DNA from: an uncultured Candidatus Saccharibacteria bacterium
Lineage (GTDB): Bacteria > Patescibacteriota > Minisyncoccia > Phycocordibacterales > UBA9973
Direction: 5' to 3'
Assembly: GCA_964500465.1 (NCBI GenBank)
Contig: CAZCNB010000001.1
Coordinates: forward strand, 34,567 to 98,566
Length of the DNA: 64,000 nucleotides
Shown: one piece after another, positions 1 through 64,000 of the stretch
Numbering within the stretch: the stretch's first letter is position 1
Layout of the letters: the number at the start of each line of letters is the position of its first letter
Translations under genes and position numbers: made by a program
Notes under the pieces: model-generated
What the model was told of the DNA's origin: nothing
Seen by the model: only the letters and a program-made list of their open reading frames with translations
The model's database searches: none

Positions 1-2
1 CT

Positions 3-326
3 AAAAAGAAAGCACTTGTAGATGAGAAAAATACAGCAGAAATGATGATATTCTCAGCTGAGAAATCTCTAAAAGAGTATGGAGACAAAATAGATGCTAC
101 ACTTAAAGCAAGTGTTGAAGAAAAGATTAATGCAGTTAAGACCGCAAAAGATGGCACTGATATTGAGGCTATCAAATCTGCACTTGAAGCTCTTACAACT
201 GAAGTTTCAAAAATTGGCGAAGCTATGAGTAAGCAAGGTTCTACTCCTGAAGGAAGTACAACAGCTGAACCTCAAAGTGAAGAGATTAAGGATGCAGAAA
301 CAAAAGAGAATCCAGATAATAAATAA
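3..326 (+). CDS. dnaK: Molecular chaperone DnaK, C-terminal fragment (gene starts upstream of window)
   Basis: Frame from nt 3 translates KKALVDEKNTAEMMIFSAEKSLKEYGDK...; typical DnaK lid/C-terminal tail; immediately followed by dnaJ. Confidence 0.8.
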   Translation, partial: KKKALVDEKNTAEMMIFSAEKSLKEYGDKIDATLKASVEEKINAVKTAKDGTDIEAIKSALEALTTEVSKIGEAMSKQGSTPEGSTTAEPQSEEIKDAETKENPDNK

Positions 327-346
327 AATTATGCTAATATAATTTT

Positions 347-1432
347 ATGTCAAAAGATTACTACGAAATATTAGGAGTAAATAAAAGTGCTTCTAAAGAT
401 GAAATAAAAAAAGCCTTTCACAAGATGGCTCACAAGTATCACCCTGACAAGAACAAGGGTGATGATTCGAAGTTCAAGGAAGTGAATCAGGCTTACCAAA
501 CCCTCTCAGATGACCAAAAACGTGCTCAGTACGATCGTTTTGGAGCAGATGGGCCTCAAGGATTCAATTCGGGTCAAGGAGGTGGATTTGGAGGTTTTGA
601 CTTCTCAGGATTTCAGAATGGTGGTGGGGTAGAGTTTGATATGGGTGACCTTGGAGATATCTTTGGAGATTTCTTTGGAGGTGGAATGGGTCGTGGTGGA
701 AGTAAAGCTCGCAGAGGACGTGATATTTCAACCGAGATAGATCTCACATTTGAGGATTCTGTTTTTGGTGTTACTCGAAAGATATTACTTTCTAAACAAT
801 CAGTTTGTGATATCTGTAAAGGCTCAGGTGGTAAACCTGGGACAAAGATGGATACATGTAAAACATGTAATGGTAACGGTCAGATTCGTGAAGTTAAGCG
901 CTCAATACTTGGAACATTTCAAACAAATAGAACTTGTGACACTTGTCATGGATCTGGAAAAATTCCTAGTGAAAAGTGCAGTGAATGCCATGGAAAAGGA
1001 GTTCGTAATAAACAGGAAGAAATTGAACTAAAAATTCCAGCTGGTATTAGCGATGGAGAAATGCTTCGCATGACTTCTATGGGTGAAGCTATTCAGGGAG
1101 GACAAGCAGGTGATCTGTACATAAAAGTAAATGTAAAACCACATGCAGTTTTCAAAAGAGATGGAATCAATCTAAATCTGGACATAAAGATAAGTCTTAC
1201 AGATGCGCTCCTTGGTATGAATTACAATTTGAAAACTCTTGAAGGAAATAATCTTGAAGTTAAAATTCCAGAAGGAATAAACCATGGAGAATTACTAAGA
1301 GTTAAGGGTAAGGGTGTGCCATCTAGTCGTGGACGAGGAGATATTATTATCCGAGTACTTATAAAGATGCCAACTAAACTTTCTAAGAAATCTAAAGAAC
1401 TAATTGAAAAGTTAAAAGAAGAGGGAATTTAA
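347..1432 (+). CDS. dnaJ: Co-chaperone DnaJ
   Basis: J-domain with HPD (KYHPDKN), Gly/Phe-rich linker, four CxxCxGxG zinc-finger repeats, C-terminal domain. Confidence 0.95.
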   Translation: MSKDYYEILGVNKSASKDEIKKAFHKMAHKYHPDKNKGDDSKFKEVNQAYQTLSDDQKRAQYDRFGADGPQGFNSGQGGGFGGFDFSGFQNGGGVEFDMGDLGDIFGDFFGGGMGRGGSKARRGRDISTEIDLTFEDSVFGVTRKILLSKQSVCDICKGSGGKPGTKMDTCKTCNGNGQIREVKRSILGTFQTNRTCDTCHGSGKIPSEKCSECHGKGVRNKQEEIELKIPAGISDGEMLRMTSMGEAIQGGQAGDLYIKVNVKPHAVFKRDGINLNLDIKISLTDALLGMNYNLKTLEGNNLEVKIPEGINHGELLRVKGKGVPSSRGRGDIIIRVLIKMPTKLSKKSKELIEKLKEEGI

Positions 1433-1445
1433 CCAGAAGATAGAA

Positions 1446-1468
1446 GCACCCGAAAGGGTGTTTTCTGT
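1446..1468 (+). terminator. Intrinsic terminator after dnaJ
   Basis: Hairpin cacccgaaagggtg followed by ttttct. Confidence 0.6.
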
Positions 1469-1558
1469 TGATAAACTATTGTGTTATTTTCTGTAGATGC
1501 TATTATTTTTCTTAAATTTCTAACCCGTTTTTTCTAACCCCCCATTAAATTTTTACAG

Positions 1559-2140
1559 ATGGCTAAAAAAATATCACCAGGTTCTATTAGGTATCGACTG
1601 GTTACAGATTTTAAAAATGCAAATGTTATTCCACACTTGAAAGTTTGGGTAGATGCTATACACGATAATTCACTAAATATGTTACCTGAAACGGTAGAAT
1701 CTTTAAGAAATAAATTATTGTGTGCAGTATTTGCCTTCCATAACCAAAAGTTAGTGGGAGCCGGCGGAATTATGTATCCGCCAACTAAACCTTTGTACTA
1801 CAACAAAAAGCGAGTGGTAGAATTCAGATCTGTTTTTCGTCACCCTGATTATAAGAAATGTGGTATAGCCACAGAGCTTGTAATTAAAAGATTGGAATTT
1901 GTAAAGCAAAGTAAACTTTTCCCAGTTATTCTTACAAAGCAGCCAGACATGAAGCCAATATTGAAGAAACTCGGTTGGGTCTATATAGAGAAACAGCTTG
2001 TAAAGAAGCTGGTACCCGTCAAGAATGGCTTAAGGGATTGCTCTTGTCAAAACAATAAAAGGATACCTTTCATTGGGGAACGATGTTCAAACTGCCCAAT
2101 GCTGGAAAGATTTACTTGGATCAATCCATCATTCCTTTGA
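1559..2140 (+). CDS. Putative GNAT-family N-acetyltransferase
   Basis: VEFRSVFRHPDYKKCGIATELV resembles GNAT acetyl-CoA binding motif (R/Q-x-x-G-x-G/A); weak. Confidence 0.45.
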   Translation: MAKKISPGSIRYRLVTDFKNANVIPHLKVWVDAIHDNSLNMLPETVESLRNKLLCAVFAFHNQKLVGAGGIMYPPTKPLYYNKKRVVEFRSVFRHPDYKKCGIATELVIKRLEFVKQSKLFPVILTKQPDMKPILKKLGWVYIEKQLVKKLVPVKNGLRDCSCQNNKRIPFIGERCSNCPMLERFTWINPSFL

Positions 2141-2151
2141 TTGATTCACAT

Positions 2152-2198
2152 CCGATAGATTGTCAGGCTACTTGCCAGGCGGTCTATCGGTTTTTTTA
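2152..2198 (+). terminator. Intrinsic terminator
   Basis: ccgatagat...atctatcgg stem with inner gcc/ggc pairing, followed by ttttttt. Confidence 0.7.
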
Positions 2199-2285
2199 TT
2201 TAAACTATTTACATATTTTCTCATTTTGCTATTATATTCATATTATTATTTTATTACTGGCGTGAAATTCGCCTGGTAAAAGAAG

Positions 2286-3665
2286 ATGACTAAACGTTCT
2301 GTTGCTTCAAAGAAGCTCTGGAAAATTGGTGCGAAAGAATTTAATACTCAATATTTTGACTTTAATAAAGACGGCGACCTTATCATAAAGGAAGGTCACA
2401 ATATTTATAATGTTCGCTACTTAGCTGATAAGATGGGTACTTCACTTGAAATACTCATGCCTTTTGTTATTGAAGAGAGATTAGAAGACTTGCTCGATAC
2501 AGCTCATGCTCTTTCAAAGAAAACTGGATACAAAGGTAAATTCCTTTATCATTTCCCAATGAAGGTTAATCAAAATAAAGAAGCCGTTATGTCTATTGTA
2601 GGTGAAGGTGCGCATCTTGAAACTTCATCTTACAATGACCTGTATCTGATCAAGAAAATGCTAGAACAAGAATCTTTTAATCCTAATATTCGTATTCTAT
2701 GTAATGGCCCAAAGACCGATAAATACATGAACCTTATTGATGAACTTCAACACAAAGGAATGAAAATTTTTCCAATCATAGAAGGGCCAAATGAACTAAA
2801 ATTTCTTCAGCATTCAAAATACGATGTAGGTATCCGTATAGATATGCCAGTAAAAGCTCAGTCTATTTGGAACAAGCCAATTGATCGCTTTGGATTTTCT
2901 GCGAAAGAAATAATCGCAATGGGGCGCTTTAAGAACTTAAAAATTCTCCACTACCATATTGGTTCACAAATTGAGAAACTTTCTGATGTTATTGTACCTA
3001 TCAAATATGCCCTTGATATTTTCTTTAAATTAAAACAACAAAATCCGTCATTAGACACTCTTGATATTGGTGGAGGAATGCCTATCCCTTATGAGAGAAC
3101 AAAAAGTTATCCAGTAGATAAATTGCTTGAGAAAATATTTGAAGTTGTTAAAAAAGAATCTGAGAAAAGAGGAATGCCACATCCAAATATTATCTGTGAA
3201 TGGGGTCGCTATATTGCAGCACCAGCACAGATAAATATTTATAAAGTTATTGATACAAAAAAGATTCATAGTAAAAAAGCCGAAGCCGATAAATGGTATG
3301 TTATCGATGGTAGTTTTATGAACGACTTATGTGACACATGGGCTATAGGTCAAAAATGGGCAATAGCCCCAGTGAATAATAGCAATGACAAGAACCTCAC
3401 AAATGTCTGGCTTGCAGGATCAACTTGTGACTCAGATGACGTATATACAGGCACAAAGGGTTCTATAGAGCTTCCAGATTATGAAATGGATGAAAGTAAG
3501 CCAATGTATATAGCTGTATTTGATACTGGTGCATATGAAGATGCTCTAGTAATGCACCATTGTCTACTTTCTTCACCACTTAAGATCATTGCAGAAAATG
3601 GGCATATAGTTGTCGCTCGCAAACGTGAGACACCAGAAGAAGTTGGAAAAGTATTTGGTTGGTAA
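2286..3665 (+). CDS. speA: PLP-dependent arginine decarboxylase (fold-type III, SpeA-like)
   Basis: PMKVNQ PLP-lysine motif, DIGGGMPIPY, HYHIGSQ, CEWGRY motifs of Orn/Arg/DAP decarboxylase family; SpeA-like HxGSQ; adjacent agmatinase. Confidence 0.75.
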   Translation: MTKRSVASKKLWKIGAKEFNTQYFDFNKDGDLIIKEGHNIYNVRYLADKMGTSLEILMPFVIEERLEDLLDTAHALSKKTGYKGKFLYHFPMKVNQNKEAVMSIVGEGAHLETSSYNDLYLIKKMLEQESFNPNIRILCNGPKTDKYMNLIDELQHKGMKIFPIIEGPNELKFLQHSKYDVGIRIDMPVKAQSIWNKPIDRFGFSAKEIIAMGRFKNLKILHYHIGSQIEKLSDVIVPIKYALDIFFKLKQQNPSLDTLDIGGGMPIPYERTKSYPVDKLLEKIFEVVKKESEKRGMPHPNIICEWGRYIAAPAQINIYKVIDTKKIHSKKAEADKWYVIDGSFMNDLCDTWAIGQKWAIAPVNNSNDKNLTNVWLAGSTCDSDDVYTGTKGSIELPDYEMDESKPMYIAVFDTGAYEDALVMHHCLLSSPLKIIAENGHIVVARKRETPEEVGKVFGW

Positions 3666-3687
3666 TTATTATTAATAATAAATATAT

Positions 3688-4707
3688 ATGAACAATAATC
3701 TTCCTACATTAGAATTTATTTTAAAAAATTATAAGAATTTCAACGCTCGTGCTACTCGCGATGCACTCATTGCATATTGGAGGCATACAGAAAAAGGTGG
3801 CAAAATGTTCTGGGCTCTTGCTGGAGCTATGTCTTCAGCACAGCTTGGAATAGTTCTTGCTCCAGCTATTCGTGCTGGACTTATATCTGGAATATCATCA
3901 ACGGGTGCAAATCTTGAAGAGTCACTCTTCCGCCTCGTAGCTCATAATTCTTACAAAGATTTTCCAGATTACAGGTACTTCACAAAGGAACATGATACAA
4001 AAATATTAGAAGATAGAATGCGTCGCGTTACAGACACAAGTATTCCAGAAGATGAAGCATTTCGTGCTGTTGAAAAACACATAGTTCCTACATGGAAAGA
4101 AGCAACTGAAAAGGGAACACGTATGTTCTGGCATGAATACTTCTATGATCTTATTCAAAAAATAGACAAAGAAGACCATGAAGGCAAAGCAGATGAATGT
4201 TGGCTTCTTGCGGCAGCAGAGAATAATATTCCAATAGTTGTTCCAGGATATGAAGATTCAACATTTGGAAACATTTTTGCATCACACGTGAAAACTGGTG
4301 AATGCAATGCAAGTATTGTGAAGTCAGGTATTGAATACATGGCTGCTTGGTATGACCAATACAAAAAGTTGTCTGATGGGGAAGGAGTAGGATTCTTCCA
4401 AATTGGTGGAGGTATAGCAGGAGATTTCCCAATCTGCGTAGTGCCATCTATTAAATATGATCTTGGAGAAGATGTTAAACCATGGGCATATTTCTGCCAG
4501 ATTTCCGATTCTACTACCTCATACGGCTCATATTCAGGAGCTACTCCAAACGAAAAAATTACTTGGGATAAACTTACAAAAGACACACCAATGTTTGTTA
4601 TTGAATCAGATGCCACAATAGTTGCTCCACTCATACTCCAAGCCTTACTTGAAATGAAAGCAAATCCAAAAGAGGCGAATGAATTGATTTCAAAATATAC
4701 TGCATAA
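3688..4707 (+). CDS. Deoxyhypusine synthase-like protein (putative homospermidine synthase)
   Basis: SSTGANLEESL, NIPIVVPGYEDSTFGNIF, QIGGGIAGDF, SYSGATPNEKITWDKL align to DHS motifs including catalytic Lys (WxK). Confidence 0.75.
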   Translation: MNNNLPTLEFILKNYKNFNARATRDALIAYWRHTEKGGKMFWALAGAMSSAQLGIVLAPAIRAGLISGISSTGANLEESLFRLVAHNSYKDFPDYRYFTKEHDTKILEDRMRRVTDTSIPEDEAFRAVEKHIVPTWKEATEKGTRMFWHEYFYDLIQKIDKEDHEGKADECWLLAAAENNIPIVVPGYEDSTFGNIFASHVKTGECNASIVKSGIEYMAAWYDQYKKLSDGEGVGFFQIGGGIAGDFPICVVPSIKYDLGEDVKPWAYFCQISDSTTSYGSYSGATPNEKITWDKLTKDTPMFVIESDATIVAPLILQALLEMKANPKEANELISKYTA

Positions 4708-4713
4708 AATAAT

Positions 4714-4740
4714 AAAACCCCCGAATCGGGGGTTTTATTA
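4714..4740. terminator. Bidirectional intrinsic terminator between DHS-like gene and agmatinase
   Basis: aaaacccccgaatcgggggtttt perfect hairpin with A/T tracts both sides. Confidence 0.75.
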
Positions 4741-5625
4741 TTTTAATCTGTCTCTAAATTTATTTGCAATAATACTGTAACAAAGTTGAGCTGCACCATA
4801 CTCAGTCAGCACTGAATCTTTCATAGGGGAGACTTCTACTATATCTGCACCGATAAGATTTTTTTCTTTAACTAAGCGAGTTATAAGCTCCATTCCATAC
4901 CACCATTCAAGACCACCTTGTACAGGCGTACCTGTACCTGGCATATGAGCAGGATCAAAACCATCTACGTCTATAGTAAGATAAACGTTTTTTGTATTTA
5001 TTGAAGCAAGTATTTCATCTATTGTTGGAATTTTATTTGCATTACCCCATTCAAAAACTTTAATATTATTTTTAGGATCACTAAAATAATTATATTCATC
5101 TATTGAATATGTACGGATACCAACTTGGATAAGTTTATAACCGAGCTCATTTCCACGATGAAGAACACATGAGTGAGCGTACTTTGATGGGTGAGTACTA
5201 TAATCGCCATCATTGTCACGAAGGTCACAGTGAGCGTCTATATGAAGTATAGTAGTATCTTTTGCATCTATATGTTTTGCAAGTGCTTGAAATAATCCAA
5301 GTGATACTGAGTGTTCACCACCTAAAAGAAATACAAATTTACCCTCAGAAACAAATTTCTCACACTCAGTTGTTATTTTACTCAATGCTTTTTCTGGAGT
5401 TAATTTATTTATATTACCTAAATCTTTTTGTGCAATTTTTACAAAATTATTCACCTCTTTTTTGTATTCACGATCGAAAAATTCGAGTTTACTATCTAAA
5501 CATTTAAGTATTGCCTTTGGTCCATTGATAGTACCTTTACGACTGGAAGCTGTTTTTTCATAAGGTGCAGACACAATAACAACGTCTGCAGTTTTTGTAT
5601 TTTTTTCATTTAAAATTGAATTCAT
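4738..5625 (-). CDS. speB: Agmatinase (ureohydrolase/arginase family)
   Basis: GGEHS, DAHCDLRD, DVDGFDP, metal-binding motifs of arginase/agmatinase fold. Confidence 0.8.
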   Translation of the reverse strand: MNSILNEKNTKTADVVIVSAPYEKTASSRKGTINGPKAILKCLDSKLEFFDREYKKEVNNFVKIAQKDLGNINKLTPEKALSKITTECEKFVSEGKFVFLLGGEHSVSLGLFQALAKHIDAKDTTILHIDAHCDLRDNDGDYSTHPSKYAHSCVLHRGNELGYKLIQVGIRTYSIDEYNYFSDPKNNIKVFEWGNANKIPTIDEILASINTKNVYLTIDVDGFDPAHMPGTGTPVQGGLEWWYGMELITRLVKEKNLIGADIVEVSPMKDSVLTEYGAAQLCYSIIANKFRDRLK

Positions 5626-5844
5626 ATAGAAACTATGATACAGAAATAAGCCATTTAATGCAATAAAATTATGGGCATGTTACAATATCCTGGTATGGAT
5701 AGGAAATCTTTCATTATGATCCTCATAATAGCTATTGCTACTTTAGTATCAATATATTTCTTGTACCAAAGATCTTATAATGACAAAAGTTTTGAAATAA
5801 TTGACGATAATACTTTAAATTTAAGCCAGAACAATTCTTAATTT

Positions 5845-6783
5845 ATGCATAATAATTGGTTTTTTATAGCTTTAATACCACCCATACTTTGGAGTATAGT
5901 TAACCACGTTGATAAATACATACTTTCTAGACATTTCAAGGGTAGTAGTTTAGGTGGGATATTTCTTTTCTCATCCTTATTTTCTATAGTTGTATTAATT
6001 TTTATTTCTCCATTTTTGTCAGATTCATTTTTTGATGTCCCTTTTGCTCACATTCTACTACTGCTTTTTGTTGGTGCTTTAAATGCTTGTGCATTCTTTT
6101 TATATTTAAAAGCTATAAATGAAGAGGAGGCTTCTATTGTTGTACCATTGCTTCAAATGATACCAGTGTTCGGTTATCTACTAGGTTATCCTATTCTCGG
6201 TGAAGTGCTTTCTTCTCAACAAATATTAGCAGCAATTATTATAATGATTGGTGTATCAATACTTTCTATAGATTTTGATATTGATAACAATAAGTTTTCT
6301 GTTAAAAAAAGAATACTACTTTTAGTAGGTGGGTCATCTTTTTTGTTTGCTTTACACGATGTTCTTTTTAAAACAGTTACAGATGAAAACCACTTTCTAA
6401 TTTCAGCTTTTTGGCAAAACTCTGGTTTGGTTATTGTAGGATCTTTAGTTTTTATTTTTCATAAAGTATACCGTAAACAGTTTATAGAAATATTTATTGC
6501 TAATAATGCTAAGGCCCTCTCTCTAAATATAATATCTGAAGTACTATATACTATCGGTAGTCTTGCAAATAGTTTTGCTACATTACTTGCACCAGTTGCA
6601 CTAGTATTGATTATAAGTAGCTATCAACCACTATTTGTGTTTGTTATAGGAACACTGCTCACTATGTTTTTACCTATAATTAGTAGTGAAAAAGTTACTT
6701 TAAAACATTTACTTCAAAAGATATTATCTATTATAATAATAATCATAGGGAGTTATCTTCTTTATTCATTCTCAACCTATTAA
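5845..6783 (+). CDS. Polytopic membrane protein, DMT/EamA-like transporter
   Basis: ~10 predicted TM helices, two-repeat architecture; no specific motif recognised. Confidence 0.45.
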   Translation: MHNNWFFIALIPPILWSIVNHVDKYILSRHFKGSSLGGIFLFSSLFSIVVLIFISPFLSDSFFDVPFAHILLLLFVGALNACAFFLYLKAINEEEASIVVPLLQMIPVFGYLLGYPILGEVLSSQQILAAIIIMIGVSILSIDFDIDNNKFSVKKRILLLVGGSSFLFALHDVLFKTVTDENHFLISAFWQNSGLVIVGSLVFIFHKVYRKQFIEIFIANNAKALSLNIISEVLYTIGSLANSFATLLAPVALVLIISSYQPLFVFVIGTLLTMFLPIISSEKVTLKHLLQKILSIIIIIIGSYLLYSFSTY

Positions 6784-6789
6784 ATTTCT

Positions 6790-8460
6790 ATGCCATTTTG
6801 CCCTTGGGAACCAGCTCAATACTTAATATATTCAAGTAATATTCCAAGTTTATTTTATTACTCTCATATACCAGCTATTATAGTTGCATTATTTTTAGGT
6901 ATCTTTATCTTATACAAAGGTAATAAATCTATCGTCAATATAGTTCTATTTTCAATCACGATACTTTTTTCTATTTGGTGTATATTCGATTTAATCTTGT
7001 GGGCTACTAACAATCCAAGTGATACTATGTTCTTTTGGTCATTACAGGTATTAATTGAACCCTTAATTTACGCTACATGTATATATCTAACATTTTTGTT
7101 TGTGAAGGGTAGAGATATGATTTTTAGTGAAAAACTGTTAATGACTATTTTAATTACTCCATTCATAATATTTTTATCGAACAAGTTAACTTTAATAGGA
7201 GTAAATCTTTCTGATTGTACAGCTATTGAAGGTCCGATTTCTCTATATTACTCATACGTATATCAAATCATAAGTGTTATCATAATACTTGAAATATTTG
7301 TTTCATCCTATAGAAAAACAACCGATTCTCTTAGAAAGAAGGAAATTAGATACTTTATCATTGGAATGATTATGTTCCTCCTTGCTTTTTCATGGGGCAA
7401 TCTCATAGGTAGCTTTACTGATAATTGGACTATTGCACAAGGAGGTTTGATAGGAATGCCAATATTTTTTGGTTTTCTTGCATATATAAGTGTTAAATTT
7501 AAAACTTTCAACTTAAAAATACTTGGAGCCCAAGCGCTAGTCTTTGTATTAGGGTTTTTGGTTCTATCAATGTTATTTATAAGAAGTTTGAATTATATAA
7601 ATATTATTATATTTTTCATGTTAGGGTTTGTTATAGTGCTTGGATATCAGTTAATTAAAGGTGTAAAAACTGAAGTTAAACAAAGAGAGCGCCTAGAAGT
7701 TTTAAGATTAAAACTTGAAGAGTCCAATTTAAAGCTTGAAGATGCTAATGATAAACTCAAAGATTTAGATAGATTAAAAACTGAATTTTTATCTCTTGCT
7801 TCACACCAGTTACGAAGCCCTCTTACAGCGATAAAGGGTTACACTTCTATGGTTCTTGAAGGAGATTTTGGAGAGCTAAATGAAAAAGCTAAAGAGGCGA
7901 TAGAGAGAGTTTTTCAATCAACAATGAATCTAACAAAAGTTGTTGAAGACTTGTTAAATGTCTCTAAAATTGAGCAAGGTGGGATGAAATTTGTAATGGA
8001 ACCTTTCTGTTTGGCGGAGATTGCTAGAGATATGTCTAAAGATTTATCTATAAGTGCAGAAAAAAAAGGATTGAAACTAAGCTTTGAATCAGATAAAGAT
8101 GAAGATTGTATGGTAAATGGTGATAAAGAAAAACTCCGTCAAGTTGTTCTAAATCTAATTGATAACTCTATAAAATATACAAAAGAGGGAAACGTAAATG
8201 TTTCAGTTAGAAAGGTATCAGAGAAAGTTGTATTTTCTGTTAAAGATACTGGTATGGGTATGACTCCAGAAATAAAAGCAACATTGTTCCAAAAATTCTC
8301 AAGAGGGGAAGGCGCTCGCATGAATACTGGGGGTTCAGGCCTAGGTCTTTATCTTGCAAAAGAAATTATGGAAGCACATAAAGGAACAATAGATGTTGAT
8401 TCAGAAGGTATGGGTAAAGGATCAAATTTCCACTTTGAATTAGATGCAATACAAAAATAA
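6790..8460 (+). CDS. Sensor histidine kinase (multi-TM sensor, coiled coil, HisKA, HATPase)
   Basis: H-box LASHQLRSPLTAIKGY; G-box GGSGLGLYLAKEI; N-terminal ~8 TM segments; no response regulator adjacent. Confidence 0.85.
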   Translation: MPFCPWEPAQYLIYSSNIPSLFYYSHIPAIIVALFLGIFILYKGNKSIVNIVLFSITILFSIWCIFDLILWATNNPSDTMFFWSLQVLIEPLIYATCIYLTFLFVKGRDMIFSEKLLMTILITPFIIFLSNKLTLIGVNLSDCTAIEGPISLYYSYVYQIISVIIILEIFVSSYRKTTDSLRKKEIRYFIIGMIMFLLAFSWGNLIGSFTDNWTIAQGGLIGMPIFFGFLAYISVKFKTFNLKILGAQALVFVLGFLVLSMLFIRSLNYINIIIFFMLGFVIVLGYQLIKGVKTEVKQRERLEVLRLKLEESNLKLEDANDKLKDLDRLKTEFLSLASHQLRSPLTAIKGYTSMVLEGDFGELNEKAKEAIERVFQSTMNLTKVVEDLLNVSKIEQGGMKFVMEPFCLAEIARDMSKDLSISAEKKGLKLSFESDKDEDCMVNGDKEKLRQVVLNLIDNSIKYTKEGNVNVSVRKVSEKVVFSVKDTGMGMTPEIKATLFQKFSRGEGARMNTGGSGLGLYLAKEIMEAHKGTIDVDSEGMGKGSNFHFELDAIQK

Positions 8461-8481
8461 CCCTTTAACAGGTTTTTTGTA

Positions 8482-9834
8482 TTATAGCTTCTTTACTTTT
8501 GGCCCGTTTACTGTGTCTTCAATTTTGTATCCTAGTTCTGCAGTATTTTTTCTAATCCTATCTACTTCTTCCCAATTTTTTTCTTCTTTTGCTTTTATAT
8601 AATTATCTAAATTAATATCTTTTGGGATTTCTTCTTCTTTTAAATTCTCTAAGCCAAACCCGAATACTTTATCAAAATCAAGCATAGTTGCTTTCTTGTC
8701 TTCTGGTCTAATATCTGGATTATGAACTAAATCCCATAGTAACGCCAAAGCCTTAGGTGTGTCTAAATCATCATCCATATATTCCATAAATCTTTCCTTA
8801 TAATTTTGGTCAACTGAACCAGTGTTTATCTTAATCAAATTTCTAAAAAACTCATGTAGTCTCTTTAATGCAACTTGGCTTGCGTTTACTGCATCTAATG
8901 TAAAGTTTGTTTTTGTTCTATAGTGAGCTCCATATATCCATAATCTAAAAGCAAGAGGTTCAACACCTTTTTCAATTAAATCTCTCAAGGTGTAGAAGTT
9001 TCCAGCTGATTTAGCCATTTTTACTCCATCTACCATTAAGTGCTCATTGTGCATAAAGTATTTAGAAAACATTTTTCCAGTTGCACACTCGGATTGAGCT
9101 ATTTCATTTTCGTGGTGAGGAAACATATTATCAACTCCACCAGTATGTAAATCAAAAGTTTCTCCTAATTCATGCATACTCATTGCTGAACATTCTATGT
9201 GCCATCCTGGTCTACCTTTTCCTAATGATGTTTCCCAAAATACCTCTCCATCAGAGTTATCCCATGCTTTCCATAGTGCAAAATCTTCTGCACTATCTTT
9301 ATCGTATTCATCTTTAGTTATTCTACCTTTTGCATTTTCTTTTAAATCAGATATTTTAAAATGAGACAACTTGCCGTAATCAGGATCCTTGTGTATATCA
9401 AAATATACTGATCCATCTTCTGTTTTATAAGCAAAACCTTTTTCTAATAGTTTCTCAATGATTTTAACCATTTCAGGTATGAAGTCTGTAGCCTTTGTGT
9501 AGTTATCTGCTTTTGTTATATTGAGCTCATCTCTATCTTTATAAAATTCTAAAGTATAAAACTCTGTAAAATCTTTTAAACTTTTCCCTTGAGCTTTGGA
9601 ATCCCTAATGGTTTTATCATCAATATCAGTTATATTCATAATATGTTTTACATTGTATCCTCTGTAGGTCAGATATCTTTTTAAAATATCTCCGAATATG
9701 TATGCTCTATAATTTCCAATATGCGGATAATTATAAACAGTAGGTCCACAAGTATATAAGCCAACCTTATTTTCACTGATTGGTTCGAATTCTTCTTTTG
9801 ATCTAGATAAAGTATTGAATATATTTAAAGCCAT
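8482..9834 (-). CDS. cysS: Cysteinyl-tRNA synthetase
   Basis: Class I HIGN motif (YPHIGNYRAY), KMAKS (KMSKS variant), zinc-binding Cys. Confidence 0.95.
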   Translation of the reverse strand: MALNIFNTLSRSKEEFEPISENKVGLYTCGPTVYNYPHIGNYRAYIFGDILKRYLTYRGYNVKHIMNITDIDDKTIRDSKAQGKSLKDFTEFYTLEFYKDRDELNITKADNYTKATDFIPEMVKIIEKLLEKGFAYKTEDGSVYFDIHKDPDYGKLSHFKISDLKENAKGRITKDEYDKDSAEDFALWKAWDNSDGEVFWETSLGKGRPGWHIECSAMSMHELGETFDLHTGGVDNMFPHHENEIAQSECATGKMFSKYFMHNEHLMVDGVKMAKSAGNFYTLRDLIEKGVEPLAFRLWIYGAHYRTKTNFTLDAVNASQVALKRLHEFFRNLIKINTGSVDQNYKERFMEYMDDDLDTPKALALLWDLVHNPDIRPEDKKATMLDFDKVFGFGLENLKEEEIPKDINLDNYIKAKEEKNWEEVDRIRKNTAELGYKIEDTVNGPKVKKL

Positions 9835-10736
9835 TTTTTTCTCTTAACGTAGATAAACGTAATCAAACTAGTTATAAACATTAAAAATAAAACCAAATAA
9901 TAGTTGTCTGGATTTTTTATTCTTAAGAAATTACTGTTTATAACAAATATATTAGATATTACAGTTATTGGTGATATTAAAAATGTTACAACAGTCAAAA
10001 TTTTAATTGTTTCTGTACTTTTACTTGCCAAAAGAGAGTCATTAGTATCTCTCAAATCATCTAATATTTCTTTGTGACTATCTAATATGTCTTGAGTTTT
10101 TGTATATTCACTTATTATTGCGGATAAGTAATAGCTAAAATTATCACCAAAGAATTTCTTTGCTACAAATTCAAACTGATTAAGTGCTTCTTTATGAAAA
10201 CGCAATGCTTGTCTAAAATCTATCAAAGTACGATTTATATTTGATATAGTAACAACCATCTTACTTTCTTGACCATCAAATATGTTTTTTTCTGTTTCCC
10301 GAAGTAAAGAATTCATATCATTTAATTCGTATCGAGAGTGAGCATACAATGCTTTAATCAAATGGTAGAAAAGAAATCCTGCATGATCTACATCTATGCG
10401 TTTTTCAAGTATTGCGTCAACTTCAAAACTCTTTGAAAACTCATGAAGAGATTCTATAAATTCATAGTGTGTTGTGATTATGAATTTATTTCCCACAATA
10501 AAATCTATTTCTTGCTCGACTCCCTTATTTCTATGATGAGAAATACGAGGGAAGTGCATTATGAGATAAATAAAATTCGGATATAAATCTACACGTGATT
10601 GCGGGGTTCTATTATGCAGTTCTTCTGATACTAATGTTGGTATTGAATATTCTTCCATAATATGGATCAATTCTTCTTCTGTTGGTGACTCTAAATCAAT
10701 CCAAGTTAAACCCTTATATGTGTATTTTGATATCAT
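9825..10736 (-). CDS. CorA-family divalent cation channel, GMN motif replaced by NSN
   Basis: N-terminal WIDLESPTEEE; C-terminal two TM helices LTVVTFLISPITVISNIFVINSNF...KRKKWL aligning to CorA TM1-GMN-TM2-KKKKWL. Confidence 0.7.
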   Translation of the reverse strand: MISKYTYKGLTWIDLESPTEEELIHIMEEYSIPTLVSEELHNRTPQSRVDLYPNFIYLIMHFPRISHHRNKGVEQEIDFIVGNKFIITTHYEFIESLHEFSKSFEVDAILEKRIDVDHAGFLFYHLIKALYAHSRYELNDMNSLLRETEKNIFDGQESKMVVTISNINRTLIDFRQALRFHKEALNQFEFVAKKFFGDNFSYYLSAIISEYTKTQDILDSHKEILDDLRDTNDSLLASKSTETIKILTVVTFLISPITVISNIFVINSNFLRIKNPDNYYLVLFLMFITSLITFIYVKRKKWL

Positions 10737-10834
10737 ATAAGGCTATTATAGCGTTACACTTGCATTTTTCAAAGGTTTTGTGTATTATAGGTCCTGTGGA
10801 AACTCTGTAAATATAGAGTTTTTTATATAAATTT

Positions 10835-11197
10835 ATGGCAACAGCTAAAAAGACTACAAAAAAAGAAAAGGTAGAAAATACAGAATTTGCTGTAATTCTT
10901 ACGGGAGGTAAACAGTATAAAGTTGCTGTTGGTGATATTTTGAAGGTTGAAAAGATGGATGGAGAATACAAAAACGGAGACAAAATTGTTTTTGATAAAG
11001 TACTACTAGTTGATAACGGAACAGATACTACCATAGGCTCACCTTATATTCCTAACGCAAAAGTTGAATCACTGTTTCAAAAAGCAGGACGCGGTAAAAC
11101 AGTAAAAGTTGTTAAGTACAAACAAAAGAGCCGATACCTAAAGCGCAACGGACACAGACAACCATTCATTGAAGTTAAAATCTCAGCAATAAAATAA
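10835..11197 (+). CDS. rplU: Ribosomal protein bL21 with N-terminal Lys-rich extension
   Basis: FAVILTGGKQYKVAVGDILKVEK ... RNGHRQPFIEVKI typical L21. Confidence 0.9.
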   Translation: MATAKKTTKKEKVENTEFAVILTGGKQYKVAVGDILKVEKMDGEYKNGDKIVFDKVLLVDNGTDTTIGSPYIPNAKVESLFQKAGRGKTVKVVKYKQKSRYLKRNGHRQPFIEVKISAIK

Positions 11198-11224
11198 ACT
11201 CCCTAACTCGGGAGTTTATTTTAT
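11196..11224. terminator. Bidirectional intrinsic terminator (rplU / recR)
   Basis: aaactccctaactcgggagttt hairpin flanked by A/T runs. Confidence 0.7.
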
Positions 11225-11839
11225 TTAGGATCTATTTTTCAATGCATTTTTTATAGTTTCACTATCTGAATATTCTAATTCTGTTCCAGTAGAAAGACCT
11301 TTACCTAAAGAGACTATGTTTAAACCGTATTTTTTCTCAACCGATGATAGTGTTTCGCGTAAATACATATCTGTATGTTCTCCCTGTGGATTTAATGATA
11401 AAGCTATTATTATTTCTTTCAAAGTATTTTCTTTTGCTAAATTTTCAACCTTACTAATTAATTCTTTTATTCTCACAAAACTAGGAGTTTCTTTAGTTAC
11501 AATTGGAACTAACCCTCCCAATATAAAGTAAGCACCGCTATAGTTTTTGCTTCTTTTGATACTTTCAAAATCAGCATCTTTTTCTACAATCATTAAAACT
11601 GCTTTATCTGTTTTTGTGCTACTACATGTCTCACATGTAGAGCCTTTTGGTCCTTGAAAAAATAGAAAACAAGATGGACATTGATTTATAGAATTGCGAA
11701 GTGATAAAATTTCATCCCCCAATTCTTTTACATAATTTGGATTTTTATGTAATAAAAAATAAACAAAGCGTTTTGCTTGACGCTCACCAATACCAGGAAA
11801 CTCTTTGAATATTTCTGCTAATTTTTCAATTGGATTCAT
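11225..11839 (-). CDS. recR: Recombination protein RecR
   Basis: HhH N-terminus (FPGIGERQAKR), C4 zinc finger CPSC...CETC, Toprim domain. Confidence 0.9.
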   Translation of the reverse strand: MNPIEKLAEIFKEFPGIGERQAKRFVYFLLHKNPNYVKELGDEILSLRNSINQCPSCFLFFQGPKGSTCETCSSTKTDKAVLMIVEKDADFESIKRSKNYSGAYFILGGLVPIVTKETPSFVRIKELISKVENLAKENTLKEIIIALSLNPQGEHTDMYLRETLSSVEKKYGLNIVSLGKGLSTGTELEYSDSETIKNALKNRS

Positions 11840-13239
11840 TAGAATTGATCTATATCTCCAACTTCACGAGTTGAGGACGAGAAACTATTAAGGTTACTTT
11901 TCTCAATACTTACAAATGTAGTCAATTTTTCATCAAAGTAAAGTTCAACTTTACCAACTGGGCCGTTACGGTGCTTTTCGATAAGAATTTCTGCTATATT
12001 CGTACGCTCTGATTCATCTTTTCCTTTGTCCTCGCGATGAATAAACATAACCACATCAGCATCTTGTTCAATAGATCCTGAATCACGAAGATCAGATAAT
12101 CTTGGTCTACCACCACGACTCTCAACCGCACGAGAAAGTTGAGATAGCGCAATAACTGGAACATTAAACTCTTTAGCTAATCCTTTGAGTGATCTTGAGA
12201 TCTCAGTAACTTGGTTTACCATGCTGTCGTAATTTTTAGAAGTAGACATTAACTGAAGATAATCTACAATTATGAGTCCTAAGCCATGTTCGGCTTTAAT
12301 TCTTCTACAAACTGATCTCATCCTAACTATTGAGTTACCAGCCATATCGTCCACATATATAGGGGCTCTAGATAACTTGTCCAGTGAATCTCGTATTTTC
12401 GAAAATTCATTTTCAGCTGATAAATTACCGGTTCTAAGATTCCAAGCATTAACTCTTGATTGAGCAGCAAGCATCCTATCTACTAATTGTTGAGTACTCA
12501 TTTCAAGAGAGAATATTACAGTTGGAGTTCCGTGATTAAGTGCTGCTTGGCGTGCGATATCAAGAGCAAGAGTGGTTTTTCCCATCGATGGACGAGCGGC
12601 TAGAATTATAAGATCAGATTTTTGAAGTCCTGATAAGTACTGATCAAGGTCATGAAAACCAGTAGGAACTCCACGAAGTTCACCCTTACTCTCATGAAGT
12701 CTCTCCAACCTATCCCATGCTTCTGGAAGACTATCTTTTAAAGATTGAAACGCGTGACCACTTGAAGTGTTGTTGCTAATTCCCATCATTCTTTTTTCTG
12801 CTTGATCAAGTACTTCAAAAACATCTTCTATTTCTTCTTTAAATCCAAGTTCTGATATATCTACGCCTGCTTCAATAATTTTTCTTAATATATTTTTTTT
12901 AGCAACTATATCAGCATAATGTTTTATGTTTGTAGATGCCGGAACGGAATCTGTTAGTTCACTTAAATATGCAGTCCCTCCAATTTGGTCGAGTAATCCT
13001 TTTTCTTTCAATTTATGTGATACAGATAAGATATCAATAGGTTCACCCTTACTTGATAGTTCAAGCATTATACTGTAAATCTGACCATGCTTAGTTGTAT
13101 AAAAAGAGTCGATACTTAAAATATCACTAATCTCATGGATAGCCTGAGGTCGTAGCATTATAGATCCTAAGACGGCTTTTTCTGAGTCGATACTTTGTGG
13201 TGGTATTCTAAGATTGTTTTTTCTATCTGCCATGTGCAA
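11839..13239 (-). CDS. dnaB: Replicative DNA helicase DnaB
   Basis: Walker A GMGKTTLALDIA, RecA-like C-terminal domain, DnaB N-terminal domain. Confidence 0.95.
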   Translation of the reverse strand: MHMADRKNNLRIPPQSIDSEKAVLGSIMLRPQAIHEISDILSIDSFYTTKHGQIYSIMLELSSKGEPIDILSVSHKLKEKGLLDQIGGTAYLSELTDSVPASTNIKHYADIVAKKNILRKIIEAGVDISELGFKEEIEDVFEVLDQAEKRMMGISNNTSSGHAFQSLKDSLPEAWDRLERLHESKGELRGVPTGFHDLDQYLSGLQKSDLIILAARPSMGKTTLALDIARQAALNHGTPTVIFSLEMSTQQLVDRMLAAQSRVNAWNLRTGNLSAENEFSKIRDSLDKLSRAPIYVDDMAGNSIVRMRSVCRRIKAEHGLGLIIVDYLQLMSTSKNYDSMVNQVTEISRSLKGLAKEFNVPVIALSQLSRAVESRGGRPRLSDLRDSGSIEQDADVVMFIHREDKGKDESERTNIAEILIEKHRNGPVGKVELYFDEKLTTFVSIEKSNLNSFSSSTREVGDIDQF

Positions 13240-13337
13240 TATTGTAGCATAGTCGCGAGAGGTTCAAATTGTTATTTTTAGAACAAATATGTGGGTAAAA
13301 TGTGCAAAACTGTTGGTTTTTTGTTATTATTAAGCTT

Positions 13338-14309
13338 ATGAAAAAACGTTTACTTTCTGGCGTTAAACCAACAGGAGCTCCTCATATCGGAAATTACTTC
13401 GGTGCTATGCGTCAATTCGTTGATTTACAGAAAGATTATGAAGCCTTTATTATGATAGCTGACTATCATGCTCTTAACTTTATTCAAAATAAAAAGGAAA
13501 TGGAGGAAAATATACTCGGAGTGACTTTAGACTACCTAGGTATAGGGCTTGATCCGAAGAAGGTTACAATATTCAAACAATCAGATGTTCAAGCTCATAC
13601 AGAACTTGCTTGGATTTTTGACACAATAACCACAATGCCGTACTTGATGCGTGCTCATGCTTTCAAAGACGCTGAAGCTAAAAATAAAGAAATAAATGTT
13701 GGAACTTTTAACTATCCCATGTTAATGTCTGCTGACATCTTGCTTTACGACCCTGAGATAGTTCCAGTTGGTTCAGATCAAAAACAACATGTTGAATACG
13801 CTCGTGATACTGCTCAAAAATTTAATAATATTTACGGAGAAACTTTTGTTATGTCTAAGGAGCTAATCATGAAAGAAGTTGCTACAGTTCCAGGTACAGA
13901 TGGTCAAAAAATGAGTAAGAGTTACAAAAATACAATCCCACTTTTTGGCACCGATGAGGAGATAAAAAAATCAGTCATGAGTATAGTTACTGACTCTAAA
14001 ACACCAGAAGAACCTAAAAATCCAGAAACTTGTAACATTTTTGCGCTGCATAAACTTTTCTTAAATGAAAAAGACTTAAAAGAGCTTTCTGAAAAATATA
14101 AAAAAGGCGGTATGAGTTATAAAGAATCTAAGGAAATGTTACTTGAAGAAATTCTAAGTTTGATTAGACCGATGCGTGAAAGACGTGAGAAATATGCTAA
14201 AAACCTAAATAAGGTTCGTAGTATATTAAAAAAAGGAGGTAAAAAAGCGTCAAAAATTGCTGAGAAAAAAATGAAACTAATACGTAATAATATTGGAGTT
14301 AATATATAA
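13338..14309 (+). CDS. trpS: Tryptophanyl-tRNA synthetase
   Basis: LSGVKPTGAPHIGNY (HIGH), KMSKS present; start moved to internal ATG at 13338 (MKKRLLSG). Confidence 0.9.
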   Translation: MKKRLLSGVKPTGAPHIGNYFGAMRQFVDLQKDYEAFIMIADYHALNFIQNKKEMEENILGVTLDYLGIGLDPKKVTIFKQSDVQAHTELAWIFDTITTMPYLMRAHAFKDAEAKNKEINVGTFNYPMLMSADILLYDPEIVPVGSDQKQHVEYARDTAQKFNNIYGETFVMSKELIMKEVATVPGTDGQKMSKSYKNTIPLFGTDEEIKKSVMSIVTDSKTPEEPKNPETCNIFALHKLFLNEKDLKELSEKYKKGGMSYKESKEMLLEEILSLIRPMRERREKYAKNLNKVRSILKKGGKKASKIAEKKMKLIRNNIGVNI

Positions 14310-14312
14310 TCT

Positions 14313-14591
14313 ATGTTTTCTATAATTCTAAGATATATAATTATAATAATTGCCGCACTCTTAATTATTAAAAGCTTCAAATTTTTACGAGTTATTTTGA
14401 CAGTAGTGCTTGGTATTATTTACATACCTATAAACAATTTCAATCTAGCTGTACAAAAATGGTACTTTGGAATGAAACACAAGGATAAGGTTACTTATTA
14501 TTTATTTACCCCCTTTTACTGGATTATCGTAGGTCTAACTTTCATAGTATCTATACCTTATGAGTTCGTGATAGCAATGGATATACATTAG
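14313..14591 (+). CDS. Small hydrophobic membrane protein, unknown function
   Basis: Two predicted TM helices; no motif. Confidence 0.3.
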   Translation: MFSIILRYIIIIIAALLIIKSFKFLRVILTVVLGIIYIPINNFNLAVQKWYFGMKHKDKVTYYLFTPFYWIIVGLTFIVSIPYEFVIAMDIH

Positions 14592-14599
14592 ACCCGATG

Positions 14600-14810
14600 C
14601 ATGTTTTATGTTAGTATGTGTATAGGCCTTTGAACCAGCTGACACTGGGGAGGCAGGGAAAGAAAGTATTAATTACAAGTAGACTCCCTCGTAATAACTA
14701 CGATACAGTTTTTAAATGAGTCGAAAAGTAGGGTGGCACCGCGACAAAAATCGCCCCTGCAAATGTATTATTATTAATACGTTTGGAGAGGCGATTTTTG
14801 TTTTCTCTAA
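14600..14810 (+). promoter_or_regulatory. T-box riboswitch leader upstream of aspS
   Basis: Conserved T-box sequence AGTAGGGTGGCACCGCG at 14727-14743 followed by terminator hairpin (aaatcgcccc.../...ggaggcgattt) and TTTTTGTTTT; Stem I-like helix upstream. Confidence 0.6.
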
Positions 14811-14822
14811 ACTCTAGAATAT

Positions 14823-16172
14823 ATGACAAATAGAGTATATATAAAAGATTTAAATAAATATACTGGCCAAGAAGTAACAATATCTGGCTGGGTAAATGTT
14901 CGACGTGATCAAGGTAAACTTGTATTCATAGATATGAGAGATATGACTGGTTTTGTTCAATGTGTTGTATTACCGAATCACACAGAAGCTATGGAACAAA
15001 TAAAAGAAGTACGAGTTGAATGGGTCCTTAAGCTAACCGGTATTGTAAATAAACGCCCAGAAAAAAATATAAAAGTAGGAGTTATAAATGGTGATATAGA
15101 ACTTGAAATAACTAAGGTTGAAGTACTTGCTCAAGCAGCAACATTACCTTTTGATATATCACTCGACGGCTACAATCTAGAACTTACAACTGAACTTGAT
15201 AACCGTTCTTTAGTTTTGAGACAACCAAAAATTCAAGCAGTGTTCAAGGTTCAAGAAACTATAATAGATTCTTTTAGAGAATTTATGAAAAAAAATATGT
15301 TTTTTGAATTTCAAGCTCCAGCTATTACTCCAGCAACAGCTGAAGGTGGAGCAGAAGTTTTTCAAATTGGATACTTTGATAAAAAAGCATACTTAACTCA
15401 ATCGCCTCAACTTTACAAACAAATTGTTATGTCTGCATTTGAAAGATGTTTTTCTGTAAACAAAGTTTTTCGAGCAGAACCTTCCTCAACCACACGTCAC
15501 TTAACAGAAATAGTTTCGCTCGATGCTGAAATGGCATTTATTGATTCATGGAGAGATGTGAGAGATATGGCAGAAGAGACAGTAAGATATATTTTGAAAC
15601 AAGTTGAAGAAAAGAATTCTGAACATCTTAAAATTCTAGGTGCAACATTGCCAGTAATGATCGATAAAACTCCAACTCTTACACTTGCTGAAGTTCAACA
15701 GAAAATATTTGAAAAAACTGGACGTGATGTAAGAGGTGATAAGGACACTAACCCTCAAGATGAAAGAGAAATATGTGAAATAATAAAAGAGGAGACTGGT
15801 TCAGATTTCGTGTTTATATATGGATATCCAACTCGCAAAAAACCCTTCTATGTATATCCAAATCCAGAAAATCCAGAATTTAATGAAGGTATGGATTTAA
15901 TATGTCGTGGGGTTGAATGGCTCTCTGGTGGTAGAAGAATAAATGATTACAATCAACTAATGGAACATGTTAAAACTTGGAATATGGACCCTGAGAAAAT
16001 AAAAATGTTTCTAGAAGCATTCAAGTACGGTGTTCCTCCAGAAGGAGGTTTTGCTTTCGGAGCTGAGCGTATAACTATGCAACTTCTTGGGCTTAAAAAT
16101 ATTCGAGAAGCTTGTATGTTCCCAAGAGATATGAATAGAATTGATGAGAAACTTAATAGTGATGGATATTAA
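14823..16172 (+). CDS. aspS: Aspartyl-tRNA synthetase, short archaeal/eukaryal-type (possibly non-discriminating; AsnRS not excluded)
   Basis: Class II motifs FRAEPSSTTRHLTE (motif 2) and GFAFGAERITMQLLG (motif 3); N-terminal OB fold; 449 aa rather than ~590 aa bacterial type. Confidence 0.8.
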   Translation: MTNRVYIKDLNKYTGQEVTISGWVNVRRDQGKLVFIDMRDMTGFVQCVVLPNHTEAMEQIKEVRVEWVLKLTGIVNKRPEKNIKVGVINGDIELEITKVEVLAQAATLPFDISLDGYNLELTTELDNRSLVLRQPKIQAVFKVQETIIDSFREFMKKNMFFEFQAPAITPATAEGGAEVFQIGYFDKKAYLTQSPQLYKQIVMSAFERCFSVNKVFRAEPSSTTRHLTEIVSLDAEMAFIDSWRDVRDMAEETVRYILKQVEEKNSEHLKILGATLPVMIDKTPTLTLAEVQQKIFEKTGRDVRGDKDTNPQDEREICEIIKEETGSDFVFIYGYPTRKKPFYVYPNPENPEFNEGMDLICRGVEWLSGGRRINDYNQLMEHVKTWNMDPEKIKMFLEAFKYGVPPEGGFAFGAERITMQLLGLKNIREACMFPRDMNRIDEKLNSDGY

Positions 16173-16174
16173 TT

Positions 16175-16633
16175 ATGGACGACTGTATTTTTTGTAAAAT
16201 CGTAAAAGGAACAGCGCCAGCTTTTAAAATATGGGAAGATGATAAACATCTAGCTTTTTTAAGCATTTTTCCAAATACTGAAGGATTTAGTGTGGTGATT
16301 ACTAAAGATCATTATGATAGTTACGCTTTTGAATTGCCTGATAACGTACTATCAGGGCTAGTTCTCGCAGCAAAAAAAGTAGGAAAGTTGCTTGATGAGA
16401 AATTAGATGATGTTGGTAGAACTGGAATGATATTTGAAGGATTTGGAGTAAATCATATTCATGCAAAACTTTTCCCTATGCATGGCACGAAAAGTGACGA
16501 ATGGAGGCAATATGTAAATAAGATAGAGAAATATTTTGACAAATACGAAGGTTATATTTCATCACATGATTACAAAATGGCAGATCAAGACTGGTTAAGA
16601 GATGTTGCTAATAAAATAAACAATGGAAGATAA
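16175..16633 (+). CDS. HIT-family hydrolase
   Basis: CIFCKIVKG N-terminus and VNHIHAKLFP histidine-triad-like motif (one His of HxHxH not conserved). Confidence 0.75.
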   Translation: MDDCIFCKIVKGTAPAFKIWEDDKHLAFLSIFPNTEGFSVVITKDHYDSYAFELPDNVLSGLVLAAKKVGKLLDEKLDDVGRTGMIFEGFGVNHIHAKLFPMHGTKSDEWRQYVNKIEKYFDKYEGYISSHDYKMADQDWLRDVANKINNGR

Positions 16634-17408
16634 TAAATCCACATTAAACTATACAGTAAAAACTAGTTCATTTGAGGGTCCACTTGAACTGCTCCTTTCT
16701 CTTGTAGAAGCAAAGAAATTATTCGTAAATGATGTTTCTCTTGCACAAGTCACTGATGACTACATCAAATATATAAGAAATTTGCCTAGTAGGGAAAATA
16801 ATGCACATATATCTGATGTCTCAAGTTTTTTGTTAATTGCTGCTACGCTTATCTTAATCAAATCTAAGTCACTATTGCCAAATCTTTCTTTAACAGAAGA
16901 TGAAGAAGATAAGATTTTTGATCTTGAAAATAGATTAAGAATGTATCAGATAATTAAAAACTCAACCGTAGACATTAAAGCGAAATTCGGCACAAAAATT
17001 ATATTTAGACCATTAGAAAGGAATTGGAACGAAGTTATTTTTTCACCTGATCCAGTGATTACTGTTGATACTATGTTTTCTTCAATAAATGATGTACTTG
17101 CTCATGTACCTAAAAAAGAAGAAAAATTACCCGAAGTTGAGGTAAAAAAAGTCATCAATATTGAAGAAATTATCAATAGCTTAACAGATAGAATTCAGAA
17201 TGCTATTAATCTATCTTTTAAAGATTTTGCTAAAAGTCATAAAGCTGAAAATAATGTTGAAGCAAGGGTTCATATTATAGTTTCGTTTCTTGCTATGTTA
17301 GAATTAGTTCGTGAAGGTATAATTGATGTTGTGCAAAACAATACTTTTGAAGATATAAGTATTACAAAGCAATCCGTCGAACAAGAGTTAAACATAGAAA
17401 ATCAATAA
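16623..17408 (+). CDS. scpA: Segregation and condensation protein A (kleisin)
   Basis: Size, position upstream of scpB, N-terminal FEGPLELLLSLV motif. Confidence 0.8.
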   Translation: MEDNKSTLNYTVKTSSFEGPLELLLSLVEAKKLFVNDVSLAQVTDDYIKYIRNLPSRENNAHISDVSSFLLIAATLILIKSKSLLPNLSLTEDEEDKIFDLENRLRMYQIIKNSTVDIKAKFGTKIIFRPLERNWNEVIFSPDPVITVDTMFSSINDVLAHVPKKEEKLPEVEVKKVINIEEIINSLTDRIQNAINLSFKDFAKSHKAENNVEARVHIIVSFLAMLELVREGIIDVVQNNTFEDISITKQSVEQELNIENQ

Positions 17409-17409
17409 C

Positions 17410-17949
17410 ATGGAACTAGAATCAAAAATTGAAGGACTTCTTTTTTATAAAGGTGAAGATATGCCCATAAAAAAGATAGCCGAATTACTTAAAGTCAGCA
17501 CTGATGAAGTGAGTACAGCTTTATTAAATTTAGAAAAATCTTTGGAAACAAGAGGTATTACTTTAATTAAAAAAGATAGCTCTGTAATGCTCGGAGTTTC
17601 CGCAGAACTTTCTAACATAATAGAATCAATCAGAAAAGAAGAATTAACTAAAGATTTATCAAAAGCTTCGATTGAAACATTATCAATTATAATGTACAAA
17701 AATGGAGTTTCTAGAAGCGAAATAGATTACATCCGAGGAGTAAATTCAAGTTTCATAATCAGAAACTTACTAGTTAGAGGATTAGTAGACAAAGTAATAG
17801 ACGAAAATGACAGTAGGAGAAATCTTTATAAACCATCTTTTGATACACTGTCTTATATGGGAGTAACTTCAGTTGAAAATTTACCTAATTATGAAAATAT
17901 TAGAAACGAATTAAATAGTGTAATAAAACAAGAAGATAAAAATGACTAA
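17410..17949 (+). CDS. scpB: Segregation and condensation protein B
   Basis: Tandem winged-helix; IEGLLFYKGEDMPIKKIAELL typical ScpB start. Confidence 0.8.
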   Translation: MELESKIEGLLFYKGEDMPIKKIAELLKVSTDEVSTALLNLEKSLETRGITLIKKDSSVMLGVSAELSNIIESIRKEELTKDLSKASIETLSIIMYKNGVSRSEIDYIRGVNSSFIIRNLLVRGLVDKVIDENDSRRNLYKPSFDTLSYMGVTSVENLPNYENIRNELNSVIKQEDKND

Positions 17950-18991
17950 TGCACTTAAAATATTACTTCCAGCTGCTATAAGTTTCTTAATGGGCATTAT
18001 ACTTACCCCAATCGCAACCCACTATTTCTACAAATATAAATTATGGAGAAGGGTTTCTCGATTGCAAAATGTTCCAGAAAGTAATTTTGCAAAAATTAAT
18101 GATGGAGTTACTGAAACTTCAACACCAAGAACTGGTGGCATGATAGTTTGGGTTTCAGTTGTATTAACAATTTTTATATTTTGGTTGGCTAATTTATTTT
18201 TTAATGATGAACTCAGTAACAAACTTTACTTCATAAGTAGAGGGCAAACATTGTTACCACTATTTACACTTATAGTTGCGTCTATAATTGGCTTAGGGGA
18301 TGATTTCATACAGATATTTGGAAGTGGTAAATGGACAACAGATCCCATCAAATTACGCTATATAAAAATATCAATCATAGTAGGGCTTGGAATTATAATT
18401 GGTTGGTGGTTTTTTGTTAAACTTGGCATATCAAGTTTATATATACCTTGGTTTGGTTTAGTTGACTTAGGATATATATTCATTCCGTTCTTTATACTGA
18501 TAATGCTAGGAGTTTGGTCTACTAGTGTCATTGATGGGATTGATGGACTCTCTGGTGGAGTACTTGCTTCTATTTTTGCAAGTTATACGTTAATTGCCTT
18601 TTTTCATGACCAATTAGATTTAGCGGCATTTTGTGCTGTTATTTCTGGAGGAATTTTAGCTTTTCTTTGGTTTAATATACCTCCCGCAAGATTTTATATG
18701 GGTGAAACTGGTATGATTGGACTTACGGTAACTTTGTCCGTAATAGCTTTTTTAACAAACACCGTTCTATTATTGCCTATAATAGCATTTCCGCTGTTCA
18801 TAACTTCACTATCTAGTCTGATTCAAATGTTTTCAAGAAGATTTAGAAACGGAAAAAAAGTATTTCTATTTGCTCCATTACATCATCATTTTGAAGCTTT
18901 AGGGTGGCCAAAGTATAAAGTTACCATGCGGTATTGGATAGTTGGAGTTATTACTTCTATGGTTGGAGTTATAATATCACTTGTAGATTAA
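17942..18991 (+). CDS. mraY: Phospho-N-acetylmuramoyl-pentapeptide transferase
   Basis: TPRTGGMIV, GLGDDFIQI, polytopic; dcw cluster context. Confidence 0.9.
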   Translation: MTNALKILLPAAISFLMGIILTPIATHYFYKYKLWRRVSRLQNVPESNFAKINDGVTETSTPRTGGMIVWVSVVLTIFIFWLANLFFNDELSNKLYFISRGQTLLPLFTLIVASIIGLGDDFIQIFGSGKWTTDPIKLRYIKISIIVGLGIIIGWWFFVKLGISSLYIPWFGLVDLGYIFIPFFILIMLGVWSTSVIDGIDGLSGGVLASIFASYTLIAFFHDQLDLAAFCAVISGGILAFLWFNIPPARFYMGETGMIGLTVTLSVIAFLTNTVLLLPIIAFPLFITSLSSLIQMFSRRFRNGKKVFLFAPLHHHFEALGWPKYKVTMRYWIVGVITSMVGVIISLVD

Positions 18992-20095
18992 ATGAAAAAA
19001 GGAAATATTGATAGAATTTTTTTGGGCATAATTATTGCACTAATTATTATAGGTGTAATTATGTTTACTTCTGCATCTCTAGGAATACTTGCTCGCAATG
19101 AAACTAAATTTTACAGTGTAATATTTGCACAATTTGTTTTCGGATTACTAGGAGGATTAATTGCTTTATATATAGGGCTTAGGATACCTTACAAGTTTTG
19201 GAGAGATTATTCCTTGCCAATCTTTATAATTTCGATCGCTCTTACTTTACTTGTCTTTTTACCTAAATTTGGCACATATCATGGAGGAGCTAGAAGATGG
19301 GTCAATATATTTGGTTTCTCTTTTCAACCGGTTGAATTCTTGAAAATAGGATTCATTCTATACTTTGCAGCATGGCTTTCTTGGGCAAAAAATAGAATTA
19401 ATGATATAAGATATAGTTTACTACCTTTAGTTGTTATGCTAGGTTTAATAGCACTTATTTTACTAAAACAACCAGACACAAAGAGTATTATTTTAATAAC
19501 AATTACAGGGATTACAATGTTGTTTGTTTCGGGTGTATCTTGGAAATATATTTTAAGTTTTTTAGGTATAAGCATTATAGGTTTTATGATACTAATTTCT
19601 TTTAAACCTTATTTAAAAGAAAGAATCAACACCTTTATAAATCCAAACCAAAATGGAAGTAGCACTTCATATCAATTACAACAATCTCTTATTGCGGTTG
19701 GATCGGGCGGAGCTTTTGGAAGAGGTTTAGGTCAAAGTATTCAAAAATTTAATTACTTACCGGAACCCCAAGGTGATTCTATCTTTGCTGTTGTTGGGGA
19801 AGAATTAGGATTTTTAGGTGGTACTGTTCTAATATTACTTTACGTTGCTTTTGCTTTAAGAGGTTATAAAATTGCTTATCAAGCTCCAGATTCTTTTAGT
19901 AAATTGTTAGTTATTGGAACAATAACAATAATAACAGCCCAATCTTTCATGAACATTGCATCTATAATTGGTGTTTTTCCATTAACCGGGGTCCCTTTAG
20001 TTTTTATAAGTCACGGTGGTACAGCTCTACTTCTTTCTATTGGCATGATGGGTATAATACTAAACATCTCAAGGAGTCAGAAAAAACAACACTAG
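18992..20095 (+). CDS. ftsW: SEDS-family peptidoglycan glycosyltransferase FtsW/RodA
   Basis: 10 TM SEDS architecture, between mraY and murG. Confidence 0.8.
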   Translation: MKKGNIDRIFLGIIIALIIIGVIMFTSASLGILARNETKFYSVIFAQFVFGLLGGLIALYIGLRIPYKFWRDYSLPIFIISIALTLLVFLPKFGTYHGGARRWVNIFGFSFQPVEFLKIGFILYFAAWLSWAKNRINDIRYSLLPLVVMLGLIALILLKQPDTKSIILITITGITMLFVSGVSWKYILSFLGISIIGFMILISFKPYLKERINTFINPNQNGSSTSYQLQQSLIAVGSGGAFGRGLGQSIQKFNYLPEPQGDSIFAVVGEELGFLGGTVLILLYVAFALRGYKIAYQAPDSFSKLLVIGTITIITAQSFMNIASIIGVFPLTGVPLVFISHGGTALLLSIGMMGIILNISRSQKKQH

Positions 20096-20129
20096 AATAT
20101 CTATAAAAAATAGGGTAGAATCATCTTAT

Positions 20130-21257
20130 ATGAAGATATTACTTACAGGAGGTGGAACTGGTGGACATTTTTATCCACTAATTGCCATCGCAGAAGAACT
20201 CAATAATCTTGCAGAAAAACAAAAAATCATTGATTTAAAACTGTATTATATGTCAGACAGTCCATATGACAAGCATATGCTGTTTGAAAATAGAATTTCA
20301 TATGTTCAAGTTCCAGCAGGGAAAATGAGAACTTATTTTTCTATAAAAAATTTTTTTGATATTTTTTCAACTGCAACTGGTGCATTCTATGGTTTACTAA
20401 GCATGTTCTTTATATATCCTGACGTTGTTATTTCAAAAGGAGGTTACGCTGCATTTCCTGCAGTTTTTGCAGCAAAATTACTTAGAATTCCTGTAATAAT
20501 ACACGAATCTGATTCGAGTCCTGGGAGATTAAACCTTTGGACTGCTAAATTTGCTAAACGAATCGCTGTATCATGGGGTGAAGCTGGTGAAAAATTTCCA
20601 AAAGACAAAGTTGCTTTAACTGGACAACCTATACGAAAAGCAATAATTCAATCCAGTCCAGAAGGTTCTTATGATTTTTTTAAACTAGCTTCTGATTTGC
20701 CAGTTATATTTATATATTGTGGTTCACAAGGAGCAGAAATAGTAAATAATACAATATTGCAAATACTCCCTGATTTATTATCAAGATATCAAGTTATTCA
20801 TCAAACTGGTACAAAACTTTATGAAGAAGTTGTTTCCAGATCAAAATTAGTTTTAGAAAATAATCCAAATATTAGCAGATATAGACCAATTGCTTATTTA
20901 AATAATTTAACAATCAGAATGGCATCTGGTGCAGCAAGTTTGATAGTCGGTAGAGCTGGATCAACAATATTTGAGATAGCTTCTTGGGGTGTACCATCAA
21001 TAATAATCCCAATTACAAACTCAAACGGTGATCATCAGAGGAAAAATGCTTACTCCTACGCGAGAAGTGGTTCTTGTGAAGTTATAGAAGAATCCAATTT
21101 GTCACCACATGTTTTAATATCAGAAATTGATAGATTAATATCAGATCAAAATAAACTAAGTGAGATGAAAAAAAACGCACTAGCTTTTGCTAATCCGAAG
21201 GCAGCTGAAAAAATTGCCCAAGAAGCTATAAATATAGCACTAACTCACGAATACTAA
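20130..21257 (+). CDS. murG: UDP-GlcNAc:lipid I GlcNAc transferase MurG
   Basis: LLTGGGTGGHFYPLIAIAEEL N-terminal G-loop; GT28 family. Confidence 0.9.
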   Translation: MKILLTGGGTGGHFYPLIAIAEELNNLAEKQKIIDLKLYYMSDSPYDKHMLFENRISYVQVPAGKMRTYFSIKNFFDIFSTATGAFYGLLSMFFIYPDVVISKGGYAAFPAVFAAKLLRIPVIIHESDSSPGRLNLWTAKFAKRIAVSWGEAGEKFPKDKVALTGQPIRKAIIQSSPEGSYDFFKLASDLPVIFIYCGSQGAEIVNNTILQILPDLLSRYQVIHQTGTKLYEEVVSRSKLVLENNPNISRYRPIAYLNNLTIRMASGAASLIVGRAGSTIFEIASWGVPSIIIPITNSNGDHQRKNAYSYARSGSCEVIEESNLSPHVLISEIDRLISDQNKLSEMKKNALAFANPKAAEKIAQEAINIALTHEY

Positions 21258-21258
21258 T

Positions 21259-22752
21259 ATGAACGACAATATTAATAAAAAAATTGTTACCCGATTTGCT
21301 CCTAGTCCTACAGGATATCTTCATATAGGAGGAGTGAGGACTGCACTATACGCATGGGCTTATGCAAGAAAACATAATGGAACATTTATATTGAGAATTG
21401 AAGATACGGATAAGGAAAGAGAAATCCTCGGATCTATTGACCATATAATTGAATCTCTTAAGTGGCTTGGTATAACTTGGGATGAAGGACCAGATATAGG
21501 TGGACCAAATACTCCGTATAAACAATCAGAAAGATTAGAATCATATAAAAAATATGCACAAATCTTAATAGATAAAGGTCTAGCTTATGCTGATCCATAT
21601 ACAAGTGATCAACTTGAACAATTTAGAAAAGAAGCAGAAGCTAACAAAAAACCATTCTTATATAGAAATCATAGACCAGAGAATCCTCCAAAATGGGACG
21701 GGACTATGCCACTTCGTTTAAAAATTGTTGATATTAAACAAACTGAGTGGTTCGATGAAGTTCGGGGTAGACTGACTGCTGGTGAAGAAGCATTGGACGA
21801 TTTTATACTAATTAAAAGTGATGGCTATCCAACCTATAACTTTGCTCATATAATTGATGATCTAGAAATGGGAGTAACTCATATTATGCGTGCAGATGAG
21901 TTTATATCATCTACGCCTAAATTCTTGGCATTGTATGATGCCTTAGGAATAGATAGACCACATTTTGCAACATTGCCACCTATAATGGCTCCTGATGGTA
22001 AAAAAAAGCTTGGCAAGCGAGATGGTGCAAAAGATATCTTGGAATATAGAGATGATGGATATTTACCTAATGCAATGTTTAATTTCCTAGCTTATATTGG
22101 ATGGAGTCCTGAAGATGAAAGGGAAATACTTACACCTGAAGAATTTATAAAAGTATTTGATTTAAAACGCATTCATAAATCTGGAGGAGGCTTTAATGTT
22201 GATAAACTTGATTGGATAAATCGAGAATATCTAAAAAAACTTTCATATGAAGAACAAGAAGAATATATAAGTAAATACATACCAGAAAATATTAAAAATT
22301 TGCCTGGTTATTCAAATACTATCCTACACAATATAACACCAATAATAATGGAGCGTATAAATAATGCTGTAGATATAATAAAGATGGTAGAGGATAAGGA
22401 GCTAGATTATTTCTTTTCTAAACCTAATTACCAAAAGGAAAGCTTATTTTTCAAATCTTCTAAAATCCCTGCAAGTGATAAATATACGACACTTTCAAGA
22501 TACCTAGATCATGCAAAAAACATATTGGAAATGATAGATGATTCTTCTTTTAAAAAAGAAATTATAAAAGAAAAATTGTGGCCTTTCACTGAGAGCGAGG
22601 ATGTTGTATCACGAGGAGATGTCCTATGGCCTATGCGCTATGCATTATCTGGATTAGACAAATCTCCAGACCCATTTATAATTGCAGAAGTTTTAGGTAA
22701 AAAAGAAACTATTTCAAGATTAGAAGATGCAATTCTTCTATTGCAAAAATAA
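21259..22752 (+). CDS. gltX: Glutamyl-tRNA synthetase
   Basis: RFAPSPTGYLHIGGVRTALY (HIGH), KLGKRDG (KMSKS-like). Confidence 0.9.
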   Translation: MNDNINKKIVTRFAPSPTGYLHIGGVRTALYAWAYARKHNGTFILRIEDTDKEREILGSIDHIIESLKWLGITWDEGPDIGGPNTPYKQSERLESYKKYAQILIDKGLAYADPYTSDQLEQFRKEAEANKKPFLYRNHRPENPPKWDGTMPLRLKIVDIKQTEWFDEVRGRLTAGEEALDDFILIKSDGYPTYNFAHIIDDLEMGVTHIMRADEFISSTPKFLALYDALGIDRPHFATLPPIMAPDGKKKLGKRDGAKDILEYRDDGYLPNAMFNFLAYIGWSPEDEREILTPEEFIKVFDLKRIHKSGGGFNVDKLDWINREYLKKLSYEEQEEYISKYIPENIKNLPGYSNTILHNITPIIMERINNAVDIIKMVEDKELDYFFSKPNYQKESLFFKSSKIPASDKYTTLSRYLDHAKNILEMIDDSSFKKEIIKEKLWPFTESEDVVSRGDVLWPMRYALSGLDKSPDPFIIAEVLGKKETISRLEDAILLLQK

Positions 22753-22766
22753 GTTATAATAAGACT

Positions 22767-24080
22767 GTGCGACACAAAATCATATTAATCACAATCTTTT
22801 TTACTATGTGTGGAGTATTTCTACCACATATATCTTTTGCTGTAACAGCAGATAGTGTTAATGAGAAGATCAAAGATGTAAATGCACAAATTGAATCATT
22901 AAATAAAGAAATCGAGCAATATAAAAATCAAATTTCTCAAACAAATCAACAAAGTAACACTTTAACCAATCTAATTAAAGAGTTAACCCTAACCAGGGAT
23001 AAGCTCTTAAAAGAAACTAAACAAACCGAAAAGAAAATCACCGCAACAAATATTGTTATAGGAACTTTATCAGAAGATATAAACGATAAGCAAAAATCTA
23101 TAAACAATAGCGAAAGTGCTATGAATAAAATGTTGCGGGATTTACAGCTAAAAGATAATGATTCTATTGTTGAAAAATTACTCGCAAAAGAAAGCTTAAG
23201 TGCTGCAAATCGCGAATATAACAATATAATTTCAGTTAATGATAAACTAAAAAACTTAATTATAGATATTAAAAAACAAAAAGAAGATCTTGAATTTTCT
23301 AAAAATCAAAAACAAACCGAACAACAAAAATTATCTAAGTTAAAGAAAAGTTTAGTTCAACAAAAAATTGCTGTAGATATAACTAAAAAAGAGAAAGATA
23401 CATTACTCAAAGAAACTAAAAACAAAGAATCCAATTATAAAAAACTATTAGCTGATAGGATAAAAAAACGGGACGCTTTTGAAAAAGATCTAGAAAACTA
23501 TGAAGCACAGTTAAAATTCATCTTAAACCCAAATTTATTACCATCTGAAGGTTCTGGAATTCTATCTTGGCCACTTGATAATGTCTTTATAACTCAGTTA
23601 TTTGGAAAAACAGTAGCGGCTAAGAGGTTATATACTTCTGGGTCGCATAGTGGCGTAGATTTTCGGGCATCTATCGGAACTCCTGTTAAATCTATGGCAG
23701 ATGGAGTTATCGTTGGTAGTGGCGATACAGATTTGTATTGTAAAGGTGCTTCTTTTGGTAAGTGGATATTTATCAAATATGATAATGGTCTCTCTAGTAC
23801 TTTTGGACATTTATCATATGTTTCTGGAGTAACTGGTCAAAAAGTAAAAACTGGTGATGTTGTTGCGTTATCTGGAAACACTGGACATTCTACGGGTCCA
23901 CATTTACATGTAACTGTTTACGCTTCACAAGGAGCAGATGTAAAAACAGTACCTAGTCTTTCTTGTAATGGAAAAACGTTCATAATGCCTATTGCCCCTA
24001 CTAAAGCATACCTTGATCCAATGCTTTACTTGCCTAAAATAACGGCTGGTATGATAAAAAGTGACAGGCCTAGAGATTAG
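22767..24080 (+). CDS. Secreted coiled-coil M23 metallopeptidase (EnvC/PcsB-like architecture)
   Basis: Signal/TM, long coiled coil, C-terminal M23 motifs SGSHSGVDF and NTGHSTGPHLHV. Confidence 0.8.
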   Translation: MRHKIILITIFFTMCGVFLPHISFAVTADSVNEKIKDVNAQIESLNKEIEQYKNQISQTNQQSNTLTNLIKELTLTRDKLLKETKQTEKKITATNIVIGTLSEDINDKQKSINNSESAMNKMLRDLQLKDNDSIVEKLLAKESLSAANREYNNIISVNDKLKNLIIDIKKQKEDLEFSKNQKQTEQQKLSKLKKSLVQQKIAVDITKKEKDTLLKETKNKESNYKKLLADRIKKRDAFEKDLENYEAQLKFILNPNLLPSEGSGILSWPLDNVFITQLFGKTVAAKRLYTSGSHSGVDFRASIGTPVKSMADGVIVGSGDTDLYCKGASFGKWIFIKYDNGLSSTFGHLSYVSGVTGQKVKTGDVVALSGNTGHSTGPHLHVTVYASQGADVKTVPSLSCNGKTFIMPIAPTKAYLDPMLYLPKITAGMIKSDRPRD

Positions 24081-24097
24081 ATGATATAATAACCAAT

Positions 24098-24511
24098 ATG
24101 AGTGAGGGGGTTAAAAATGAAGAAACTTCACACAAACATCACAAACTTCGCTTAGGTGCTTTGATTTTAGTTGTCCTACTAGTTCTGGTTTTGTTTAAAG
24201 TAAATTTACGTAAAGCAATTAATTCTCCACAATTTAATGACAACGTTTCTTATATTGAACAACATATAAGAGCTTGGTACCAAGAATCCTACAACTTTTT
24301 TAGTAATATGTTTAAAAATGATGGAACTAGCCAATTTAAAATACAAGGTGGGTTAGATTTCAAGCCTCCAGTATTAATTGATCCAAATATGATTGAAAAT
24401 AAGATTGGTGCAGATAAAATAAGAGGATACTTTAATGCTCCTTCAGATGATAATATCGATAAAAAATTTAATGAAGTATATAACCCCATAAGTACTCCAG
24501 TAAGTAACTAA
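24098..24511 (+). CDS. Hypothetical single-TM protein
   Basis: ORF only. Confidence 0.3.
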   Translation: MSEGVKNEETSHKHHKLRLGALILVVLLVLVLFKVNLRKAINSPQFNDNVSYIEQHIRAWYQESYNFFSNMFKNDGTSQFKIQGGLDFKPPVLIDPNMIENKIGADKIRGYFNAPSDDNIDKKFNEVYNPISTPVSN

Positions 24512-24554
24512 ATGCGATTGTAAAAATTCAAAAAATATGTAATTATATAGCATT

Positions 24555-24628
24555 GCCCGAGTGGGTAAAAAGTCAAACTGCTTTGATTTTTTACCAGAGC
24601 TACGCTCTGCGGACCGCCTAAGCGGGCA
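24555..24628 (+). pseudogene. tRNA-like fragment / degenerate tRNA (first 11 nt identical to adjacent tRNA-Leu 5' end)
   Basis: gcccgagtggg... ...aagcgggca; 5-bp acceptor-like pairing only, no recognisable D- or T-arm. Confidence 0.3.
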
Positions 24629-24662
24629 TTTAAAAGAAATACTGCAGTATATTTCTTTATAT

Positions 24663-24747
24663 GCCCGAGTGGCGGAACTGGTATACGCGCACGACTTAAA
24701 ATCGTGTCTCGCAAGGGATGTGGGTTCGACCCCCACCTCGGGCACCA
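24663..24747 (+). tRNA. tRNA-Leu (anticodon UAA), class II with long variable arm, CCA encoded
   Basis: Manual fold: acceptor gcccgag/ctcgggc, anticodon stem cacga/tcgtg loop cttaaaa, T-arm gtggg ttcgacc cccac, 3' a+cca. Confidence 0.85.
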
Positions 24748-24751
24748 AAAT

Positions 24752-26167
24752 ATGTCAAATCAATATTACACAACTATAGGACTTGAAATACACGCAGAAC
24801 TTAAAACAAATTCAAAAATGTTTTGTGGATGTGTTAATAATCCCGATGAAGAGAATCCTAATGCAAACACTTGCCCGGTTTGCATGGCACATCCAGGCAC
24901 TCTTCCTGTTATAAACAAAAAAGCAGTAGAAAGTGTGATCAGAGTTGGTCTTGCTTTAAATTCAAAGATTGCAGATTTTACGGAATTCGATCGTAAAAAT
25001 TATTTCTACCCAGATATTCCAAAAGCATATCAGATATCACAATATAAATATCCAATAGTTTCGGGTGGTTCACTTAATAGTATTGAAATTACTCGTATTC
25101 ACTTAGAAGAAGATACAGCTAATAATAAGCATGATAGAGGAGATTATTCACTCGTAGATTTTAATCGTGCAGGTGTGCCCCTAATGGAACTTGTAACAGA
25201 ACCAGTAATTCATTCGGCAAAAGAAGCAGGAGATTTCGGTCGTGAATTACAATTACTACTTAGATATCTAGGAGTATCAAATGCAAATATGGAGAAGGGC
25301 GAAATGCGAGTAGAATTAAATATTTCTATATCAGGAGATCCTAAAAAGTTTGGTACAAAAGTTGAAGTAAAGAACATCAACTCATTTAAAGCAGTAGAAC
25401 GCGCAGCTGAATATGAAATAAAAAGGATGTCAAAACTACTCGATGAAGGCCGTGGAGAAGAAATAGTTCAAGAAACTCGTGGCTGGGACGAGAGTAAACA
25501 AGCTACATTTTCACAGCGTTCAAAAGAAAATGCAAATGACTATAGATACTTCCCAGACCCTGATCTACCAAAACTTTATTTGAGTAAGGCTTTTGATATT
25601 GAAAAATTAAAATCTGAACTTCCAGAACTCCCTCAAACTAAAAGAATTAGATACAAAAATGAATATGGAATTAAAGATGAAGATATCGAGAGTTATATAA
25701 TAGATCTAGAACTTGCAAATTGGTTTGAAAATGTAGCTAAAGAGTTAAAAGATAAAGAAAAAATAAAAACTGGTTCAAATTACGTAACTTCAGATTATCT
25801 AGGACTCAAAAAATCGAACGATAGTGTAAAACTCCCAAAACCTGAGAACTTTGCAGAACTTATTACTATGGTCACAGATGGACAAATATCATCCCGTGCA
25901 GCAAAAGATATTCTTGCAATGATTGTGGTTAATGATTATTCTCCAATGGAAATAGCTACTGAAAAAGACCTGATACAGAAAAATGACGAAGGGGCTCTGA
26001 AAGAAATTGTACAAAAAGTTATAGATGCTAACCCTCAAGTTATAGCTACATACAAAGGTGGTAAGGAAAATGCCCTCATGTCACTTGTTGGCCAAATAAT
26101 GAAAGAAACAAAAGGTTCAGCAAATCCTGGTCTTGTTCAAAAACTTTTGAAGGAATTGATAGGATAA
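24752..26167 (+). CDS. gatB: Asp-tRNA(Asn)/Glu-tRNA(Gln) amidotransferase subunit B
   Basis: TTIGLEIHAEL..CPVCMAHPGTLPV..NRAGVPLMELVTEP; listed ORF start 24704 overlaps tRNA-Leu so start moved to ATG 24752. Confidence 0.9.
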   Translation: MSNQYYTTIGLEIHAELKTNSKMFCGCVNNPDEENPNANTCPVCMAHPGTLPVINKKAVESVIRVGLALNSKIADFTEFDRKNYFYPDIPKAYQISQYKYPIVSGGSLNSIEITRIHLEEDTANNKHDRGDYSLVDFNRAGVPLMELVTEPVIHSAKEAGDFGRELQLLLRYLGVSNANMEKGEMRVELNISISGDPKKFGTKVEVKNINSFKAVERAAEYEIKRMSKLLDEGRGEEIVQETRGWDESKQATFSQRSKENANDYRYFPDPDLPKLYLSKAFDIEKLKSELPELPQTKRIRYKNEYGIKDEDIESYIIDLELANWFENVAKELKDKEKIKTGSNYVTSDYLGLKKSNDSVKLPKPENFAELITMVTDGQISSRAAKDILAMIVVNDYSPMEIATEKDLIQKNDEGALKEIVQKVIDANPQVIATYKGGKENALMSLVGQIMKETKGSANPGLVQKLLKELIG

Positions 26168-26337
26168 ATAATTAACCCTTAAAATAGTTTTTGATATATT
26201 AAAATTAATACAAGATATTTCGTCTCTTTTTGAGACTTCGATCATATTTTTTCATATGGCAAGCAATCGTTAAATCGGGGATGTCCATTTTTTGTGGAGG
26301 ACCCCCTTTTTATTTTTAATTTTGATATAATTAGCTA

Positions 26338-26565
26338 ATGGAATCAAAAATAAAACCAGGTAAATATAAACATTTCAAAGGAGTAATTCATAAGATTATA
26401 GGTGTAGCAAAACACACTGAAGATCATGATAAAGAATTCGTTATATATTATCACCCAGATGAAAGTGGGAACAACCAACTCTGGGCTAGGCCAAAAGAGA
26501 TGTTTTTGGAGAATGTAAAAAGAGGTGAATATGAAGGTCCTAGATTTGAGTATATTGGTGAATAA
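26338..26565 (+). CDS. DUF1653-like small protein
   Basis: GKYKHFKG..YHPDE..LWARPKEMF pattern. Confidence 0.55.
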   Translation: MESKIKPGKYKHFKGVIHKIIGVAKHTEDHDKEFVIYYHPDESGNNQLWARPKEMFLENVKRGEYEGPRFEYIGE

Positions 26566-26581
26566 ATGATATAATTTTCTT

Positions 26582-27625
26582 ATGAAATTATTTAAAAAGG
26601 ATGAAAAAAAGATAAGGGTTGCTATTAATGGATTCGGTCGTATAGGTCGCGCGTTTGTAAAAATTGCTTGGGAAAAACCCGAGCTTGAAATTGTAGCTGT
26701 GAATGATTTAGGTACACTTGATAGCCTTACTTATCTATTAAAACACGATACTGTATATAGAAATTGGAATCATGATGTAAAACATGATGGTAAAGATATC
26801 TGGGTTGATGGCAAGAAAATAACATTTGTTTCTGAAAAAGACACCACAAAACTCCCTTGGAAAGATTTAGATATTGATGTGGTTGTAGAATCAACTGGAC
26901 TTTTTACTGCATTTGAAAAAGCAAAATTCCATATTGATGATGGTGCTAAAAAAGTAGTAATCTCGGCTCCAAGTAAGGGTGATGGTAGTGTAAAAGGGGA
27001 AACAATTCTGTTGGGTATAAATGAAGAAAAATTTGGTACTTGTGATATCACTTCAAACGCATCATGTACTACAAATGCTGCTTCGCCTTTGATTGGAATC
27101 CTGCATGAAGCACTTGGAATAGAGAAAGCAGTACTTTCAACTACTCATGGTTACACTGCAAGTCAATCTCTAGTAGATGGACCTAGTAAAAAAGATCTTC
27201 GTGAAGGTCGTGCTGCTGCTTGTAACATTGTTCCAAGCTCAACTGGTGCTGCAATAGCCGTTACAGAAGCTTTTCCAGACTTAAAAGGACTATTTGATGG
27301 TATATCACTTCGTGTACCAGTCCCAGCTGGATCTATTGTTGATGTTACATTTATATCGAAGAAAAATACTACAGCTGAAGAAGTAAATGGAATATTAAAA
27401 AAAGCAGCACAGAGTGATAAATGGAGTAAAATTTTTGCAGTTACAGAAGAGCCACTTGTTTCTAGTGACATTCTTGGTGAATCACATGGTTCAATTGCTG
27501 ATCTTGCAATGACTCGGGTTATAGGAGGAAATCTTGTTAAAGTTCTTGGATGGTATGACAATGAGATGTCTTACACACATACACTTGTAGATCATGTTAT
27601 AAAAACAGGGAATAGTATTAAATAA
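26582..27625 (+). CDS. gap: Glyceraldehyde-3-phosphate dehydrogenase
   Basis: INGFGRIGR NAD-binding, active site SNASCTTN. Confidence 0.95.
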   Translation: MKLFKKDEKKIRVAINGFGRIGRAFVKIAWEKPELEIVAVNDLGTLDSLTYLLKHDTVYRNWNHDVKHDGKDIWVDGKKITFVSEKDTTKLPWKDLDIDVVVESTGLFTAFEKAKFHIDDGAKKVVISAPSKGDGSVKGETILLGINEEKFGTCDITSNASCTTNAASPLIGILHEALGIEKAVLSTTHGYTASQSLVDGPSKKDLREGRAAACNIVPSSTGAAIAVTEAFPDLKGLFDGISLRVPVPAGSIVDVTFISKKNTTAEEVNGILKKAAQSDKWSKIFAVTEEPLVSSDILGESHGSIADLAMTRVIGGNLVKVLGWYDNEMSYTHTLVDHVIKTGNSIK

Positions 27626-27729
27626 CAATGAAAAGGCCAGTAATGATTACCAAGATTATCATTGTATTGATATTATTATTTATAATTTACAAATTTATTC
27701 CAAGTTATATTACCGGAATAAAATAAAAT

Positions 27730-28500
27730 TTAAATTTCTCCTTTAAACACGCATTTGGCTTCACCTATAAGCCAAATGTTTTCGTATATACCATCGCGTT
27801 CTTTGAACATGATGGTCAAATCCCCACCTGGCATTTTGATGTTACAAATGTTTGCTTTTAATTTATCTAGTGAGTGGCAAGCAATTGCTACTGATGTAGC
27901 TCCAGTACCACAAGCCCAAGTCTCATCTTCTACACCACGTTCATATGTACGGACATGATAGATTCCATCTATTTCTTCTACGAAGTTTACATTTACTCCA
28001 TCTGGATCTGCATTACGAATTTTTCTCCCAGCTTCAACAACTGGAAAATTTTTAATATCAGTTATGAAAAATATATTGTGAGGGGTAGTACCTTGGCATA
28101 TAAAAGGTAGATTGTTTCTAGTAGATATTTCTTTTATGTCTTGCATTTTTAATCTAACTTCATCAGCATTTATTTCTGCTTCGTGTTCACCATCAACGGC
28201 TAAAAATTTTATATTTTTAGGATCCTTGACCATTTTTAGTATATGGTGAGCAAAATGAACTATACACCTCCCACCATTACCACACATGGAACCAATACTT
28301 CCATCATTGTTTACAAAAACCATTTTAAAATCATACCCTTTTGCTTCTTCAACTAAAATAACTCCATCTGCTCCTATGCCAAACCTTCTATGACAAAGTA
28401 GCTTAATCTGATCCTTATCCTCAATATCAAATACTTTATTACGATTATCTATCAAAATAAAGTCATTACCTGTACCGTGATATTTGTAGAATTTAAACAT
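27730..28500 (-). CDS. dapF: Diaminopimelate epimerase
   Basis: HGTGNDFI, MCGNGGRC and ACGTGATS catalytic Cys motifs. Confidence 0.85.
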   Translation of the reverse strand: MFKFYKYHGTGNDFILIDNRNKVFDIEDKDQIKLLCHRRFGIGADGVILVEEAKGYDFKMVFVNNDGSIGSMCGNGGRCIVHFAHHILKMVKDPKNIKFLAVDGEHEAEINADEVRLKMQDIKEISTRNNLPFICQGTTPHNIFFITDIKNFPVVEAGRKIRNADPDGVNVNFVEEIDGIYHVRTYERGVEDETWACGTGATSVAIACHSLDKLKANICNIKMPGGDLTIMFKERDGIYENIWLIGEAKCVFKGEI

Positions 28501-28544
28501 ATGGCCTATTATAATATGTTTTAATAAAATGGTATAATTTTTGC

Positions 28545-28982
28545 ATGTACAAGGTATATATTGGTTCAGATCATGCTGGATACAGCTTAAAAGAAAAGCT
28601 TAGAGTCTATTTAAGCGATCTTGGTTATGAGGTTGAAGACCAAGGGGCTTTTTCTTTTGATCCAAATGACGACTATCCAGATTTTATAAAACCAGTGGCT
28701 ATAGCTGTGGTAAATGATAAAAATAGTTTTGGCATAATATTAGGTGGTTCAGGAGAAGGAGAACAGATGGTTGCAAATAAAGTTGATGGTATAAGAGCTG
28801 CTGAATACTATGGTGGTGATTTAGATATTGTTAGACTTGCTAGAGAACACAACGATGCAAATATTTTATCATTAGGAGCTCGTTTTTTAAATGAAGAACA
28901 AGCACGTAATGCTGTCAAAATATTCCTTGAAACACCATTTTCAAGAGAAGTGAGGCACCAACGTCGCATAAATAAAATGTAA
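28545..28982 (+). CDS. rpiB: Ribose-5-phosphate isomerase B
   Basis: IGSDHAGYSLKEKL, RpiB/LacAB fold length 145 aa. Confidence 0.85.
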   Translation: MYKVYIGSDHAGYSLKEKLRVYLSDLGYEVEDQGAFSFDPNDDYPDFIKPVAIAVVNDKNSFGIILGGSGEGEQMVANKVDGIRAAEYYGGDLDIVRLAREHNDANILSLGARFLNEEQARNAVKIFLETPFSREVRHQRRINKM

Positions 28983-28984
28983 TT

Positions 28985-29674
28985 ATGACAGAAGTAATAC
29001 CAGCCATTCTAGTAGATGATTTTATAGAACTAAAAGAAAAACTATCCCAAGTAGTTGGATTAGCTAAAACTGTTCAAATTGATATTTGTGATGGAAAATT
29101 TGTAAAAAGTACTTCATGGCCAATAGGTAGCAAGAACATCGATAGCGTTGAATCTATTTTAAACGAAGAGGATGGTTTACCTTTTTGGGATTCTGTGGAT
29201 TTCGAGTTTGATTTGATGGTTAGAAACGCTCATACACAATTTGATTTTTTCATAAAACTTGGAGCAAAAAGAATAATTTTTCATCTAGAAGCAGAAGGGG
29301 ATTTGGATAGATTCAACGAATTTTTGGAAGCTATCGACATGTATACTAGAGAAAATGTTGATATAGGGGTTGCAATAAATACAAACACTGATATTAATAA
29401 TCTAAAAAATATAATACAAAATATAGATTTTGTTCAATGCATGGGTATTGAAAAAATTGGATATCAAGGCGAACCTTTTGATGTAAGGGTTTTGAATCAG
29501 ATAAAAACATTGCGAGAGATTTATCCTGAGCTTATAATAAGTGTAGATGGTAGTGTAAATGAAACTACGGCTCCAAAACTTGTAGAAGCTGGAGCAAATA
29601 GATTGGTTGTTGGTTCAGCTTTGATGAATAGTTATGATGTTCGTGCCACTATAAAAGAATTAGAAAATTTATAA
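28985..29674 (+). CDS. rpe: Ribulose-phosphate 3-epimerase-like TIM-barrel protein
   Basis: IPAIL..DF..L N-terminus, QIDICDGKFV (metal His/Asp motif), FDLMV, SVDGSVN align to Rpe. Confidence 0.65.
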   Translation: MTEVIPAILVDDFIELKEKLSQVVGLAKTVQIDICDGKFVKSTSWPIGSKNIDSVESILNEEDGLPFWDSVDFEFDLMVRNAHTQFDFFIKLGAKRIIFHLEAEGDLDRFNEFLEAIDMYTRENVDIGVAINTNTDINNLKNIIQNIDFVQCMGIEKIGYQGEPFDVRVLNQIKTLREIYPELIISVDGSVNETTAPKLVEAGANRLVVGSALMNSYDVRATIKELENL

Positions 29675-29675
29675 A

Positions 29676-30545
29676 ATGGAAAACCTTACAGATCAAAAAA
29701 TTAGAGATTTGGAAATAAAAGCAAATAATATTCGCGAAAGCATTATAGAAATGTTGCTTGAAGCAAAATCAGGTCACACTGCAGGTCCACTTGGTATGAC
29801 GGATATTTTTACATTACTTTATTTCCATGCATTAAAACATGATCCTAATAGACCAGATTGGAATGATAGAGACAGATTAGTACTTTCTAATGGTCATATA
29901 GCCCCTGTGTTGTACGCTACGATGGCTCATGCGGGTTACATGCCTATTAAAGAGCTCCAAACTCTACGTAAATTTGGTTCCAGACTTCAAGGTCACCCGC
30001 ATCGCGAATTCATGCCTTGGTTAGAAACCTCATCTGGCCCACTGGGTTCAGGACTCTCTCAAGCAGTCGGAATGGCTATTGCTGATAGAATAGACCATGG
30101 ACAAAGTACAGACAAAACTATTTACGCATTACTTTCAGACGGTGAACACAACGAAGGCAATACTTGGGAAGGTGTGATGCTTGCAGGAAAAGAAAAACTA
30201 AGAAATTTAATAGCAATTATCGATAGAAATAATATTCAAATAGACGGATACACTGAGGATATTATGCCACTTGGAGATATGACAAGAAAATACGAAGAAT
30301 TTGGATGGCATGCGCAAGAAATAGACGGACATAATTTTAGAGAGATAAATGATGCTATAAACAGAGCAAAGGCAGTATATGATAAACCATCAGTAATAGT
30401 TGCAAGAACAATTCCAGGTCGTGGGGTGAAAGAATTTGAAAGAGATTATCATTGGCATGGCAAGGCTCCAAATAAAGAAGAGGCTGAAATGGCATTGAAG
30501 GAATTGCGCACATTAGGAGGAAAGATTACAAGTGAACACGAATAA
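29676..30545 (+). CDS. Transketolase, N-terminal (TPP-binding) subunit
   Basis: SGHTAGPLGMTD, GHPH, GPLGSGLS, SDGEHNEG motifs; split tkt as in archaea/CPR. Confidence 0.9.
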   Translation: MENLTDQKIRDLEIKANNIRESIIEMLLEAKSGHTAGPLGMTDIFTLLYFHALKHDPNRPDWNDRDRLVLSNGHIAPVLYATMAHAGYMPIKELQTLRKFGSRLQGHPHREFMPWLETSSGPLGSGLSQAVGMAIADRIDHGQSTDKTIYALLSDGEHNEGNTWEGVMLAGKEKLRNLIAIIDRNNIQIDGYTEDIMPLGDMTRKYEEFGWHAQEIDGHNFREINDAINRAKAVYDKPSVIVARTIPGRGVKEFERDYHWHGKAPNKEEAEMALKELRTLGGKITSEHE

Positions 30546-30547
30546 AT

Positions 30548-30853
30548 ATGGAAAAAGTAGAAATATCAATACCAACAGCAGAAGAGTTTGTTGAGAATAT
30601 AAAAGAAACTAACGCAAAAGATATAAAAACTGAGTTCATTGGGCGTATTGTTTTGATTATAATTGCAGGCCTAGGACTGATATCAGTTCTTGCATGGGAT
30701 GAAGCAATAAAAGACTTGTATAGACATATTGTTGAGAACGCAGACTCACTTTCAGGAAAATTCGGTTATGCAATTTTGATAACTTTACTAGGTGTAATAA
30801 TATCAATAATCCTTGGAAGGATATTTATAAAACGTAAAACAAGTAATATTTAA
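30548..30853 (+). CDS. Small two-TM membrane protein inserted between transketolase halves
   Basis: ORF with 2 hydrophobic helices. Confidence 0.35.
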   Translation: MEKVEISIPTAEEFVENIKETNAKDIKTEFIGRIVLIIIAGLGLISVLAWDEAIKDLYRHIVENADSLSGKFGYAILITLLGVIISIILGRIFIKRKTSNI

Positions 30854-30854
30854 A

Positions 30855-31853
30855 ATGTTAAACGACAAATTTAAACTAAACCCAAAGATTTTTAATGACG
30901 ATGTAGAACAAATACCTATTCGCCAAGGTTTTGGTGATGGTTTACTTCAAGCTGGGATTGAAAATGAAGATATTGTGGCTCTGTGCGCAGATTTAACTGA
31001 ATCTACAAAAATGAATATGTTTGCCGAAAAATTTCCTAAAAGATTTATAGAGATAGGCGTTGCAGAGCAGAACCTCGCTACTGTTGCATCAGGCATGGCA
31101 GCTATGGGTAAAATACCTTTTATCTCTTCGTACGCAATGTTTTCGCCAGGAAGAAACTGGGAACAAATACGTACTACGATTTGCTACAACGATCGCCCTG
31201 TAAAGATAGCAGGGAGTCATGCTGGTATCTCTGTAGGACCAGATGGTGGTACACATCAAGCAATAGAAGACATAGCAATTACTCGTGTAATACCGAAAAT
31301 GGTAGTTATATCTCCGTGCGACAGCATAGAAGCAAAGAAGGCGACTCTTGCTTGCGCAAAAATAGTGAATCCCACATATCTACGTCTTGCTCGAGAAAAA
31401 ACTCCAGTAATAACAACTGAAGAAACACCATTTGAAATAGGTAAAGCTCAAATAGTATTTATACCAGAAAATGGTTTAGCTGAAGTTGGAATAATAGCAA
31501 CCGGAGCACTTCTGTATAAAGCACTAAAAGTTGCCAAAGAATTAGAAAAAAAGGGAACTAAAGTAAAAGTAATGAACTTATCTACAATTAAACCTCTAGA
31601 TAGCGAGGCAGTAGTAGCTCTTGCAAAAGAGACTAGATGTATAGTTGCAGTTGAAGAACATCAGGTAGCAGGTGGTATGGGTTCTGCAGTTGCTGAATGT
31701 TTAAGTGTTTATTATCCAACACCAATAGAATTTGTAGGTGTAAATGATGAATTTGGGCAATCAGGAACTCCAGATGAACTTATAGAAAGATATGGAATGG
31801 ATGAAGAAGGAATAAAAAAAGCAGTAGAGAAAGTTTTAAAGAGAAAGATTTAA
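30855..31853 (+). CDS. Transketolase, C-terminal (pyrimidine-binding) subunit
   Basis: IEIGVAEQNLATVASGMA, ISVGPDGGTHQAIEDIA motifs. Confidence 0.9.
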   Translation: MLNDKFKLNPKIFNDDVEQIPIRQGFGDGLLQAGIENEDIVALCADLTESTKMNMFAEKFPKRFIEIGVAEQNLATVASGMAAMGKIPFISSYAMFSPGRNWEQIRTTICYNDRPVKIAGSHAGISVGPDGGTHQAIEDIAITRVIPKMVVISPCDSIEAKKATLACAKIVNPTYLRLAREKTPVITTEETPFEIGKAQIVFIPENGLAEVGIIATGALLYKALKVAKELEKKGTKVKVMNLSTIKPLDSEAVVALAKETRCIVAVEEHQVAGGMGSAVAECLSVYYPTPIEFVGVNDEFGQSGTPDELIERYGMDEEGIKKAVEKVLKRKI

Positions 31854-31856
31854 TAT

Positions 31857-31890
31857 TAAAAAATTCCTTGGATTGCTCCAAGGAATTTTT
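31857..31890. terminator. Bidirectional intrinsic terminator
   Basis: aaaaattccttggattgctccaaggaattttt. Confidence 0.75.
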
Positions 31891-31905
31891 ATTTTCCTAA
31901 ATAGT

Positions 31906-32175
31906 TTAAGAATGCACTGACATTTTACTCTTTATTTCATTTATGATCTTTTCTTCTTCTTTAATTTCAAGTAAAACAGGGTTATTGACGTCAAGTTGTG
32001 TTATATGTTGATTAATCATTTGCTCTTCGCGATTTTCAGTATCTGATTTATCAATCAAATTTAAAGACAACTTACTTTTTAACTCTTCTACTTTTCTTAA
32101 ATGAAAACTAAGCTCATCAAGCAATGCATCAGTGATTTCTTTTTTTGTTTTTAATGTATCAGGTTTAAACATCAT
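31906..32175 (-). CDS. Hypothetical coiled-coil protein
   Basis: ORF co-directional and adjacent to PfkB kinase. Confidence 0.3.
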   Translation of the reverse strand: MMFKPDTLKTKKEITDALLDELSFHLRKVEELKSKLSLNLIDKSDTENREEQMINQHITQLDVNNPVLLEIKEEEKIINEIKSKMSVHS

Positions 32176-32182
32176 AAATGGG

Positions 32183-33175
32183 TTAGTTTATTTTTTTAAT
32201 AATATAATCTTGTGGTGCTTTTTGCAAATATTCTTCAATTTTCTCTGGTGTTAATAAGCCTTTTTGAGCGCCAATAAATTGAGTTACTGACATTGCGTTT
32301 ATTGGAGCCCAAGTTAGTGCTTCAGCTAAAGTTTTACCCATAGCTAAACATGAAGTTATTGTTGATTCATATGCATCACCAGCTCCTGTTCTCTCTATGG
32401 GAGTATGAGGATACACTGGCATAAACCACATATCGCCATTTTCTTCTCGAGCATAAGCACCTTTTATTCCATCAGTCATAACTATAATTTTCGGTCCAAG
32501 TGCGTGAAGCATGTCCATAAGTTTTTTAGGTTCTAATTCTTTAGAAACAAGTATTCTCTGAGCTTCCTCAAGGTTACAATAAAATATCTCTGTAAGTTCA
32601 TAAATATCTTTTAATTTTTCAGTTCCGAGTTTGATCTGGAAAGTTCCTGGTTGAAATGCAAGTTTTGTTTCTGGATGGGCTTTTAGCCATTCAGCTATTT
32701 CATGGTGGAATCCTTCTGTGTTTTCTCCAAGCGAAGAGAGGTAAATCCATTTCGGAGGTTTAATATCCTTGAAGTGTCTTTCAAATGGAGCATGATTAAC
32801 TAATATTGTTCTCTCTGGACCATACCAAAGTACATAATGATAGTTGGTAGGTAGTTTTGGATCTGTTTCTATGTAATCAAGACTCACATTATTTTCAGCA
32901 AGTGCTTTCATGCATTCTTTTCCATAATTATCATTACCAACTACTCCAGATAGAGCAGAATTAAGTCCTAATCTACTAGCAGAAACAGCAGCATTTGCAC
33001 TATTTCCAACAGCATAAATTATTTCATGAAATTCAAAAGGTACTTTATCTCCGAAACGCACGCAGAGTTTACAATTTTCTTGATCAAGATCACATGTAGC
33101 CTCAGCATCTTTAATTCTTATAAAATCATCTACAACCAAGTCGCCGATAGCTAAAAAATCGATTTGTTTATCCAT
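32183..33175 (-). CDS. PfkB-family carbohydrate/nucleoside kinase (ribokinase-like)
   Basis: N-terminal LAIGDLVVD and C-terminal GAGDAYESTI anion-hole motif. Confidence 0.8.
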   Translation of the reverse strand: MDKQIDFLAIGDLVVDDFIRIKDAEATCDLDQENCKLCVRFGDKVPFEFHEIIYAVGNSANAAVSASRLGLNSALSGVVGNDNYGKECMKALAENNVSLDYIETDPKLPTNYHYVLWYGPERTILVNHAPFERHFKDIKPPKWIYLSSLGENTEGFHHEIAEWLKAHPETKLAFQPGTFQIKLGTEKLKDIYELTEIFYCNLEEAQRILVSKELEPKKLMDMLHALGPKIIVMTDGIKGAYAREENGDMWFMPVYPHTPIERTGAGDAYESTITSCLAMGKTLAEALTWAPINAMSVTQFIGAQKGLLTPEKIEEYLQKAPQDYIIKKIN

Positions 33176-33214
33176 ACTACGTGGATTATATCACACTATG
33201 ATATAATCCTAAAT

Positions 33215-34081
33215 ATGAAAACACTGCGTGAAGTAATAAATGAAGCGTCCCAAAATGGTGTTGCTATTGGACATTTTAATATCTCAAATTTAGAAGGTCT
33301 ACATGGTATATATCAAGCCGCAAAAAAACTTGGGCTTCCAGTTATTATTGGTTTATCTGAAGGAGAAGAGAAGTTTGTTGGTCGCGAAGAAGCCGTTGCT
33401 CTAATACGTACAATAAGAGATAGGGACAACTATCCAATATATCTAAATGCCGACCATCACGGATCATATGAAAGTGTAAAAGCATGTATAGATGCTGGTT
33501 TTGATATGGCTATTATAGATTGCGCAAAATTACCATTTGAAGAAAATGTAAAAATAACTAAACAGTGTGTAGAGTATGCAAGAAATGTTACCAAAGAAAC
33601 TGGAAGAGATATTCTAATAGAAGCAGAGTTGGGATTTATCGGATCTGGTTCAGACATAAAAGATACAATACCAGAAGGAGCAGGAATACTTACTAATCCA
33701 GAGGATGCAAAAAAATATGTTGAACAAACTGGTATAGATATGTTTGCACCTTCAGTAGGCTCTATACATGGGCTTATCAAAAGTGGGAAGCCGCATATTG
33801 ATTCAGATCTAGTTGCTAAAATCAAAGAAGCAACAGGTGTTCCTCTTGTTCTCCATGGTGGTTCTGGACTTCGCAATGAAGATTTTACAAGTGCAATCGC
33901 TGCCGGAATTTCTGTTGTTCATATAAATTCTGAACTAAGACTTGCATATGAACAAGCTGTTGGAAATTTTATAAAAGAAAATCCTGAAGAAATTGTTCCT
34001 GCAAAGATTTTATCTGGTGCAGTAGATGCAATAGAGAAAATAGTAGAGGATAGATTAAAACTTTTTAACAATATTAAATAA
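33215..34081 (+). CDS. fba: Class II fructose/tagatose-bisphosphate aldolase
   Basis: GVAIGHFNISNLEG, HGGSG zinc-binding motifs; start moved to ATG 33215 (TATAAT at 33202-33207 just upstream). Confidence 0.85.
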   Translation: MKTLREVINEASQNGVAIGHFNISNLEGLHGIYQAAKKLGLPVIIGLSEGEEKFVGREEAVALIRTIRDRDNYPIYLNADHHGSYESVKACIDAGFDMAIIDCAKLPFEENVKITKQCVEYARNVTKETGRDILIEAELGFIGSGSDIKDTIPEGAGILTNPEDAKKYVEQTGIDMFAPSVGSIHGLIKSGKPHIDSDLVAKIKEATGVPLVLHGGSGLRNEDFTSAIAAGISVVHINSELRLAYEQAVGNFIKENPEEIVPAKILSGAVDAIEKIVEDRLKLFNNIK

Positions 34082-34082
34082 T

Positions 34083-34403
34083 ATGTATTATTGGCTTATA
34101 CCCTTATCATTTTTAGTCCTAAGTGAACTAGTTGCAGATATATTTGCAAAAGAATACTCATTAAAAGGACACAACTGGCTTTGGGTATGTGCAATTATAG
34201 GATATATATTTGCAAATATATTTTGGCTATCAGCAATTAAGAATGGTTCGGGTCTTGCTAGAGGCGCAATATTGTTTTCAATTTCATCAGCAGTTGTTGC
34301 TACGATCTTAGGAATTTTTATATATCATGAAAGTTTAAATAAAATTCAAATAATTGGTATTGTACTAGGTTTATTATCAATAACTTTAATTTTTTGGGAA
34401 TAA
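34083..34403 (+). CDS. Small 4-TM membrane protein (SMR/EamA-like)
   Basis: 106 aa, four hydrophobic helices. Confidence 0.4.
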   Translation: MYYWLIPLSFLVLSELVADIFAKEYSLKGHNWLWVCAIIGYIFANIFWLSAIKNGSGLARGAILFSISSAVVATILGIFIYHESLNKIQIIGIVLGLLSITLIFWE

Positions 34404-36133
34404 TTAATGCACATATGAAAGAAGAAATATTAAAATTTTTTAAAGGCGATGTGGAAGATAGCGATGAAATACTTTTAAAATATTCCAGAGATGCATCCTT
34501 GCTTGAAGTTAGACCAGAAATAGTTGTTTTCCCAAAAGACTCTGAAGATATAAAGGCTTTGGTTAAATGGGTTGGAGATAATAAAGATAAATATCCTAAA
34601 CTTGCATTAACATCTAGATCAGCTGGAACTTGTATGTCTGGCGGAGCAATTGGCGAGTCAATAATAGTGGACTTTACTCGTTACATGAATAGGATTGAAA
34701 AAATTGATAGAGTTAATCCTTTTGAAATAACTCCAAAGTTTGGAGGTGCACACGGAATTATTATATCTGGAGAAGCTATTGTTGAGCCTGGTTGTTATTA
34801 TAGAGATTTTGAACCTAAAACTTTGGAACAAGAGTTACTTTTACCCTGTTATACAGCTTCAAAAAGTCTGAACGCCATTGGTGGAATGGTTGGAAATAAT
34901 TCTGGAGGAGAGAAAACTCTAAACTATGGAAAAACGGAAGATTACATAAAAGAACTATGTGTTGTTTTTGCAGACGGTAGAGAATATATAGTTAAACCAC
35001 TAACAAAAAAAGAATTGTATGGAAAAATCGCCCAAGGTGATTTTGAAGGAGAAATATATAAAAATATTTTTGCTTTAATAAACGAAAACAAAATTGAAAT
35101 TAAAGGAGCAAAACCAAATGTATCTAAAAATTCTGCTGGTTATTACTTATGGAATGTATGGGATGAAGAAAAAGAAATTTTTGATTTAACCAAGCTAATA
35201 GTAGGTTCACAAGGAACATTAGGAATTGTTACTAAAATAACCCTCCATTTAGTTAATGTGAAAAAATCTTCAAAATTAGTAGCAATTTTCATGAAAGATA
35301 TAGAAAGACTTGGGGAGGTTGTAGATACAATCTTAGTTCATAAGCCAGAGAGCTTAGAATCTTACGACGATGCCACCATGAAACTCGCTATAAAGTTTTT
35401 CCCAGATTTTCTTAAGAAAAAAGGTTTTTGGGGAATGATAAAATTCATGTGGAGTTTTTGGCCTGAAGCTATAATGATGCTAACTTTTGGAATTCCAAAA
35501 TTAATTCTTTTAGTTGAATTTGCTGGTGATAATGAAAAAGAGATAGACAAGAACGCCAAAAAATTGTTACCTGACTTAAAAAAGTTTAATTTTAAAACAA
35601 GAGTGACCAAATCAGAATCTGAGTCTGAAAAGTACTGGGACATAAGGCGTGAAAGTTTTGCTCTATTACGTAAACATGTAAAAGATAAGCATACTGCACC
35701 ATTTATTGATGACATTATAGTTCGTCCAGAATTTTTGCCAGAATTTTTGCCAAAACTAAACAATATACTTAATAATTATCCTATAACATACACTATTGCA
35801 GGTCATGCTGGTAATGGAAATTTTCACATTATTCCACTTATGGATTTTGCCGATGAAAAAACTGCACCAATAATAGTAGATCTATCCAAAGAAGTATATG
35901 ACCTAGTCTTTGAATATAGAGGTTCAACTACGGGTGAACACAATGATGGAATAATCCGCTCACCATTTTTAACTCAAATGTTTGGAAATAAAATCTACTC
36001 ACTATTTGATAAAACAAAACAAATCTTTGATAACAAAAATATACTAAACCCAGGCAAAAAGATTGGTGGAAGTATAGATTATCTAAAATCTCATATTATT
36101 AAAGAATCTCATGAACATTCCCATAAAGTCTAA
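34394..36133 (+). CDS. FAD-linked oxidase (PCMH-type FAD-binding, GlcD/D-lactate dehydrogenase-like)
   Basis: LTSRSAGTCMSGGA FAD-binding region, C-terminal oxidase domain; true start may be the ATG at 34415. Confidence 0.65.
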   Translation: MGIINAHMKEEILKFFKGDVEDSDEILLKYSRDASLLEVRPEIVVFPKDSEDIKALVKWVGDNKDKYPKLALTSRSAGTCMSGGAIGESIIVDFTRYMNRIEKIDRVNPFEITPKFGGAHGIIISGEAIVEPGCYYRDFEPKTLEQELLLPCYTASKSLNAIGGMVGNNSGGEKTLNYGKTEDYIKELCVVFADGREYIVKPLTKKELYGKIAQGDFEGEIYKNIFALINENKIEIKGAKPNVSKNSAGYYLWNVWDEEKEIFDLTKLIVGSQGTLGIVTKITLHLVNVKKSSKLVAIFMKDIERLGEVVDTILVHKPESLESYDDATMKLAIKFFPDFLKKKGFWGMIKFMWSFWPEAIMMLTFGIPKLILLVEFAGDNEKEIDKNAKKLLPDLKKFNFKTRVTKSESESEKYWDIRRESFALLRKHVKDKHTAPFIDDIIVRPEFLPEFLPKLNNILNNYPITYTIAGHAGNGNFHIIPLMDFADEKTAPIIVDLSKEVYDLVFEYRGSTTGEHNDGIIRSPFLTQMFGNKIYSLFDKTKQIFDNKNILNPGKKIGGSIDYLKSHIIKESHEHSHKV

Positions 36134-36170
36134 TTTGTCAAAATAGCCATAATATGCTATTATTTCGGCT

Positions 36171-36818
36171 ATGCAAACATTAACATTAACCGCAAATAAG
36201 CGAAGTAAGGCAGACAGGCTAGAAGCTATACGAATTAAAGGTATGATTCCTGCTGTTGTCTATGGCGCTCGAGTGGAAAATACATCTATTTCCGTACCGA
36301 GTGTTTCTTTTGAAAAGACCTTAAAGATGGCCGGAGAATCAAGCACTATAGTTCTTGACCTTGAAGGCACAAAGATAGATGTACTTATTCATGACGTACA
36401 AGTTGATCCTATTAAAGGACATCCTATACATATCGATTTCTTAGCTGTAGATATGAACAAGCCGGTAGAAGTTCAAGTTCCCCTTGAATTTTCTGGTATA
36501 TCTCAAGCTGAAAAGGATGGACTCGGTACTTTAGTTAAGGTGATGCACGAAATTGAAATAAAAGCTCTTCCTAAAGATCTTCCTCACTCAATAATAGTTG
36601 ACATATCATCACTTGTTACATTATCAGATCAAATTCACGTAAAAGATCTAAAAGTAGCAAAAGAAATATCAATATTGACAGATGAAAATGAAGTAGTAGC
36701 ACTTGTAGCTGCCGCTAAAGCAGAGAAGGTTGAAGACGAAGCACCTGTTGATTTATCTAGTATTGAAGTTGAAAAGAAAGGTAAGAAAGAGGAAACAGAA
36801 CCTTCTGAAGAAAAATAA
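36171..36818 (+). CDS. rplY: Ribosomal protein bL25 (Ctc form)
   Basis: LTANKRSKADRLEAIRIKGMIPAVVYG typical L25 N-terminus plus acidic C-terminal extension. Confidence 0.85.
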   Translation: MQTLTLTANKRSKADRLEAIRIKGMIPAVVYGARVENTSISVPSVSFEKTLKMAGESSTIVLDLEGTKIDVLIHDVQVDPIKGHPIHIDFLAVDMNKPVEVQVPLEFSGISQAEKDGLGTLVKVMHEIEIKALPKDLPHSIIVDISSLVTLSDQIHVKDLKVAKEISILTDENEVVALVAAAKAEKVEDEAPVDLSSIEVEKKGKKEETEPSEEK

Positions 36819-36834
36819 TAATGAATTTAATATA

Positions 36835-36866
36835 AAAACCCTAGAGTCACAATCTAGGGTTTTTAT
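36835..36866 (+). terminator. Intrinsic terminator after rplY
   Basis: aaaaccctagagtcacaatctagggttttt. Confidence 0.75.
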
Positions 36867-36884
36867 ATGTTATAATATACAAGT

Positions 36885-38246
36885 ATGAAACGATTGATTC
36901 GGTATTATTTTCCTTTTATTCTGGTTTTTATATTTATATTTAGCCCATTAAGCAACAATATTGTTGAGGCAGACCAAGCACTACAAAATGCTCAAGCTGA
37001 TAAAGCTCGTCTTGAAAGCGAGTTAAGTGCGCTTGAACAAGAAATTGCTCAAAAACAACAAGAATTAGCTAGTCAGAAGGGTCAATCTGTATCACTATCA
37101 AGGGATATAGCTATTTTGACTACCCAAATTAAAAAATCAAAATTGGATATTCAAGCAAAAAATCTAATAATTAAAAAACTTGGAGGAGAAATAGTACAAA
37201 AAAACAAGAAAATAGAAACATTATCTACTAAAATAGAAACTGAGAAAGAAACACTTGCTCAATTAATAAGAAAAGACAGAGAAATAGACGAAAAGACAAT
37301 GGTTTCATTTTTATTATCAAAAGAAAATTTATCTCTTGCGTATGGAGATATAGGAGCTTTTGCTTCTCTAAAATCAGGAATTAAAAAATCTGTTGATGAA
37401 ATTAGAGGAGTAAAAAAAGAAACAGAAACTGAAAAGAAAAATTTAGAAATTAAGAAGAATCAAGAAACTGATGTTAAAGTAAAACTCGAAAAAGCAAAAC
37501 AAGAAGTTGAGGCAAGTGAAAAAAATAAACAGCAACTACTCTCAATAAGTAAAGATAAAGAAAAAGCCTATCAAAAAGTACTAGCAGACAAAGCAAAAAG
37601 ACGTTCAGAGATACTTGCTGTATTGTTCAATCTTCGTGATGCATCAGCAATTCCTTTCGGAAAAGCTCTAGAATTCGCAAAAGAAGCTTCTAAATCAACC
37701 GGTGTTGATGTAGCATTCATATTGGCAATAATTACCCAAGAAAGTAATCTTGGAACTGATCAAGGATCTTGTTATGTAACTGATATGAACACTGGTGTAG
37801 GCGTTAGTTCGAAGAGTAATAAAACATATAGAAATGTAATGAAACCAGGACGTGATACACCAATATTTATGGAAATAACTTTAGCTCTAGGTAGAGATCC
37901 TTATAAAACACTAGTATCTTGTCCTATCGCTTCAGCTGGAAGTTCAAGTTGGGGTGGAGCAATGGGACCTGCTCAATTCATACCATCTACTTGGAAAGGT
38001 ATGGCTAAAAAAGTAGCAAATGCACTGGGAATACAGACACCTGATCCATGGAACCCTAGAGATGCCTTTACAGCCTCAGCTATGTTCTTAGCAGATTTAG
38101 GGGGAAGTGGAGATAGTTATACTGGTCAAATAAGAGCTGCTTGTAAGTACTATGGTTCAGGTGGTTCGACATGCGCATATGGAAGACAAGTGATGGCTAA
38201 AGCTGCAAATATACAGAAAAATATGCTAGATCCTTTGCAAAATTAG
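36885..38246 (+). CDS. Secreted coiled-coil protein with C-terminal lytic-transglycosylase (SLT-like) domain
   Basis: Signal/TM, long coiled coil, AIITQESNLG (catalytic Glu-Ser) and MGPAQFIPSTW SLT motifs. Confidence 0.6.
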   Translation: MKRLIRYYFPFILVFIFIFSPLSNNIVEADQALQNAQADKARLESELSALEQEIAQKQQELASQKGQSVSLSRDIAILTTQIKKSKLDIQAKNLIIKKLGGEIVQKNKKIETLSTKIETEKETLAQLIRKDREIDEKTMVSFLLSKENLSLAYGDIGAFASLKSGIKKSVDEIRGVKKETETEKKNLEIKKNQETDVKVKLEKAKQEVEASEKNKQQLLSISKDKEKAYQKVLADKAKRRSEILAVLFNLRDASAIPFGKALEFAKEASKSTGVDVAFILAIITQESNLGTDQGSCYVTDMNTGVGVSSKSNKTYRNVMKPGRDTPIFMEITLALGRDPYKTLVSCPIASAGSSSWGGAMGPAQFIPSTWKGMAKKVANALGIQTPDPWNPRDAFTASAMFLADLGGSGDSYTGQIRAACKYYGSGGSTCAYGRQVMAKAANIQKNMLDPLQN

Positions 38247-38274
38247 AATATCTATGTTAGTATGACGAAACGTT

Positions 38275-38490
38275 ATGAAAAAAGACATTCACCCAAAATA
38301 CAACAACAATACAGCTGTCACTTGCGCTTGTGGAGCTAGTTTTACTGTAGGTTCAACTATGGACACTATGAACATTGAAATCTGCAGTCAATGTCACCCG
38401 TTTTACACAGGTAATGATAAGGTTCTGGATACTGCGGGACGTGTTGATCGATTTAAAAAGCGCGCAGCAGTTGCAAAAGCAAAGAAATAA
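38275..38490 (+). CDS. rpmE: Ribosomal protein bL31
   Basis: MKKDIHPKY...CxC...[10 protein letters not shown]. Confidence 0.9.
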
Positions 38491-38537
38491 CTACAAAAAA
38501 TAAGGAACTAGTCTCGTATAGAGCTAGTTTTTTATTT

Positions 38538-39497
38538 TTGCTATATAATACAAATATGAATTTTGATTTAGAAGAATTAAAAAAAGATCATAAAACAAGT
38601 TATTTTGCAGGAGAATATGAAAGGCTTGTTGAAGAGGAGAGAAAAGTAAACGAAATGGTTGCACAAGATGAATCATTGCGTGATTTAGCTGATGAAGAAC
38701 TTCAAAATATTAGATTCCAAAAAGAAGCAATTGAAAGACAAATAGAAGAAATTCAAAAAGCAGATAAAGAAGAGGAAGAATTTCCAAACGAAATAATTCT
38801 TGAAGCACGTGCAGGAGCAGGGGGTGACGAAGCAGCACTTTTTGCAATTGAATTAGTTGATATGTATGAAAAATTTGCTGATATAAAAGGATGGAATAGT
38901 AAACATTTAGACGAGTATACACTTGAGATAAAGGGGAAGGATGTCTATAAGTTGCTTAGGTACGAAACTGGAGTCCATCGTGTTCAAAGAGTTCCTGCTA
39001 CTGAAAAGAATGGGCGTATTCATACTTCCACTGCTTCAATAGCTATTCTTCCGATAAGAAAGAAAAGTAAGATAGAGATAAATCCTGCTGATCTTGATAT
39101 GGAATATTCTCGTTCAGGTGGAGCTGGAGGACAAAATGTTAATAAAGTCGAGACGGCAGTAAGATTGATACATAAACCAACAGGTATTGATGTTCGTTCT
39201 ACGTCAGAGCGTAGTCAGCTTGGTAATCGTGAAAAAGCTATGAGTATTTTGATTGCGAAACTTCAAATGCTAAAGGATGAAGAGGAAGCAAAGAAATATT
39301 CAGGCGATAGAAAAGCTCAGATAGGCACAGCAGACCGCAGTGAAAAAATCCGTACATACAATTTCCCGCAAGATAGAGTTACTGACCATCGTATAAAACA
39401 GTCATGGTCAAATATACCAGGAATAATGCAAGGCAGAATAGATAAAATTATTGATGCTCTAGCATCAGGTGAGGTTGGAGACGCAGAGGAGGAATAA
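38538..39497 (+). CDS. prfA: Peptide chain release factor 1
   Basis: GGQ motif ([11 protein letters not shown]), RF1-type tripeptide [12 protein letters not shown]. Confidence 0.8.
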
Positions 39498-39676
39498 TTG
39501 CACATTTACAATATATGTGTTATTCTTTTCTCTAGTAGTTCTCACACGTTTTGGTTATTGTTTCATACGAATTGTTTCAAACATTGAGTATGTAAATGGA
39601 ATCAGGCTTCGAGCGATTACATTTATAAATTAGTTTTCTTCAAATAGAAGTATGTAAGTACTCTAGGAGAAGCACA

Positions 39677-39973
39677 TTGTCATATATGGCAAAAAAGTTA
39701 TACGTCGGAGGTCTTCCTTATAAGACGACTAACGATGAGCTCAAGGCACATTTTGAGCAAGCAGGTGCTGTTCTATCAGCAACTATTATCATGGATAAGA
39801 TGACTGGCCGCTCAAAAGGCTTCGGTTTCGTAGAAATGGAAAACGATGCAGATGCCGACAAAGCTATCTCAATGTTTGATGGCAAGGATTACGAAGGTCG
39901 TAACCTTACAGTGAACGAAGCTCGTCCAATGGAAGCACGCCCACAAAGTGGTGGTTTCCGTGGAAATAGATAA
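39677..39973 (+). CDS. RRM-type RNA-binding protein
   Basis: RNP2 KLYVGGL and RNP1 KGFGFVEM. Confidence 0.85.
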   Translation: MSYMAKKLYVGGLPYKTTNDELKAHFEQAGAVLSATIIMDKMTGRSKGFGFVEMENDADADKAISMFDGKDYEGRNLTVNEARPMEARPQSGGFRGNR

Positions 39974-39990
39974 TAATCTATCGCAATGTC

Positions 39991-40018
39991 AAAAATACCC
40001 CTAATAAGGGTATTTTTG
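39991..40018 (+). terminator. Intrinsic terminator
   Basis: aaaatacccctaataagggtattttt. Confidence 0.7.
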
Positions 40019-40095
40019 TTTGCAAAATAAAGCTTTTTTTGATATAGTTTGGGTGACGCTTAGTGAGCGCCTGTTTTTCGTTAAGCGAGCATTAT

Positions 40096-40168
40096 GCGTG
40101 TGTAGTTCAGTGGTAGAACGCTGTCCTGATAAGACAGAGGTCGAAAGTTCGATTCTTTCCACACGCAC
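40096..40168 (+). tRNA. tRNA-Ile (anticodon GAU)
   Basis: Manual fold: acceptor gcgtgtg/cacacgc, D-arm gttc agtggta gaac, anticodon stem ctgtc/gacag loop ctgataa, T-arm gaaag ttcgatt ctttc. Confidence 0.85.
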
Positions 40169-40192
40169 ACTTCATCTTAGTTATGAAGTAAT

Positions 40193-40447
40193 ATGGATAA
40201 AGACAAAAAAGAAATTTGGTGGCAACCTGCAATAGTTATGTTCGTCAAAGTTTCTGCTTGGGTAGCAATACCTATCATCTTGGCTTTATTTATTGGTAAA
40301 TATTTAGATAAAAAATACGAAACCTCGCCTTGGATATTTATAAGCGCAACCATAATAGCATTTACAATATCAATGATTGCACTTGGTAAAATATCAATAA
40401 ATTATATTCGTAAAATAGATAAAGATAAAAATGGAAAATCAGAATAA
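40193..40447 (+). CDS. ATP synthase protein I-like small membrane protein (AtpI/AtpZ)
   Basis: 2-TM 84 aa ORF immediately upstream of atpB. Confidence 0.5.
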   Translation: MDKDKKEIWWQPAIVMFVKVSAWVAIPIILALFIGKYLDKKYETSPWIFISATIIAFTISMIALGKISINYIRKIDKDKNGKSE

Positions 40448-41300
40448 TCTAAATCACTCAGAAATAAAACATGAATCAACTCTATACGCAGAGCATATTT
40501 ATCATATTGGACATTTACCAATAACAAACTCACTACTTACTAGTTGGATTGTTGTTTTCGTAATTTTAATTATATCTATAATTATAAGACTAAAACTTAA
40601 ACAAATACCTAAAGGTATTCAAAATTTCTTTGAAATAATGATAAATGGCGCTTTGTCACTTTGTGATCAAGTAACTGGAAGTAGAAAAATATCTAAAAAA
40701 GTTTTTCCTTTAGTATTCACTATATTTTTATTTATACTTCTTAATAATTGGCTTGGAATATTACCCCTAGGGGGGTTCGGTTTAATAGAGAAGAGCAGTG
40801 AAGGTTCAAGCTTTATACCTTTCATTCGTTCAGGAACAGCAGATATAAACACAACCCTTGCTCTTGCTCTCATGTCAGTTGTGGGTGCAAATATATTTGG
40901 AATAATGTCTATTGGCGTTTGGAAAACTTTTAACAAATATATTAATTTGAAATCAATTTTTGGAATATTTAAAAAAGTCAAAAAAGATCCTACTGTTTTA
41001 GTTGTGTCTCCAGTGACTTTCTTCGTTGGAGTTCTTGAATTGATAGGAGAATTTGCAAAAATTGCATCACTCTCTTTTCGTCTATTTGGAAATGTCTTTG
41101 CTGGAGAAGTGCTTTTAATGTCAATGAGTGCATTACTTGCTTATGGACTACCAATACCATTTTTATTTCTCGAAATCTTTGTTGGTGCGATTCAAGCTTT
41201 TATCTTTGCAATCTTGGTACTTGTGTATTTCACAATCGCAAGTCAAGATCATGATGAACACGAAGAACATCATAGTGAAGAAAAACTGGCGACAGTATAG
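40431..41300 (+). CDS. atpB: F0F1 ATP synthase subunit a
   Basis: LSFRLFGNVFAGEV conserved Arg motif. Confidence 0.9.
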   Translation: MENQNNLNHSEIKHESTLYAEHIYHIGHLPITNSLLTSWIVVFVILIISIIIRLKLKQIPKGIQNFFEIMINGALSLCDQVTGSRKISKKVFPLVFTIFLFILLNNWLGILPLGGFGLIEKSSEGSSFIPFIRSGTADINTTLALALMSVVGANIFGIMSIGVWKTFNKYINLKSIFGIFKKVKKDPTVLVVSPVTFFVGVLELIGEFAKIASLSFRLFGNVFAGEVLLMSMSALLAYGLPIPFLFLEIFVGAIQAFIFAILVLVYFTIASQDHDEHEEHHSEEKLATV

Positions 41301-41391
41301 CGGATGGTTCCTTTTGTAAATGTCACAGAAATGACGTTTTCAAAAGAAACTTTCTGGTAAAGTTTATTTAAAAAGTAGTCGATATTATTAG

Positions 41392-41622
<231 letters not shown>

Positions 41623-41715
41623 TATTTGCTATTTACATCTAGTCAGTTGATTCTATCGCAAGTGACTAGGAGTAAGGAGCTAAGGCTCTTTTATTAAATA
41701 ATAATTAATTACAAA

Positions 41716-42207
41716 ATGGATTCACTTATAACGACATTTCACATAGATTGGAAAATAATCATTGCTCAAGCAATAAACTTTATTGTTGTTTTTTTGGTTT
41801 TGTATTTCTTTGCTCTTAAACCTCTAGGTAAACTCATGAAAGAACGTGAGACAAAAATAGAGGGTGGTTTAAATGATGCAAAAAACAATGCAAAACTATT
41901 AGAACAAACAAAAAAAGAATATAGTGATGTAATAGCAAAAGCTAGAATAGAAGCTAGCGAAATATTTAACACAGTAAAAGTTGAAGCTGAAAACAACCGG
42001 AAGGATATTTTAGCAAAAGCTCAGATTGAAGTTGAATCTATGATAGAAAGCGGAAAGAAAACCCTCGAAAGTGAGAAAGTAAAAATGGTAGAAGAAGCAA
42101 AAGGAGAGATAGTTTCTTTGGTTGTTAAAGCAACTGAAAAATTACTGGAGTCTCATGACAAAAGTGATTATGAAAGCAAAGTAATAAAACAAATTAAAAA
42201 AGCATAA
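41716..42207 (+). CDS. atpF: ATP synthase subunit b
   Basis: Single N-terminal TM then long charged helix; operon position. Confidence 0.8.
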   Translation: MDSLITTFHIDWKIIIAQAINFIVVFLVLYFFALKPLGKLMKERETKIEGGLNDAKNNAKLLEQTKKEYSDVIAKARIEASEIFNTVKVEAENNRKDILAKAQIEVESMIESGKKTLESEKVKMVEEAKGEIVSLVVKATEKLLESHDKSDYESKVIKQIKKA

Positions 42208-42212
42208 AGTTT

Positions 42213-42620
42213 ATGGCCAATATATCTATTAAAAATATAGCAGAAGCAATATATGAATCCGGAAAAAACAAATCTGGAACTTCACTTGAAAGTACAATGA
42301 AAAATGCTACGAGAATATTGGATGAAAAACATTTATTAAGTAAAGCTCCACAAATTTTAGAAAAACTTCAACAAATTACAGATAAATCTGAAAATGTAGT
42401 AAGGGTAAAAATATATTCAGCTAACAAATTAACTAAAAAGGACATCGATGATATAGAAGAATCAATAAAAAAGAGATGGGGAGCAAAAGAAGTTGAAATG
42501 AGTTTAATAGAAGATAAGGGATTAATAGGCGGAATAAAGATAGAGGTTGGAGACGAAATCATAAATATGACACTTAGAAATAAGTTAGAAAAATTACAAG
42601 ATTATTTAATTAAAAACTAA
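42213..42620 (+). CDS. atpH: ATP synthase subunit delta (short, 135 aa)
   Basis: Operon position between b and alpha; helical. Confidence 0.65.
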
Positions 42621-42621
42621 T

Positions 42622-44124
42622 ATGACCAAGAATCACATTGTAGAAAATTTAAGAAAGCAGATTGAAAAATTCCAAGATGACTTAAAAGCAGAAAAAGTAG
42701 GTCATGTAGTAGAAGTTTTCGATGGTATTGCAAGAGTATCAGGCCTTTCAGATTTGAAAGCTTCAGAAATGGTGAGTTTCTCATCTGGTGCTACAGGTGT
42801 AGCACTTAACCTAGAAGAAGATTCAGTTGGAGTTATTATACTTGGAGATTTCTCTAATATTAAAGAAGGAGATGAAGTTAAAGCAACAGGTCAAATCCTT
42901 TCTGTTCCAGTAAGTGATAAACAGATAGGTCGCGTACTTTCTGCTATTGGTACACCTATAGATGGAAAGGGTGACATAAAAACCGAAAAACGAAACCCTA
43001 TAGAAAAAGTTGCTTCTGGTGTCATGAGTCGTCAATCTGTTGACCAACCAATGCAAACAGGTATTAAAGCAATTGATGCTCTTATTCCAATAGGCCGCGG
43101 ACAACGTGAACTTATCATTGGTGATCGTCAAACAGGAAAAACCGCCATCGCTATCGACACAATCCTAAACCAAAAAGGACAAAATATGATCTGTGTTTAC
43201 GTTTCAATTGGTCAAAAAGATTCTAAACTTCGCAAACTTCAAACTCGATTAGAGGAAGGTGGAGCTATGGACTACACTATTATAGTTTCTGCTGGATCAT
43301 CTGAGCCTGCATCTATGTCATATATAGCACCTTATACAGGAGTATCGATTGCAGAATACTTTATGGATCAAGGTAAAGATGTGTTAATTATTTATGATGA
43401 TCTTTCAAAGCACGCAGTTGCATATCGTGAAATCTCATTACTTCTTCGTCGTCCACCAGGTCGTGAAGCATATCCTGGAGATGTTTTTTATCTACACTCA
43501 CGTCTTTTGGAACGTGCATGCCGTAAGAACAAAGAATACGGTGGGGGTTCAATAACTGCTCTTCCAATCATTGAGACCCAAGCTGGAGACATTTCTGCAT
43601 ATATTCCTACGAACGTTATTTCTATTACAGATGGACAAATATTCCTTGAAACTGATCTTTTCTATAAAGGAGTACGACCTGCAGTGAACGTTGGGTTCTC
43701 TGTTTCTCGTGTAGGAGGAAGTGCCCAAATTAAAGCCATGAAGAAAGTTGCGGGAACTCTAAAACTTGATCTTGCTCAATTCCGTGAACTTGAAGCTTTC
43801 TCACAATTTGGTTCAGACTTAGATGAATCTACAAAACGCCAACTTGAGAGAGGAAAACGTGCTGTTGAAATACTTAAACAACCTCAATATTCTCCAGTTT
43901 CTACTATACACCAAGTGGTAACTCTATATGCACTAGTAAAAGGTTATGCAGATGAAATACCATTAGACAAAATAAAAGAATTTGAAAAAGGCCTTATTGA
44001 ATACACAGAAAGAAATGCAAAAGATTTCTATAAAGATGTAGAAGAAAAGAAAATGTGGACAGATGAGAGTGAAGCATCATTAAAGAAAGCAATTGAGGAT
44101 TTCAAAAATACATTAGTTAAATAA
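42622..44124 (+). CDS. atpA: ATP synthase subunit alpha
   Basis: Walker A GDRQTGKT, highly conserved alpha sequence. Confidence 0.97.
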
Positions 44125-44129
44125 TTATC

Positions 44130-45050
44130 ATGCCAGGCACAAAAGAGATAAAACAACGAATAAAAAGTGTAAAGAACACGAAAAAAATCACGAAAGCAAT
44201 GGAACTTGTGGCTGCTTCAAAAATGAAGCGTGCAGTATCTCGTGCTCTTTCTTCTCGTCTATATGCAAGCTATTCTTGGGATCTGCTTACATCTCTTTCT
44301 AGTAGATTAGATGAAGTATCACACCCATTCTTTGTAGAAGAAAAAGGCAACAAAACTCTTCTCGTGCTTATTACAGCAAATGGTGGACTCTGTGGTGCTT
44401 ACAATGCTCAAGCTATTAAAAAGGCTTTATCTGTATTAAAAGCTAAAAAATCAGAAGAAATTATAGATATAGTAACTGTAGGAAAAAAGGGGGATGTAGC
44501 AATGCGTCGTATTGGTCAAAATATAGTTGCTTCATTTACTGAGATACCTGACAACAATATATCTTTGAGTGACATAGTTCCACTCGCAAAATTAATCATA
44601 GATGAATACAAAAATTCAAACTATCAGAGAATACAAGTAATATACACAGACTTTGTATCAGCTTTAACTCAAAAGGCAAACTTAAAAAAACTTCTACCGG
44701 TATCTAAAACAGACCTAAAAGAGTTCATAGAAGAAGTTGGAGAAAACAGAAAAAATAATGAAGGAGAAGTATTATCAGAAAAATCAAAAGATGTCCCATA
44801 TATATTTGATGGAAATATAGAAAAACTGGTTGAATTATTGGCAGAAAAGCTGGTCAGGATGCAAATCTACCAAATGATATTAGAATCTAGTGCATCCGAA
44901 CAATCATCTCGAATGTTAGCCATGAAAAACGCTTCAGAAGCAGCAGGAGAAATGATAGATGATCTGACACTTGTATTTAACAAAGCTCGTCAGGCAGGAA
45001 TCACACAAGAAATATCAGAAATTAGTGCGGGTATGGCAAGTATTAGTTAA
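44130..45050 (+). CDS. atpG: ATP synthase subunit gamma
   Basis: KNTKKITKAMELVAASKMKRA N-terminus, C-terminal ITQEISEI. Confidence 0.9.
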   Translation: MPGTKEIKQRIKSVKNTKKITKAMELVAASKMKRAVSRALSSRLYASYSWDLLTSLSSRLDEVSHPFFVEEKGNKTLLVLITANGGLCGAYNAQAIKKALSVLKAKKSEEIIDIVTVGKKGDVAMRRIGQNIVASFTEIPDNNISLSDIVPLAKLIIDEYKNSNYQRIQVIYTDFVSALTQKANLKKLLPVSKTDLKEFIEEVGENRKNNEGEVLSEKSKDVPYIFDGNIEKLVELLAEKLVRMQIYQMILESSASEQSSRMLAMKNASEAAGEMIDDLTLVFNKARQAGITQEISEISAGMASIS

Positions 45051-45075
45051 AAAATTATTAGAAATTATTAATTAA

Positions 45076-46440
<1,365 letters not shown>

Positions 46441-46448
46441 TTAAAAAT

Positions 46449-46892
46449 ATGGCAAAACAATTACAACTTAAAATAGTAACACCTGAAAAACTAATTCTTG
46501 AAGATTTAGTTGAGTATGTTGTAGTGCCCACAACAGAAGGAGAGATAACAATACTTCCTGATCACGTGCCACTTATTGCAACACTTACATCGGGAGATAT
46601 CGTAGCCTACGAGGGAGGTGAGCATATTCCTATGGCAGTTGTAGGTGGATTTATAGAAGTTAAAAATTCAGATGGAAAAACAGAGGTAGCTATTTTAGCT
46701 GATTTTGCTGAACATGTTTCTGAAATCACAGAAGAAGCAATAAACACTGCTCGTACTCGTGCAGAAGAGCTAAAAAAGCAAGTAGAAAATAAAGAGGTTG
46801 TTGATTTTGAACACTTTGCAACAGAACTTGAAAGATCTCTCACTCGTGTGAAAATTGCAGATAAATGGCGAACAAGAAAATATAGGAAATAA
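46449..46892 (+). CDS. atpC: ATP synthase subunit epsilon
   Basis: LKIVTPEK beta-sandwich N-terminus plus helical C-terminus. Confidence 0.85.
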   Translation: MAKQLQLKIVTPEKLILEDLVEYVVVPTTEGEITILPDHVPLIATLTSGDIVAYEGGEHIPMAVVGGFIEVKNSDGKTEVAILADFAEHVSEITEEAINTARTRAEELKKQVENKEVVDFEHFATELERSLTRVKIADKWRTRKYRK

Positions 46893-46921
46893 AAAAGGCG
46901 GGATGTACAGTCCCGCTTTTT
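46891..46921. terminator. Bidirectional intrinsic terminator after atp operon
   Basis: aaaaaaggcgggatgtacagtcccgcttttt. Confidence 0.8.
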
Positions 46922-46938
46922 GTAAAAAACTTAAACAG

Positions 46939-47325
46939 TCAATCGTATTTGCTATGAACTTCTTTCTGATGCCACTTTCTCTTAAAGGATTTTTTAAAAA
47001 GTTCTTCAGTAGAAACCAGAAAATAAGTTATATAGAAAAAGATGGTAACAACAAAGAAAATTCCAACAGTAAGGAATGAATGTTTAAGGAATAAAACTAT
47101 TACAAAGAGAGCTGTAGAAGCTAAACCGATCCAGAAAACTCCTTTTTGATAATCTTCTTTGTACCCCTTGAAAATCAATCTAAGGGACACAATATGGAGC
47201 CCAAATACAATAACGATTATTTTGAATATAGAGTTTAGGGATACGTTTTCTTCTGGAAATTGGATAAAAGCATATATCCATAATCCTGGCATCAATAGGC
47301 TGAGTAAGAAGTTTATGTATTTCAT
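46939..47325 (-). CDS. Hypothetical 4-TM membrane protein
   Basis: ORF only. Confidence 0.35.
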   Translation of the reverse strand: MKYINFLLSLLMPGLWIYAFIQFPEENVSLNSIFKIIVIVFGLHIVSLRLIFKGYKEDYQKGVFWIGLASTALFVIVLFLKHSFLTVGIFFVVTIFFYITYFLVSTEELFKKSFKRKWHQKEVHSKYD

Positions 47326-47407
47326 GGTAAACAGTTTTACTAATTAAATCATTTATATTAAATATGTCAACTAAAAAAATTAACTAAAATAAGCTATATT
47401 ATTATCT

Positions 47408-48361
47408 ATGCAGAAAGAATATAAAGTAATCCTTTTCTATAAATATGTGCATATAGATGACCCTAAAAGGGAACGTGAAGCTCAATTTGAGCTTGCAAAA
47501 CGACTAAACATGAAAGGTCGTATGATTATTGCTCATGAAGGGATAAACGGAACATTTGAAGGAAAAAATGAAGCTTGTGATGAATACATGAAAATAATGA
47601 AAGCTGATCCTAGGTTTTTTGATATTCACTGGAAAGTCAGCGATGGAACAATAGACGGTACAGCATTCCCAAGACTCTCTGTAAAAGTCCGCAAAGAGAT
47701 AGTATCACTACATCTAGGTGATGAAGCAGACATTGATCCAAACCAAACTACTGGAATACATCTTAAACCTGAAGAACTAAGAAAATGGTATGAGGAAGGT
47801 AAGAAATTTCATATTGTTGATATGAGAAATGATTACGAGCTTCGTGTTGGCAAGTTTGAAGGCACAGTCTTTCCAGATTTAAATAATTTTAGAGATCTTA
47901 AAGAAAACATAAAAAAAATTGAAGATTTAAAAGATACTACAGTTCTCACAGTTTGTACTGGAGGAGTACGTTGCGAGAAAGCATCGGGCCTGTTAGTTAG
48001 GGAAGGTTTTAAAGACGTATATCAACTAGATGGTGGAATAGTGAGTTATATGGAAAAATATCCAGGACAAGATTTTAAAGGCTCGCTCTATGTGTTTGAT
48101 AAACGTATCGTTATGAATTTTGACGACCCAAGCAAACACGAAGTGATTGGGCGCTGTAGTAAATGCGATAAACCTAGTGAGCACTATGTAAACTGTGCGA
48201 ACCTTATGTGCCATGAACACTTTATATGTTGTGAAAATTGTTTAAAAACTAGTGCAGAGGACCATCCGCCTTACGGAGAAGCTTATTGTAATACTTGGTG
48301 CAATTTAAAATGGAAGTGGTATAGGTTCAGAAAAAATTTAAAACTCAAATTTGCTAGGTAA
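47408..48361 (+). CDS. trhO: Rhodanese-domain tRNA U34 hydroxylase TrhO (YceA/UPF0176) with Cys-rich C-terminus
   Basis: VILFYKY N-terminus, rhodanese active-site CTGGVRCEKA, C-terminal CxxC clusters. Confidence 0.8.
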   Translation: MQKEYKVILFYKYVHIDDPKREREAQFELAKRLNMKGRMIIAHEGINGTFEGKNEACDEYMKIMKADPRFFDIHWKVSDGTIDGTAFPRLSVKVRKEIVSLHLGDEADIDPNQTTGIHLKPEELRKWYEEGKKFHIVDMRNDYELRVGKFEGTVFPDLNNFRDLKENIKKIEDLKDTTVLTVCTGGVRCEKASGLLVREGFKDVYQLDGGIVSYMEKYPGQDFKGSLYVFDKRIVMNFDDPSKHEVIGRCSKCDKPSEHYVNCANLMCHEHFICCENCLKTSAEDHPPYGEAYCNTWCNLKWKWYRFRKNLKLKFAR

Positions 48362-48393
48362 CAGTCTTTTTGTAGTTATCCACAGCTTTTTTA

Positions 48394-48422
48394 TTGACTG
48401 TGAACGTTCGTTCACTTATACT
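48394..48422 (+). promoter_or_regulatory. Sigma70-like promoter TTGACT-N17-TATACT with embedded LexA (Cheo-type) box GAACGTTCGTTC
   Basis: Read directly: ttgact(48394-99) gtgaacgttcgttcact tatact(48417-22); GAAC-N4-GTTC at 48402-48413; 39 bp upstream of the small ORF-lexA operon. Confidence 0.6.
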
Positions 48423-48460
48423 ATTTATATAGTTAATTAGTAGTAATTATTAATAAATAT

Positions 48461-48667
48461 ATGAATAGAGAACAATACGTAAAAATAATAGAAAAAGAAC
48501 TACAGGCTCTAAATAAGAGAATAGACATGAAAATTCTCCAAGGGGTTGAATACAGGAAGGAAGCCCGAGATCACAAGATACTGCAGAAGAAAATGATGCA
48601 ACATTCTCGCAAGGGAATATTTAGTAAATTCTTGACTGCTGTACCTCAATTTATGATATTCTTTTAA
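48461..48667 (+). CDS. 68-aa protein with C-terminal hydrophobic tail, first gene of lexA operon
   Basis: ORF ends 3 nt before lexA start; helical/charged N-terminus, IFSKFLTAVPQFMIFF tail. Confidence 0.4.
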   Translation: MNREQYVKIIEKELQALNKRIDMKILQGVEYRKEARDHKILQKKMMQHSRKGIFSKFLTAVPQFMIFF

Positions 48668-48670
48668 TAT

Positions 48671-49237
48671 ATGAATGAAGATTACAAATTAAAACTCCAA
48701 TCCTTCTACCAACGAGAAAAACGCATGCCTACTTATGCAGAGATGATGAAGCTTTTTGGATTTAAATCAAAAAATGCTGTTGCACGCGTAGTTGATAAAT
48801 TCATAGAAGCAGGTATAGCGACAAAAGATCATCTTGGCCGACTACTTCCAAATGATTCCTTTAACAATGTTCCTCTCCTTGGTTCCGTAACTGCAGGATT
48901 TCCTGTAGATGTTGAAGAAGAAATGAAAGAAGCTATAAACCTAGATAACTACTTAATAAACAAAAAGGAAAATACCTATATGCTAGAAGTTGATGGTAAT
49001 TCCATGATTGACGCTCATATTGCCGATGGAGATATGGTTATTGTTGAAAAAACTAATGTAGCTCGCAACGGTGATATAGTGATAGCAAACGTTGATGGCG
49101 AATTTACAATGAAATATTTTAAAAAAGAAGGAGAGAAAGTTTGGCTGGAACCAGCAAATAAGGATTTTAAACCAATATACCCTAAACAATATTTAAATAT
49201 AAATGCAGTCGTAAAAGCTGTAATAAGAAAGTACTAA
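48671..49237 (+). CDS. lexA: SOS repressor LexA
   Basis: N-terminal HTH, cleavage-site VTAGFP (Ala-Gly), S24 peptidase Ser (DGNSM) and Lys. Confidence 0.85.
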   Translation: MNEDYKLKLQSFYQREKRMPTYAEMMKLFGFKSKNAVARVVDKFIEAGIATKDHLGRLLPNDSFNNVPLLGSVTAGFPVDVEEEMKEAINLDNYLINKKENTYMLEVDGNSMIDAHIADGDMVIVEKTNVARNGDIVIANVDGEFTMKYFKKEGEKVWLEPANKDFKPIYPKQYLNINAVVKAVIRKY

Positions 49238-49238
49238 T

Positions 49239-49532
49239 ATGAAAAAAGTAAAGAAACTTAGTCTTTTTACTGAGAGAGTTCTAAATGTTGTATCAAGTAT
49301 AAAAAGAGGTGAGACTATGACTTATAAAGAGGTAGCAACTCGTGCGGGTAGCTCAGGGGCAGCACGGGCTGTAGGTTCAATAATGAAGGCAAACTATCGA
49401 CCCAATGTACCATGTCATAGGGTTATTCGTAGTGATGGGAATATAGGAGATTATAATCGCGGTGGTAGAGGCGCAAAATTTAATAAGTTGAAAAGTGAAG
49501 GTGCTATTTTTAAAAATATTGATTATAATTAA
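49239..49532 (+). CDS. MGMT-family DNA-binding/alkyltransferase domain protein (stand-alone C-terminal domain, active-site Cys retained)
   Basis: TYKEVA..GSSGAARAVGSIMKANY..VPCHRVIRSDGNIGDY (PCHRV motif). Confidence 0.7.
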   Translation: MKKVKKLSLFTERVLNVVSSIKRGETMTYKEVATRAGSSGAARAVGSIMKANYRPNVPCHRVIRSDGNIGDYNRGGRGAKFNKLKSEGAIFKNIDYN

Positions 49533-49538
49533 ATCAAT

Positions 49539-50084
49539 ATGAAAGCAAAATTGATTTCAATACTTATAGGTCTAGCATTAGTAGTCGGAACCGGCACTTT
49601 AGTTTATAAAACAAAAAAACCGGTAGTCTTGCCATCCGATGAGGCTACAGAAAGTCAATCGACTATAAATAATACTAATGGGGTCCAGAATCAAATACCG
49701 GCAAGCAACAATACCACTACAACCTCCAAAAACAAATCTTTGTTCGATGACGACGATGAAGACGATGATGAGGATTTCAAAAGTAGTAGCAATTTAAATA
49801 CTACAGTAGTTACTCCTAAACCAACAACCACTACAACAACTACTACTTCAAGTGGTATTACTCTTACTACAATCGCAAAGCATAACAATAGATCTAGTTG
49901 TTGGTCAGCAGTAAACGGTAACGTATACGATTTAACTAGTTGGATACCAAATCACCCTGGAGGAGAACAAGCAATTTTGTCTATGTGTGGAGTAGATGGA
50001 TCAAATGGATACAATGGTCAACACAGTGGAGGTAAACCAGCTAGAATATTAGCAGGATTTAAAATAGGCACTCTTTCAAAATAA
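49539..50084 (+). CDS. Membrane-anchored cytochrome b5-like heme-binding domain protein with Thr-rich/acidic linker
   Basis: N-terminal TM; HNNRSSCWSAVNGNVYDLTSWIPNHPGG...GQHS matches cyt b5 HPGG motif and both heme-ligand His positions. Confidence 0.65.
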   Translation: MKAKLISILIGLALVVGTGTLVYKTKKPVVLPSDEATESQSTINNTNGVQNQIPASNNTTTTSKNKSLFDDDDEDDDEDFKSSSNLNTTVVTPKPTTTTTTTTSSGITLTTIAKHNNRSSCWSAVNGNVYDLTSWIPNHPGGEQAILSMCGVDGSNGYNGQHSGGKPARILAGFKIGTLSK

Positions 50085-50086
50085 TT

Positions 50087-50482
50087 ATGAATATAAATTT
50101 AACTAGACAAGAATTTGGTTTGCATTTACTGAGGCTTGGTCTTGCTGCAGTTTTCTTGTGGTTCGGATTCTCTCAATTGATGGACGGAATACACTGGGTA
50201 ACGATAGTTCCAGATTGGGCTGTTAGCTTTCTACATCTTCCACCAGCAATGATTGTGTTATTAAATGGATCATTTGAGGTAATTATGGCTACACTTCTTG
50301 CTATGGGATTTTTCGTGAGAATAACATCACTAGTACTTGCTTTACATCTATTACTTATAGCTTTTGACTTTGGATTTACTGCTACTGGTATAAGAGACCT
50401 TGGTCTTGTAATAGCAACTCTTGCTCTTTCTTTTATATTCACGAGAAAATCTTCTATTGAAGAAGTATCAATTATAAAATAA
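50087..50482 (+). CDS. DoxX-family membrane protein
   Basis: LLRLGLAAVFLWFGFSQL DoxX signature, 4 TM. Confidence 0.75.
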   Translation: MNINLTRQEFGLHLLRLGLAAVFLWFGFSQLMDGIHWVTIVPDWAVSFLHLPPAMIVLLNGSFEVIMATLLAMGFFVRITSLVLALHLLLIAFDFGFTATGIRDLGLVIATLALSFIFTRKSSIEEVSIIK

Positions 50483-50495
50483 TATTTATTCATAT

Positions 50496-50915
50496 ATGGA
50501 AATAAACATTTGGGCGGTGTTAGTGTGCACAATTTTAACTCTTGTCATAGGATTCATTTGGTATGGGCCAATTTTCGGAAAGAAATGGATGGAAATAACT
50601 GGAGCAGATAAGATGGATATGGAAAGAAGAAAAGAGATGATGAAAGGTGTATGGAAACTATATATTGCTCAAATAGCTTTAGCACTTCTTCAAGTATATG
50701 TTCTTGCTTGGTACATAAATACAATAGGAAACATATCTTCTGGTATTCATACTGCATTCTCTATATGGCTTGCATTTGTTATGCCTACTATTGCTGGAAC
50801 TGCAATGTGGAATAACGATTCAGCTAAAATATCTTGGGCTCGTTTCTTTATCCAATCTGGATATCAATTAATTATATTTATAGTATTTGGATTAATTCTT
50901 AGTTTTTGGAAATAG
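50496..50915 (+). CDS. Membrane protein (DUF1761-like)
   Basis: 4 TM, FIWYGPIFGKKW N-terminus. Confidence 0.4.
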   Translation: MEINIWAVLVCTILTLVIGFIWYGPIFGKKWMEITGADKMDMERRKEMMKGVWKLYIAQIALALLQVYVLAWYINTIGNISSGIHTAFSIWLAFVMPTIAGTAMWNNDSAKISWARFFIQSGYQLIIFIVFGLILSFWK

Positions 50916-50927
50916 TAAACAAAACAA

Positions 50928-51155
50928 TTGTATATACAAGTAAAAGTAAAAACCGGTCTTAAAAAAGAAGAGATTAATCAGAAAGATGATAATCACTTTG
51001 AAATTTCTGTTAAGGAAAAAGCTGAGCGGAACCTTGCAAACAACAGAGTGGTTGAACTTATCGCTCTATATTTCAAAGTTCCAAAATCGCAAATCAAAAT
51101 TATAAATGGTCATCATAGCCCGACCAAACTTTTATCTATAAGAGATGGGGAATAA
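50928..51155 (+). CDS. DUF167/YggU-like protein
   Basis: VKVKTGLKKEEI...NNRVVELIALYFKVPKSQIKIINGHHSPTKLL resembles YggU. Confidence 0.5.
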   Translation: MYIQVKVKTGLKKEEINQKDDNHFEISVKEKAERNLANNRVVELIALYFKVPKSQIKIINGHHSPTKLLSIRDGE

Positions 51156-51432
51156 GCAATACAAATTTATAGCAACTGTTTGGAAATGGCCAGGAGAAGG
51201 TCCATGGTATTTTGTAACTTTAGATAAAAAGATGTCAGAAGAGATACAAAACAAATATGGAAAGGGTATGATAAAGATTAGTACAACTATAGGCAAAACT
51301 ACATGGGATAATGCTCTTTTCCCTCATAAGCTATCCCAAGCATATCTACTTGCTATTAAAAAATTAGTGCGTGAGAATGAAAATATTTTTGAAGGAGACA
51401 AAGTAAAGATTAAATTTAATATTAAAAAGTGA
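51145..51432 (+). CDS. DUF1905 domain protein
   Basis: YKFIATVWKWPGEGPWYFVTL...GKTTWDNALFP pattern. Confidence 0.55.
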   Translation: MGNKQYKFIATVWKWPGEGPWYFVTLDKKMSEEIQNKYGKGMIKISTTIGKTTWDNALFPHKLSQAYLLAIKKLVRENENIFEGDKVKIKFNIKK

Positions 51433-51447
51433 TATAATGTAATCATT

Positions 51448-51843
51448 ATGAACACAATAAATATATTATATGTTTTTGGTGTTATAGGTGTAGTTGATAC
51501 ACTGTATCTTATTTATCATAAAGTTCGTGGTACTGACGTAGCGTGTGTATTTTTTCCAAAAGAATGGTGTTATAAAGTTCAGCACTCTCCTCAGAGCAAA
51601 ACATTTGGTATACCGAACTCTTATTTAGGCTTTCTAATGTACATATTAATACTTGCTATGACATATATGTTCACAACAGGATCATTAGTATTTTGGCCAA
51701 TTCAAGCAATAGTTACTTTTGGGTTTCTTTTTTCAATGTACTTTATATACATCCAAGGGTTTGTATTGAAAGCATTTTGTACTTGGTGTGTGGTATCAGC
51801 GATAAATTTTACAGTTATGATGATAGCTGTCTGGATGATTTAA
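51448..51843 (+). CDS. Vitamin K epoxide reductase (VKOR)-family membrane thiol oxidoreductase, stand-alone
   Basis: Loop Cys pair CVFFPKEWC and TM4 active site CTWC. Confidence 0.65.
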   Translation: MNTINILYVFGVIGVVDTLYLIYHKVRGTDVACVFFPKEWCYKVQHSPQSKTFGIPNSYLGFLMYILILAMTYMFTTGSLVFWPIQAIVTFGFLFSMYFIYIQGFVLKAFCTWCVVSAINFTVMMIAVWMI

Positions 51844-51846
51844 ACA

Positions 51847-52086
51847 ATGATATATATCGATGTAAGAACAAAAGAAGAATATGCTGATGGTCATAAACCA
51901 GGTGCTATACATCACGATATTATGGATATGATTTCTGGTATATATCCTCAGATAGATAGAGAAAGTGATGTAACTCTATATTGTGAATCGGGAAACCGTT
52001 CAATGATGGCAAAGACATTAATGGAAAATGCTGGATTCGTAAAAGTAATAGATGGTGGAGGTATAGAAAATTTTACTAATAAATAA
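51847..52086 (+). CDS. Single-domain rhodanese sulfurtransferase
   Basis: Active site loop YCESGNRS. Confidence 0.8.
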   Translation: MIYIDVRTKEEYADGHKPGAIHHDIMDMISGIYPQIDRESDVTLYCESGNRSMMAKTLMENAGFVKVIDGGGIENFTNK

Positions 52087-52095
52087 ATTTATAGT

Positions 52096-52332
52096 ATGAA
52101 AAAATTTAAAAATAGAAATGGAGGGTTTATTGGAATCTTGTTTATGTTAGTTGCCCTAGCAGCTATAATGATATATATAGTAAGACCAGACATAATAACA
52201 GGTAAAAAAGAAACTAAAGGAATGCTTGAACAAAATCTGGACGTAGTTCAGAAAGCAAAAGATATAAAATCAGTACTTGAAAAAAATTCAGCTAAACAAG
52301 CAGATGAAATAGATAAATTAAATCTTAATTAG
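52096..52332 (+). CDS. Small single-TM protein
   Basis: ORF only, last gene of operon. Confidence 0.3.
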   Translation: MKKFKNRNGGFIGILFMLVALAAIMIYIVRPDIITGKKETKGMLEQNLDVVQKAKDIKSVLEKNSAKQADEIDKLNLN

Positions 52333-52504
52333 TATTTAATTGACAGAAGTAGACATTTGTATCCTAAAGTTAAACTGTGGATAAGTCGCTATCATTAATT
52401 TTAAATAAGAGTAATATATGTAATGAGTCTCGTAAGTATGACGGATACGATCGTAAGTGAATATCTTCAATAGCAATATTGATAGCGCTTGTGAGTCTCA
52501 TAAA

Positions 52505-52530
52505 GAAAACCCCATCAGGGGCTTTTTTTA
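52505..52530 (+). terminator. Intrinsic terminator
   Basis: aaaaccccatcaggggcttttttt. Confidence 0.65.
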
Positions 52531-52557
52531 TACCTATATAAAAATATATAAAAAACC

Positions 52558-52588
52558 TTTACAAAAAGGACTTTAAGTATGGTATAAT
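52558..52588 (+). promoter_or_regulatory. Putative promoter (TTTACA-N19-TGgTATAAT extended -10) for SWIB gene
   Basis: Read directly; spacer slightly long (19). Confidence 0.4.
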
Positions 52589-52636
52589 GTAAGTATTACT
52601 AGTAAAACTTTAACGCTCTATTTTGAGCAAAAAAAT

Positions 52637-52894
52637 ATGCCAGCAACAAAAACATCCGCATTTATGAAACCTATGAATATCAGTGCTGACCTAGCAGCTG
52701 TAGTAGGTAAGGGTCCTATGCCTCGTTCAGAAGTTGTAAAAGCTCTATGGGCTTACATAAAAAAGAACGGTCTTCAAGATCCAAAGAATAAGCGCAACAT
52801 AAATGCAGACGACAATCTAAAGAAAGTATTCGGTGGTAAAGGAGTTGTAAACATGTTTGAAATGACAAAACTCGTTTCAAAACACCTTTCATAA
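52637..52894 (+). CDS. SWIB/MDM2 domain protein
   Basis: LAAVVGKGPMPRSEVVKALWAYIKKNGLQDP...INADDNLKKVFGGK...MFEMTKLVSKHL matches bacterial SWIB proteins. Confidence 0.7.
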   Translation: MPATKTSAFMKPMNISADLAAVVGKGPMPRSEVVKALWAYIKKNGLQDPKNKRNINADDNLKKVFGGKGVVNMFEMTKLVSKHLS

Positions 52895-52921
52895 GAAAAA
52901 ATATAATCTATCAATATAAAT

Positions 52922-52942
52922 GCCGCAGTAATGCGGTTTTTA
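52922..52942 (+). terminator. Intrinsic terminator after SWIB gene
   Basis: gccgcagtaatgcggttttt. Confidence 0.6.
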
Positions 52943-53007
52943 TATTTATCGATATAAAAGGAAAAAACGCGAACTCTAAGAGAACGCGCTTTTCATTGAA
53001 TTGGATT

Positions 53008-53214
53008 TTAGTCAGCTTTCTTAAACTGCAATCTTGGAATTAATAACCAAACCCCAATTAATATCACCGTAATAAGTGATAGGCAGTACACTGTTATACA
53101 AGCAACTGCCATTGGTTCTTTAATTAATTCATTCCAATGATTTATCATTATGGCACCCGTAGGCACCGCAAAGATAAAGAAGCCAACAAAAAGAACTGGG
53201 ATAACTCTTGTCAT
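53008..53214 (-). CDS. Small 2-TM membrane protein
   Basis: ORF only. Confidence 0.3.
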   Translation of the reverse strand: MTRVIPVLFVGFFIFAVPTGAIMINHWNELIKEPMAVACITVYCLSLITVILIGVWLLIPRLQFKKAD

Positions 53215-53337
53215 AGTTATGGATTTAATTGTGAGAATTATCTATATTATAGCATGTTTTTGCCTTATTTGTCAAATAAAATAACCTTATTTTACAGTGT
53301 TTTTTAAGAAAATTATCTAAAATGCTATAATTACTCT

Positions 53338-53952
53338 ATGAAAAAAAATTTAAAAAAAATACTAACCATAGGTTCTTTTGTGGCTTTAATTGTATTTTTA
53401 ATTAGCGGATACATACTAACAAAAGGAAAGGAAACTGAGTTTAATATACTGGAACAAAAAACGGCTGATTATAAAAAAACTACTCTTATAAGAGTATTAA
53501 GATCAGTAATAAGCTTGCCAGATGATAACAACATAACAGTGGGCATGAAAGATGGGGTTGGTAGTTATAAAATTCCTAGTATTAAAAGGGAAGGTGTATT
53601 AAAATTTGAAAATAATTTATTGACTACTAGTTTAGTAAAAGGAACATTTAAAATAGAAGATCCAAGACTAGACGCAATTATTCCTATGGCAGTTAGTTCT
53701 GATTCATTAGATGGATCAAAATACATTATATTATTTCACGATAGGGGGGACTTTGCTATTGAAAAATCGTATGCAAGAATTGGTAATTTAAATACAGAAA
53801 TTAAGAGTATTGAAATAATTGATAAAGACAAAGAAGTAAAAGAGCAGGATTATAGAGTGGTAATAAAATATTTAAATAATGGTAAGGAAAAAGAAACTAC
53901 TATACCAGTAGCTTCTGGGCATTTTGATCCTAGTAGGACGGTATCGAAATAG
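53338..53952 (+). CDS. Hypothetical membrane-anchored/secreted protein
   Basis: N-terminal TM/signal, no motif. Confidence 0.35.
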   Translation: MKKNLKKILTIGSFVALIVFLISGYILTKGKETEFNILEQKTADYKKTTLIRVLRSVISLPDDNNITVGMKDGVGSYKIPSIKREGVLKFENNLLTTSLVKGTFKIEDPRLDAIIPMAVSSDSLDGSKYIILFHDRGDFAIEKSYARIGNLNTEIKSIEIIDKDKEVKEQDYRVVIKYLNNGKEKETTIPVASGHFDPSRTVSK

Positions 53953-53954
53953 GT

Positions 53955-54113
53955 TTATCTTTTTGTCTCCCTCCAATCGTATTCTTCATCCTCATCATCT
54001 TTTTTATCAACAATTGGGGTGCCACAGTTAGCACACTCTTCATCATATGATCTTAAACCACATCTAGGACAAGTTGGATCATTTTTTGTAGCATCTTCTA
54101 ATTCTTCTTCCAT
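53955..54113 (-). CDS. Unlisted 52-aa acidic zinc-ribbon protein (MEEELEDATKNDPTCPRCGLRSYDEECANCGTPIVDKKDDEDEEYDWRETKR)
   Basis: Manual translation of minus strand; two CPxCG/CxNCG knuckles; below ORF-track length cutoff. Confidence 0.4.
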   Translation of the reverse strand: MEEELEDATKNDPTCPRCGLRSYDEECANCGTPIVDKKDDEDEEYDWRETKR

Positions 54114-54259
54114 AAAAATTATTATACTATATTAATATATAACAGAAAAAGTGCTAAAATATAAAATATTATTAGTAGAAAAAATTAAAATATATGGCAA
54201 AAGGAGTATCTCACAAGAAAGAAGCAAAGAAACCAAAGAAGGCAAAAAAGAAGTAGTAA

Positions 54260-54292
54260 CAAAAAACCCTCAATCATAATTGAGGGTTTTTT
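54260..54292. terminator. Bidirectional intrinsic terminator downstream of cspA
   Basis: aaaaaaccctcaatcataattgagggtttttt. Confidence 0.75.
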
Positions 54293-54302
54293 GTTAGGTT
54301 AA

Positions 54303-54500
54303 CTATGCACGTTGTACGTTTACAGCGCTAGGTCCTTTTGCAGTTTCTTCTGTGTCAAAAGTAACAGCATCACCTTCACGTAATTCATCGAATGATACGT
54401 TTACAAGAGAGTTACTGTGAAAGAATAGATCTTTTGCAAGTCCTTCTCCTGTTATGAAACCGAAACCTTTATCAGTAAGCTTTTTTATTGAGCCAGTCAT
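54303..54500 (-). CDS. cspA: Cold-shock protein (CSD)
   Basis: GSIKKLTDKGFGFIT RNP1 and DVSFDEL...VTFD RNP2 regions. Confidence 0.9.
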   Translation of the reverse strand: MTGSIKKLTDKGFGFITGEGLAKDLFFHSNSLVNVSFDELREGDAVTFDTEETAKGPSAVNVQRA

Positions 54501-54767
54501 TGATTTGATTTGTTATAAATTGTTAAAAATAAGATAGATGTATAAAAATCGACTTTTTTCTAGATAGACCTTATGTTCTAAGATATTACAATATTTAAAG
54601 TTTTTTGTCAAAATTTAGTATTATAAGATAATAAAATATTGACAAAATTTGATATAAATGATATTCTTTAAACGTTGAAATACTCCTAAGTGCGTGTATA
54701 TAAGTGTTTCAATCTTTTGCCTGATTTACAGGTAATTATTTATTTTTGAAACACGTAAAATTTAATT

Positions 54768-56048
54768 ATGATTACAAGCAGTAAAAAAAGCTCCAGTAAG
54801 AGCTCATATTCACACGGTCCCAAAAGACCTAATTCTAATTTTAAAAAGAGTTCGAGATCTGAATTTCGTAAAGATAAACCTTCATTTAGAGGTAAACCTT
54901 TTAATAATCGAAATAGTAGGAACAAGAAAAAAAATCTGTTTGAAAGAATAGATGTATCTAGGTTTATAAGCAAAGCAACTATTGTAGAGAAGGAAGAAAT
55001 ATATCTTCCAACTCACACGTTTAGTGATTTTGCTATAGATGCTCGACTAAAAACTGCAATTGCAAACAAACAATATATCTATCCAAGTCCTATTCAAGAT
55101 AAATCCATACCTCATGCACTTGAAGGCAGAGATATTTTAGGTATAGCAAACACTGGCACAGGTAAAACTGCAGCGTTTTTGATACCTATAATAAACAAGA
55201 TATTAAAAGATCATAAAGAAACTGCAATAATAATTGCCCCAACCCGTGAACTTGCGCTTCAAATAGAGAAAGAATTTGTAGAATTTACAAAAGGAATGAA
55301 AATATGGTCGGTATCTTGTGTTGGTGGTGCACCAATATTTGCACAAATAAAAAACCTACGCAGAGGATGTAATGTAGTTATAGGAACACCAGGTAGGTTA
55401 CTTGACCTTGTTAAGCGTAAAGAAATAGATTTATCAGACACTAAAAGTGTTGTGCTTGATGAAGCAGATAGAATGTTAGATATGGGATTCATAGATGATA
55501 TTACATTTCTTCTTGAAAAAACTTCCAAAGATAGGCAAGGCTTCTTCTTCTCAGCTACACTTCCAAAGCCTATAGAAAAGCTAATTGAAAAATTTGCGAA
55601 AGATCCAGTACGTGTGATGGTAAAGACACGTGATACTTCAAAAAATGTTGAACAAGATATTGTTCGTGTCGCTCGTGGAGTAGAGAAAATAGATGTACTT
55701 ACAGAATTGCTTCAAAAAAATGATGAATTCAAGAAAGTTGTAATTTTCTCAGAAATGAAACATGCAGTAGAGAAACTTGCAAACGAGCTAATCAAGAGGG
55801 GATTTAAAGCCGGTAGTATACATGGAGACAAACGACATAATGATAGGCAAAGAACTCTTAAAAAATTTAAAGACAACGAAATAAATATACTAGTTGCTAC
55901 AGATGTAGCTGCAAGGGGTTTAGATATTCCAAACGTGACTCATGTCATAAATTATGAAATACCTCAAACATATGACACCTACGTTCACCGTATAGGCCGT
56001 ACAGGCCGTGCTAGTGCCAAAGGTTTTGCCCTTACTTTTGTTGGTTAA
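54768..56048 (+). CDS. DEAD-box ATP-dependent RNA helicase with basic Ser/Lys-rich N-terminal extension
   Basis: Q-motif PSPIQ, Walker A ANTGTGKTAAF, DEAD (VLDEADRML), SAT, HRIGRTGRA. Confidence 0.9.
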   Translation: MITSSKKSSSKSSYSHGPKRPNSNFKKSSRSEFRKDKPSFRGKPFNNRNSRNKKKNLFERIDVSRFISKATIVEKEEIYLPTHTFSDFAIDARLKTAIANKQYIYPSPIQDKSIPHALEGRDILGIANTGTGKTAAFLIPIINKILKDHKETAIIIAPTRELALQIEKEFVEFTKGMKIWSVSCVGGAPIFAQIKNLRRGCNVVIGTPGRLLDLVKRKEIDLSDTKSVVLDEADRMLDMGFIDDITFLLEKTSKDRQGFFFSATLPKPIEKLIEKFAKDPVRVMVKTRDTSKNVEQDIVRVARGVEKIDVLTELLQKNDEFKKVVIFSEMKHAVEKLANELIKRGFKAGSIHGDKRHNDRQRTLKKFKDNEINILVATDVAARGLDIPNVTHVINYEIPQTYDTYVHRIGRTGRASAKGFALTFVG

Positions 56049-56111
56049 TAATCACGATTTGACATGTAATAATATATATGATAAATTGTAGGTCACTAAA
56101 TTAGTTTCCTT

Positions 56112-56219
56112 ATGCGTTTGAACAACAAGCACAACAGAAAGTCCCCGGATAAAATCCGTGGCAACGGTAGCAAAAGAAAGGGTAAAGGTTTCAAAAACAA
56201 AACAAAACCTTACCGTTAA
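56112..56219 (+). CDS. Candidate micro-ORF, 35 aa, extremely basic (MRLNNKHNRKSPDKIRGNGSKRKGKGFKNKTKPYR)
   Basis: Manual translation; embedded in multi-helix RNA structure and followed by strong terminator; may be non-coding. Confidence 0.25.
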   Translation: MRLNNKHNRKSPDKIRGNGSKRKGKGFKNKTKPYR

Positions 56220-56248
56220 AATTATTAAGCCGGGGGTTCAATCAAACA

Positions 56249-56289
56249 GGTCAGCGAAGCATTATGCGAGCTGGCCTTGTTTTTATTTT
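56249..56289 (+). terminator. Intrinsic terminator
   Basis: ggtcagcgaagcattatgcgagctggcc (7-bp stem with G-U) followed by ttgtttttatttt. Confidence 0.65.
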
Positions 56290-56562
56290 GGTTGACATTT
56301 AACCCTTACGAGTATATAAACAAATTAACTAAATCTTTATGTCATGAGGAAGTCAAACACACGCAAAAAAGTACTCCGCTGGATACTTGCGGATTTGCGA
56401 ATCGCATTCAAAAAAGCAAAAATAAGAAAAAAATTAAATGAAGCTTACCATAAAATGATAAACTCAAGACCAAGAATTTACTGGTAAGACTTCCAAAGGG
56501 GGTCAGTGCATATCTGTTTATGATAGATATATACTGGCCCTTTCTTTTGATATAATATAAAA

Positions 56563-56949
56563 ATGAAAAAGTATGAAAAAGAAGTAAGTAAATATCTTAA
56601 AGAAAGGAGTTGGGACAAGTTAAGGCCAGGGGATGTTGCCAAATCTATTTCAATAGAATCTGCTGAACTTCTTGAAATATTTCAATGGACTAATCCGACA
56701 TTGGAAGAAGTAAAAAAAGATAAGGAAAAATTAAAACAGATCCAAAAAGAACTATCGGATGTACTTATTTATTGTTTTAATATGAGTGTACTTTTGAATT
56801 TAGATACAGGAAAAATACTATTAGAAAAATTAAATCAAGTAAAAAAGAAATATCCTGCACATTTATTTAAAAACAGAGATAAAAATATAGATGCAGGCTC
56901 AGAAGAAATTTATTGGAAAATAAAACAAGCTTATAGAAAAAATAAATAA
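56563..56949 (+). CDS. MazG-like nucleotide pyrophosphohydrolase (YpjD-type)
   Basis: EVSKYLKERSW..ESAELLEIFQW all-alpha NTP-PPase pattern; TATAAT 14 nt upstream of start. Confidence 0.65.
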   Translation: MKKYEKEVSKYLKERSWDKLRPGDVAKSISIESAELLEIFQWTNPTLEEVKKDKEKLKQIQKELSDVLIYCFNMSVLLNLDTGKILLEKLNQVKKKYPAHLFKNRDKNIDAGSEEIYWKIKQAYRKNK

Positions 56950-57011
56950 AAAAACTCCCAGAACAACTTGCGTCGTAATGGGAGGTTAACCAATTTATAG
57001 AACCAGTTTTG

Positions 57012-57704
57012 TTAAACGATTTCGTACAATTTACTAAGATCGTTATACTCTACATTTCCCCGGAAATATTCGGCGATTTTAGTGTCATAAGCCGCCAAAG
57101 TTTCAAACGTCCTCAGAAAACCCCGGAAACGCTGTGAGAGCGTTGTGTGGCCATGATGAGCGTTAATCTCACCAATGAGTGAATCGTAAGCTTCAGATGT
57201 GTAATCCGGTACTGTCATGACACGGTGGAAGTTTTTTCCAGCAGCTCGTAAAGCTGAAGGTCCGCCTACATCAATATGCCCTCGTGCCACTTCAGCAGTG
57301 ACATCTGCACTTGATATAACTTTTTCAAACGGGTAGAGATCCACCACCACAAGATCAATTGGCACGGCACTTTCTCTGGCCAAATCAGCCTGGTGAGCTT
57401 CTGAAAAAGTTTCAGTGAGATAACCGAGGAAAAACTTATGGTGGAGAGTTTTCACCAACCCTCCATCTGTTTCCGGCATGCCTGTGTATTGTGAAGCTTC
57501 AAACAGACGGCCTTTTGATGTTGAGAGGTCCATCTCTTTATCGAGATGGGTATAAGTTCCGCCGCTTGAAAAAATTTTCAAACCAGGACAGATACTGAGC
57601 AGTTGCTCAACAAGTTGTCCGAGTTGGCTTTTATCATATACTGATATAAAAGCATGCTTAACAGGTACTAAGTCCTGTATTTTTTTTACGTTTCTGATAG
57701 ACAT
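57012..57704 (-). CDS. Stand-alone IMP cyclohydrolase (PurH N-terminal MGS-like) domain protein
   Basis: FISVYDKS, SSGGT, YTGMPETDGGLVKTLHHK, PIDLVVVDLYPF, IDVGGPSALRAAGKN, TLAAYD align to PurH residues 1-200; no AICAR-transformylase domain; local GC clearly above window average. Confidence 0.8.
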   Translation of the reverse strand: MSIRNVKKIQDLVPVKHAFISVYDKSQLGQLVEQLLSICPGLKIFSSGGTYTHLDKEMDLSTSKGRLFEASQYTGMPETDGGLVKTLHHKFFLGYLTETFSEAHQADLARESAVPIDLVVVDLYPFEKVISSADVTAEVARGHIDVGGPSALRAAGKNFHRVMTVPDYTSEAYDSLIGEINAHHGHTTLSQRFRGFLRTFETLAAYDTKIAEYFRGNVEYNDLSKLYEIV

Positions 57705-57816
57705 ACAAAGTGGTTTTATTGTTTTTTGAATTTAAATACTTACTAGTAAATTAGCATTTACTTAATATTTGTCAATTGACACATAAATACCATTCAAGTA
57801 AACTAGGATTATACGT

Positions 57817-57940
57817 ATGATAAAAAATATTTCAAATATAATTGCATTTAACCCGGCACCGACTCCTAGATAGCAGTCGGGGTATATTATTTTTATCATA
57901 TACATTTAAGCGGCCCCGACCAAGAAGGGGTTTTTATTTT
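57817..57940 (+). promoter_or_regulatory. Candidate transcription attenuator: 18-codon leader peptide (MIKNISNIIAFNPAPTPR) plus alternative hairpins and U-tract upstream of ornithine cyclodeaminase
   Basis: Leader ORF 57817-57873 with 3 Pro codons in last 6; hairpin ccgact/agtcgg (57859-57880); 3' arm gtcggg complementary to cccgac (57915-57920); cccc/gggg stem + TTTTTATTTT (57914-57940). Confidence 0.35.
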
Positions 57941-57959
57941 GTAAAATCTCCAAAGCTAA

Positions 57960-58997
57960 ATGTTTAAAACATATAAAATGAAAATTATAACTGAAGAAGT
58001 ATTAACTGAAATAATAAAAAAGCACGGTTTTGAAAACTTTATAAAAGACTTAATGGTAAAGTTGAAGGAAGATTTTTCTAGATGGCAAGAATTCAATAAG
58101 ATTCCTCGTCCGGCTATGCATGTGCCAGGGGGAGTTTTAGAGCTTATGCCTATATGTGACGATAAATACTACACATTTAAGTACGTCAATTGCCATCCTA
58201 AAAATCCTGAATCAAACCTTATGACAGTTGTTGCAACTGGTCAGCTTTCTCGTATAGATACTGGATACCCACTTATGTTTGGGGAAATGACACTAATGAC
58301 TGCACTTCGTACAGCCGCAACTACTGCAATAGCTACAGATTTAATGGCAAGAAATGATAGTACAGTGCTTGCAATAATAGGCACAGGGGCACAGAGTGAA
58401 TTCCTAGTTAAAGCTATTGGAATGGTGCGTGATATCAAAGAAGTCAGGTATTTTGATACAGATACTAATGCGATGGATAAATTTGAGAGAAACATGGAAG
58501 GAAGTTCGTTTAAACTAATTCGTTGCCAAAGTGGAGAAGAAACAGTGTTGGGCGCTGATATAATAACCACATGTACTGCATGTAAAGCAAATGTAGATGT
58601 CTTAAAAAACTCCTGGATAAAAGAAGGGGTTCATATTAATGGAATCGGTGGTGATACGATTGGAAAAACTGAATTGGAATTTGAAATACTATCTAGATGT
58701 AAAATAGTGGTTGAATACTTCGATCAATGTGTTATAGAAGGGGAAATACAACGTTTTAAGAAAGAAGAAGCTCGTAGTAAGGTGTACGCTGAATTAAATG
58801 AGATAATTAGAGGTGAAAAAGAGGTGAGAATTAATGATGAAGATATAACTCTTTATGACTCAGTTGGTATTGGACTTGAAGATTATTCAGTATTAAGATT
58901 TACTTACGAACTAGCTAGTAAATACAATTTAGGAAAAGAATTAAATCTAACTCCAAATATAGCTGACCCTAAAGATTTAATAGGATTATTAAAATAA
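57960..58997 (+). CDS. Ornithine cyclodeaminase / mu-crystallin family enzyme
   Basis: Rossmann IIGTGAQSEF, OCD family N-terminal region. Confidence 0.8.
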   Translation: MFKTYKMKIITEEVLTEIIKKHGFENFIKDLMVKLKEDFSRWQEFNKIPRPAMHVPGGVLELMPICDDKYYTFKYVNCHPKNPESNLMTVVATGQLSRIDTGYPLMFGEMTLMTALRTAATTAIATDLMARNDSTVLAIIGTGAQSEFLVKAIGMVRDIKEVRYFDTDTNAMDKFERNMEGSSFKLIRCQSGEETVLGADIITTCTACKANVDVLKNSWIKEGVHINGIGGDTIGKTELEFEILSRCKIVVEYFDQCVIEGEIQRFKKEEARSKVYAELNEIIRGEKEVRINDEDITLYDSVGIGLEDYSVLRFTYELASKYNLGKELNLTPNIADPKDLIGLLK

Positions 58998-59008
58998 TAA
59001 TTAAACTT

Positions 59009-59347
59009 ATGATAACAATAGATGATTTTGAAAAAGTTGATATTAGATTAGGTAAAGTAATAAACGTAGAAGATTTCCCAGAAGCCAAAAAACCAGCGTA
59101 TAAACTCACAATTGATTTTGGGGCTGAAGTTGGAATCAAGAGGTCTAGTGTACAACTTGTTGGAACATATAAAAAAGAGGAATTAATAGGTATGCTTGTT
59201 TGCTGTGTGATAAATTTCCCACCAAGGCAAGTAGGCCCTTTTATGTCTGAAGTTCTAACTTTAGGATTCAAAAATACAGAAAGCATGGGATATGTACTTA
59301 TAACTCCTTCAAAAAATACTGTACAAATAGGGGATAAACTTTGCTAA
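59009..59347 (+). CDS. csaA: tRNA-binding domain protein (CsaA/Trbp111-like)
   Basis: FEKVDIRLGKVINVEDFPEAKKPAYKLTIDFG ... OB-fold tRNA-binding signature. Confidence 0.75.
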   Translation: MITIDDFEKVDIRLGKVINVEDFPEAKKPAYKLTIDFGAEVGIKRSSVQLVGTYKKEELIGMLVCCVINFPPRQVGPFMSEVLTLGFKNTESMGYVLITPSKNTVQIGDKLC

Positions 59348-59394
59348 TTTGTTAATAATATATTATTCACACAAAGGTTTGATATAATGTATTT

Positions 59395-60267
59395 ATGAAA
59401 GAAGAGTTAAAATTTGGACACCTTAGAAAAGACCTTGAAAGAAATAAGGCAATAGCTACTAAGCACATAGAGGAGGGTGTTACATATGATCAAATTTACG
59501 ATTCTACTTTACACAACATAGGGAGTAGCTTTTCAAAAGTACTACCAGAAAACTATATCACGCATGTAAATAATAATAATGCGGCTAAAATAGAAGATTT
59601 TGGAGAAGCATTTAAAAAATATATAGAAGATACCTTATCAAAAAAAGAAAGTGGTAATAGAACGGCAATAGAATTTGGTGGACCTGGTTCAAAATTATTT
59701 TCTGGATTTTCAAATAGTTTTTTTAGCAAAACAGTTGGAGTTTGTCTTGAAGATCTTCGTCCTGTATATAAAAAAATGAGCGATAGTGAACGAGGGCATT
59801 CTGTCGTAGTGGCTGATATATTAGAAACAAACGATAAAGAAAAATTTACTGAAATTGAAAATAGTTTAGGAAATAGAAAAGTTGATCTTATTGTGTCTCG
59901 ATTAATGGGTCCACTAAATAGTGAGAAAAAAATACAAGGAGCCATTATATTAAAAAGAAATCCAGCTGTTCTAGATAGGGTAATTAGAAAATGGTATAGC
60001 ATGTTAAACGATGGAGGATTACTATTTGCACAATTTGAATATTTTGATGAACACGACCCATATATTGAAAAGAAACGTGAATCAGAACTCAATCAACCTC
60101 CGATCATGGAAATTGAAGAAAATGTTAAAAATTGGGTAAATGAAATAAATAAAAAATTTTCAGACAAAATAGAAATTCAACTTGGAAGAGGTATTATTAG
60201 ATTACTTAAAAAACCTGGGGCACCAGAAGAACTACCAAAAATAACTGAACTATTTAAAGTCAAATAA
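59395..60267 (+). CDS. Putative class I SAM-dependent methyltransferase
   Basis: AIEFGGPGS (motif I-like), VGVCLED (post I), KVDLIVS (motif II), LNDGGLLF (motif III). Confidence 0.45.
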   Translation: MKEELKFGHLRKDLERNKAIATKHIEEGVTYDQIYDSTLHNIGSSFSKVLPENYITHVNNNNAAKIEDFGEAFKKYIEDTLSKKESGNRTAIEFGGPGSKLFSGFSNSFFSKTVGVCLEDLRPVYKKMSDSERGHSVVVADILETNDKEKFTEIENSLGNRKVDLIVSRLMGPLNSEKKIQGAIILKRNPAVLDRVIRKWYSMLNDGGLLFAQFEYFDEHDPYIEKKRESELNQPPIMEIEENVKNWVNEINKKFSDKIEIQLGRGIIRLLKKPGAPEELPKITELFKVK

Positions 60268-60328
60268 AAAAACCGATGCTTTGGAAAGCAGAGCGGTTAA
60301 AAAATTATTTAATATTTTCGGTTTAAAT

Positions 60329-61147
60329 TTAGAAAATTAGTCTATCACCAACTGATATCAGGCCAATTCCTTCATGATTAAAATTTCTCGCAAACACAAC
60401 TCCTTCTTTAGTCCTACGATACTTTGAAAGAGTAAGTAGAGGTTCTTTTCCTTGTTCAGCTGTTATCTGATTTGTGGTGGTGATAGGACACCTCACACAG
60501 AGGTTCATGCCAATAAATTTAACTCCACCTATACTGAAGTCTGGCATTGTATCCTCAAAATATGGATCACAACCGGTGATAACAATGTTTGGCCGAAACC
60601 TATTCATTGGCAATTTCTCTTCAAGCCGGCTATTCAAATCAGCGAGAGAGGAATCAGACACAATCAGAAAAGGGTAAGCATCTGCAAAGCCTAAGTTGGC
60701 ACTGCCAGCTCTGGCTATGCGATTTGCATCATTTGGAATTCTTACTAATCTGTATTTACCAGGTACTTCTCTGGAAAGGTATTCTGTAGCCCATAGAGCT
60801 GCTTGATTACCTTGATCAATTCCTTCTGTAAAAGAATCCCACACTCTAACCGTATGTATTATCACACCCCCATCATCAAGAGGTAATACTAATTCCGGCA
60901 TATCTGGGGCAGTTAAAATTAGACTTTCAGATGTAATTTTTGTACCTATTTTGCACATTATTTTCACACCTTTGGTTCCAACTTTTTTATCGCCCCTTTG
61001 AGCGATGAAAGATCCTTCTTCATTTATAAACATCCAGTTGCGATCGTATTTTAAGCCCATACGACCAACCATTGCTGTGTCCATTGATATACCTGCACAT
61101 GATTTCACAGGATAGAAGTTAATCTCAGATATTCTTATATTTTCCAT
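60329..61147 (-). CDS. MOSC domain protein (beta-barrel N-terminal + MOSC)
   Basis: YPVKSCAG, RFRPNIVI, conserved Cys in GMNLCVRCPITT. Confidence 0.8.
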   Translation of the reverse strand: MENIRISEINFYPVKSCAGISMDTAMVGRMGLKYDRNWMFINEEGSFIAQRGDKKVGTKGVKIMCKIGTKITSESLILTAPDMPELVLPLDDGGVIIHTVRVWDSFTEGIDQGNQAALWATEYLSREVPGKYRLVRIPNDANRIARAGSANLGFADAYPFLIVSDSSLADLNSRLEEKLPMNRFRPNIVITGCDPYFEDTMPDFSIGGVKFIGMNLCVRCPITTTNQITAEQGKEPLLTLSKYRRTKEGVVFARNFNHEGIGLISVGDRLIF

Positions 61148-61214
61148 GATAAGTATTTATTTGGTGAATTAATTTAAAGTGTCATTTAATTTCATACTAT
61201 AATTTACTCAGTAT

Positions 61215-61244
61215 TTGTCAATTTATATATTTAAAATTTGACAA
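61215..61244. repeat. Perfect inverted repeat TTGTCAAATTT-N8-AAATTTGACAA in divergent promoter region
   Basis: Read directly; arms contain TTGACA-like -35 hexamers on both strands. Confidence 0.5.
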
Positions 61245-61366
61245 AAAATATATTTTATTATATTGTAATTTAAAATCTGATATTTGATATTTAGTTTTAT
61301 GGTTCTTAAAGTAGATTATTTAGTCTGTTTTAAGAACTATAAAACTTAAACTACAAAAATCTGATT

Positions 61367-61801
61367 ATGAAAAAAGATGTAAAAAACTTCCTGCTGGGAA
61401 TAAACAATCAATTATCACAACTTGATCTGTCAAAACCACTGACACCTGCACAGGCGAAAGAAGAAGCCATGAGAATTGTTTCGACAATTCCAAACATGGT
61501 GAAAAATTATTTTTTAATGAGGGAACAGATCCAGGTTTCTCCATTTGAAATAACAGTTTATTCCTTATATCAAAAGGAACTGGCAATGAAGGAACCTTTC
61601 GGTGGAGAACCTAAAAATCATTACAAAACCTTTAAAAAGGGTACTGTAGGATATTATCTCTGCCAGTACCTCTATGTCCTGGGATTTTATTTCCGGGTAT
61701 GGTGCGGCAAAATCGATATTTTAATGACATTACTTGGTGGAAGCACCGAGGAAACATTAAACTTTCTTCAACCAATAACCGAAGTAAATATCATTGATTA
61801 A
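61367..61801 (+). CDS. Hypothetical protein
   Basis: ORF only. Confidence 0.3.
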   Translation: MKKDVKNFLLGINNQLSQLDLSKPLTPAQAKEEAMRIVSTIPNMVKNYFLMREQIQVSPFEITVYSLYQKELAMKEPFGGEPKNHYKTFKKGTVGYYLCQYLYVLGFYFRVWCGKIDILMTLLGGSTEETLNFLQPITEVNIID

Positions 61802-61821
61802 ACCATATAAACCAAGCTGTT

Positions 61822-62262
61822 ATGAAATATGTAAATTGGACACTTTGGGTATCATCTGCCACAATAATACTTATTTTCATTCACCAATTACTGACCAAAA
61901 ACGGAACAAAAAGGCACCGTACAATGGGCTACATTGGAATGGCAGTGGGTGTAATAATATTTATTGTTGTATCAATCAGAGGATTCGCAAACAAAGAAAC
62001 ATTTAACCTGGCTTACGCAGTACATCTGCTTTCGGGTTTTCCTTTCTTTTATTTAATATTCCGTACAGGCTACCTTGGACATAAGGCCAAATATGACTCC
62101 AGGTACGCAAAGCGGCATCGCCGGGTAGCAAAAATTACTGCTATATTACTGGCAATAACACTATTAGTGGGAACAGTGGCAACACTATCCCACAAAAAAA
62201 AGAGTGTAAAAACAGATCAGAACCCCTCTGCTATGCATTGGGGTCTTTTTTATTTTACTTAA
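61822..62262 (+). CDS. Hypothetical 4-TM membrane protein
   Basis: ORF; terminator hairpin cccc...gggg+T-tract overlaps 3' end. Confidence 0.35.
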   Translation: MKYVNWTLWVSSATIILIFIHQLLTKNGTKRHRTMGYIGMAVGVIIFIVVSIRGFANKETFNLAYAVHLLSGFPFFYLIFRTGYLGHKAKYDSRYAKRHRRVAKITAILLAITLLVGTVATLSHKKKSVKTDQNPSAMHWGLFYFT

Positions 62263-62285
62263 TCTAAATTTGCTAGAATAAAGCA

Positions 62286-63512
62286 ATGAGAGATAACGTC
62301 ACTCAAAATTTATTCCTTCACGCCGATGGAGATTCATTCTTCGTCGCTTGTGAATTAGTTGTAAACCCACAATATAAGGGTTTACCTGTAGTTGTTGGAG
62401 AAGACAGGGGAATAGCTGTAGCTATGAGTTACGAAGCAAAGAAACTCGGTGTAACTCGCGGTATGCCAGTATTTAAGATAAAGAAACAATTCCCACAAGT
62501 TATTATACTTCCGCATCATTTTGACCTATACAGAGAAATTTCAAGTAGTGTTTATGATATTCTTTCGTCCTACTTAGTTGAAGTTGAGCAATACAGTATC
62601 GACGAATGTTTTGCACTGGTAAAGCCTTCTGATATCACACACGCAGGTGGAGCTAATAAACTATTGAAGGATATTAAAAATGAGATTGAAAAGAAACTCG
62701 GAGTAACATTCTCTCTAGGACTTGCACGCACAAAAGCTTTGGCTAAAACTGCTTCGAAATTAGAGAAACCAAATGGCATTGTATTACTTATGAATAATAA
62801 TGACGAAGAGCAGGCTTTAAAAAAGACAGCTATTGAAGATGTTTGGGGTATTGGAAGACGTACCGTACCAAGATTACTTTCAATGGGAATAAAAACTGCA
62901 TATGATTTTGTGCATTACCCAAGTAGTACTATAGAGAAAAACTTTTTCGAACCATTAGTTTTACTACAACAAGAACTTGCAGGTATATCACACTATGACA
63001 TTGATTCGAATCCCGATCCGAGAGATCAGAAATCTATTCAATCAACTGCAACATTTAAACCATCGTCTTCTGATCCAAAGATAATATTTGCGGAACTTTC
63101 AGAAAATGTAGAGCACGCATGTGAACATGCTAGAGAACTTGATCTAATGACAAACTCTGTTTCTTTATTTATTAAAAATACTGAGTTTATACATAGGACA
63201 GGAGATACACATCTATCAGTTTATACATGCGATCCAAGTATAATACTAAACGCAATCGAACCTGTGTTTTACAAAATATTACGAAAAGGGGAAATGATTC
63301 GCTCAACTGGAATAACATTACAAAATTTACGTCGTAGTGAAGACGTACCTCAAGATTTATTTGGTGCACAAAAGAAATCAGAAGCAAAAGATGTAATTGA
63401 AAGAGTAGGGGATTTAATAAGAAAAAAATTTGGCCATAACGCACTTAAACGCGCATCCTCACTAAAGGGACAAGGGAGAAAAAGAGGGAATTCTTTTCCT
63501 GGGACAAGATAA
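62286..63512 (+). CDS. dinB: Y-family DNA polymerase IV
   Basis: LHADGDSFFVACE, VAMSYEAKKLGV, SIDECF catalytic motifs. Confidence 0.85.
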   Translation: MRDNVTQNLFLHADGDSFFVACELVVNPQYKGLPVVVGEDRGIAVAMSYEAKKLGVTRGMPVFKIKKQFPQVIILPHHFDLYREISSSVYDILSSYLVEVEQYSIDECFALVKPSDITHAGGANKLLKDIKNEIEKKLGVTFSLGLARTKALAKTASKLEKPNGIVLLMNNNDEEQALKKTAIEDVWGIGRRTVPRLLSMGIKTAYDFVHYPSSTIEKNFFEPLVLLQQELAGISHYDIDSNPDPRDQKSIQSTATFKPSSSDPKIIFAELSENVEHACEHARELDLMTNSVSLFIKNTEFIHRTGDTHLSVYTCDPSIILNAIEPVFYKILRKGEMIRSTGITLQNLRRSEDVPQDLFGAQKKSEAKDVIERVGDLIRKKFGHNALKRASSLKGQGRKRGNSFPGTR

Positions 63513-63567
63513 TAATTTGCCAAATGGCTTCCTTTTAAAAAAAATAATTCTATGACATAATAGTTTT

Positions 63568-64000
63568 ATGGAAGGAAATCCGTACGGTTTAGCAGTAAAA
63601 AAGAACCAAATCCCTAAAAAAGAAGAACTTCAGTTGCAACTTAAAGAAATTTTGTCCAAAAAGAAGTTTTTTGATATCCTTAACTCTCAAACTTCAGAAC
63701 TTACAGAAGCAGATTACGAAAAAGTTAAAAATATAAATGAATGGAGAAAAAAATCCAAAAATTCACCTGCAAGGGATTTTTATCGCCTTTTTGAAGAATT
63801 CACTTCGCTTAAATCTGAAAATTTATCGACAGCCAACGAAAAGCTCCTAACAAGCGAGCTTTCAAATTATTTATCAATAGGTGCAAGAAAACTTTCTCCT
63901 CGTAGTTATGACCTTTATCAAGCTATATTGGCCTCATTTGAAAATAAAGATTATAAACCTCACTTTGATATAACTTCAGAAAAAATTAAAGAGCTGGCAG
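63568..64000 (+). CDS. Hypothetical protein, 5' part (runs off window end)
   Basis: Open frame from ATG 63568 to window end. Confidence 0.3.
   Translation, partial: MEGNPYGLAVKKNQIPKKEELQLQLKEILSKKKFFDILNSQTSELTEADYEKVKNINEWRKKSKNSPARDFYRLFEEFTSLKSENLSTANEKLLTSELSNYLSIGARKLSPRSYDLYQAILASFENKDYKPHFDITSEKIKELA

Follow-up and report, generated by a model that had tools for sequence, protein, structure and literature searches.

The locus described here raises the question of what a reduced bacterial genome makes from arginine, and by way of which intermediate. Members of the CPR/Patescibacteria have pared-down genomes without most biosynthetic pathways. The window, i.e. the whole stretch of 64,000 nucleotides that was analysed, comes from such a host: close relatives are named Candidatus Paceibacterota or Nomurabacteria, in line with the small-genome organism proposed in an earlier note on this DNA. 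Three neighbouring genes encode a predicted arginine decarboxylase, a protein of the deoxyhypusine synthase (DS) family and an arginase-fold ureohydrolase. The earlier note had assigned these identities and taken the three as one polyamine module, and the present analysis supports it on both points; its route from agmatine through putrescine to homospermidine is revised below. The locus probably encodes a SpeY ('diagmatine')-type three-enzyme pathway leading from arginine to sym-homospermidine. The features of the locus are as follows.

2152–2197, + strand: intrinsic terminator of the upstream GNAT gene (hairpin 2152–2190, then U7), which sets the polyamine operon apart from that gene
2208–2235, + strand: putative promoter-like site (TTTACA, 16 nt, TG-TATTAT), about 50 nt 5′ of the decarboxylase start codon
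2286–3665, + strand: predicted short 'ancestral' alanine-racemase-fold (AR-fold) PLP-dependent arginine decarboxylase, 459 aa (Pfam, NCBIfam, structural relatives)
3688–4707, + strand: DS-family, SpeY-like enzyme, 339 aa (Pfam DS, predicted fold, signatures, linkage)
4705–4745, either strand: bidirectional intrinsic terminator, a perfect 19-bp hairpin with A/T runs on both sides, overlapping both stop codons
4738–5625, − strand: arginase-fold ureohydrolase (agmatinase homolog), 295 aa (Pfam Arginase, TIGR01230, motifs)
5725–5752, − strand: putative promoter-like site (TTGATA, 16 nt, TATTAT), about 100 nt 5′ of the ureohydrolase start

All three open reading frames are present at 2286–3665 (+), 3688–4707 (+) and 4738–5625 (−), and their layout is the one that had been described before: the decarboxylase and DS genes are co-directional, separated by a gap of 22 nt, and the ureohydrolase gene is convergent to the DS gene behind a shared hairpin. 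This hairpin, AAAAUAAUAAAACCCCCG-AAU-CGGGGGUUUUAUUAUUUU, is a perfect 19-bp palindrome that contains the 30-nt spacer between the convergent genes. Its folding energy is −24.6 kcal/mol (z = −7.0), and none of 200 shuffles folds as well. On the GNAT side, the terminator (fold of 2145–2200) has a value of −25.2 kcal/mol with z = −7.2, and 0/200 shuffles are as stable. Since this strong terminator lies between the GNAT gene and the decarboxylase gene, the decarboxylase and DS genes constitute a two-gene unit of their own. Both promoter-like sites show 10 of 12 matches and belong to the four sites tied for the top score of the scan, the one at 2208–2235 having an extended −10 TG; the scan returned 28 sites against 25.8 expected from shuffles, which is no enrichment, and position is the sole argument for either site.

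The decarboxylase matches Pfam Orn_Arg_deC_N (7.5e-21) as well as Orn_DAP_Arg_deC, and among solved structures it is closest to three SpeA arginine decarboxylases, 3nzq, 3n2o and 3nzp. The top NCBIfam matches are likewise SpeA models (199 and 184 bits), which align with the N-terminal two thirds only and remain below their cutoffs (369 bits for the SpeA equivalog that scores 199), as expected because the protein is a short form. Aligned with SpeA of E. coli (3nzq), the query advances from 325 to 332 while the chain advances from 380 to 480; therefore, a four-helix bundle of about 100 aa is missing. The bundle-less protein matches the 'ancestral AR-fold ADC' form described in PMC13625781. The motifs PMKVNQ with the PLP lysine (91–96), GGGMP (262–266) and CDSDD (381–385) are present, and in most CPR loci a relative with 71–93% identity adjoins the DS gene. 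By its sequence, the protein is an arginine decarboxylase of the short SpeA-like AR-fold form, with a predicted specificity for arginine.

The second protein belongs to the DS family and not to an unrelated one, as the HMM and BLAST comparison of 3688–4707 suggested in the earlier note makes clear. Pfam DS (PF01916) matches residues 17–319 at 2e-38, and the AlphaFold model (pLDDT 87, pTM 0.88) overlays with the DHS structures 8put, 6p4v and 1dhs at TM values of 0.72–0.79. In BLASTP, Thermus CdmS shows 28% identity and 83 bits and Cylindrospermum SpeY (CsSpeY) 27% and 79 bits, compared with 52 bits for plant DHS and 45 bits (22% identity) for human DHS; using the clade HMM, CdmS and CsSpeY reach 137 and 135 bits, and eukaryotic DHS sequences 83 and 65 bits. 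None of the NCBIfam equivalog cutoffs is reached by the protein. It scores 109 bits with PRK00770 'homospermidine biosynthesis protein' (cutoff 450) and 75 bits with PRK02492 'G44G synthase' (cutoff 500), and the archaeal DHS model gives 98 bits, nearly as high as PRK00770. Ten other clade members also fall below the equivalog cutoffs, at 95–128 bits. Within the DS family, the protein falls into a separate clade that has neither a name nor a curated equivalog.

We compared the active-site residues of this protein with those of the experimentally characterized Thermus CdmS and of CsSpeY, the named SpeY reference, using their sequences from the supplement of PMC10981699 as alignment anchors. The alignment recovers the CdmS/human DHS equivalences of that paper (S67/N106, F204/D243, L286/D316, E293/E323 and K299/K329). 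The TWDKL motif, in which the earlier note had recognized a retained catalytic lysine, lies at residues 292–296, and K295 is indeed paired in the alignment with the catalytic lysine of human DHS (K329; K299 in CdmS). The residues E289, W293 and K295 of the E-x3-W-x-K pattern do not vary among 20 clade representatives or within alignment A1. Loss of the lysine or of the NAD-binding residues, regarded in that note as a possible objection, has not occurred; along with these three, E77/E78, D190, G240–242 and D308 are kept, and these include most of the NAD-site residues. The residues His288, Asp243 and Asp316 of DHS proper are replaced by D246, N195 and Y282. His288 of DHS has a proton-shuttling role (acceptor/donor) and is called invariant in PMC7226451. 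All of the SpeY-type, non-DHS signatures are found, namely Gly 105, 'TGAN' at 131–134, 'DS[ST]' at 238–240, the lack of His288, Phe289, a stretch of ~9 residues inserted behind GGG, and no acidic residue at either 243 or 316. The loop motif after GGG is Lys-His-His in DHS and Lys-Asn-Phe in CdmS and CsSpeY; the DS-family protein lacks the latter and has Gly245-Asp246-Phe247, giving two active-site changes relative to the assayed SpeYs (Lys287 to Gly245, and Asn at position 288 to Asp246). Across the clade, Asp at position 288 is invariant, and the preceding Gly/Ala is conserved. On these alignments, the protein carries SpeY-type rather than DHS-type signatures, a set that is provisional in that it derives from two SpeY sequences only (CdmS and CsSpeY).

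The ureohydrolase matches Pfam Arginase at 2.2e-64 and scores 220.5 bits with the NCBIfam agmatinase model TIGR01230, above the cutoff of 174.3. Its metal-ligand motifs GGEHS (102–106), DAHCD (130–134) and DVDGFDP (219–225) are intact, and its solved relatives are agmatinases and a guanidinobutyrase. A role as diagmatine ureohydrolase (DUH), with G44G as the substrate, would follow from the linkage to SpeY (PMC13625781); no sequence rule that tells DUH from agmatinase has been published.

The arrangement of the three genes is conserved in relatives. Among 40 CPR loci related to this one, 30 have the decarboxylase gene immediately upstream of the DS gene, 5 have it downstream in convergent orientation, and 31 contain an arginase-family gene. 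Because the decarboxylase adjoins the DS gene in 35/40 of these loci and the arginase-family gene is there in 31/40, the arrangement is not due to chance. In the wider DS clade, members from many phyla are linked or fused to four arginine decarboxylase forms with three unrelated folds and to arginase-fold hydrolases. These include a PvlArgDC::Arginase fusion adjoining DS (L085) and the gene orders DS-Arginase-PvlArgDC (L090), long SpeA-Arginase-DS (L091), long SpeA-DS (L092) and Arginase-DS (L086); in P0123, P0133 and P0124, DS is fused to SpeD-like pyruvoyl decarboxylase domains. The SpeY clusters in PMC13625781 and PMC10407285 show the same linkage pattern. A SpeY gene is expected near an arginine decarboxylase gene and one for a guanidino-group hydrolase, either SpeB-like or AguA/AguB, and the window has both kinds of partner. 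A context of decarboxylase, ureohydrolase and DS genes suits the G44G and the putrescine routes alike. Within the 64-kb window itself, none of the frames contains an EF-P-like KPGxG motif, and neither a spermidine-synthesis gene nor an HSS-like gene is found among the annotated window genes.

Papers from 2024–2026 have changed the chemistry that is expected of such clusters. The bacterial DS homologs SpeY and CdmS do not use putrescine; Thermus CdmS and six further SpeYs from diverse phyla convert two agmatines to N1,N9-bis(guanidino)homospermidine (G44G, 'diagmatine'), which human DHS, plant DHS and the tested bacterial HSS enzymes do not form from agmatine, and a SpeB-like ureohydrolase then turns G44G into homospermidine (PMC10981699; PMC13625781). 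SpeY-linked SpeB 'agmatinases' hydrolyse G44G with no detectable activity on agmatine, and the SpeY and putrescine/HSS routes are mutually exclusive according to PMC13625781. The 'known signature' that the earlier note saw in the cluster of DHS-like, arginine decarboxylase and agmatinase genes is real as a linkage, whereas its chemistry has since been revised to the G44G route. Homospermidine, the product named in that note, is still the likely end product; the proposed passage through putrescine conflicts with the published SpeY assays (PMC10981699; PMC13625781), and it is SpeY-type signatures that are found here.

In the pathway that we propose, the short PLP-dependent decarboxylase (2286–3665) would convert arginine to agmatine. 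The co-transcribed DS-family enzyme, with bound NAD+, would oxidize the primary-amine end of one agmatine, hold the 4-guanidinobutyl group on Lys295 as an imine and transfer it to a second agmatine, whose amine accepts it, with release of ammonia and formation of G44G. The arginase-fold hydrolase (4738–5625) would then strip both guanidino groups from G44G to give homospermidine and two urea molecules, and putrescine would not be an intermediate. The identities of the genes, their intact motifs for catalysis and cofactor binding, the limits of the operon, the conserved synteny and the SpeY-type signatures are direct observations; for agmatine homocoupling and the G44G specificity of the hydrolase, we infer from published assays of homologs that are ~27–28% identical.

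In a different reading, a true agmatinase makes putrescine, and the DS-like enzyme forms homospermidine from it, taking the aminobutyl group from putrescine or spermidine in the manner of the plant DHS-derived homospermidine synthase. The hydrolase would fit such a route, since it passes the canonical agmatinase equivalog (TIGR01230), which counts against G44G, and agmatinases are the nearest among its solved relatives; the gene context suits this route as well as the other, and the L085 fusion can be read as two consecutive steps. We consider it unlikely, however, because every bacterial SpeY assayed makes G44G from agmatine and requires the ureohydrolase afterwards, SpeY-linked hydrolases show no detectable activity on agmatine, and a true agmatinase would draw on the agmatine that SpeY needs (PMC13625781). 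The window enzyme also lacks His288 and both D243 and D316, two spermidine-binding residues required in human DHS, the SpeD-like::DS fusions tie the decarboxylase directly to the DS enzyme, and a spermidine-synthesis gene is absent from the annotated window genes. The identity of the decarboxylase bears on the product as well: if it acted on diaminopimelate, ornithine or lysine, the cluster would yield another polyamine. The full-length alignment with NCBIfam LysA gives 129 bits, none of the SpeA models reaches its cutoff, and diaminopimelate decarboxylases are the next-best solved relatives. Nevertheless, we give this very little credence, as the top models and structures are SpeA, the sole large difference from SpeA is the missing helical bundle, as in the reported ancestral ADC (PMC13625781), and related DS genes adjoin canonical long SpeA and pyruvoyl arginine decarboxylases; moreover, an arginase-fold guanidino-hydrolase would have no role unless a guanidino compound were made.

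The conservation of the DS protein suggests yet another reading, in which the clade catalyses a different transfer, to another acceptor amine, to give a new guanidino-polyamine, or to a protein lysine or other macromolecule in a hypusine-like manner, with an unrecognised partner behind the conservation. The DS subclade of the window protein is at least 79% identical across phyla, from CPR to high-GC phyla including Myxococcota, with 159 of 339 positions invariant while GC3 ranges from 0.25 to 0.99, and it is more conserved than DnaJ and CysS in the few comparable loci (3 and 6, respectively). In 40 loci from outside the CPR, neither a decarboxylase nor a ureohydrolase partner is found within ±6 kb of the DS gene; furthermore, the Gly-Asp-Phe loop differs from the assayed SpeYs at two catalytic-site positions, and no curated equivalog covers the clade. 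Such a transfer is still quite improbable: time and again, clade members in CPR, Omnitrophota, Parachlamydiales, Bdellovibrionales and archaea are closely linked, or even fused, to arginine decarboxylases and guanidino-hydrolases; the DS-family protein has the motifs and the insertion that are specific to SpeY; and the clade has no linked candidate protein substrate. The known EF-P modifications of bacteria use other enzymes, which also counts against a hypusine-like transfer.

The SpeY-type pathway from arginine to homospermidine has already been described, and the present locus extends it to another lineage, the CPR, without overturning current knowledge. A complete and tightly conserved three-gene arginine-to-triamine route is kept in dozens of species-level CPR genomes. 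Its retention in so many reduced genomes speaks for an indispensable role of homospermidine, or of its guanidino precursor, in these organisms, and homospermidine, G44G and urea output could serve as a metabolic marker for these uncultured cells. The locus also points to a large DS subfamily that is annotated merely as 'deoxyhypusine synthase family protein' and lies outside the NCBIfam SpeY/CdmS models, and the Asp in place of the catalytic His of DHS bears on the mechanism of agmatine coupling.

Finally, we compared the window protein with the known systems. Bacterial HSS (EC 2.5.1.44) shares its presumed end product and NAD-dependent chemistry; unlike the window protein, HSS is related to carboxyspermidine dehydrogenase, has an unrelated fold and uses putrescine. 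Eukaryotic and archaeal DHS (EC 2.5.1.46) shares the fold, Pfam DS, the NAD-site residues and the catalytic Lys in W-x-K. However, His288 and Lys287 of DHS are changed to Asp and Gly in the window protein, Asp243, Asp313 and Asp316 to Asn, Tyr and Tyr, and the linked partners of the gene are those for an arginine decarboxylase and a ureohydrolase, not one for IF5A. The SpeY/CdmS examples, Thermus thermophilus CdmS with TtSpeBap and the ancestral AR-fold ADC, speB and speY of Winogradskyella algicola (PMC10981699, PMC13625781), have in common with our locus the catalytic Lys, the Glu323/Trp327 equivalents, the SpeY-type motifs and the clustered genes. Compared with CdmS and CsSpeY, the window protein is 27–28% identical, has Gly245-Asp246-Phe, Tyr for Leu at 316 and Asn for Phe/Met at 243, and keeps the 'EE' pair at 136–137, as DHS does. 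It further differs from the known SpeY/CdmS proteins in its CPR host, in scores far under the NCBIfam SpeY/CdmS cutoffs and in belonging to an unusually conserved subclade.

The locus comprises three genes, and the positions that the earlier note gave for their ORFs match those in the window exactly. The hairpin terminator placed between the convergent genes was likewise recovered. The features are as follows.

2286–3665, plus strand: probable arginine decarboxylase, alanine-racemase-fold PLP, 459 aa (Pfam Orn_Arg_deC_N, 7.5e-21)
3688–4707, plus strand: DS-family protein, 339 aa (PF01916, 2e-38)
4738–5625, minus strand: arginase-fold protein, 295 aa (TIGR01230 agmatinase equivalog, 220.5 bits versus a cutoff of 174.3)
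4705–4745: perfect 19 bp hairpin common to the convergent genes (−24.6 kcal/mol, z = −7.0)
2152–2197: strong terminator closing the upstream GNAT gene

The decarboxylase and DS genes are separated by a 22 nt spacer and, since the terminator at 2152–2197 ends the GNAT gene, they form a two-gene unit. Of the four promoter-like sites that score highest (10/12 matches), one precedes the decarboxylase and one the hydrolase; neither site has statistical support. A short inverted repeat, CTGGCG...CGCCTGG (2240–2285), lies directly before the start codon of the decarboxylase gene, presumably in its 5′ leader. With Rfam, two tRNAs were the only matches in the window; the locus itself gave neither a riboswitch nor an sRNA.

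The locus probably encodes a SpeY-type pathway; the chief weakness of this reading is that the assayed SpeYs that we compared are only 27–28% identical to the window protein. In the proposed order, arginine would be converted to agmatine, agmatine to N1,N9-bis(guanidino)homospermidine (G44G) and G44G to homospermidine. Thermus CdmS joins two agmatine molecules into G44G, from which a ureohydrolase makes homospermidine (Kobayashi et al., PMC10981699). A further six SpeY homologs, taken from diverse phyla, likewise form G44G, which is not produced by human DHS, plant DHS or bacterial homospermidine synthase (HSS) (Li et al. 2026, PMC13625781). The earlier note had proposed a route from agmatine through putrescine to homospermidine via the DHS-like enzyme; this has been overtaken by the SpeY assays of these two studies, and we regard it as unlikely. 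On the hydrolase step, the window enzyme scores above the agmatinase cutoff; SpeY-linked SpeB homologs hydrolyse G44G, their activity on agmatine being undetectable, and the SpeY route and the putrescine/HSS route are described as mutually exclusive (PMC13625781). Novel chemistry of the DS-like enzyme is the other alternative, and we hold it to be very improbable.

The DS-like protein diverges from all curated NCBIfam models: the highest is PRK00770, 'homospermidine biosynthesis protein' (109 bits versus a cutoff of 450); scores are 84–98 bits for archaeal DHS models and, against a cutoff of 500, 75 bits for the Thermus-type G44G synthase. In the family comparison of 3688–4707 proposed by the earlier note, membership of the DS family stood and every NCBIfam equivalog cutoff was missed. 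The SpeYs outscore eukaryotic DHS both in BLASTP (79–83 versus 45–52 bits) and with the clade HMM (135–137 versus 65–83 bits), so that by these sequence measures the protein is nearer to the SpeYs. Its AlphaFold model is confident (pLDDT 87) and matches DHS structures at TM 0.72–0.79.

The active site was compared by aligning Thermus SpeY (CdmS) and Cylindrospermum SpeY (CsSpeY), both as full sequences from the PMC10981699 supplement, with human DHS, whose reference sequence was checked against the PDB, and 20 representatives of the window's clade. The alignment recovers the published CdmS equivalences (S67, F204, L286, E293 and K299). Retained in the window protein are E289, W293, D190, E77/E78, G240–242, D308 and, as the earlier note had claimed, the catalytic lysine (K295, equivalent to Lys329). 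By human DHS numbering for the single positions, the following features unite it with the two SpeYs and set it apart from DHS: Gly105, TGAN, DS[ST], Phe289, the loss of His288, an insertion of about nine residues after GGG and the lack of an acidic residue at 243 and at 316. Two active-site positions differ from the SpeYs: Lys287 is replaced by Gly245, and the Asn at 288 by Asp246, which is invariant across the clade. The window protein thereby has a Gly-Asp-Phe motif at the site of Lys-Asn-Phe in the two SpeYs. The idea that the loss of His288 means an inactive enzyme was rejected, because the experimentally active CdmS also lacks this residue and has Asn there, as does CsSpeY.

The top solved relatives of the window decarboxylase are the SpeA enzymes 3nzq, 3n2o and 3nzp. 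Its alignment to Escherichia coli SpeA passes over chain residues 380–480; therefore, it is a short, ancestral form. It retains an intact PLP-lysine motif (PMKVNQ, 91–96), glycine loop and CDSDD motif, and we infer that the enzyme is specific for arginine.

Searched exhaustively with HMMER, 1.84 billion representatives gave 1443 DS-family clusters, among which the window's clade is the top group (38–66% identity); a second homolog search gave a further subclade in Omnitrophota, Micrarchaeota, Bdellovibrionales and Parachlamydiales. The organism names from the second search and the few from the clade cluster look-ups include no species assayed in PMC13625781. Across lineages, only two kinds of gene are constant next to DS, one for a guanidino-hydrolase and one for an arginine decarboxylase, the linked decarboxylases taking four different forms with three unrelated folds. 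Gene orders in five of the related loci are as follows.

L085: PvlArgDC::Arginase fusion, then DS
L086: Arginase, then DS
L090, Omnitrophota: DS, Arginase, PvlArgDC
L091, Parachlamydiales: long SpeA, Arginase, DS
L092, Bdellovibrionales: long SpeA, then DS

In the CPR loci, the short decarboxylase adjoins the DS gene in 35/40, and an arginase-family gene is present in 31/40. Five of them (L003, L005, L007, L020 and L023) replace the convergent hydrolase by a co-directional arginase-family gene (e.g. L003 7138–7995) with 28–33% identity to the window's hydrolase; therefore, the same DS gene is paired with ureohydrolases of two lineages. In the clade proteins P0123 (Euryarchaeota) and P0133 (Pseudomonadota), a SpeD-like pyruvoyl decarboxylase domain is fused to the DS domain, and P0124 (756 aa, 2.5 kb JGI contig) is a triple fusion of SpeD-like AdoMet_dc, an NNMT/PNMT/TEMT-type methyltransferase and DS. 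Two clade members, L087 5001–5954 (P0294; 70.9 kb JGI/Tara contig) and L088 5001–6041 (P0128), lie amid many small ORFs without Pfam hits and with weak PHROG matches only, which suggests that they reside in phage genomes. A BLASTP search of viruses was reported to give no SpeY homologs (PMC9992855), and tblastn of the DS protein against plasmid and phage collections gave no match.

The window's immediate subclade (L027–L080, e.g. L031 6001–7005 and L052 6001–7011) keeps at least 79% identity from CPR bacteria to Myxococcota, including the isolates Polyangium fumosum and Labilithrix luteola, Planctomycetota, Oligoflexia, Sericytochromatia and Verrucomicrobia. Its GC3 runs from 0.25 in CPR genomes up to 0.99 in non-CPR phyla, and 159 of 339 positions are invariant (81 sequences). 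In conservation, the DS gene exceeds its neighbours DnaJ (three CPR loci) and CysS (six CPR loci), few loci being comparable. CPR, Oligoflexia and a high-GC group stand apart in a neighbour-joining tree. Our reading of this conservation is that purifying selection has acted very strongly on an enzyme spread by horizontal transfer; slight room is left for another or a further function. None of the 40 non-CPR loci has a decarboxylase or hydrolase linked to the DS gene, and all-against-all ORF clustering found no conserved neighbours in them, just recurrent shadow ORFs of the DS gene.

The ultra-conserved form occurs in L047 and L069, both from Sericytochromatia, and in the related L070. The genes around it there are GT2, GNAT, EgtB and EgtD, with SpeD and SpeB absent, and these loci are therefore not equated with the assayed Sericytochromatia cluster. 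In L070 (4196–9892), the DS gene is flanked on one side by GT2 and GNAT genes and on the other by ergothioneine genes (EgtB-like FGE-sulfatase/DinB and EgtD-like Methyltransf_33). In an Oligoflexia MAG (L044 5989–9752), it is followed by aspartokinase and a LysA-like AR-fold decarboxylase, in the place of an arginine decarboxylase and hydrolase.

The window has a GC content of 29–37% and carries housekeeping genes for DnaJ, CysS, DnaB, aminoacyl-tRNA synthetases, MraY, MurG and the ATP synthase alpha subunit. The DS protein has its nearest relatives (82–96% identity) in MAGs labelled Candidatus Paceibacterota, Nomurabacteria or Patescibacteria; on the basis of these names, the host, described earlier as a small-genome organism, is a CPR bacterium. 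No EF-P motif was found within the 64 kb window. An EamA/DMT-family transporter gene (5845–6783, plus strand) adjoins the ureohydrolase gene; homologs (29–68% identity) occur in 14 related CPR loci, often immediately beside the hydrolase, and the transporter may carry polyamine or agmatine. The GNAT acetyltransferase gene (1559–2140, plus strand) lies upstream of the cluster, with the strong terminator between. It was rejected as a polyamine acetyltransferase partner, being a separate transcription unit conserved in only 4/40 CPR loci; its product shows no sequence relationship to the GNAT whose gene immediately precedes DS in the Sericytochromatia-like L047 and L070.

CPR bacteria are absent from the text of the 2026 paper (PMC13625781); for CPR and DPANN lineages, SpeY, SpeDA and HSS clusters have been on record since 2023 (PMC10407285). 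The Winogradskyella cluster contains the same three gene types, its arginine decarboxylase being of the 'ancestral' AR-fold form, without the four-helix bundle of about 100 aa (PMC13625781). The neighbourhood pattern of SpeY, with an arginine decarboxylase and a guanidino-hydrolase beside the DS gene, is the same in the window's clade.

Follow-up and report, generated by a model that had tools for sequence, protein, structure and literature searches.

The locus analysed here raises the question of what a 68-aa open reading frame (ORF), set between an SOS promoter and lexA, contributes to the operon that it opens. Patescibacteria (Candidate Phyla Radiation) are abundant, mostly uncultured bacteria with tiny genomes, in which the coupling of DNA damage to replication and division is, to our knowledge, poorly understood. 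The window, i.e. the whole stretch of 64,000 nucleotides that was analysed, very probably contains, in a Patescibacteria genome of the Paceibacteria type, an autoregulated SOS operon whose regulatory anatomy is described below.

Promoter, operator and genes of the lexA operon

The features of the locus are as follows.

48376-48384, + strand: perfect match to the DnaA-box consensus TTATCCACA, 9 nt upstream of the -35 hexamer
48394-48399, + strand: -35 hexamer TTGACT (promoter scan; TTGAC kept across related loci)
48400-48415, + strand: putative LexA operator, palindrome GTGAAC-GTTC-GTTCAC, 16 nt, filling the -35/-10 spacer
48417-48422, + strand: -10 hexamer TATACT (promoter scan; consensus of the relatives TATACT or TATAAT)
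48429-48460, + strand: predicted A/T-rich leader of ~32 nt, its transcription start placed from the -10 hexamer only
48461-48667, + strand: small ORF of 68 aa, ATG at 48461, stop TAA at 48665-48667
48671-49237, + strand: lexA, 188 aa (TIGR00498, Peptidase_S24, alignment to E. coli LexA)
49239-49532, + strand: gene of a 97-aa O6-alkylguanine-DNA alkyltransferase domain protein (MGMT) with a PCHRV active site

The segment TTGACT-N17-TATACT (48394-48422) was the top promoter match between 47 and 51 kb (10 of 12 positions), and its spacer palindrome, GTGAACGTTCGTTCAC, encloses the operator core GAAC-N4-GTTC as GAACGTTCGTTC (48402-48413). Within the window alone the promoter and operator match is not above chance: GAAC-N4-GTTC was observed once against 0.6 expected, and 12 promoter-like sites were counted against 18 in shuffles. 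The significance of both elements derives from the comparison with relatives and not from the single window. Exactly one copy of GTGAAC-N4-GTTCAC was present per sequence in 33 of 33 related sequences (581 kb in total), with all 12 half-site bases invariant and with the copy always placed in the -35/-10 spacer before the small ORF, in a set of sequences over which the synonymous sites of the small ORF are saturated. The 16-nt palindrome was unchanged in 40 of 40 related loci and lay in the -35/-10 spacer wherever the promoter was readable, and the same promoter design was found ahead of lexA in 12 other lineages, there without the small ORF. This invariance bears out the sequence-only reading, which had proposed an SOS promoter with a GAAC-N4-GTTC LexA operator in its spacer. 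From the motif, LexA is expected to bind 48400-48415, and because the site occupies the spacer, bound LexA should block RNA polymerase. A metagenome scan for the perfect palindrome returned mostly unrelated high-GC matches, and also lexA promoters, some accompanied by the small gene and others not.

The coordinates likewise confirm the placing of a 68-aa ORF downstream of the promoter with its stop 3 nt before lexA: 38 nt separate the -10 hexamer from the small-ORF ATG, and the ATG of lexA (48671) follows 3 nt past the stop in the same frame. Among relatives the small-gene stop and the lexA start overlap (as ATGCGTAA in L016-L022) or are 3-30 nt apart, a spacing that implies coupled translation of what is probably a single message. 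No Shine-Dalgarno sequence was present in the leader ahead of the small ORF. The 5' hairpin of the leader has little stability (-2 to -7 kcal/mol) and is not shared by all relatives; its arms covary between them (GATTAAT/ATTAATC, GATTAT/ATAATC, GACC/GGTC), and a search against Rfam yielded no known RNA family within 47-54 kb of the window. In several lineages there is no leader, the ATG coming 6-7 nt past the -10 hexamer, and in L054 the order is reversed, the small gene lying 3' of a leaderless lexA.

The 188-aa protein matched TIGR00498 at 143.4 bits (cut-off 110.95, residues 12-187 covered) and Peptidase_S24 at 2.6e-31; the Pfam LexA_DNA_bind domain alone was weak (E = 0.065). In the alignment to E. 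coli LexA, VTAG fell on VAAG (Ala-Gly cleavage site), GNSM on GMSM (catalytic Ser) and TMKY on TVKR (catalytic Lys). With a family score over the cut-off and with the cleavage site and the Ser/Lys dyad present, the earlier assignment of the downstream gene as lexA stands, and operator binding and RecA-activated self-cleavage are predicted for its product. The alkyltransferase protein (Pfam DNA_binding_1, 4.2e-25; TIGR00589, 72 bits) is encoded 1 nt further on, with no terminator-like site on the + strand, and its gene is probably cotranscribed with lexA. Relatives also carry an alkyltransferase gene 3' of lexA, mostly after a PIF1-like helicase gene, and the repair genes found in their operons encode PIF1 helicase, MGMT, Y-family polymerase and RarA.

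One further LexA box was found, in DNA lying outside the recA and uvrA regions: it has one mismatch and is placed ~45 nt upstream of nrd (ribonucleotide reductase) genes (L030:8080). The Y-family polymerase gene of the window (62286-63512) has no LexA box. Sanchez-Osuna, Barbe and Erill (Environ Microbiol 2017, 19:3465) reportedly described a small Patescibacteria SOS regulon that includes ribonucleotide reductase, with which the box upstream of nrd would agree. PMC8565304 and PMC7739468 list this study among their references. Cheo-type lexA promoters carry the same GAAC-N4-GTTC core over the promoter of lexA, and the LexA cleavage site and dyad are intact here; the present locus differs from them in an obligatory small gene before (rarely after) lexA and in the DnaA-box consensus.

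The small gene and its protein family

For the small ORF the mean pN was 0.12 against a pS of 0.78, with synonymous sites saturated, and by this measure it is a real gene under strong purifying selection. The conservation on which the sequence-only reading had staked its proposal was thus found, with pN far below pS and with the small gene adjoining lexA in 40 of 40 contexts, at 28-94% identity and in both gene orders. The LexAs accompanied by the small gene form a single clade, and the gene was not lost in any locus sampled. Its protein family comprises at least 258 clusters (representatives at 50% identity), with 43 close clusters recorded for the 68-aa protein, and was, as far as seen, confined to one Patescibacteria clade. 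Neither the small protein nor 35 family members gave a consistent match in Pfam or NCBIfam; in a PHROGs scan of the 35 members a single one matched one family (E = 0.0026) and none was shared. The profile of the family had no match among PDB sequences, and fold searches with the small protein returned generic helix bundles only. On these searches the 68-aa protein is the founding member of a family unannotated in Pfam and NCBIfam; giving it a name would help to annotate hundreds of genomes better.

Three other accounts of the gene were rejected. Viral contigs held no relatives of the small protein, which speaks against a phage origin; a partial duplication of lexA received an hhalign probability of 0.6%; and the label 'glutamate mutase epsilon subunit', which one source gives to homologue P0012, is spurious, as is a weak TIGR01503 hit (12.6 bits against a cut-off of 390).

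The small protein is basic (pI 10.1; 9.6-11.4 across the family) and belongs to a family of ~65 residues in length with six invariant residues. A helical hairpin is predicted, with helices at residues 3-27 and 32-48 and with AlphaFold2 pLDDT above 90 for residues 11-40 and of ~50 for the tail; the invariant polar residues of the hairpin are N18, D22, Y31 and H38. The hairpin is followed by a variable linker of 0-30 residues and then by an amphipathic tail of 13-17 residues, rich in aromatic and basic residues, with a high hydrophobic moment (0.4-0.85).

The C-terminus had earlier been described as tail-anchored-like, a description that had to be withdrawn, the segment being too short, too variable and too charged. 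The maximum 19-residue Kyte-Doolittle hydropathy was -0.44 to 0.93, against a transmembrane threshold of ~1.6, and the longest stretch free of D, E, K and R was 4-12 residues in 32 family members. Many orthologues are four residues shorter at the C-terminus, and Arg, Lys and Pro occur inside the tail. Hydropathy, length, charge and the shorter orthologues together rule out a transmembrane tail anchor, and the prediction for the small protein is a cytoplasmic location without any membrane-spanning segment. One homologue, P0187, does have a truly hydrophobic segment of ~20 residues. A beta-clamp-binding motif (C-terminal QFMIF) was also discarded, as the C-termini of most members read otherwise (PQF, IYA, SFF and similar endings) and their tails lack Gln.

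A DnaA-box consensus upstream of the promoter

A conserved DnaA-box consensus, absent from the sequence-only reading, was observed upstream of the LexA operator. The 9-mer was perfect in 31 of the 33 related promoters and had one mismatch in the remaining 2, always on the same strand and at a distance of 6-25 nt (14-17 in most cases) on the 5' side of the LexA palindrome; its chance expectation is 0.8 per 64 kb. In 6 further metagenomic promoters of the small ORF the box was perfect in 4 and had one mismatch in 1. Promoters with the small gene thus carried it within one mismatch in 38 of 39 cases and those of the same design ahead of lexA but without the small ORF in 0 of 12 (upstream), an association that is not statistically independent because it goes back to one evolutionary event. 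Across -200 to +250, the box was missing from 11 of the 12 lexA promoters without the small ORF. Binding of DnaA at 48376-48384 is suggested by the motif. By its distribution, the box arose in a single LexA clade at the same time as the small gene and has been retained since. Such a DnaA-box-like site is a hint of a checkpoint of the cell cycle, or a helper of LexA, that would be new.

Possible roles of the small protein

Our best guess, offered tentatively, is that the small protein is a checkpoint effector for damage and replication stress. DNA damage would lead to RecA-stimulated self-cleavage of LexA and derepression of the operon, and DnaA at its box would tune the same promoter by replication status. 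The small protein would then act in a cell-cycle checkpoint, most likely by delaying division and possibly by delaying the initiation of replication; its conserved hairpin would bind the target, and its tail would bind the membrane surface or act as a protease degron. The division inhibitor proposed at the outset survives in modified form as the leading hypothesis, i.e. as a probably peripheral or amphipathic protein without a transmembrane segment. The effector would be of a new, non-membrane-spanning type.

Known SOS division inhibitors provide partial parallels. SulA acts in the cytoplasm as an SOS effector, may be cotranscribed with lexA (the lexA-sulA operon of Pseudomonas) and is checked by proteolysis. 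Pfam scans of the small protein and 35 members gave no match to the SulA family, from which the small protein also differs in size (68 aa against ~160) and in fold (helical hairpin against RecA-like). YneA (B. subtilis), SosA (S. aureus), ChiZ (M. tuberculosis) and DivS (C. glutamicum) are small, fast-evolving, LexA-controlled and lexA-linked (PMC6851548, PMC13396833). Such inhibitors are typically encoded beside lexA (PMC6851548), which counts for a checkpoint role, and the present gene resembles them in lying under a LexA operator and beside lexA in all 40 contexts. YneA, SosA, ChiZ and the SidA-type inhibitors all have a transmembrane segment (PMC6851548). YneA, SosA, ChiZ and DivS combine one such segment with an extracellular part (LysM in YneA and ChiZ) and are encoded divergently from lexA, whereas the small protein has neither a transmembrane segment nor LysM, is predicted to be cytoplasmic and is encoded on the lexA mRNA. 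Pfam and NCBIfam scans of the protein and 35 members detected no LysM and no homology to SulA, YneA, SosA or ChiZ-type proteins.

Further points in favour of a checkpoint effector are the moment of the tail and the linker, which resemble those of membrane-targeting helices, and the hydrophobic segment of P0187. The C-terminal residues of Sda from B. subtilis are a ClpXP degron. Sda acts in a replication-stress checkpoint and is a helical hairpin of ~50 aa whose gene stands under DnaA boxes (PMC8203912); its target, a sporulation kinase, is irrelevant here, sda lies outside the lexA operon, and homology was rejected (hhalign probability 3%, with the Sda query sequence verified against PDB entry 1pv0). 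According to the account in PMC8203912 of Wurihan et al. 2018, uvrB and recN of E. coli combine a DnaA box and a LexA box on one SOS promoter; here, by contrast, dual control would act on the promoter of lexA itself and would be linked to the small gene being present. Because the DnaA box accompanies the small gene, expression of the latter would be tied to replication status, as for sda, uvrB and recN (PMC8203912).

Against a checkpoint effector speak the lack of detectable homology to known division inhibitors and the predicted lack of a transmembrane segment. Since the small gene precedes lexA on the same mRNA, its product would be made whenever LexA is made, unstressed cells included, which would be awkward for a potent inhibitor unless it were rapidly degraded. 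The strict pairing with lexA in both orders and the stop/start overlap would fit a physical partner of LexA equally well.

That the small protein is such a dedicated partner, a co-repressor or a modulator of self-cleavage that binds via its hairpin, we consider rather unlikely. Its synthesis would keep pace with that of LexA, necessarily also in unstressed cells; the invariant N18, D22, Y31 and H38 on the hairpin, the constant neighbourhood of lexA (40 of 40 contexts, both orders) and the overlap or 3-30 nt spacing, with the coupled translation that this implies, all favour a partner role. Precedents are found among small accessory proteins of LexA-family repressors: gp7 of phage GIL01 binds LexA, strengthens operator binding and blocks RecA-mediated cleavage, and DdrR of Acinetobacter acts with UmuDAb (PMC4551915, PMC7273328). 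Like these, the small protein is co-regulated with an S24-family repressor, gene linkage being the one indication of partnership here. It differs from phage-encoded gp7 and from DdrR, which is divergently transcribed and Acinetobacter-restricted, in belonging to a chromosomal, clade-wide family with a hydrophobic tail; neither the PHROGs scan of 35 members nor the viral contigs gave evidence of homology to gp7 or to phage families, and as a LexA partner it would be the first chromosomal, clade-wide example. Yet the LexA of sister lineages, with the same operator and promoter design, works without the small protein; the conserved hydrophobic tail and the segment of P0187 would have no evident purpose in a co-repressor that is soluble; this reading does not account for the DnaA box having been gained at the same time; and no PHROGs family was matched consistently (1 of 35 members, E = 0.0026).

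A broader formulation, that the SOS switch of one large Patescibacteria clade is a two-protein module whose obligatory small helical partner works with or on LexA and was gained once together with the DnaA box, seems to us doubtful. The partner might tether, stabilise or antagonise LexA. If so, the master SOS promoter would sense DNA damage through LexA and replication status through DnaA and combine the two directly, a level of control over the SOS response that model bacteria are not known to have. Whether the small protein is a checkpoint effector or a LexA partner, this promoter would receive input from DnaA directly. The module is sharply defined (a 16-nt operator, a 9-nt DnaA-box consensus and a family of ~65 residues), fixed clade-wide and experimentally tractable.

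It is unlikely that the small protein acts on another partner in DNA transactions and sits in the lexA operon simply for SOS control. In that case it might modulate the RecA filament in the manner of DinI or RecX, inhibit DnaA or the initiation of replication, or, as a basic protein, bind nucleic acids. Small RecA modulators such as DinI and RecX are common in SOS regulons, helical hairpins are common among small regulators, the family-wide pI of 9.6-11.4 would suit such a function, and the DnaA box suggests feedback with replication initiation. Against this, no sequence or fold likeness to DinI, RecX, Sda or any characterised family was found, RecA modulators are usually linked to recA rather than to lexA, and the tail is left unexplained.

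That the small ORF is a mere leader ORF tuning the translation of lexA, with a peptide devoid of its own function, is scarcely credible: its position directly 5' of lexA with a near or overlapping stop and start, and leaders without a Shine-Dalgarno sequence, so that translation of lexA may need coupling, would suit this role, but it is effectively refuted by strong purifying selection on the amino acids at saturated synonymous sites and by the gene order of L054, where the small gene is downstream of a leaderless lexA, and residues invariant family-wide and a confidently predicted fold add to this.

The lexA promoter and the genes behind it

The best sigma-70-type match at 47-51 kb of the window is a TTGACT/TATACT promoter (10 of 12 positions). 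Reading of 48100-49600 confirmed every sequence statement of the sequence-only reading, namely TTGACT-N17-TATACT with GAAC-N4-GTTC in the spacer, and a 68-aa ORF (the small gene) ending 3 nt before lexA; the DnaA-box consensus farther upstream had been missed. The features are:

48376-48384, DnaA-box consensus TTATCCACA, 9 nt upstream of the -35 hexamer
48394-48399, plus strand, -35 hexamer TTGACT
48400-48415, plus strand, operator palindrome GTGAACGTTCGTTCAC, which with one further base fills the 17-nt spacer
48402-48413, plus strand, Cheo-type core GAAC-N4-GTTC inside the palindrome
48417-48422, plus strand, -10 hexamer TATACT, 17 nt after the -35 hexamer
48461-48667, plus strand, small gene, 68 codons (ATG 48461, TAA 48665-48667)
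48671-49237, plus strand, lexA, 188 codons, in frame with the small gene, 3 nt past its stop
49239-49532, plus strand, 97-aa alkyltransferase-domain protein (MGMT) with a PCHRV active site, 1 nt after lexA

Judged by its sequence, the 188-codon gene encodes a genuine LexA: the score on the NCBIfam LexA equivalog model is 143 bits (cut-off 111), a strong Peptidase_S24 domain is present, and in an alignment to E. coli LexA the Ala-Gly cleavage site and both catalytic residues, Ser and Lys, are retained. No terminator-like site was found on the plus strand between lexA and the alkyltransferase gene. The predicted leader (approximately 32 nt) lacks a Shine-Dalgarno sequence and forms a weak 5' hairpin, the arms of which show compensatory changes among relatives. 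Considered in the window alone, promoter and box are not beyond chance: GAAC-N4-GTTC occurs once in 64 kb (0.6 expected), and promoter-like matches in the region are fewer than in its shuffles.

In a phylogenetic footprint of 33 sequences anchored on the palindrome (581 kb, synonymous sites saturated), the half-sites (twelve bases) and the promoter elements TTGAC and TATA.T hardly vary, while flanking bases do. GTGAAC-N4-GTTCAC occurs once per sequence, each time at the same position, and nowhere else in the 581 kb. Near-misses are at chance level with the sole exception of a one-mismatch palindrome in the related locus L030 (8080-8095, GTGAACTAGTGTTCAG), which an ATP-cone ribonucleotide reductase operon follows after approximately 45 nt; it is the only operator candidate away from lexA found in the 581 kb. 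The design TTGACA-n-GTGAACGnnCGTTCAC-TATAnT is found directly ahead of lexA in 12 other lineages (GC content 0.38-0.70), which argues for an ancient autoregulatory promoter that acquired the small gene by insertion. From established promoter biology, an operator within the spacer would repress by blocking RNA polymerase. Leaderless mRNAs are probable in L025, L029, L030, L031, L032 and L130, where the small-gene ATG lies 6-7 nt past the -10 hexamer; in other lineages the leader is 30-80 nt long, lacks a Shine-Dalgarno sequence and carries a small hairpin showing compensatory changes and a recurrent TTAGTAA-like motif. Tandem LexA-type palindromes 5-10 nt apart were seen in other metagenomic lineages (L126:669-712, L125:12553, L105:8038, L044:10802-10842, L076:1009), where several belong to lexA-type promoters in high-GC organisms. 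At L111:11736 (plus strand) the same LexA-box promoter precedes a leaderless, UmuD-like ORF of approximately 96 aa with an S24 peptidase domain only and no DNA-binding domain.

In relatives, lexA is followed by a PIF1-like helicase and then MGMT, or by restriction-modification inserts, a Y-family polymerase or RarA. The helicase (approximately 556 aa, C-terminal HTH_40) separates lexA from MGMT in most close relatives (L001-L010, L014; about +790 to +2460 from the small-gene start) but the window lacks it; in L011 and L016 its place is taken by DNA methyltransferase or restriction-type genes. These changing occupants mark a variable hot spot. Behind MGMT, with gaps of 2-13 nt, the window encodes a secreted Thr-/Asp-rich cytochrome b5-domain protein, a DoxX membrane protein and a DUF1761 protein (49539-50915, plus strand), a trio also found behind MGMT in L004 and L011; if co-transcribed, these would place redox and membrane genes under the SOS promoter as well. 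The Y-family (Pol IV-like) polymerase gene of the window (62286-63512, plus strand) has no LexA box anywhere upstream; its orthologue is part of the lexA operon in L002 and L028. A 9-nt inverted repeat (GTTCTTAAA...TTTAAGAAC, 61301-61338) lies upstream of ORF 61367, which precedes the polymerase gene.

The small gene family and its linkage to lexA

The 68-aa product had no match in Pfam, NCBIfam, PHROGs or the PDB sequence set. Its conservation, on which the sequence-only reading had depended, is extensive: close relatives form 43 clusters (60-94% identity), a profile search of 1.8 billion representatives gave 258 clusters with E at or below 0.001, almost all of them 60-75 aa long, and among 12 close orthologues the mean proportion of differences is 0.78 at synonymous sites (saturated) and 0.12 at non-synonymous sites. 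Such comparisons indicate that the small ORF is a real gene founding an unannotated family. Named sources are Patescibacteria (Paceibacteria, Nomurabacteria, Taylorbacteria, Vogelbacteria), the labels of several metagenome-assembled genomes being inconsistent (some Saccharibacteria; one, L024, Burkholderiales).

The family signature is E.E...LN..ID.KI..G..Y..EA..HK.L, with M1, N18, I21, D22, G28, Y31 and H38 invariant, followed by a linker of 0-30 residues and a short C-terminal tail with many Phe, Leu, Trp, Arg and Lys residues. AlphaFold2 models residues 3-27 and 32-48 as the two helices of a hairpin (pLDDT above 90), with low confidence for the tail.

The small gene precedes lexA in all 26 species-representative genomes, in which other neighbours change; the two genes are also paired in seven more distant members (28-49% identity) and seven metagenomic loci. 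In L016-L022 the lexA start overlaps the small-gene stop (ATGCGTAA). The order is inverted in L054 (approximately 2600-3720, minus strand), where a leaderless lexA comes first after the LexA-box promoter and the small gene second. In a neighbour-joining tree all LexAs with the small gene form one clade, and nine LexAs with the same promoter design and no small gene fall outside it; the gene was thus gained once and kept in every sampled descendant.

A DnaA-box consensus upstream of the -35 hexamer

The 9-mer TTATCCACA is the textbook DnaA-box consensus (PMC8203912), and we infer that DnaA may bind it at 48376-48384. It is perfect in 31 of the 33 related promoters, has one mismatch in the remaining two (TTTTCCACA, TTATACACA) and lies on the same strand in all. 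Regarding six further metagenomic small-gene promoters, the box is perfect in four and has a single mismatch in one; L054 carries the DnaA-like box TTGTCCACA. Among 12 lexA promoters without the small gene, none has the upstream box, and one has a reversed box inside a long leader. Since the small gene was gained once, its association with the box amounts to a single evolutionary event; even so, it is noteworthy how strictly it has been retained. Dual control by DnaA and LexA is established for uvrB and recN of E. coli (PMC8203912); for a lexA promoter, no report of such control was found.

Several other promoters of these genomes also have this 9-mer, 5-10 nt upstream of a -35-like hexamer, which suggests a wider regulon of whatever protein binds it. 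Sites 5-17 nt upstream of such hexamers include L008:15878, L019:6621 (minus strand), L030:1766 (minus strand) and L022:18998, with a DEAD-box helicase gene and a PadR-PspC operon among the genes behind them; L022 has a tandem pair (TTATCCACA and TTATGCACA). A candidate small non-coding RNA was noted at 52341-52530 (plus strand; TTGACA promoter, approximately 140 nt, rho-independent terminator at 52507-52530). The DnaA-box consensus recurs there in reverse (TGTGGATAA, 52376-52384), near the transcript start, and is invariant. Compared across four genomes (window, L003, L005, L011), conservation of the candidate far exceeds that of third codon positions; it has no Rfam match and a folding z-score of only -1.7.

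Possible role of the small protein

LexA box and lexA autoregulation in Patescibacteria are already known in kind, the relevant paper being that of Sanchez-Osuna et al. (2017), cited in PMC8565304 and PMC7739468. What appears to be new is the unannotated, clade-wide small gene family bound to lexA, the non-membrane-spanning architecture of its product and the conserved DnaA-box consensus on the lexA promoter. LexA would repress its own operon at the spacer operator, DNA damage would relieve this repression, and a DnaA-type input would act just upstream of the promoter; comparative support for the putative logic of autorepression and damage relief is strong.

The C-terminus had been described as tail-anchored-like, and the tail was rejected as a membrane anchor. 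Among 32 family members the peak hydropathy over 19 residues ranges from -0.44 to 0.93, against the approximately 1.6 required of a membrane-spanning helix, and the longest stretch free of D, E, K and R is 4-12 residues. The pI is 9.6-11.4 and the helical hydrophobic moment of the tail is high (0.4-0.85). Many orthologues stop at ...PQF, four residues before the end of the window protein; others end in ...LFFRTNIYA or ...RIASFF. Such features are typical of an amphipathic peptide that seeks surfaces or docks onto a partner, or else of a hydrophobic degron. A distant homologue, P0187, has a hydrophobic C-terminal segment of approximately 20 residues, so a membrane-proximal site of action stays plausible.

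The small protein is tentatively regarded as a checkpoint effector, the division inhibitor of the sequence-only reading stripped of its transmembrane anchor. Arguments for this are the repeated occurrence of SOS division inhibitors beside lexA (PMC6851548, PMC13396833), the hairpin-linker-amphipathic-tail architecture, the hydrophobic segment of P0187, and the joint gain of a replication-status input, which is paralleled by DnaA control of the B. subtilis checkpoint gene sda (PMC8203912). A possible but rather doubtful role is that of a LexA partner, which would fit the coupled synthesis of both proteins from one mRNA, the co-expression with LexA that must occur in unstressed cells, the pairing in either gene order and the precedents gp7 and DdrR (PMC4551915, PMC7273328). 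Some other role in DNA transactions is unlikely, and a leader ORF only is highly improbable, a mere leader-peptide role being excluded by the inverted order in L054 and the selection data.

In L109 (minus strand) the small gene and lexA are separated by a second ORF of approximately 63 aa. Its C-terminal end (...SRKGFLARVLGN) resembles that of the small protein in being basic and hydrophobic, and the ORF could be a diverged paralogue of the small gene.

Follow-up and report, generated by a model that had tools for sequence, protein, structure and literature searches.

A lexA-led run of eleven small genes in a Candidatus Saccharibacteria genome reads as a mosaic of small units that includes a conserved cytochrome b5–DoxX pair

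A GAAC-N4-GTTC (Cheo) box marks the autoregulated lexA operons of Firmicutes and Actinobacteria, and the SOS response of Patescibacteria is said to have been the subject of a study published by Sánchez-Osuna and colleagues in 2017. In Acidianus, the thiosulfate:quinone oxidoreductase (TQO) DoxDA joins a DoxX/DoxD-family membrane subunit to an outside-exposed subunit and connects external redox chemistry to the quinone pool, its DoxD being a DoxX relative that takes part in an oxidoreductase complex. The diversity of LexA motifs has been reviewed (PMC7739468). In M. tuberculosis, a DoxX-family protein belongs to a membrane thiol-oxidoreductase complex, in the account of Nambi et al. 2015 that is cited in PMC7907618. 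VKOR has already been described in CPR bacteria, where genomes encoding both VKOR and MdbA-like families have the two adjacent in only 88 of 750 cases (Méheust et al. 2019, PMC6744442).

Here, we analysed a run of genes (48461-52332) that touches on all of these systems, within a window of 64,000 nt, by which we mean the whole stretch of DNA under analysis, from an uncultured Candidatus Saccharibacteria bacterium (GCA_964500465.1, contig CAZCNB010000001.1). The run begins with orf68-lexA and comprises 11 small co-directional ORFs, all on the + strand. The first-pass annotation had counted ten ORFs in one direction with gaps or overlaps of 12 nt or less; the common direction stands, the number does not, and the junctions (in order +3, +1, +6, +2, +13, +12, -11, +15, +3 and +9 nt) include two that are larger, all remaining at 15 nt or less. 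The domains that it named are exactly those recovered from the ORF list and Pfam. Although this is the window's longest chain of such junctions, 36 of the 61 same-strand junctions in the window are 15 nt or shorter (median 9 nt); tight packing is the norm of this genome, and the run is less special than it appears. We read it, with a probability of about 0.6, as a mosaic specific to its lineage, made of small units that are conserved independently of one another and crowded onto a Patescibacteria chromosome of very high gene density; the cytochrome b5–DoxX pair among them would be a redox unit. Gene neighbourhoods were compared in 80 species that carry the cytochrome b5 gene and at 80 VKOR loci.

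The first unit, orf68-lexA-MGMT, is a small, ordinary autoregulated SOS operon. The 188-aa lexA product (48671..49237) matches Peptidase_S24 (E=2.6e-31), exceeds the 110.95-bit cut-off of the NCBIfam lexA equivalog TIGR00498 with 143.4 bits, and retains the Ala75-Gly76 cleavage site, Ser111 and Lys148. Passage of the equivalog cut-off, together with a conserved Gram-positive-type operator in the promoter, confirms the identity first assigned to this gene. It is preceded by orf68 (48461..48667, 68 aa), the first gene of the operon, which has no match in Pfam or NCBIfam and whose orthologue lies directly 5' of lexA in the related loci L011, L012 and L028. Upstream of both is a promoter-like site on the + strand (48394..48422; 10/12 match in a consensus scan) consisting of a -35 TTGACT (48394-48399), a 17-nt spacer and a -10 TATACT (48417-48422), an architecture shared by L011 and L012. 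Between -35 and -10 lies the LexA operator GTGAACGTTCGTTCAC (48400-48415), a GTGAAC-N4-GTTCAC palindrome of the Gram-positive 'Cheo box' type. GAAC-N4-GTTC occurs once in the 64 kb, against 0.6 occurrences expected anywhere in the window (background, 21 sites in 1.40 Mb, or 0.015 per kb), and directly 5' of lexA in four other species (L011, L012, L028 and L072) the operator arms are kept while the spacer varies. About 9 nt 5' of the -35 is a DnaA-box-like 9-mer, TTATCCACA (48376..48384, + strand), of unexplained function; it has just two copies in the window, the second inverted (52376-52384), and holds the same place 5' of orf68-lexA in L011, L012 and L028. The third gene (49239..49532) encodes a 97-aa MGMT/Ogt C-terminal domain protein (PF01035, DNA_binding_1, E=4e-25; 72 bits for the TIGR00589 ogt superfamily, whose cut-off is 46) whose PCHR active-site motif starts at residue 58, with Cys59 kept. 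MGMT also lies downstream of lexA in L011 and L012, with an N6/N4 methylase and a 174-aa gene inserted between them in the former and a PIF1 helicase in the latter. LexA would bind the palindrome overlapping its own promoter, and DNA damage would derepress the operon through RecA-stimulated self-cleavage at Ala75-Gly76, yielding more of the small O6-alkylguanine-transferase-like protein. Some SOS transcription may run on past MGMT.

That the whole set stands under LexA control, as first proposed, is borne out in part: the lexA gene is real, its operator is conserved and read-through is possible, but conserved predicted -10 boxes precede the b5 and VKOR genes, and internal promoters were one of the two results that the first-pass annotation had named as refuting its proposal. 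A perfect predicted TATAAT on the + strand (49524..49529), within the last two MGMT codons, stops 9 nt short of the cytochrome b5 ATG; L011 and L012 have this box with identical spacing, and in L012 the upstream gene, inserted between MGMT and cytochrome b5, is on the opposite strand. Among b5 orthologous loci, 40 of 71 have a box with at least a 5/6 match 5-10 nt upstream. Likewise, a predicted extended -10, TGATATAAT (51430..51438, + strand), whose TGA is the DUF1905 stop codon, ends 9 nt before the VKOR ATG, and a box with at least a 5/6 match lies 6-9 nt upstream in 44 of 78 VKOR metagenomic loci (perfect TATAAT in 23). The background for such boxes is 9% for tightly packed internal genes and 9-34% over background gene classes, figures to be read for what are sequence predictions, not mapped promoters, in an AT-rich genome. 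The b5–DoxX pair is predicted normally to have its own near-leaderless promoter; which promoters fire, and how far SOS read-through extends, are matters of inference. A scan of 48461-52332 returned no + strand terminator-like site, in agreement with the first-pass annotation, so read-through from lexA into the later genes is physically possible and, as no terminator separates the units, so is a single long SOS-inducible transcript. Read-through probably stops at the first plausible terminator 3' of the run, a hairpin with a T-run (52506-52529). This terminator closes a non-coding-looking conserved element (52340..52529, + strand) of a TTGACA hexamer followed by about 150 nt, which lies directly 3' of orf78 in L011 and elsewhere in the locus in L012; it has no Rfam match and a folding z-score of only -1.2.

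The cytochrome b5–DoxX pair is the run's one conserved module, kept in dozens of these bacteria. The b5-like protein (49539..50084; PF00173, Cyt-b5, E=5.6e-18) has an N-terminal hydrophobic anchor (about residues 5-23), a linker of about 80 aa rich in N/T/S/D/E and a C-terminal b5 domain bearing His139 (in HPGG), His162, Cys121 and Cys150; both His and both Cys are invariant across 25 homologues. Among solved structures it comes closest to 1CXY, an entry for a bacterial cytochrome b5 (E=6e-14), with whose two Cys both of its own align; the AF2 model of the domain is poor (pLDDT 60). Such proteins had been thought rare, yet within the phylum the type is present in 90 protein clusters and 191 species-level genomes. 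The extracytoplasmic placement first suggested for the domain finds modest family-wide support in the positive-inside rule, with 35 homologues for N-in/C-out, 16 against and 25 ties, but not in the window protein itself, whose post-anchor flank (KTKK) is as positive as its N-terminal flank. Some homologues carry an xGAGC motif past the hydrophobic segment, a non-canonical sequence resembling a lipoprotein signal. The protein is membrane-anchored and probably extracytoplasmic and bis-His. Its partner (50087..50482; Pfam DoxX, E=1e-7) is a DoxX-family four-helix membrane protein whose gene lies directly downstream of the b5 gene, on the same strand, in 62 of the 80 species-level genomes, with a gap of -4 to +9 nt in 44 of the 62 pairs; conversely, Cyt-b5 was directly upstream in all six independently retrieved DoxX loci. 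The 149 proteins flanking the pair gave 199 Pfam families, none above 7 members. Five loci without DoxX have another multi-helix membrane protein of about 140 aa after the b5 gene, and in Actinobacteria b5 and a DUF2231 membrane domain form one fused protein. DoxX has invariant buried polar residues (E64, H87, R103 and D104), a single invariant His and no conserved Cys, and the sole solved protein of its fold, NACHO, works as an assembly chaperone rather than in redox chemistry, which counts against a redox reading of the pair. We found no published description of a cytochrome b5–DoxX pair in the literature.

The stand-alone VKOR (51448..51843, 131 aa; PF07884, E=9e-25) is an autonomous CPR disulfide-generating enzyme and forms the third unit. 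Its loop cysteines (C33/C41) and those of its CTWC active site (C111/C114) are all invariant among 24 Patescibacteria homologues (mean column identity 78%), and its relatives of solved structure include the VKOR of Synechococcus (3KP9 and 4NV2). As first noted, no fused or adjacent thioredoxin-like partner is found at this locus; the enzyme would act under its own promoter with its usual partner, an MdbA-like oxidoreductase, encoded elsewhere. Next to it, the 79-aa single-domain rhodanese (51847..52086; PF00581, E=7e-12) has the active-site loop CESGNRS with Cys46 and most resembles PspE in NCBIfam, under the cut-off. A rhodanese adjoins VKOR in 4 of 70 VKOR loci, upstream there and downstream in the window, and L070 alone has one beside the b5–DoxX pair. 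The other small genes are DUF1761, a membrane protein (50496..50915; PF08570, E=4e-25) that is not a conserved neighbour, lying near the pair in 2 of 80 loci only; two loosely recurrent neighbours, the YggU-like DUF167 (50928..51155; PF02594, E=2e-16), present in 7 of 80 b5 loci and directly downstream of VKOR in 7 of 76 VKOR loci, and DUF1905 (51145..51432; PF08922, E=3e-21), present in 6 of 80 b5 and 3 of 80 VKOR loci; and the last ORF, orf78 (52096..52332), a single-pass membrane protein with one hydrophobic segment (residues 11-29), no significant Pfam match and an orthologue in L011 only. Together with the rhodanese, these would be small genes drifting in and out of the neighbourhood.

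One reading of the run is that its eleven genes form a single LexA-repressed operon for DNA-damage-induced envelope thiol/redox repair, in which DoxX, rhodanese, VKOR and b5 cooperate. The operator sits at the only strong upstream promoter and ten consecutive short junctions follow with no intervening terminator, which fits this idea, as does L017, where rhodanese-VKOR-DUF1905-b5-DoxX are regrouped in another order, albeit without lexA. Against it, DoxX is the sole conserved neighbour of b5 among the named components: LexA, MGMT, DUF1761, DUF167, DUF1905, VKOR and rhodanese each occur in 1-7 of the 80 b5 loci (LexA 4, MGMT 3, VKOR 1), and neither Cyt-b5 nor DoxX was present in any of the 80 VKOR loci. 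The co-occurrence expected of a thiol/redox set in related genomes is therefore confined to b5–DoxX, and its lack for the other components is the second result that the first-pass annotation had named as refuting. At this locus DUF1761, VKOR and rhodanese are missing from the closest relatives, which carry the unrelated insertions or opposite-strand gene described above, and the conserved -10 boxes directly upstream of b5 and VKOR also tell against a single operon. The DoxX–rhodanese partnership once suggested here falls away, since comparison of the b5 and VKOR loci gave no conserved link between DoxX and either rhodanese or VKOR, and the rhodanese is a PspE/GlpE-like single domain, not an SseA-type partner. 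We consider the single-operon reading quite improbable. Near b5–DoxX or VKOR, some families (DUF167, DUF1905, rhodanese, TspO, cupin and an HI0933-like flavoprotein) turn up above the roughly 2% expected by chance, so a loose functional neighbourhood is possible.

Other explanations concern the pair itself. DoxX could serve the single-pass b5 protein, in the manner of NACHO, as a scaffold in the membrane or as a factor for its assembly, for example in heme loading, with the redox partner of the heme elsewhere; its lack of a conserved cysteine and its single invariant histidine agree with such a role. We regard this as unlikely, given that the buried invariant residues resemble a ligand or catalytic site more than a passive scaffold and that the bacterial DoxX relatives characterised so far, the mycobacterial protein (PMC7907618) and the DoxD of TQO, belong to oxidoreductase complexes. 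The replacement of DoxX by DUF2214-like or DUF2231-fusion membrane domains fits a scaffold and a redox partner alike. If the b5 domain were instead cytoplasmic (N-out/C-in), it could be a tethered electron donor, like microsomal b5, to DoxX or a lipid-modifying enzyme, as the three lysines of the post-anchor YKTKKP, at least matching the N-terminal flank, and the automatic JGI label of the homologues, 'cytochrome b involved in lipid metabolism', would allow. The family-wide charge bias argues the other way, as do the closest solved relative, 1CXY, which we take to be periplasmic and whose cysteines align with the invariant pair, the long Ser/Thr/Pro/Asp-rich linker, which we infer to be typical of monoderm exported stalks, and the lipoprotein-signal-like motif of some homologues, making a cytoplasmic domain very unlikely. 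Still less credible to us is a stalked heme-capture or heme-handling receptor of a heme-auxotrophic epibiont, in place of an electron carrier. The long flexible stalk would suit it, as would the lack of heme synthesis generally reported for Patescibacteria and the tetrapyrrole-binding TspO near the pair in 6 of 80 loci and in L171; yet a classical b5 fold with invariant bis-His ligation is the hallmark of a heme held tightly for electron transfer, DoxX is not among known transporter families, and ABC or Isd-type uptake genes do not recur among the flanking-protein families.

Our reading of the pair remains that of a putative membrane redox unit with two components. On its anchor and flexible linker, the b5 domain would probably sit at the outer face, carrying a bis-His heme b (His139/His162), with Cys121-Cys150 forming a structural disulfide. 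The four-helix DoxX would be its membrane partner and may couple the heme, through E64, H87, R103 and D104, to a redox carrier that is either soluble in lipid or located in the cytoplasm. Against this reading, quinone synthesis, like that of heme, is generally reported missing from Patescibacteria, so both cofactors would need to be scavenged.

Compared with known systems, the first unit resembles the autoregulated lexA operons of Firmicutes and Actinobacteria in its palindromic operator overlapping the lexA promoter and in the DNA-repair gene downstream, but differs in that a conserved 68-aa ORF precedes lexA. The VKOR is the same stand-alone enzyme, with all four catalytic cysteines, as in the CPR/Actinomyces VKOR–MdbA pathway (PMC6744442), here without an adjacent MdbA-like partner. 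With the DoxX–SseA–SodA membrane-associated complex of M. tuberculosis (Nambi et al. 2015, cited in PMC7907618), the pair shares a DoxX-family integral membrane protein, which there works with non-membrane redox partners in oxidative or thiol stress; here, however, the conserved partner is a heme b5, where the mycobacterial complex has a sulfurtransferase and a superoxide dismutase. The local single-domain rhodanese of 79 aa is not conserved beside DoxX, and the window locus has no SodA. NACHO/TMEM35A (PDB 9H9E chain C) differs in being a eukaryotic ER chaperone that helps ion channels to assemble; it is 15% identical and has no part in redox chemistry. The b5 domain shares the HPGG His, the second His and both Cys with 1CXY, the soluble cytochrome b558 of Ectothiorhodospira vacuolata and likewise an exported bacterial b5, whereas in the window protein the domain follows an N-terminal membrane anchor and 80 aa of low-complexity linker, has no 4-residue insertion ahead of the second His, and is genetically paired with DoxX. 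1CXY is presumably a periplasmic protein whose two Cys form a disulfide. Although no DoxA homologue is present, the partner of DoxX being a cytochrome b5 domain and the quinone link hypothetical, the pair shares with Acidianus DoxDA a membrane DoxX-family subunit and an externally exposed partner, and it is this arrangement that provides the mechanistic template for our reading.

An alignment of the cytochrome b5 domain, scanned over one genome per species, found 191 stretches that encode a relative; 80 loci were kept (b5 domains 51-88% identical to that of the window), and iterated profiles of all genes in the lexA-led run were then searched against their ORFs. DoxX was recovered in 62 of the 80 b5 loci, DUF167 in 7, DUF1905 in 6, LexA in 4, MGMT in 3, DUF1761 in 2 and VKOR in 1. 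Where DoxX accompanies b5, it always lies on the same strand and immediately downstream, with a gap of -4 to +9 nt in 44 of the 62 cases. Approached from the other side, six DoxX homologues, 57-69% identical to that of the window and picked solely for their long contigs, all have Cyt-b5 immediately upstream on the same strand (6/6), and the flanks of the six loci are mutually unrelated. The pairing of the b5 gene (49539-50084) with the DoxX gene (50087-50482) is reciprocal and fixed in orientation across divergent genomes. The homologues of b5, VKOR and DoxX come almost exclusively from metagenome-assembled genomes of Patescibacteria/CPR. We found no mention of the pairing in the searchable literature, and the top-ranked papers on Patescibacteria/CPR do not include cytochrome b5.

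Five of the loci without DoxX carry another multi-helix membrane protein of about 140 aa, with weak similarity to DUF2214, at the +1 position; a DUF2214-like gene follows b5 in loci L043, L058, L072 and L079. Homologues from Actinobacteria carry b5 and a DUF2231 membrane domain in one fused protein (L078, 7452-8231; L084, 7129-7896). These arrangements suggest that the membrane partners of an exported b5 heme domain are interchangeable. Beyond the pair, a Pfam census of 149 flanking proteins counted 199 families with at most 7 members each. An HI0933-like flavoprotein (6/80), TspO (6/80) and a cupin (5/80) were considered as a third obligate member, and were rejected as they recur weakly. Genes for TspO/MBR (tetrapyrrole-binding), a small cupin and the HI0933-like flavoprotein lie loosely near both b5–DoxX and VKOR (5-9/80 loci each; L017, L012, L171, L014, L016 and L026, plus nine VKOR loci such as L134), which hints at a shifting neighbourhood of small stress/redox genes, not fixed operons.

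The first-pass annotation had placed b5 and DoxX within a single SOS-controlled thiol/redox membrane module headed by lexA. The run at 48461-52332 is indeed co-directional, but it comprises 11 ORFs rather than ten. The family assignments made from the raw sequence were all correct in a Pfam search of the run proteins, which returned Peptidase_S24 (LexA), DNA_binding_1 (the MGMT C-terminal domain), Cyt-b5, DoxX, DUF1761, DUF167, DUF1905, VKOR and Rhodanese; orf68 and orf78, the first and last ORFs, have no family in this search. Its junctions are, in order, +3, +1, +6, +2, +13, +12, -11, +15, +3 and +9 nt, so that the proposed limit of 12 nt applies to most of them but is exceeded by two (+13 and +15 nt). 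A terminator scan found no + strand terminator-like site inside the run, as had been stated, and the first plausible terminator past it is a hairpin with a T-run at 52506-52529. An Rfam scan of 46000-55000, with E up to 1, matched neither the run nor the spacer that follows it (52333-52636). Although the run is the longest chain of junctions of 15 nt or less in the window, 36 of the 61 same-strand junctions in the window are this short (median 9 nt); tight packing is therefore the norm for this genome and no sign of functional coupling. In these very compact genomes, long and tight co-directional runs are not evidence for a functional operon. The gene setting is that of an ordinary chromosome, with ATP synthase, tRNA synthetases, DnaB, FtsW and glycolysis genes, and several metagenomes carry the identical locus.

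Cross-species comparison argues against one module. In addition to the low counts across b5 loci, a small stand-alone rhodanese-like ORF lies within ±8 kb in just a handful of the 80, and directly adjoins the pair in L070 only; conversely, neither Cyt-b5 nor DoxX occurs in any of 80 metagenomic VKOR loci (0/80 each). Synteny is also broken in the near relatives. In L011 (b5 domain 88% identical), an N6/N4 DNA methylase and a 174-aa gene separate lexA from MGMT, and DUF1761, VKOR and rhodanese are missing from the locus. In L012 (83% identical), a PIF1 helicase follows lexA, an opposite-strand 271-aa gene separates MGMT from b5, and DUF167 is parted from DUF1905 by three genes, one of them TspO. 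In a further locus, L017, the order is TspO-rhodanese-VKOR-DUF1905-b5-DoxX-flavoprotein, with no lexA.

Co-transcription of the whole run from the lexA promoter, with induction by DNA damage, would be possible given that no terminator intervenes, but conserved predicted -10 boxes immediately before b5 and VKOR, like the broken synteny in L011 and L012, speak against it. A consensus promoter scan returned fewer sites than shuffled sequence (23 versus 31), so internal promoters were judged instead by positional conservation across species. A perfect predicted TATAAT (49524-49529, +) ends 9 nt before the b5 ATG, and a predicted box TGATATAAT (51430-51438, +) ends 9 nt before the VKOR ATG. Of 71 b5 loci, 40 have a box matching in at least 5 of 6 positions at 5-10 nt before the gene, and of 78 VKOR loci, 44 have one at 6-9 nt. 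By the same test, the background is 9% among internal genes in tight packing, 20% among genes that are likely first in their unit and 34% among those in between. When the search range for b5 is widened to 4-21 nt, 50 of the 71 loci have a box, 23 of these 50 with a TGn extension; for VKOR, a wider range yields 23 perfect TATAAT boxes. The b5 box is kept at unchanged distance in both L011 and L012, and in L012, where the gene upstream of b5 is on the opposite strand, it must act as a promoter. These predictions point to b5 and VKOR units that normally have their own near-leaderless promoters, retained in this genome. The first-pass annotation had named two kinds of result that would count against its module, an internal promoter or terminator and missing co-occurrence in related genomes; lack of co-occurrence and predicted internal promoters are both seen here. 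The neighbourhood tests and the conserved near-leaderless boxes together divide the run into separate units, and a DNA-damage-induced envelope redox system would be, at most, a lineage-specific by-product of read-through. More broadly, in these Patescibacteria (loci L011-L170) the start codon of many genes follows the end of a TATAAT or TGnTATAAT box by no more than 6-9 nt, which implies leaderless or near-leaderless mRNAs; the signal is found at 20-56% of likely transcription-unit starts versus 9% of internal genes, and further examples in the window lie upstream of 53338 (orf204) and 47408 (TrhO).

What does stand of the earlier proposal is control of the orf68-lexA promoter by LexA, borne out by an equivalog LexA and a conserved predicted operator. 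LexA scores 143.4 bits against TIGR00498 (NCBIfam lexA equivalog; cut-off 110.95), and its S24 autopeptidase domain has the A75-G76 cleavage site and the S111 and K148 dyad. In the consensus scan, a predicted promoter (TTGACT-17-TATACT; 48394-48422, +) lies upstream of orf68, and the palindrome GTGAACGTTCGTTCAC (48400-48415), the predicted LexA operator, overlaps it between the -35 and -10. It is the single copy of GAAC-N4-GTTC in 64 kb, where 0.6 would be expected anywhere in the window, and this motif occurs 21 times in 1.40 Mb of fetched loci; a 16-mer operator search allowing up to 2 mismatches recovered the lexA site alone. In L011, L012 and L028 the palindrome immediately precedes orf68-lexA, and in L072 it precedes lexA; it has fixed arms and a spacer that varies across species (GTTC, GCTC, GAGC, GCTT, GATC). 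Fixed arms with a variable spacer before lexA are, on sequence grounds, the signature of a Gram-positive-type LexA operator, and the GTGAAC-N4-GTTCAC operator could serve as a query for SOS regulons in the genomes of relatives. That a PIF1-like helicase and then MGMT follow lexA in L012 indicates that DNA repair is the conserved theme of this operon.

Several features around lexA merit record. An ORF of 67-68 aa without a family always precedes it (window 48461-48667; L011 5179-5385; L012 4065-4271; L028 11632-11835); its product seems to consist of a predicted long helix and, after it, a hydrophobic tail at the C-terminus. From its place within the LexA-controlled operon, orf68 is a speculative candidate for an SOS effector, such as one of the small cell-division inhibitors whose genes adjoin lexA in Gram-positive bacteria. 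A DnaA-box consensus, TTATCCACA(G), lies about 9 nt upstream of the lexA -35 and is conserved in four species (window 48376-48384, +; L011 5093, +; L012 3980; L028 11578), and an inverted copy lies just past the last ORF of the run in the window (52376-52384, -) and in L011 (11120, -). The 64-kb window has no copies besides these two, and 1.4 Mb of loci hold 26; the sites could reflect DnaA-dependent control of the SOS operon or binding of another factor. Close relatives show an insertion hotspot immediately after lexA: in L011 the methylase and 174-aa gene (5968-7357) are possibly a restriction-modification pair, and in L012 the insertions are the PIF1-like helicase (4855-6525) and the opposite-strand gene (6808-7623). 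Elsewhere in the window, a Y-family (ImpB/MucB/SamB) translesion polymerase gene (62286-63512, +) is preceded by two family-less ORFs of 144-146 aa (61367-62262); no LexA box was found upstream of it, even with 2 mismatches, and a 9-nt inverted repeat, GTTCTTAAA...TTTAAGAAC, lies nearby at about 61303-61338. Past the run, a conserved unit of about 190 nt combines a TTGACA hexamer with a strong terminator (window 52340-52529; L011 about 11080-11275; L012 about 15790-16010). By manual reading only, one frame in L011 and L012 seems to encode a small hydrophobic peptide, ...RKYDG.D...SS[IV]AILIALV[SG]LIKK; in the window this frame, read likewise by hand, has an in-frame TGA, and the DNA is identical in the same-species strains L001-L008. 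The unit has no Rfam match, and its fold z-score of only -1.2 gives no support to a structured RNA. A type-I-toxin-like small ORF, or else an sRNA, may lie here beside the SOS operon.

VKOR (PF07884, 87.7 bits) has a four-helix domain related to 3KP9 and 4NV2. The stand-alone protein has a mean column identity of 78%, and C33 and C41 (the loop pair) and C111 and C114 (CXXC) are invariant. Its neighbours recur weakly: DUF167 is immediately downstream in 7/76 loci, rhodanese immediately upstream in 4/70, DUF1905 nearby in 3, and a TspO-like protein nearby in 9 of the 80. The run contains no fused or adjacent thioredoxin-like partner, in agreement with the first-pass annotation, and the recurrent neighbour clusters listed for the 80 VKOR loci include no DsbA/MdbA-type partner. 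VKOR in CPR bacteria has been described, with an MdbA-like oxidoreductase as likely partner, adjacent in 88/750 genomes (Méheust et al. 2019, PMC6744442). Since adjacency is this infrequent, the missing neighbour is typical and not anomalous.

In the b5 protein of the conserved pair, a hydrophobic N-terminal anchor (about residues 5-23) is followed by a low-complexity linker of 80 aa and then by the b5 domain (PF00173, 65 bits), where H139 (HPGG) and H162, the two predicted axial heme ligands, are invariant among 25 homologues, as are C121 and C150. Among solved structures, the closest relative is the bacterial cytochrome b5 entry 1CXY (E=6e-14), understood to be cytochrome b558, a periplasmic protein of Ectothiorhodospira vacuolata; the two cysteines of 1CXY, which presumably form a disulfide, align with C121 and C150. 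An AF2 model of the domain from a 25-sequence alignment was of low confidence (pLDDT 60.4) and was therefore left out of fold searches. DoxX scores 32.8 bits against PF07681 (cut-off 23.6).

Charge bias across the b5 family favours an N-in/C-out orientation (35 for, 16 against, 25 ties); as this bias is modest, the domain is probably, and no more than probably, extracytoplasmic. No canonical lipobox or signal-peptidase site was found in the b5 protein, and an apparent lipoprotein signal (xGAGC in P0081 and P0087) was downgraded because it does not fit the canonical lipobox. b5 and DoxX would form a two-component membrane redox unit, with DoxX as the link between the tethered b5 heme and a redox carrier in the membrane or the cytoplasm. 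Rival readings are that DoxX serves as a scaffold or chaperone, that b5 faces the cytoplasm, or that b5 acts in heme capture. We favour the redox unit because a DoxX-family protein belongs to a mycobacterial complex, because DoxD is part of a quinone oxidoreductase, and because in other lineages small membrane domains of other kinds adjoin b5 or are fused to it. The mycobacterial precedent is a membrane thiol-oxidoreductase complex in M. tuberculosis, as PMC7907618 cites it (Nambi et al. 2015).

Extended to its full reach, the redox-unit reading would make anchored b5 and DoxX a previously undescribed extracytoplasmic electron-transfer module that is widespread among Patescibacteria, with DUF2214-like-paired and DUF2231-fused analogues. 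It would serve ultrasmall, heme- and quinone-auxotrophic cells through an electron flow that connects quinones scavenged into the membrane, or a donor in the cytoplasm, with oxidants outside the cell or substrates on the host surface. Since the pair now lies behind lexA in this lineage, read-through would make it partly DNA-damage-inducible here. We hold this full reading tentatively, at a probability of roughly one in four. To our knowledge, Patescibacteria (CPR) are usually described without respiratory chains, heme synthesis or quinone synthesis. A probable surface heme b protein with a membrane partner would be among the few candidate envelope redox devices in Patescibacteria, and could bear on oxygen tolerance, redox exchange with hosts and cofactor scavenging.

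The run shares a DoxX-family membrane protein with the mycobacterial DoxX–SseA–SodA complex, but whereas SseA is a two-domain sulfurtransferase type, the sole rhodanese of the run is a 79-aa single domain that best resembles PspE. No SOD was found in the Pfam search of the run proteins, and DoxA has no family match among these proteins or in the 25 most frequent of the 199 families flanking the pair. Lacking these defining partners, the run is a member of neither DoxX–SseA–SodA nor TQO DoxDA. Taken singly, the lexA operon, VKOR and the b5 fold belong to known kinds. We rate b5–DoxX as a new pairing whose members are of known kinds, a membrane protein of the DoxX family together with a probable redox partner outside the cytoplasm, and one that adds b5, beside DoxA and SseA/SodA, to the natural partners of the poorly understood DoxX family.

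Follow-up and report, generated by a model that had tools for sequence, protein, structure and literature searches.

The element downstream of the DEAD-box RNA helicase gene is probably a stand-alone monocistronic gene with its own promoter and terminator, encoding a very basic peptide of 34-38 residues, and not a four-helix structured RNA. Comparison of sequences demonstrates the conservation of the promoter, the terminator and the open reading frame (ORF1), a codon-level signature of selection and the loss of two of the proposed helices (P1 and P2) in relatives. To judge from this comparison, what is new at this locus is a protein family and not a type of RNA; the family, made up of the ORF1 peptides, is real but very small and lineage-restricted, with members in a few related Patescibacteria. 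The candidate "novel structured RNA" would then give way to a family of small proteins, concrete and open to testing, in the candidate phyla radiation (CPR), a group of minimal gene content whose small proteins are essentially unannotated.

The element is located in a 514-nt interval that runs from the helicase gene (54768-56048, plus strand) to a MazG-like gene (56563-56949, plus strand), and a CspA-type cold-shock gene (54303-54500, minus strand) is divergently transcribed upstream of the helicase gene. The window, that is, the whole 64,000-nucleotide stretch of DNA that was analyzed, has a G+C content of 33%, and its nearest genome matches are metagenome-assembled Patescibacteria (Minisyncoccia/Paceibacteria, "Nomurabacteria"-like), with 80% protein identity for the best helicase match. 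ORF1 begins with an ATG and occupies positions 56112-56219 of the plus strand, where the earlier note had placed it; its 35 codons and stop encode the quoted 35-aa peptide, MRLNNKHNRKSPDKIRGNGSKRKGKGFKNKTKPYR. The peptide is rich in Lys, Arg, Gly and Asn and contains 14 Lys or Arg residues and 1 acidic residue, for a net charge of about +13. AlphaFold predicted no secondary structure for it (no DSSP elements; mean pLDDT 62). Among dinucleotide shuffles of the transcript body, only 1% contained an ATG-initiated ORF of at least 35 codons.

Four relatives of the element were recovered, two close (L108 and L086) and two deep (L112 and L116); the comparison set thus consists of five sequences including the window, which represent effectively three independent lineages. 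The helicase of L086 is 96% identical in amino acids, and four-fold sites in this relative have diverged from the window by about 10%. L108 was reached via a second member of the peptide's 90% cluster. L112, whose helicase is 77% identical in amino acids, came to light with a covariance model for which the window and L086 served as input (51 bits, E about 1e-10); the pair formed by its ORF1 unit and a second small unit has a hypothetical gene on one side and the same MazG-like gene on the other. L116 emerged from a HMMER profile search that covered 1.84 billion representative proteins exhaustively and returned only P0001, P0123 and P0127 plus one repeat-protein artefact. The setting of L116 is a different, unlinked neighborhood, with its own promoter and an unrelated terminator.

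Other searches for relatives were negative. At 80 loci around helicase homologues, blastn and nhmmer searches with the element gave no match; in the closest two of these loci (80-81% identity) the element is absent downstream of the helicase, as it is in the helicase relatives L087-L091 (90% and 86% identity). About ten contigs of the same species, reached via identical CspA and helicase proteins, are uninformative because their intergenic region is 100% identical to that of the window; ORF1 was called as a gene in two of them. In a peptide word-index search, the 35-aa ORF1 peptide matched only itself and the 47-aa protein of the second unit (ORF2) had no match. A scan of JGI metagenomes with the 18-mer CCGGGGGTTCAATCAAAC, within which L112 differs from the window, gave six chance matches on high-GC contigs and no homologue. 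Viral contigs gave no match in a 19-mer scan or in an ORF2 protein scan, and blastn against phages returned only a 25-nt chance match.

The element has both ends of a transcription unit. A sigma-70-type promoter at 56059-56087 (plus strand), on which the earlier note was silent, consists of a -35 TTGACA (56059-56064), a 17-nt spacer and a TAAATT box with an extended TG (TGaTAAATT, 56079-56087); a consensus scan gave 10 of 12 matches plus the TG. In L086, L112 and L116 the TTGACA, the TG and the -10 TAnnnT are kept while the spacer and flanks are at least 20% different, and hexamers at the 16-18 nt spacing of this promoter type are therefore conserved above their surroundings. At the 3' end of the unit is an intrinsic terminator (56244-56289, plus strand), with a GC core of GGUCAGC/GCUGGCC (56249-56255/56270-56276), an inner GCA-UUA-UGC mini-hairpin and then UUGUUUUUAUUUU. 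Folded alone, it reaches -18.6 kcal/mol (z = -4.2). All its cells are paired in the window, L108, L086 and L112, with one two-sided and two one-sided changes, and in L116 an unrelated hairpin with a U6 tract (z = -3.7) stands in the same place. The hairpin at 56249-56276 with its U-tract, which had been proposed to end the element, is thus confirmed, and a GC-rich hairpin with a U-tract is kept or replaced in all relatives. A simple terminator scanner missed the hairpin at 56244-56289 because its loop exceeds 8 nt. With a promoter directly upstream and a terminator, the element would be transcribed as an independent unit of about 190 nt.

The leader, CACUAAAUUAGUUUCCUU (56094-56111, plus strand), is about 18 nt long when counted from the predicted transcription start and contains no Shine-Dalgarno sequence; CACUAAAU is kept in L086 and L112, and CAUCAAAUUA in L116. 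This absence is no objection to translation of ORF1, since only one of the window's 60 long ORFs has a Shine-Dalgarno and the other 59 do without. In many genes of the window a TGnTATAAT box lies a few bases 5' of the ATG, which suggests that leaderless mRNAs occur in this genome. A shared leader motif, ACTAAAT, was also considered as a genome-wide signal and was rejected, as it is not enriched (14 observed, 25 expected).

A frame broken in relatives had been named in the earlier note as evidence against its proposal, and the ORF1 frame is intact in all four. The five sequences have open frames of 34-38 codons with conserved start and stop positions and indels in multiples of three, which is the pattern of a small gene; in the protein-guided codon alignment every ORF1 gap is a whole codon. 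The peptide has 35 residues in the window, 38 in L108, 37 in L086, 34 in L112 and 38 in L116. That of L108 is MRLNNKHNRKSPDKIRGNGSKRKGKGFKNKTKPYR with N29D, lengthened to end in ...PYRKNY, and those of L086, L112 and L116 are MSRNKHDKKSKDKIRGNGSKRKGKGFKDRAKPYRENY, MARNKHDRRSTTKNNGTKRKQGVKSKNTPYRKNY and MAANKHDKKSPDKRSGNGTKRKKGVKNAKTPYRKYYGQ, respectively. An N-terminal M-x-(x)-N-K-H and a C-terminal P-Y-R-(K/E)-(N/Y)-Y are shared among the five, as is the context of the start codon. The TAA of the window at 56217-56219 corresponds to a sense codon, AAA or GAA, in the relatives. L108, L086 and L112 stop at the position of the next in-frame TAA (56226-56228), after K/E-N-Y and three codons beyond the stop of the window, and L116 runs two codons past that end to a TAG. 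A derived nonsense change, AAA/GAA>TAA at 56217, has therefore occurred in the window's species, in which the conserved C-terminal K/E-N-Y is lost.

The pattern of substitution is that of a coding sequence. In the ORF1 frame, every deep pair has a pS of 0.70-0.77 against a pN of 0.24-0.27, whereas the two shifted frames of the same alignment give a pS of 0.18-0.30 and a pN of 0.28-0.42; the codon alignment behind these values is protein-guided and favors the ORF frame. Omega is about 0.15-0.2 in the deep pairs of the window, L108 and L086 with L112, and pairs with L116 have a similar imbalance of pS and pN. Multi-base codon switches that keep the residue were found for Ser (TCC>AGC) and Arg (AGA>CGT/CGC), and such switches would be difficult to account for if the amino acid were not under selection. 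Purifying selection on the amino acids of ORF1 is supported by only three independent lineages. The closest diverged pair, L108 and L086, has an omega of about 0.8 with substitutions evenly spread over codon positions, which makes the short-term constraint on the peptide look weak. The suggestion that the element is a microprotein gene with a strongly folded mRNA is backed by the intact frame in all four relatives together with this synonymous over nonsynonymous signature.

The value near 1 in the closest pair would also fit an ORF that is young, decaying or functionless, the transcript being real and the frame persisting by chance and composition. The nonsense change in the window's species points the same way, as do the tiny and patchy family and the absence of the element downstream of the helicase in relatives of 80-90% identity. 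Such a history is extremely improbable, since lineages saturated at synonymous sites (pS 0.7) still share 58-65% peptide identity and six-fold codons have been switched with the residue kept.

Other origins and frames were considered at this locus and rejected. Detachment of the C-terminal tail of the DEAD-box helicase does not explain ORF1: the 120 helicase relatives without exception end in ...ALTFV(G/S), and their length varies N-terminally. The frame +2 ORF (56158-56295) extends across the terminator; L086 has a truncated version of it, and in L112 this frame is closed. A hydrophobic antisense ORF (56096-56200, minus strand), considered as a type-I toxin, has no visible promoter, and only on the plus strand are the codon switches at Ser and Arg conservative.

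The folding of the element can be evaluated against the same relatives. RNAfold of 56090-56290 gives all four helices of the single junction described in the earlier note, at -53.3 kcal/mol (z = -3.6, matched by 0 of 200 shuffles; z = -1.9 for the opposite strand), but two of these, P1 and P2, are not conserved. The fold signal is largely that of the terminator, because the terminator alone has the z of -4.2 given above and the body less. Without its terminator the body has a z of -2.3 in the window and -1.5 in L086, and that of the window is structured moderately but not strikingly.

P1 had been proposed as a 9-bp long-range helix. Its 5' strand AGUCCCCGG (56140-56148, plus strand), whose bases are the codons Ser-Pro-Asp, can indeed pair with CCGGGGGUU (56230-56238), and in the RNAfold model GUCCCCGG is paired with CCGGGGGU; the helix is nevertheless kept in none of the three diverged relatives and pairs in the window and L108 only. 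In L086, GUCCAAGG stands opposite an unchanged CCGGGGGU, an uncompensated CC>AA change that leaves two central mismatches. L112 has GUCAACAA at this position, without a complementary partner, and in L116 the 3' strand is wholly absent, again with no complementary partner. Even on an alignment fitted to the earlier note's structure, 6 of 10 pairs of P1 are broken in at least one sequence. P2, the GGCA hairpin CCGU-GGCA-ACGG, is present as described at 56156-56167 (plus strand), inside the codons Ile-Arg-Gly-Asn-Gly. It is invariant in the window, L108 and L086, with no covariation, but it is deleted in L112, which has gaps instead of a counterpart in the covariance model and a two-codon deletion there in the protein-guided alignment. 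RNAalifold retains only P3, the terminator and a 4-bp CGGC/GCCG helix and drops P1 and P2, and the minimum free energy fold of L086 contains a different long-range helix from that of the window. Single-sequence folds can thus suggest junctions that fail comparison even with a 96%-identical relative.

These losses bear on the option of a small structured RNA, here a non-coding sRNA with a four-way junction whose ORF would be a by-product of A-rich, T-poor composition. The four-helix fold and its z of -3.6 speak for such an RNA, as does the closest comparison, in which the P2 and P3 stems have 0 substitutions against 9 to 11 in loops and junctions; the omega of about 0.8 between L108 and L086 would also fit. 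It is nonetheless very unlikely, and on the sequence data largely refuted. P1 is broken in L086 and absent from L112 and L116, P2 is deleted in L112, and among the helices only P3 and the terminator are kept. The ORF is maintained in all lineages, and its frame-specific synonymous excess is a coding signature that a structured non-coding RNA should not have. Compensatory changes that fail to support the helices had been listed as grounds for giving up the proposal; this is the situation of P1 and P2, not of P3 and the terminator.

Known RNA families do not help the non-coding RNA either. With Rfam 15, which includes RNase P, SRP, tmRNA, 6S and riboswitches, only two tRNAs were found in the whole window at the gathering threshold, both outside the element. 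In the region 55950-56650 at E<=10 there were only chance-level matches, the best on the element being sau-41 with 20.9 bits against a gathering score of 80, and ARAGORN detected no tmRNA. That the element could not be matched by eye to RNase P, SRP, tmRNA or 6S is therefore borne out by both programs.

P3 has a different record. The 10-bp helix that had been described as closing a CA-rich loop is confirmed as the hairpin GGUAA-A-GGUUU/AAACC-UUACC with a 13-nt loop, at 56181-56214 (plus strand) in the 3' half of ORF1, and it folds in every relative. In the window clade its inner helix reads GGUUU/AAACC, whereas L112 and L116 have GGGUGU/ACACCC; the difference includes two-sided changes at two pairs, from U-A to G-C, and all cells are still paired. 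The local z of P3 is -2.1 to -2.5, and -0.75 in L116. Its loop sequence is not conserved, with three changes in L086 and different sequences in L112 and L116. Just 3' of the stop lies an 11-nt motif of the 3' UTR, GCCGGGGGUUC (56229-56239, plus strand), which forms the 3' strand of P1 in the window and whose GCCG can pair with the CGGC/CGGU of the codons Asn-Gly. The motif is identical in the window, L108, L086 and L112 despite its non-conserved P1 partner, and is absent in L116. The compensatory changes in P3, which alter amino acids in both arms, and the invariance of GCCGGGGGUUC in four of the five sequences suggest some selection on the RNA itself.

Such selection leads to the option of a dual-function RNA, which would encode the peptide and, like SgrS/SgrT or RNAIII/hld, also regulate through P3, GCCGGGGGUUC or CA-rich single-stranded stretches. 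In its favor, compensation in the inner helix of P3 comes at the price of amino acid changes in each arm (F>V with K>T), the four sequences that have GCCGGGGGUUC keep it invariant across saturated synonymous divergence, and the window and L086 differ at 1 position in the 3' 75 nt, compared with about 10% of four-fold sites. Other intergenic DNA, however, is equally conserved in the same comparison, with 4 changes in 205 nt upstream of the helicase. Candidate seeds are not conserved, as the CA-rich loop varies and the 5' CA-rich stretch is coding and variable, and L116 does without GCCGGGGGUUC. None of this evidence is specific to a dual function, and the option is unlikely.

The same interval contains a second small gene, outside the element itself, at 56292-56548 on the plus strand: a promoter TTGACA(56292)-17-TATAAA, ORF2 (56344-56487) and a terminator (56498-56548). 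Like the ORF1 unit, it consists of a promoter, a leader (about 16 nt), a small ORF and a terminator, and its promoter hexamers are conserved with a variable spacer. The ORF2 protein, MRKSNTRKKVLRWILADLRIAFKKAKIRKKLNEAYHKMINSRPRIYW, is basic and 47 aa in length. Between the window and L086 the protein does not differ, as all 5 nucleotide changes are synonymous (one of them AGA>CGT), and it has homologues in L112 (49% identity) and L109 (59%) upstream of the same MazG-like gene. By these sequence criteria ORF2 is certainly coding, and AlphaFold predicts a single helix at residues 5-41 (pLDDT 82). A search for the ORF1 and ORF2 units as recognizable paralogues or repeats elsewhere in the window gave no significant matches. 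The interval between the helicase and MazG-like genes may be a hotspot of fast-evolving small basic proteins in CPR genomes.

The arrangement of the two units could also be read as attenuation, in which translation of ORF1 as a leader peptide would decide whether transcription passes the terminator and reaches the downstream small gene and the MazG-like gene. ORF1 is short and ends about 25 nt before the terminator, and genes of the same orientation follow in the window, L108, L086 and L112. This scheme is highly improbable. It is contradicted by L116, in which the gene after the terminator is convergent and nothing downstream is left to regulate, and by the second unit's own promoter with its conserved hexamers. 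Furthermore, L109 has ORF2 and MazG without ORF1, and no conserved antiterminator alternative was found.

For the preferred reading of ORF1 as a stand-alone gene, the course of events would be simple. Transcription would begin at the sigma-70-type promoter and yield a transcript of about 190 nt that ends at the intrinsic terminator. A ribosome would translate ORF1 after the leader, although both translation and the transcription start are inferred, and the peptide would be the product under selection. P3, together with GCCGGGGGUUC in most members, may represent mRNA-level features for stability, 3'-end protection or translation rate and would not form a fold of the ribozyme or riboswitch type. 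Where a genome is A-rich and does without Shine-Dalgarno sequences, what looks like a well-folded intergenic transcript can thus be a coding gene.

The composition of the peptide and the AlphaFold result suggest that it may be disordered and, as a polycation, bind RNA (ribosome or rRNA) or some other nucleic acid; such binding is consistent with, and not proven by, the neighboring cold-shock and DEAD-box helicase genes. More speculatively, ORF1, perhaps with its helical 47-aa neighbor, might be a lineage-specific RNA- or ribosome-binding microprotein of Paceibacteria-type Patescibacteria, expressed from a variable island of small basic genes beside the cold-shock and helicase genes, and its mRNA, with a functional P3 and GCCGGGGGUUC, a true dual-function transcript. 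This combined picture is unlikely. To our knowledge, no sRNA or microprotein has been characterized in these bacteria, and our literature search returned only general background on small proteins and ncRNA discovery.

Protein families likewise gave no match to ORF1. The window's peptide had no Pfam family at E<=0.1, its relatives had none in Pfam and NCBIfam at E<=10, and phmmer and profile searches of all PDB chains, ribosomes included, produced nothing relevant at E<=10. The likeness to bL34/bL35-type ribosomal proteins that had been remarked on is one of composition only, without a sequence match in Pfam, NCBIfam or PDB.

Several known systems can be compared with the element. Dual-function sRNAs, such as SgrS/SgrT, RNAIII/hld and SR1/SR1P, resemble it as short, terminator-ended transcripts of about 200 nt with a small ORF, and likewise combine a conserved RNA structure, here P3, with a conserved untranslated motif. 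Unlike them, the ORF1 transcript has no conserved single-stranded seed and is filled for the most part by the ORF, and at the RNA level only one hairpin, an 11-nt motif and the terminator are conserved.

Very small basic proteins associated with the ribosome include bTHX, bS22, bL37 and Sra, and bL34 and bL36 are small ribosomal proteins. The ORF1 peptides are similar to these in their size range (25-45 aa), in their richness in Lys and Arg and in the predicted absence of an autonomous fold, and the location of ORF1 near RNA-handling genes (CspA-like and DEAD-box helicase) adds to the likeness. The ORF1 family differs in having no detectable similarity to these proteins, and a core ribosomal protein would have a far wider distribution.

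Unannotated bacterial proteins of at most 50 aa encoded by short ORFs have been described, for example via Ribo-seq in mycobacteria and E. coli (PMC4633059, PMC11796252). Many small membrane proteins of this class differ from the ORF1 peptide, which is known here from its sequence and is an extreme polycation with no predicted fold. With the class as a whole, however, ORF1 shares a promoter and terminator of its own, missed or inconsistent calls by gene finders, the lack of a domain match and a narrow phylogenetic range.

Directly 3' of unit 1, the small gene whose ORF1 (56112-56219, + strand) encodes a very basic 35-aa peptide, lies a second tandem small gene, unit 2 (56292-56548, + strand). 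The promoter of unit 2 is TTGACA-17-TATAAA, its terminator is strong (the unit scores z = -5.8), and its ORF2 (56344-56487, + strand) encodes a basic protein of 47 aa, predicted to form a single long helix. No gene was called at ORF2 on any of the contigs fetched, and the family search with its protein returned no match. Between the window and the close relative L086, ORF2 differs by 5 nucleotides, all synonymous, so that the protein is identical; homologues were found in the deep relative L112 and in L109, a locus with ORF2 and MazG but without ORF1, and a distant one in L113.

The unit 2 terminator of the window (UUCCAAAGGGGGUCAGUG..., 56498-56512) is similar to the unit 1 terminator of L112 (UUCCAAAGGGGUCAGC..., 2491-2505), and TTGACATTTA and ACUAAAUC are common to both units, in promoter and leader. 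These likenesses hint that the two cassettes are related by duplication or have recombined with each other.

Just 3' of the ORF1 stop is the 11-nt motif GCCGGGGGUUC (56229-56239; 2481-2491 in L112), which is unchanged in four sequences across saturated synonymous divergence; its proposed partner in the long-range helix P1 is not conserved. The motif is missing from the deep relative L116. At the stop itself, the base at position 56217 differs between the window (T) and two very close relatives, L108 (A) and L086 (G), and the codon reads stop, Lys and Glu, respectively. The nonsense codon is thus derived in the window's species, where it shortens ORF1 by three conserved residues.

Shine-Dalgarno sequences are essentially absent from the genome; one was found in 1 of the 60 window ORFs of at least 120 aa. 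Many window genes carry a TGnTATAAT box ending 5-10 nt 5' of the ATG (for example 56548-56565, 33190-33217 and 53313-53340), which suggests that leaderless or near-leaderless mRNAs are widespread.

Among neighbouring genes, a short PurH-like gene of 230 aa (57012-57704, - strand; MGS-like plus the start of AICARFT/IMPCHase) is located between the MazG-like and ornithine-cyclodeaminase-like genes. It is missing from L108 (compared region 1384-1588), a strain otherwise near-identical to the window. The CspA-like and DEAD-box helicase genes diverge from back-to-back TTGACA promoters (54583-54667). With a length of about 100 nt and 98% conservation in L086, the helicase leader could be a regulatory 5' UTR of the cold-shock type. 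The basic, low-complexity N-terminal tail of the helicase evolves much faster than its core, the first 50 codons holding 30 of the 66 differing bases.

Other small Lys-rich ORFs occur near the helicase and cold-shock genes of relatives (L109, 2876-3040; L113, 8000-8195; L114, 5403-5495). The L109 ORF, of 54 aa (MGKKKRKKHSKKKWDKGL...RKQIYW...), lies in the helicase-MazG interval and, judged by eye, has an apparent promoter and terminator of its own. The presence of these ORFs suggests that the interval near the helicase and cold-shock genes is a variable island made up of genes for small basic proteins.
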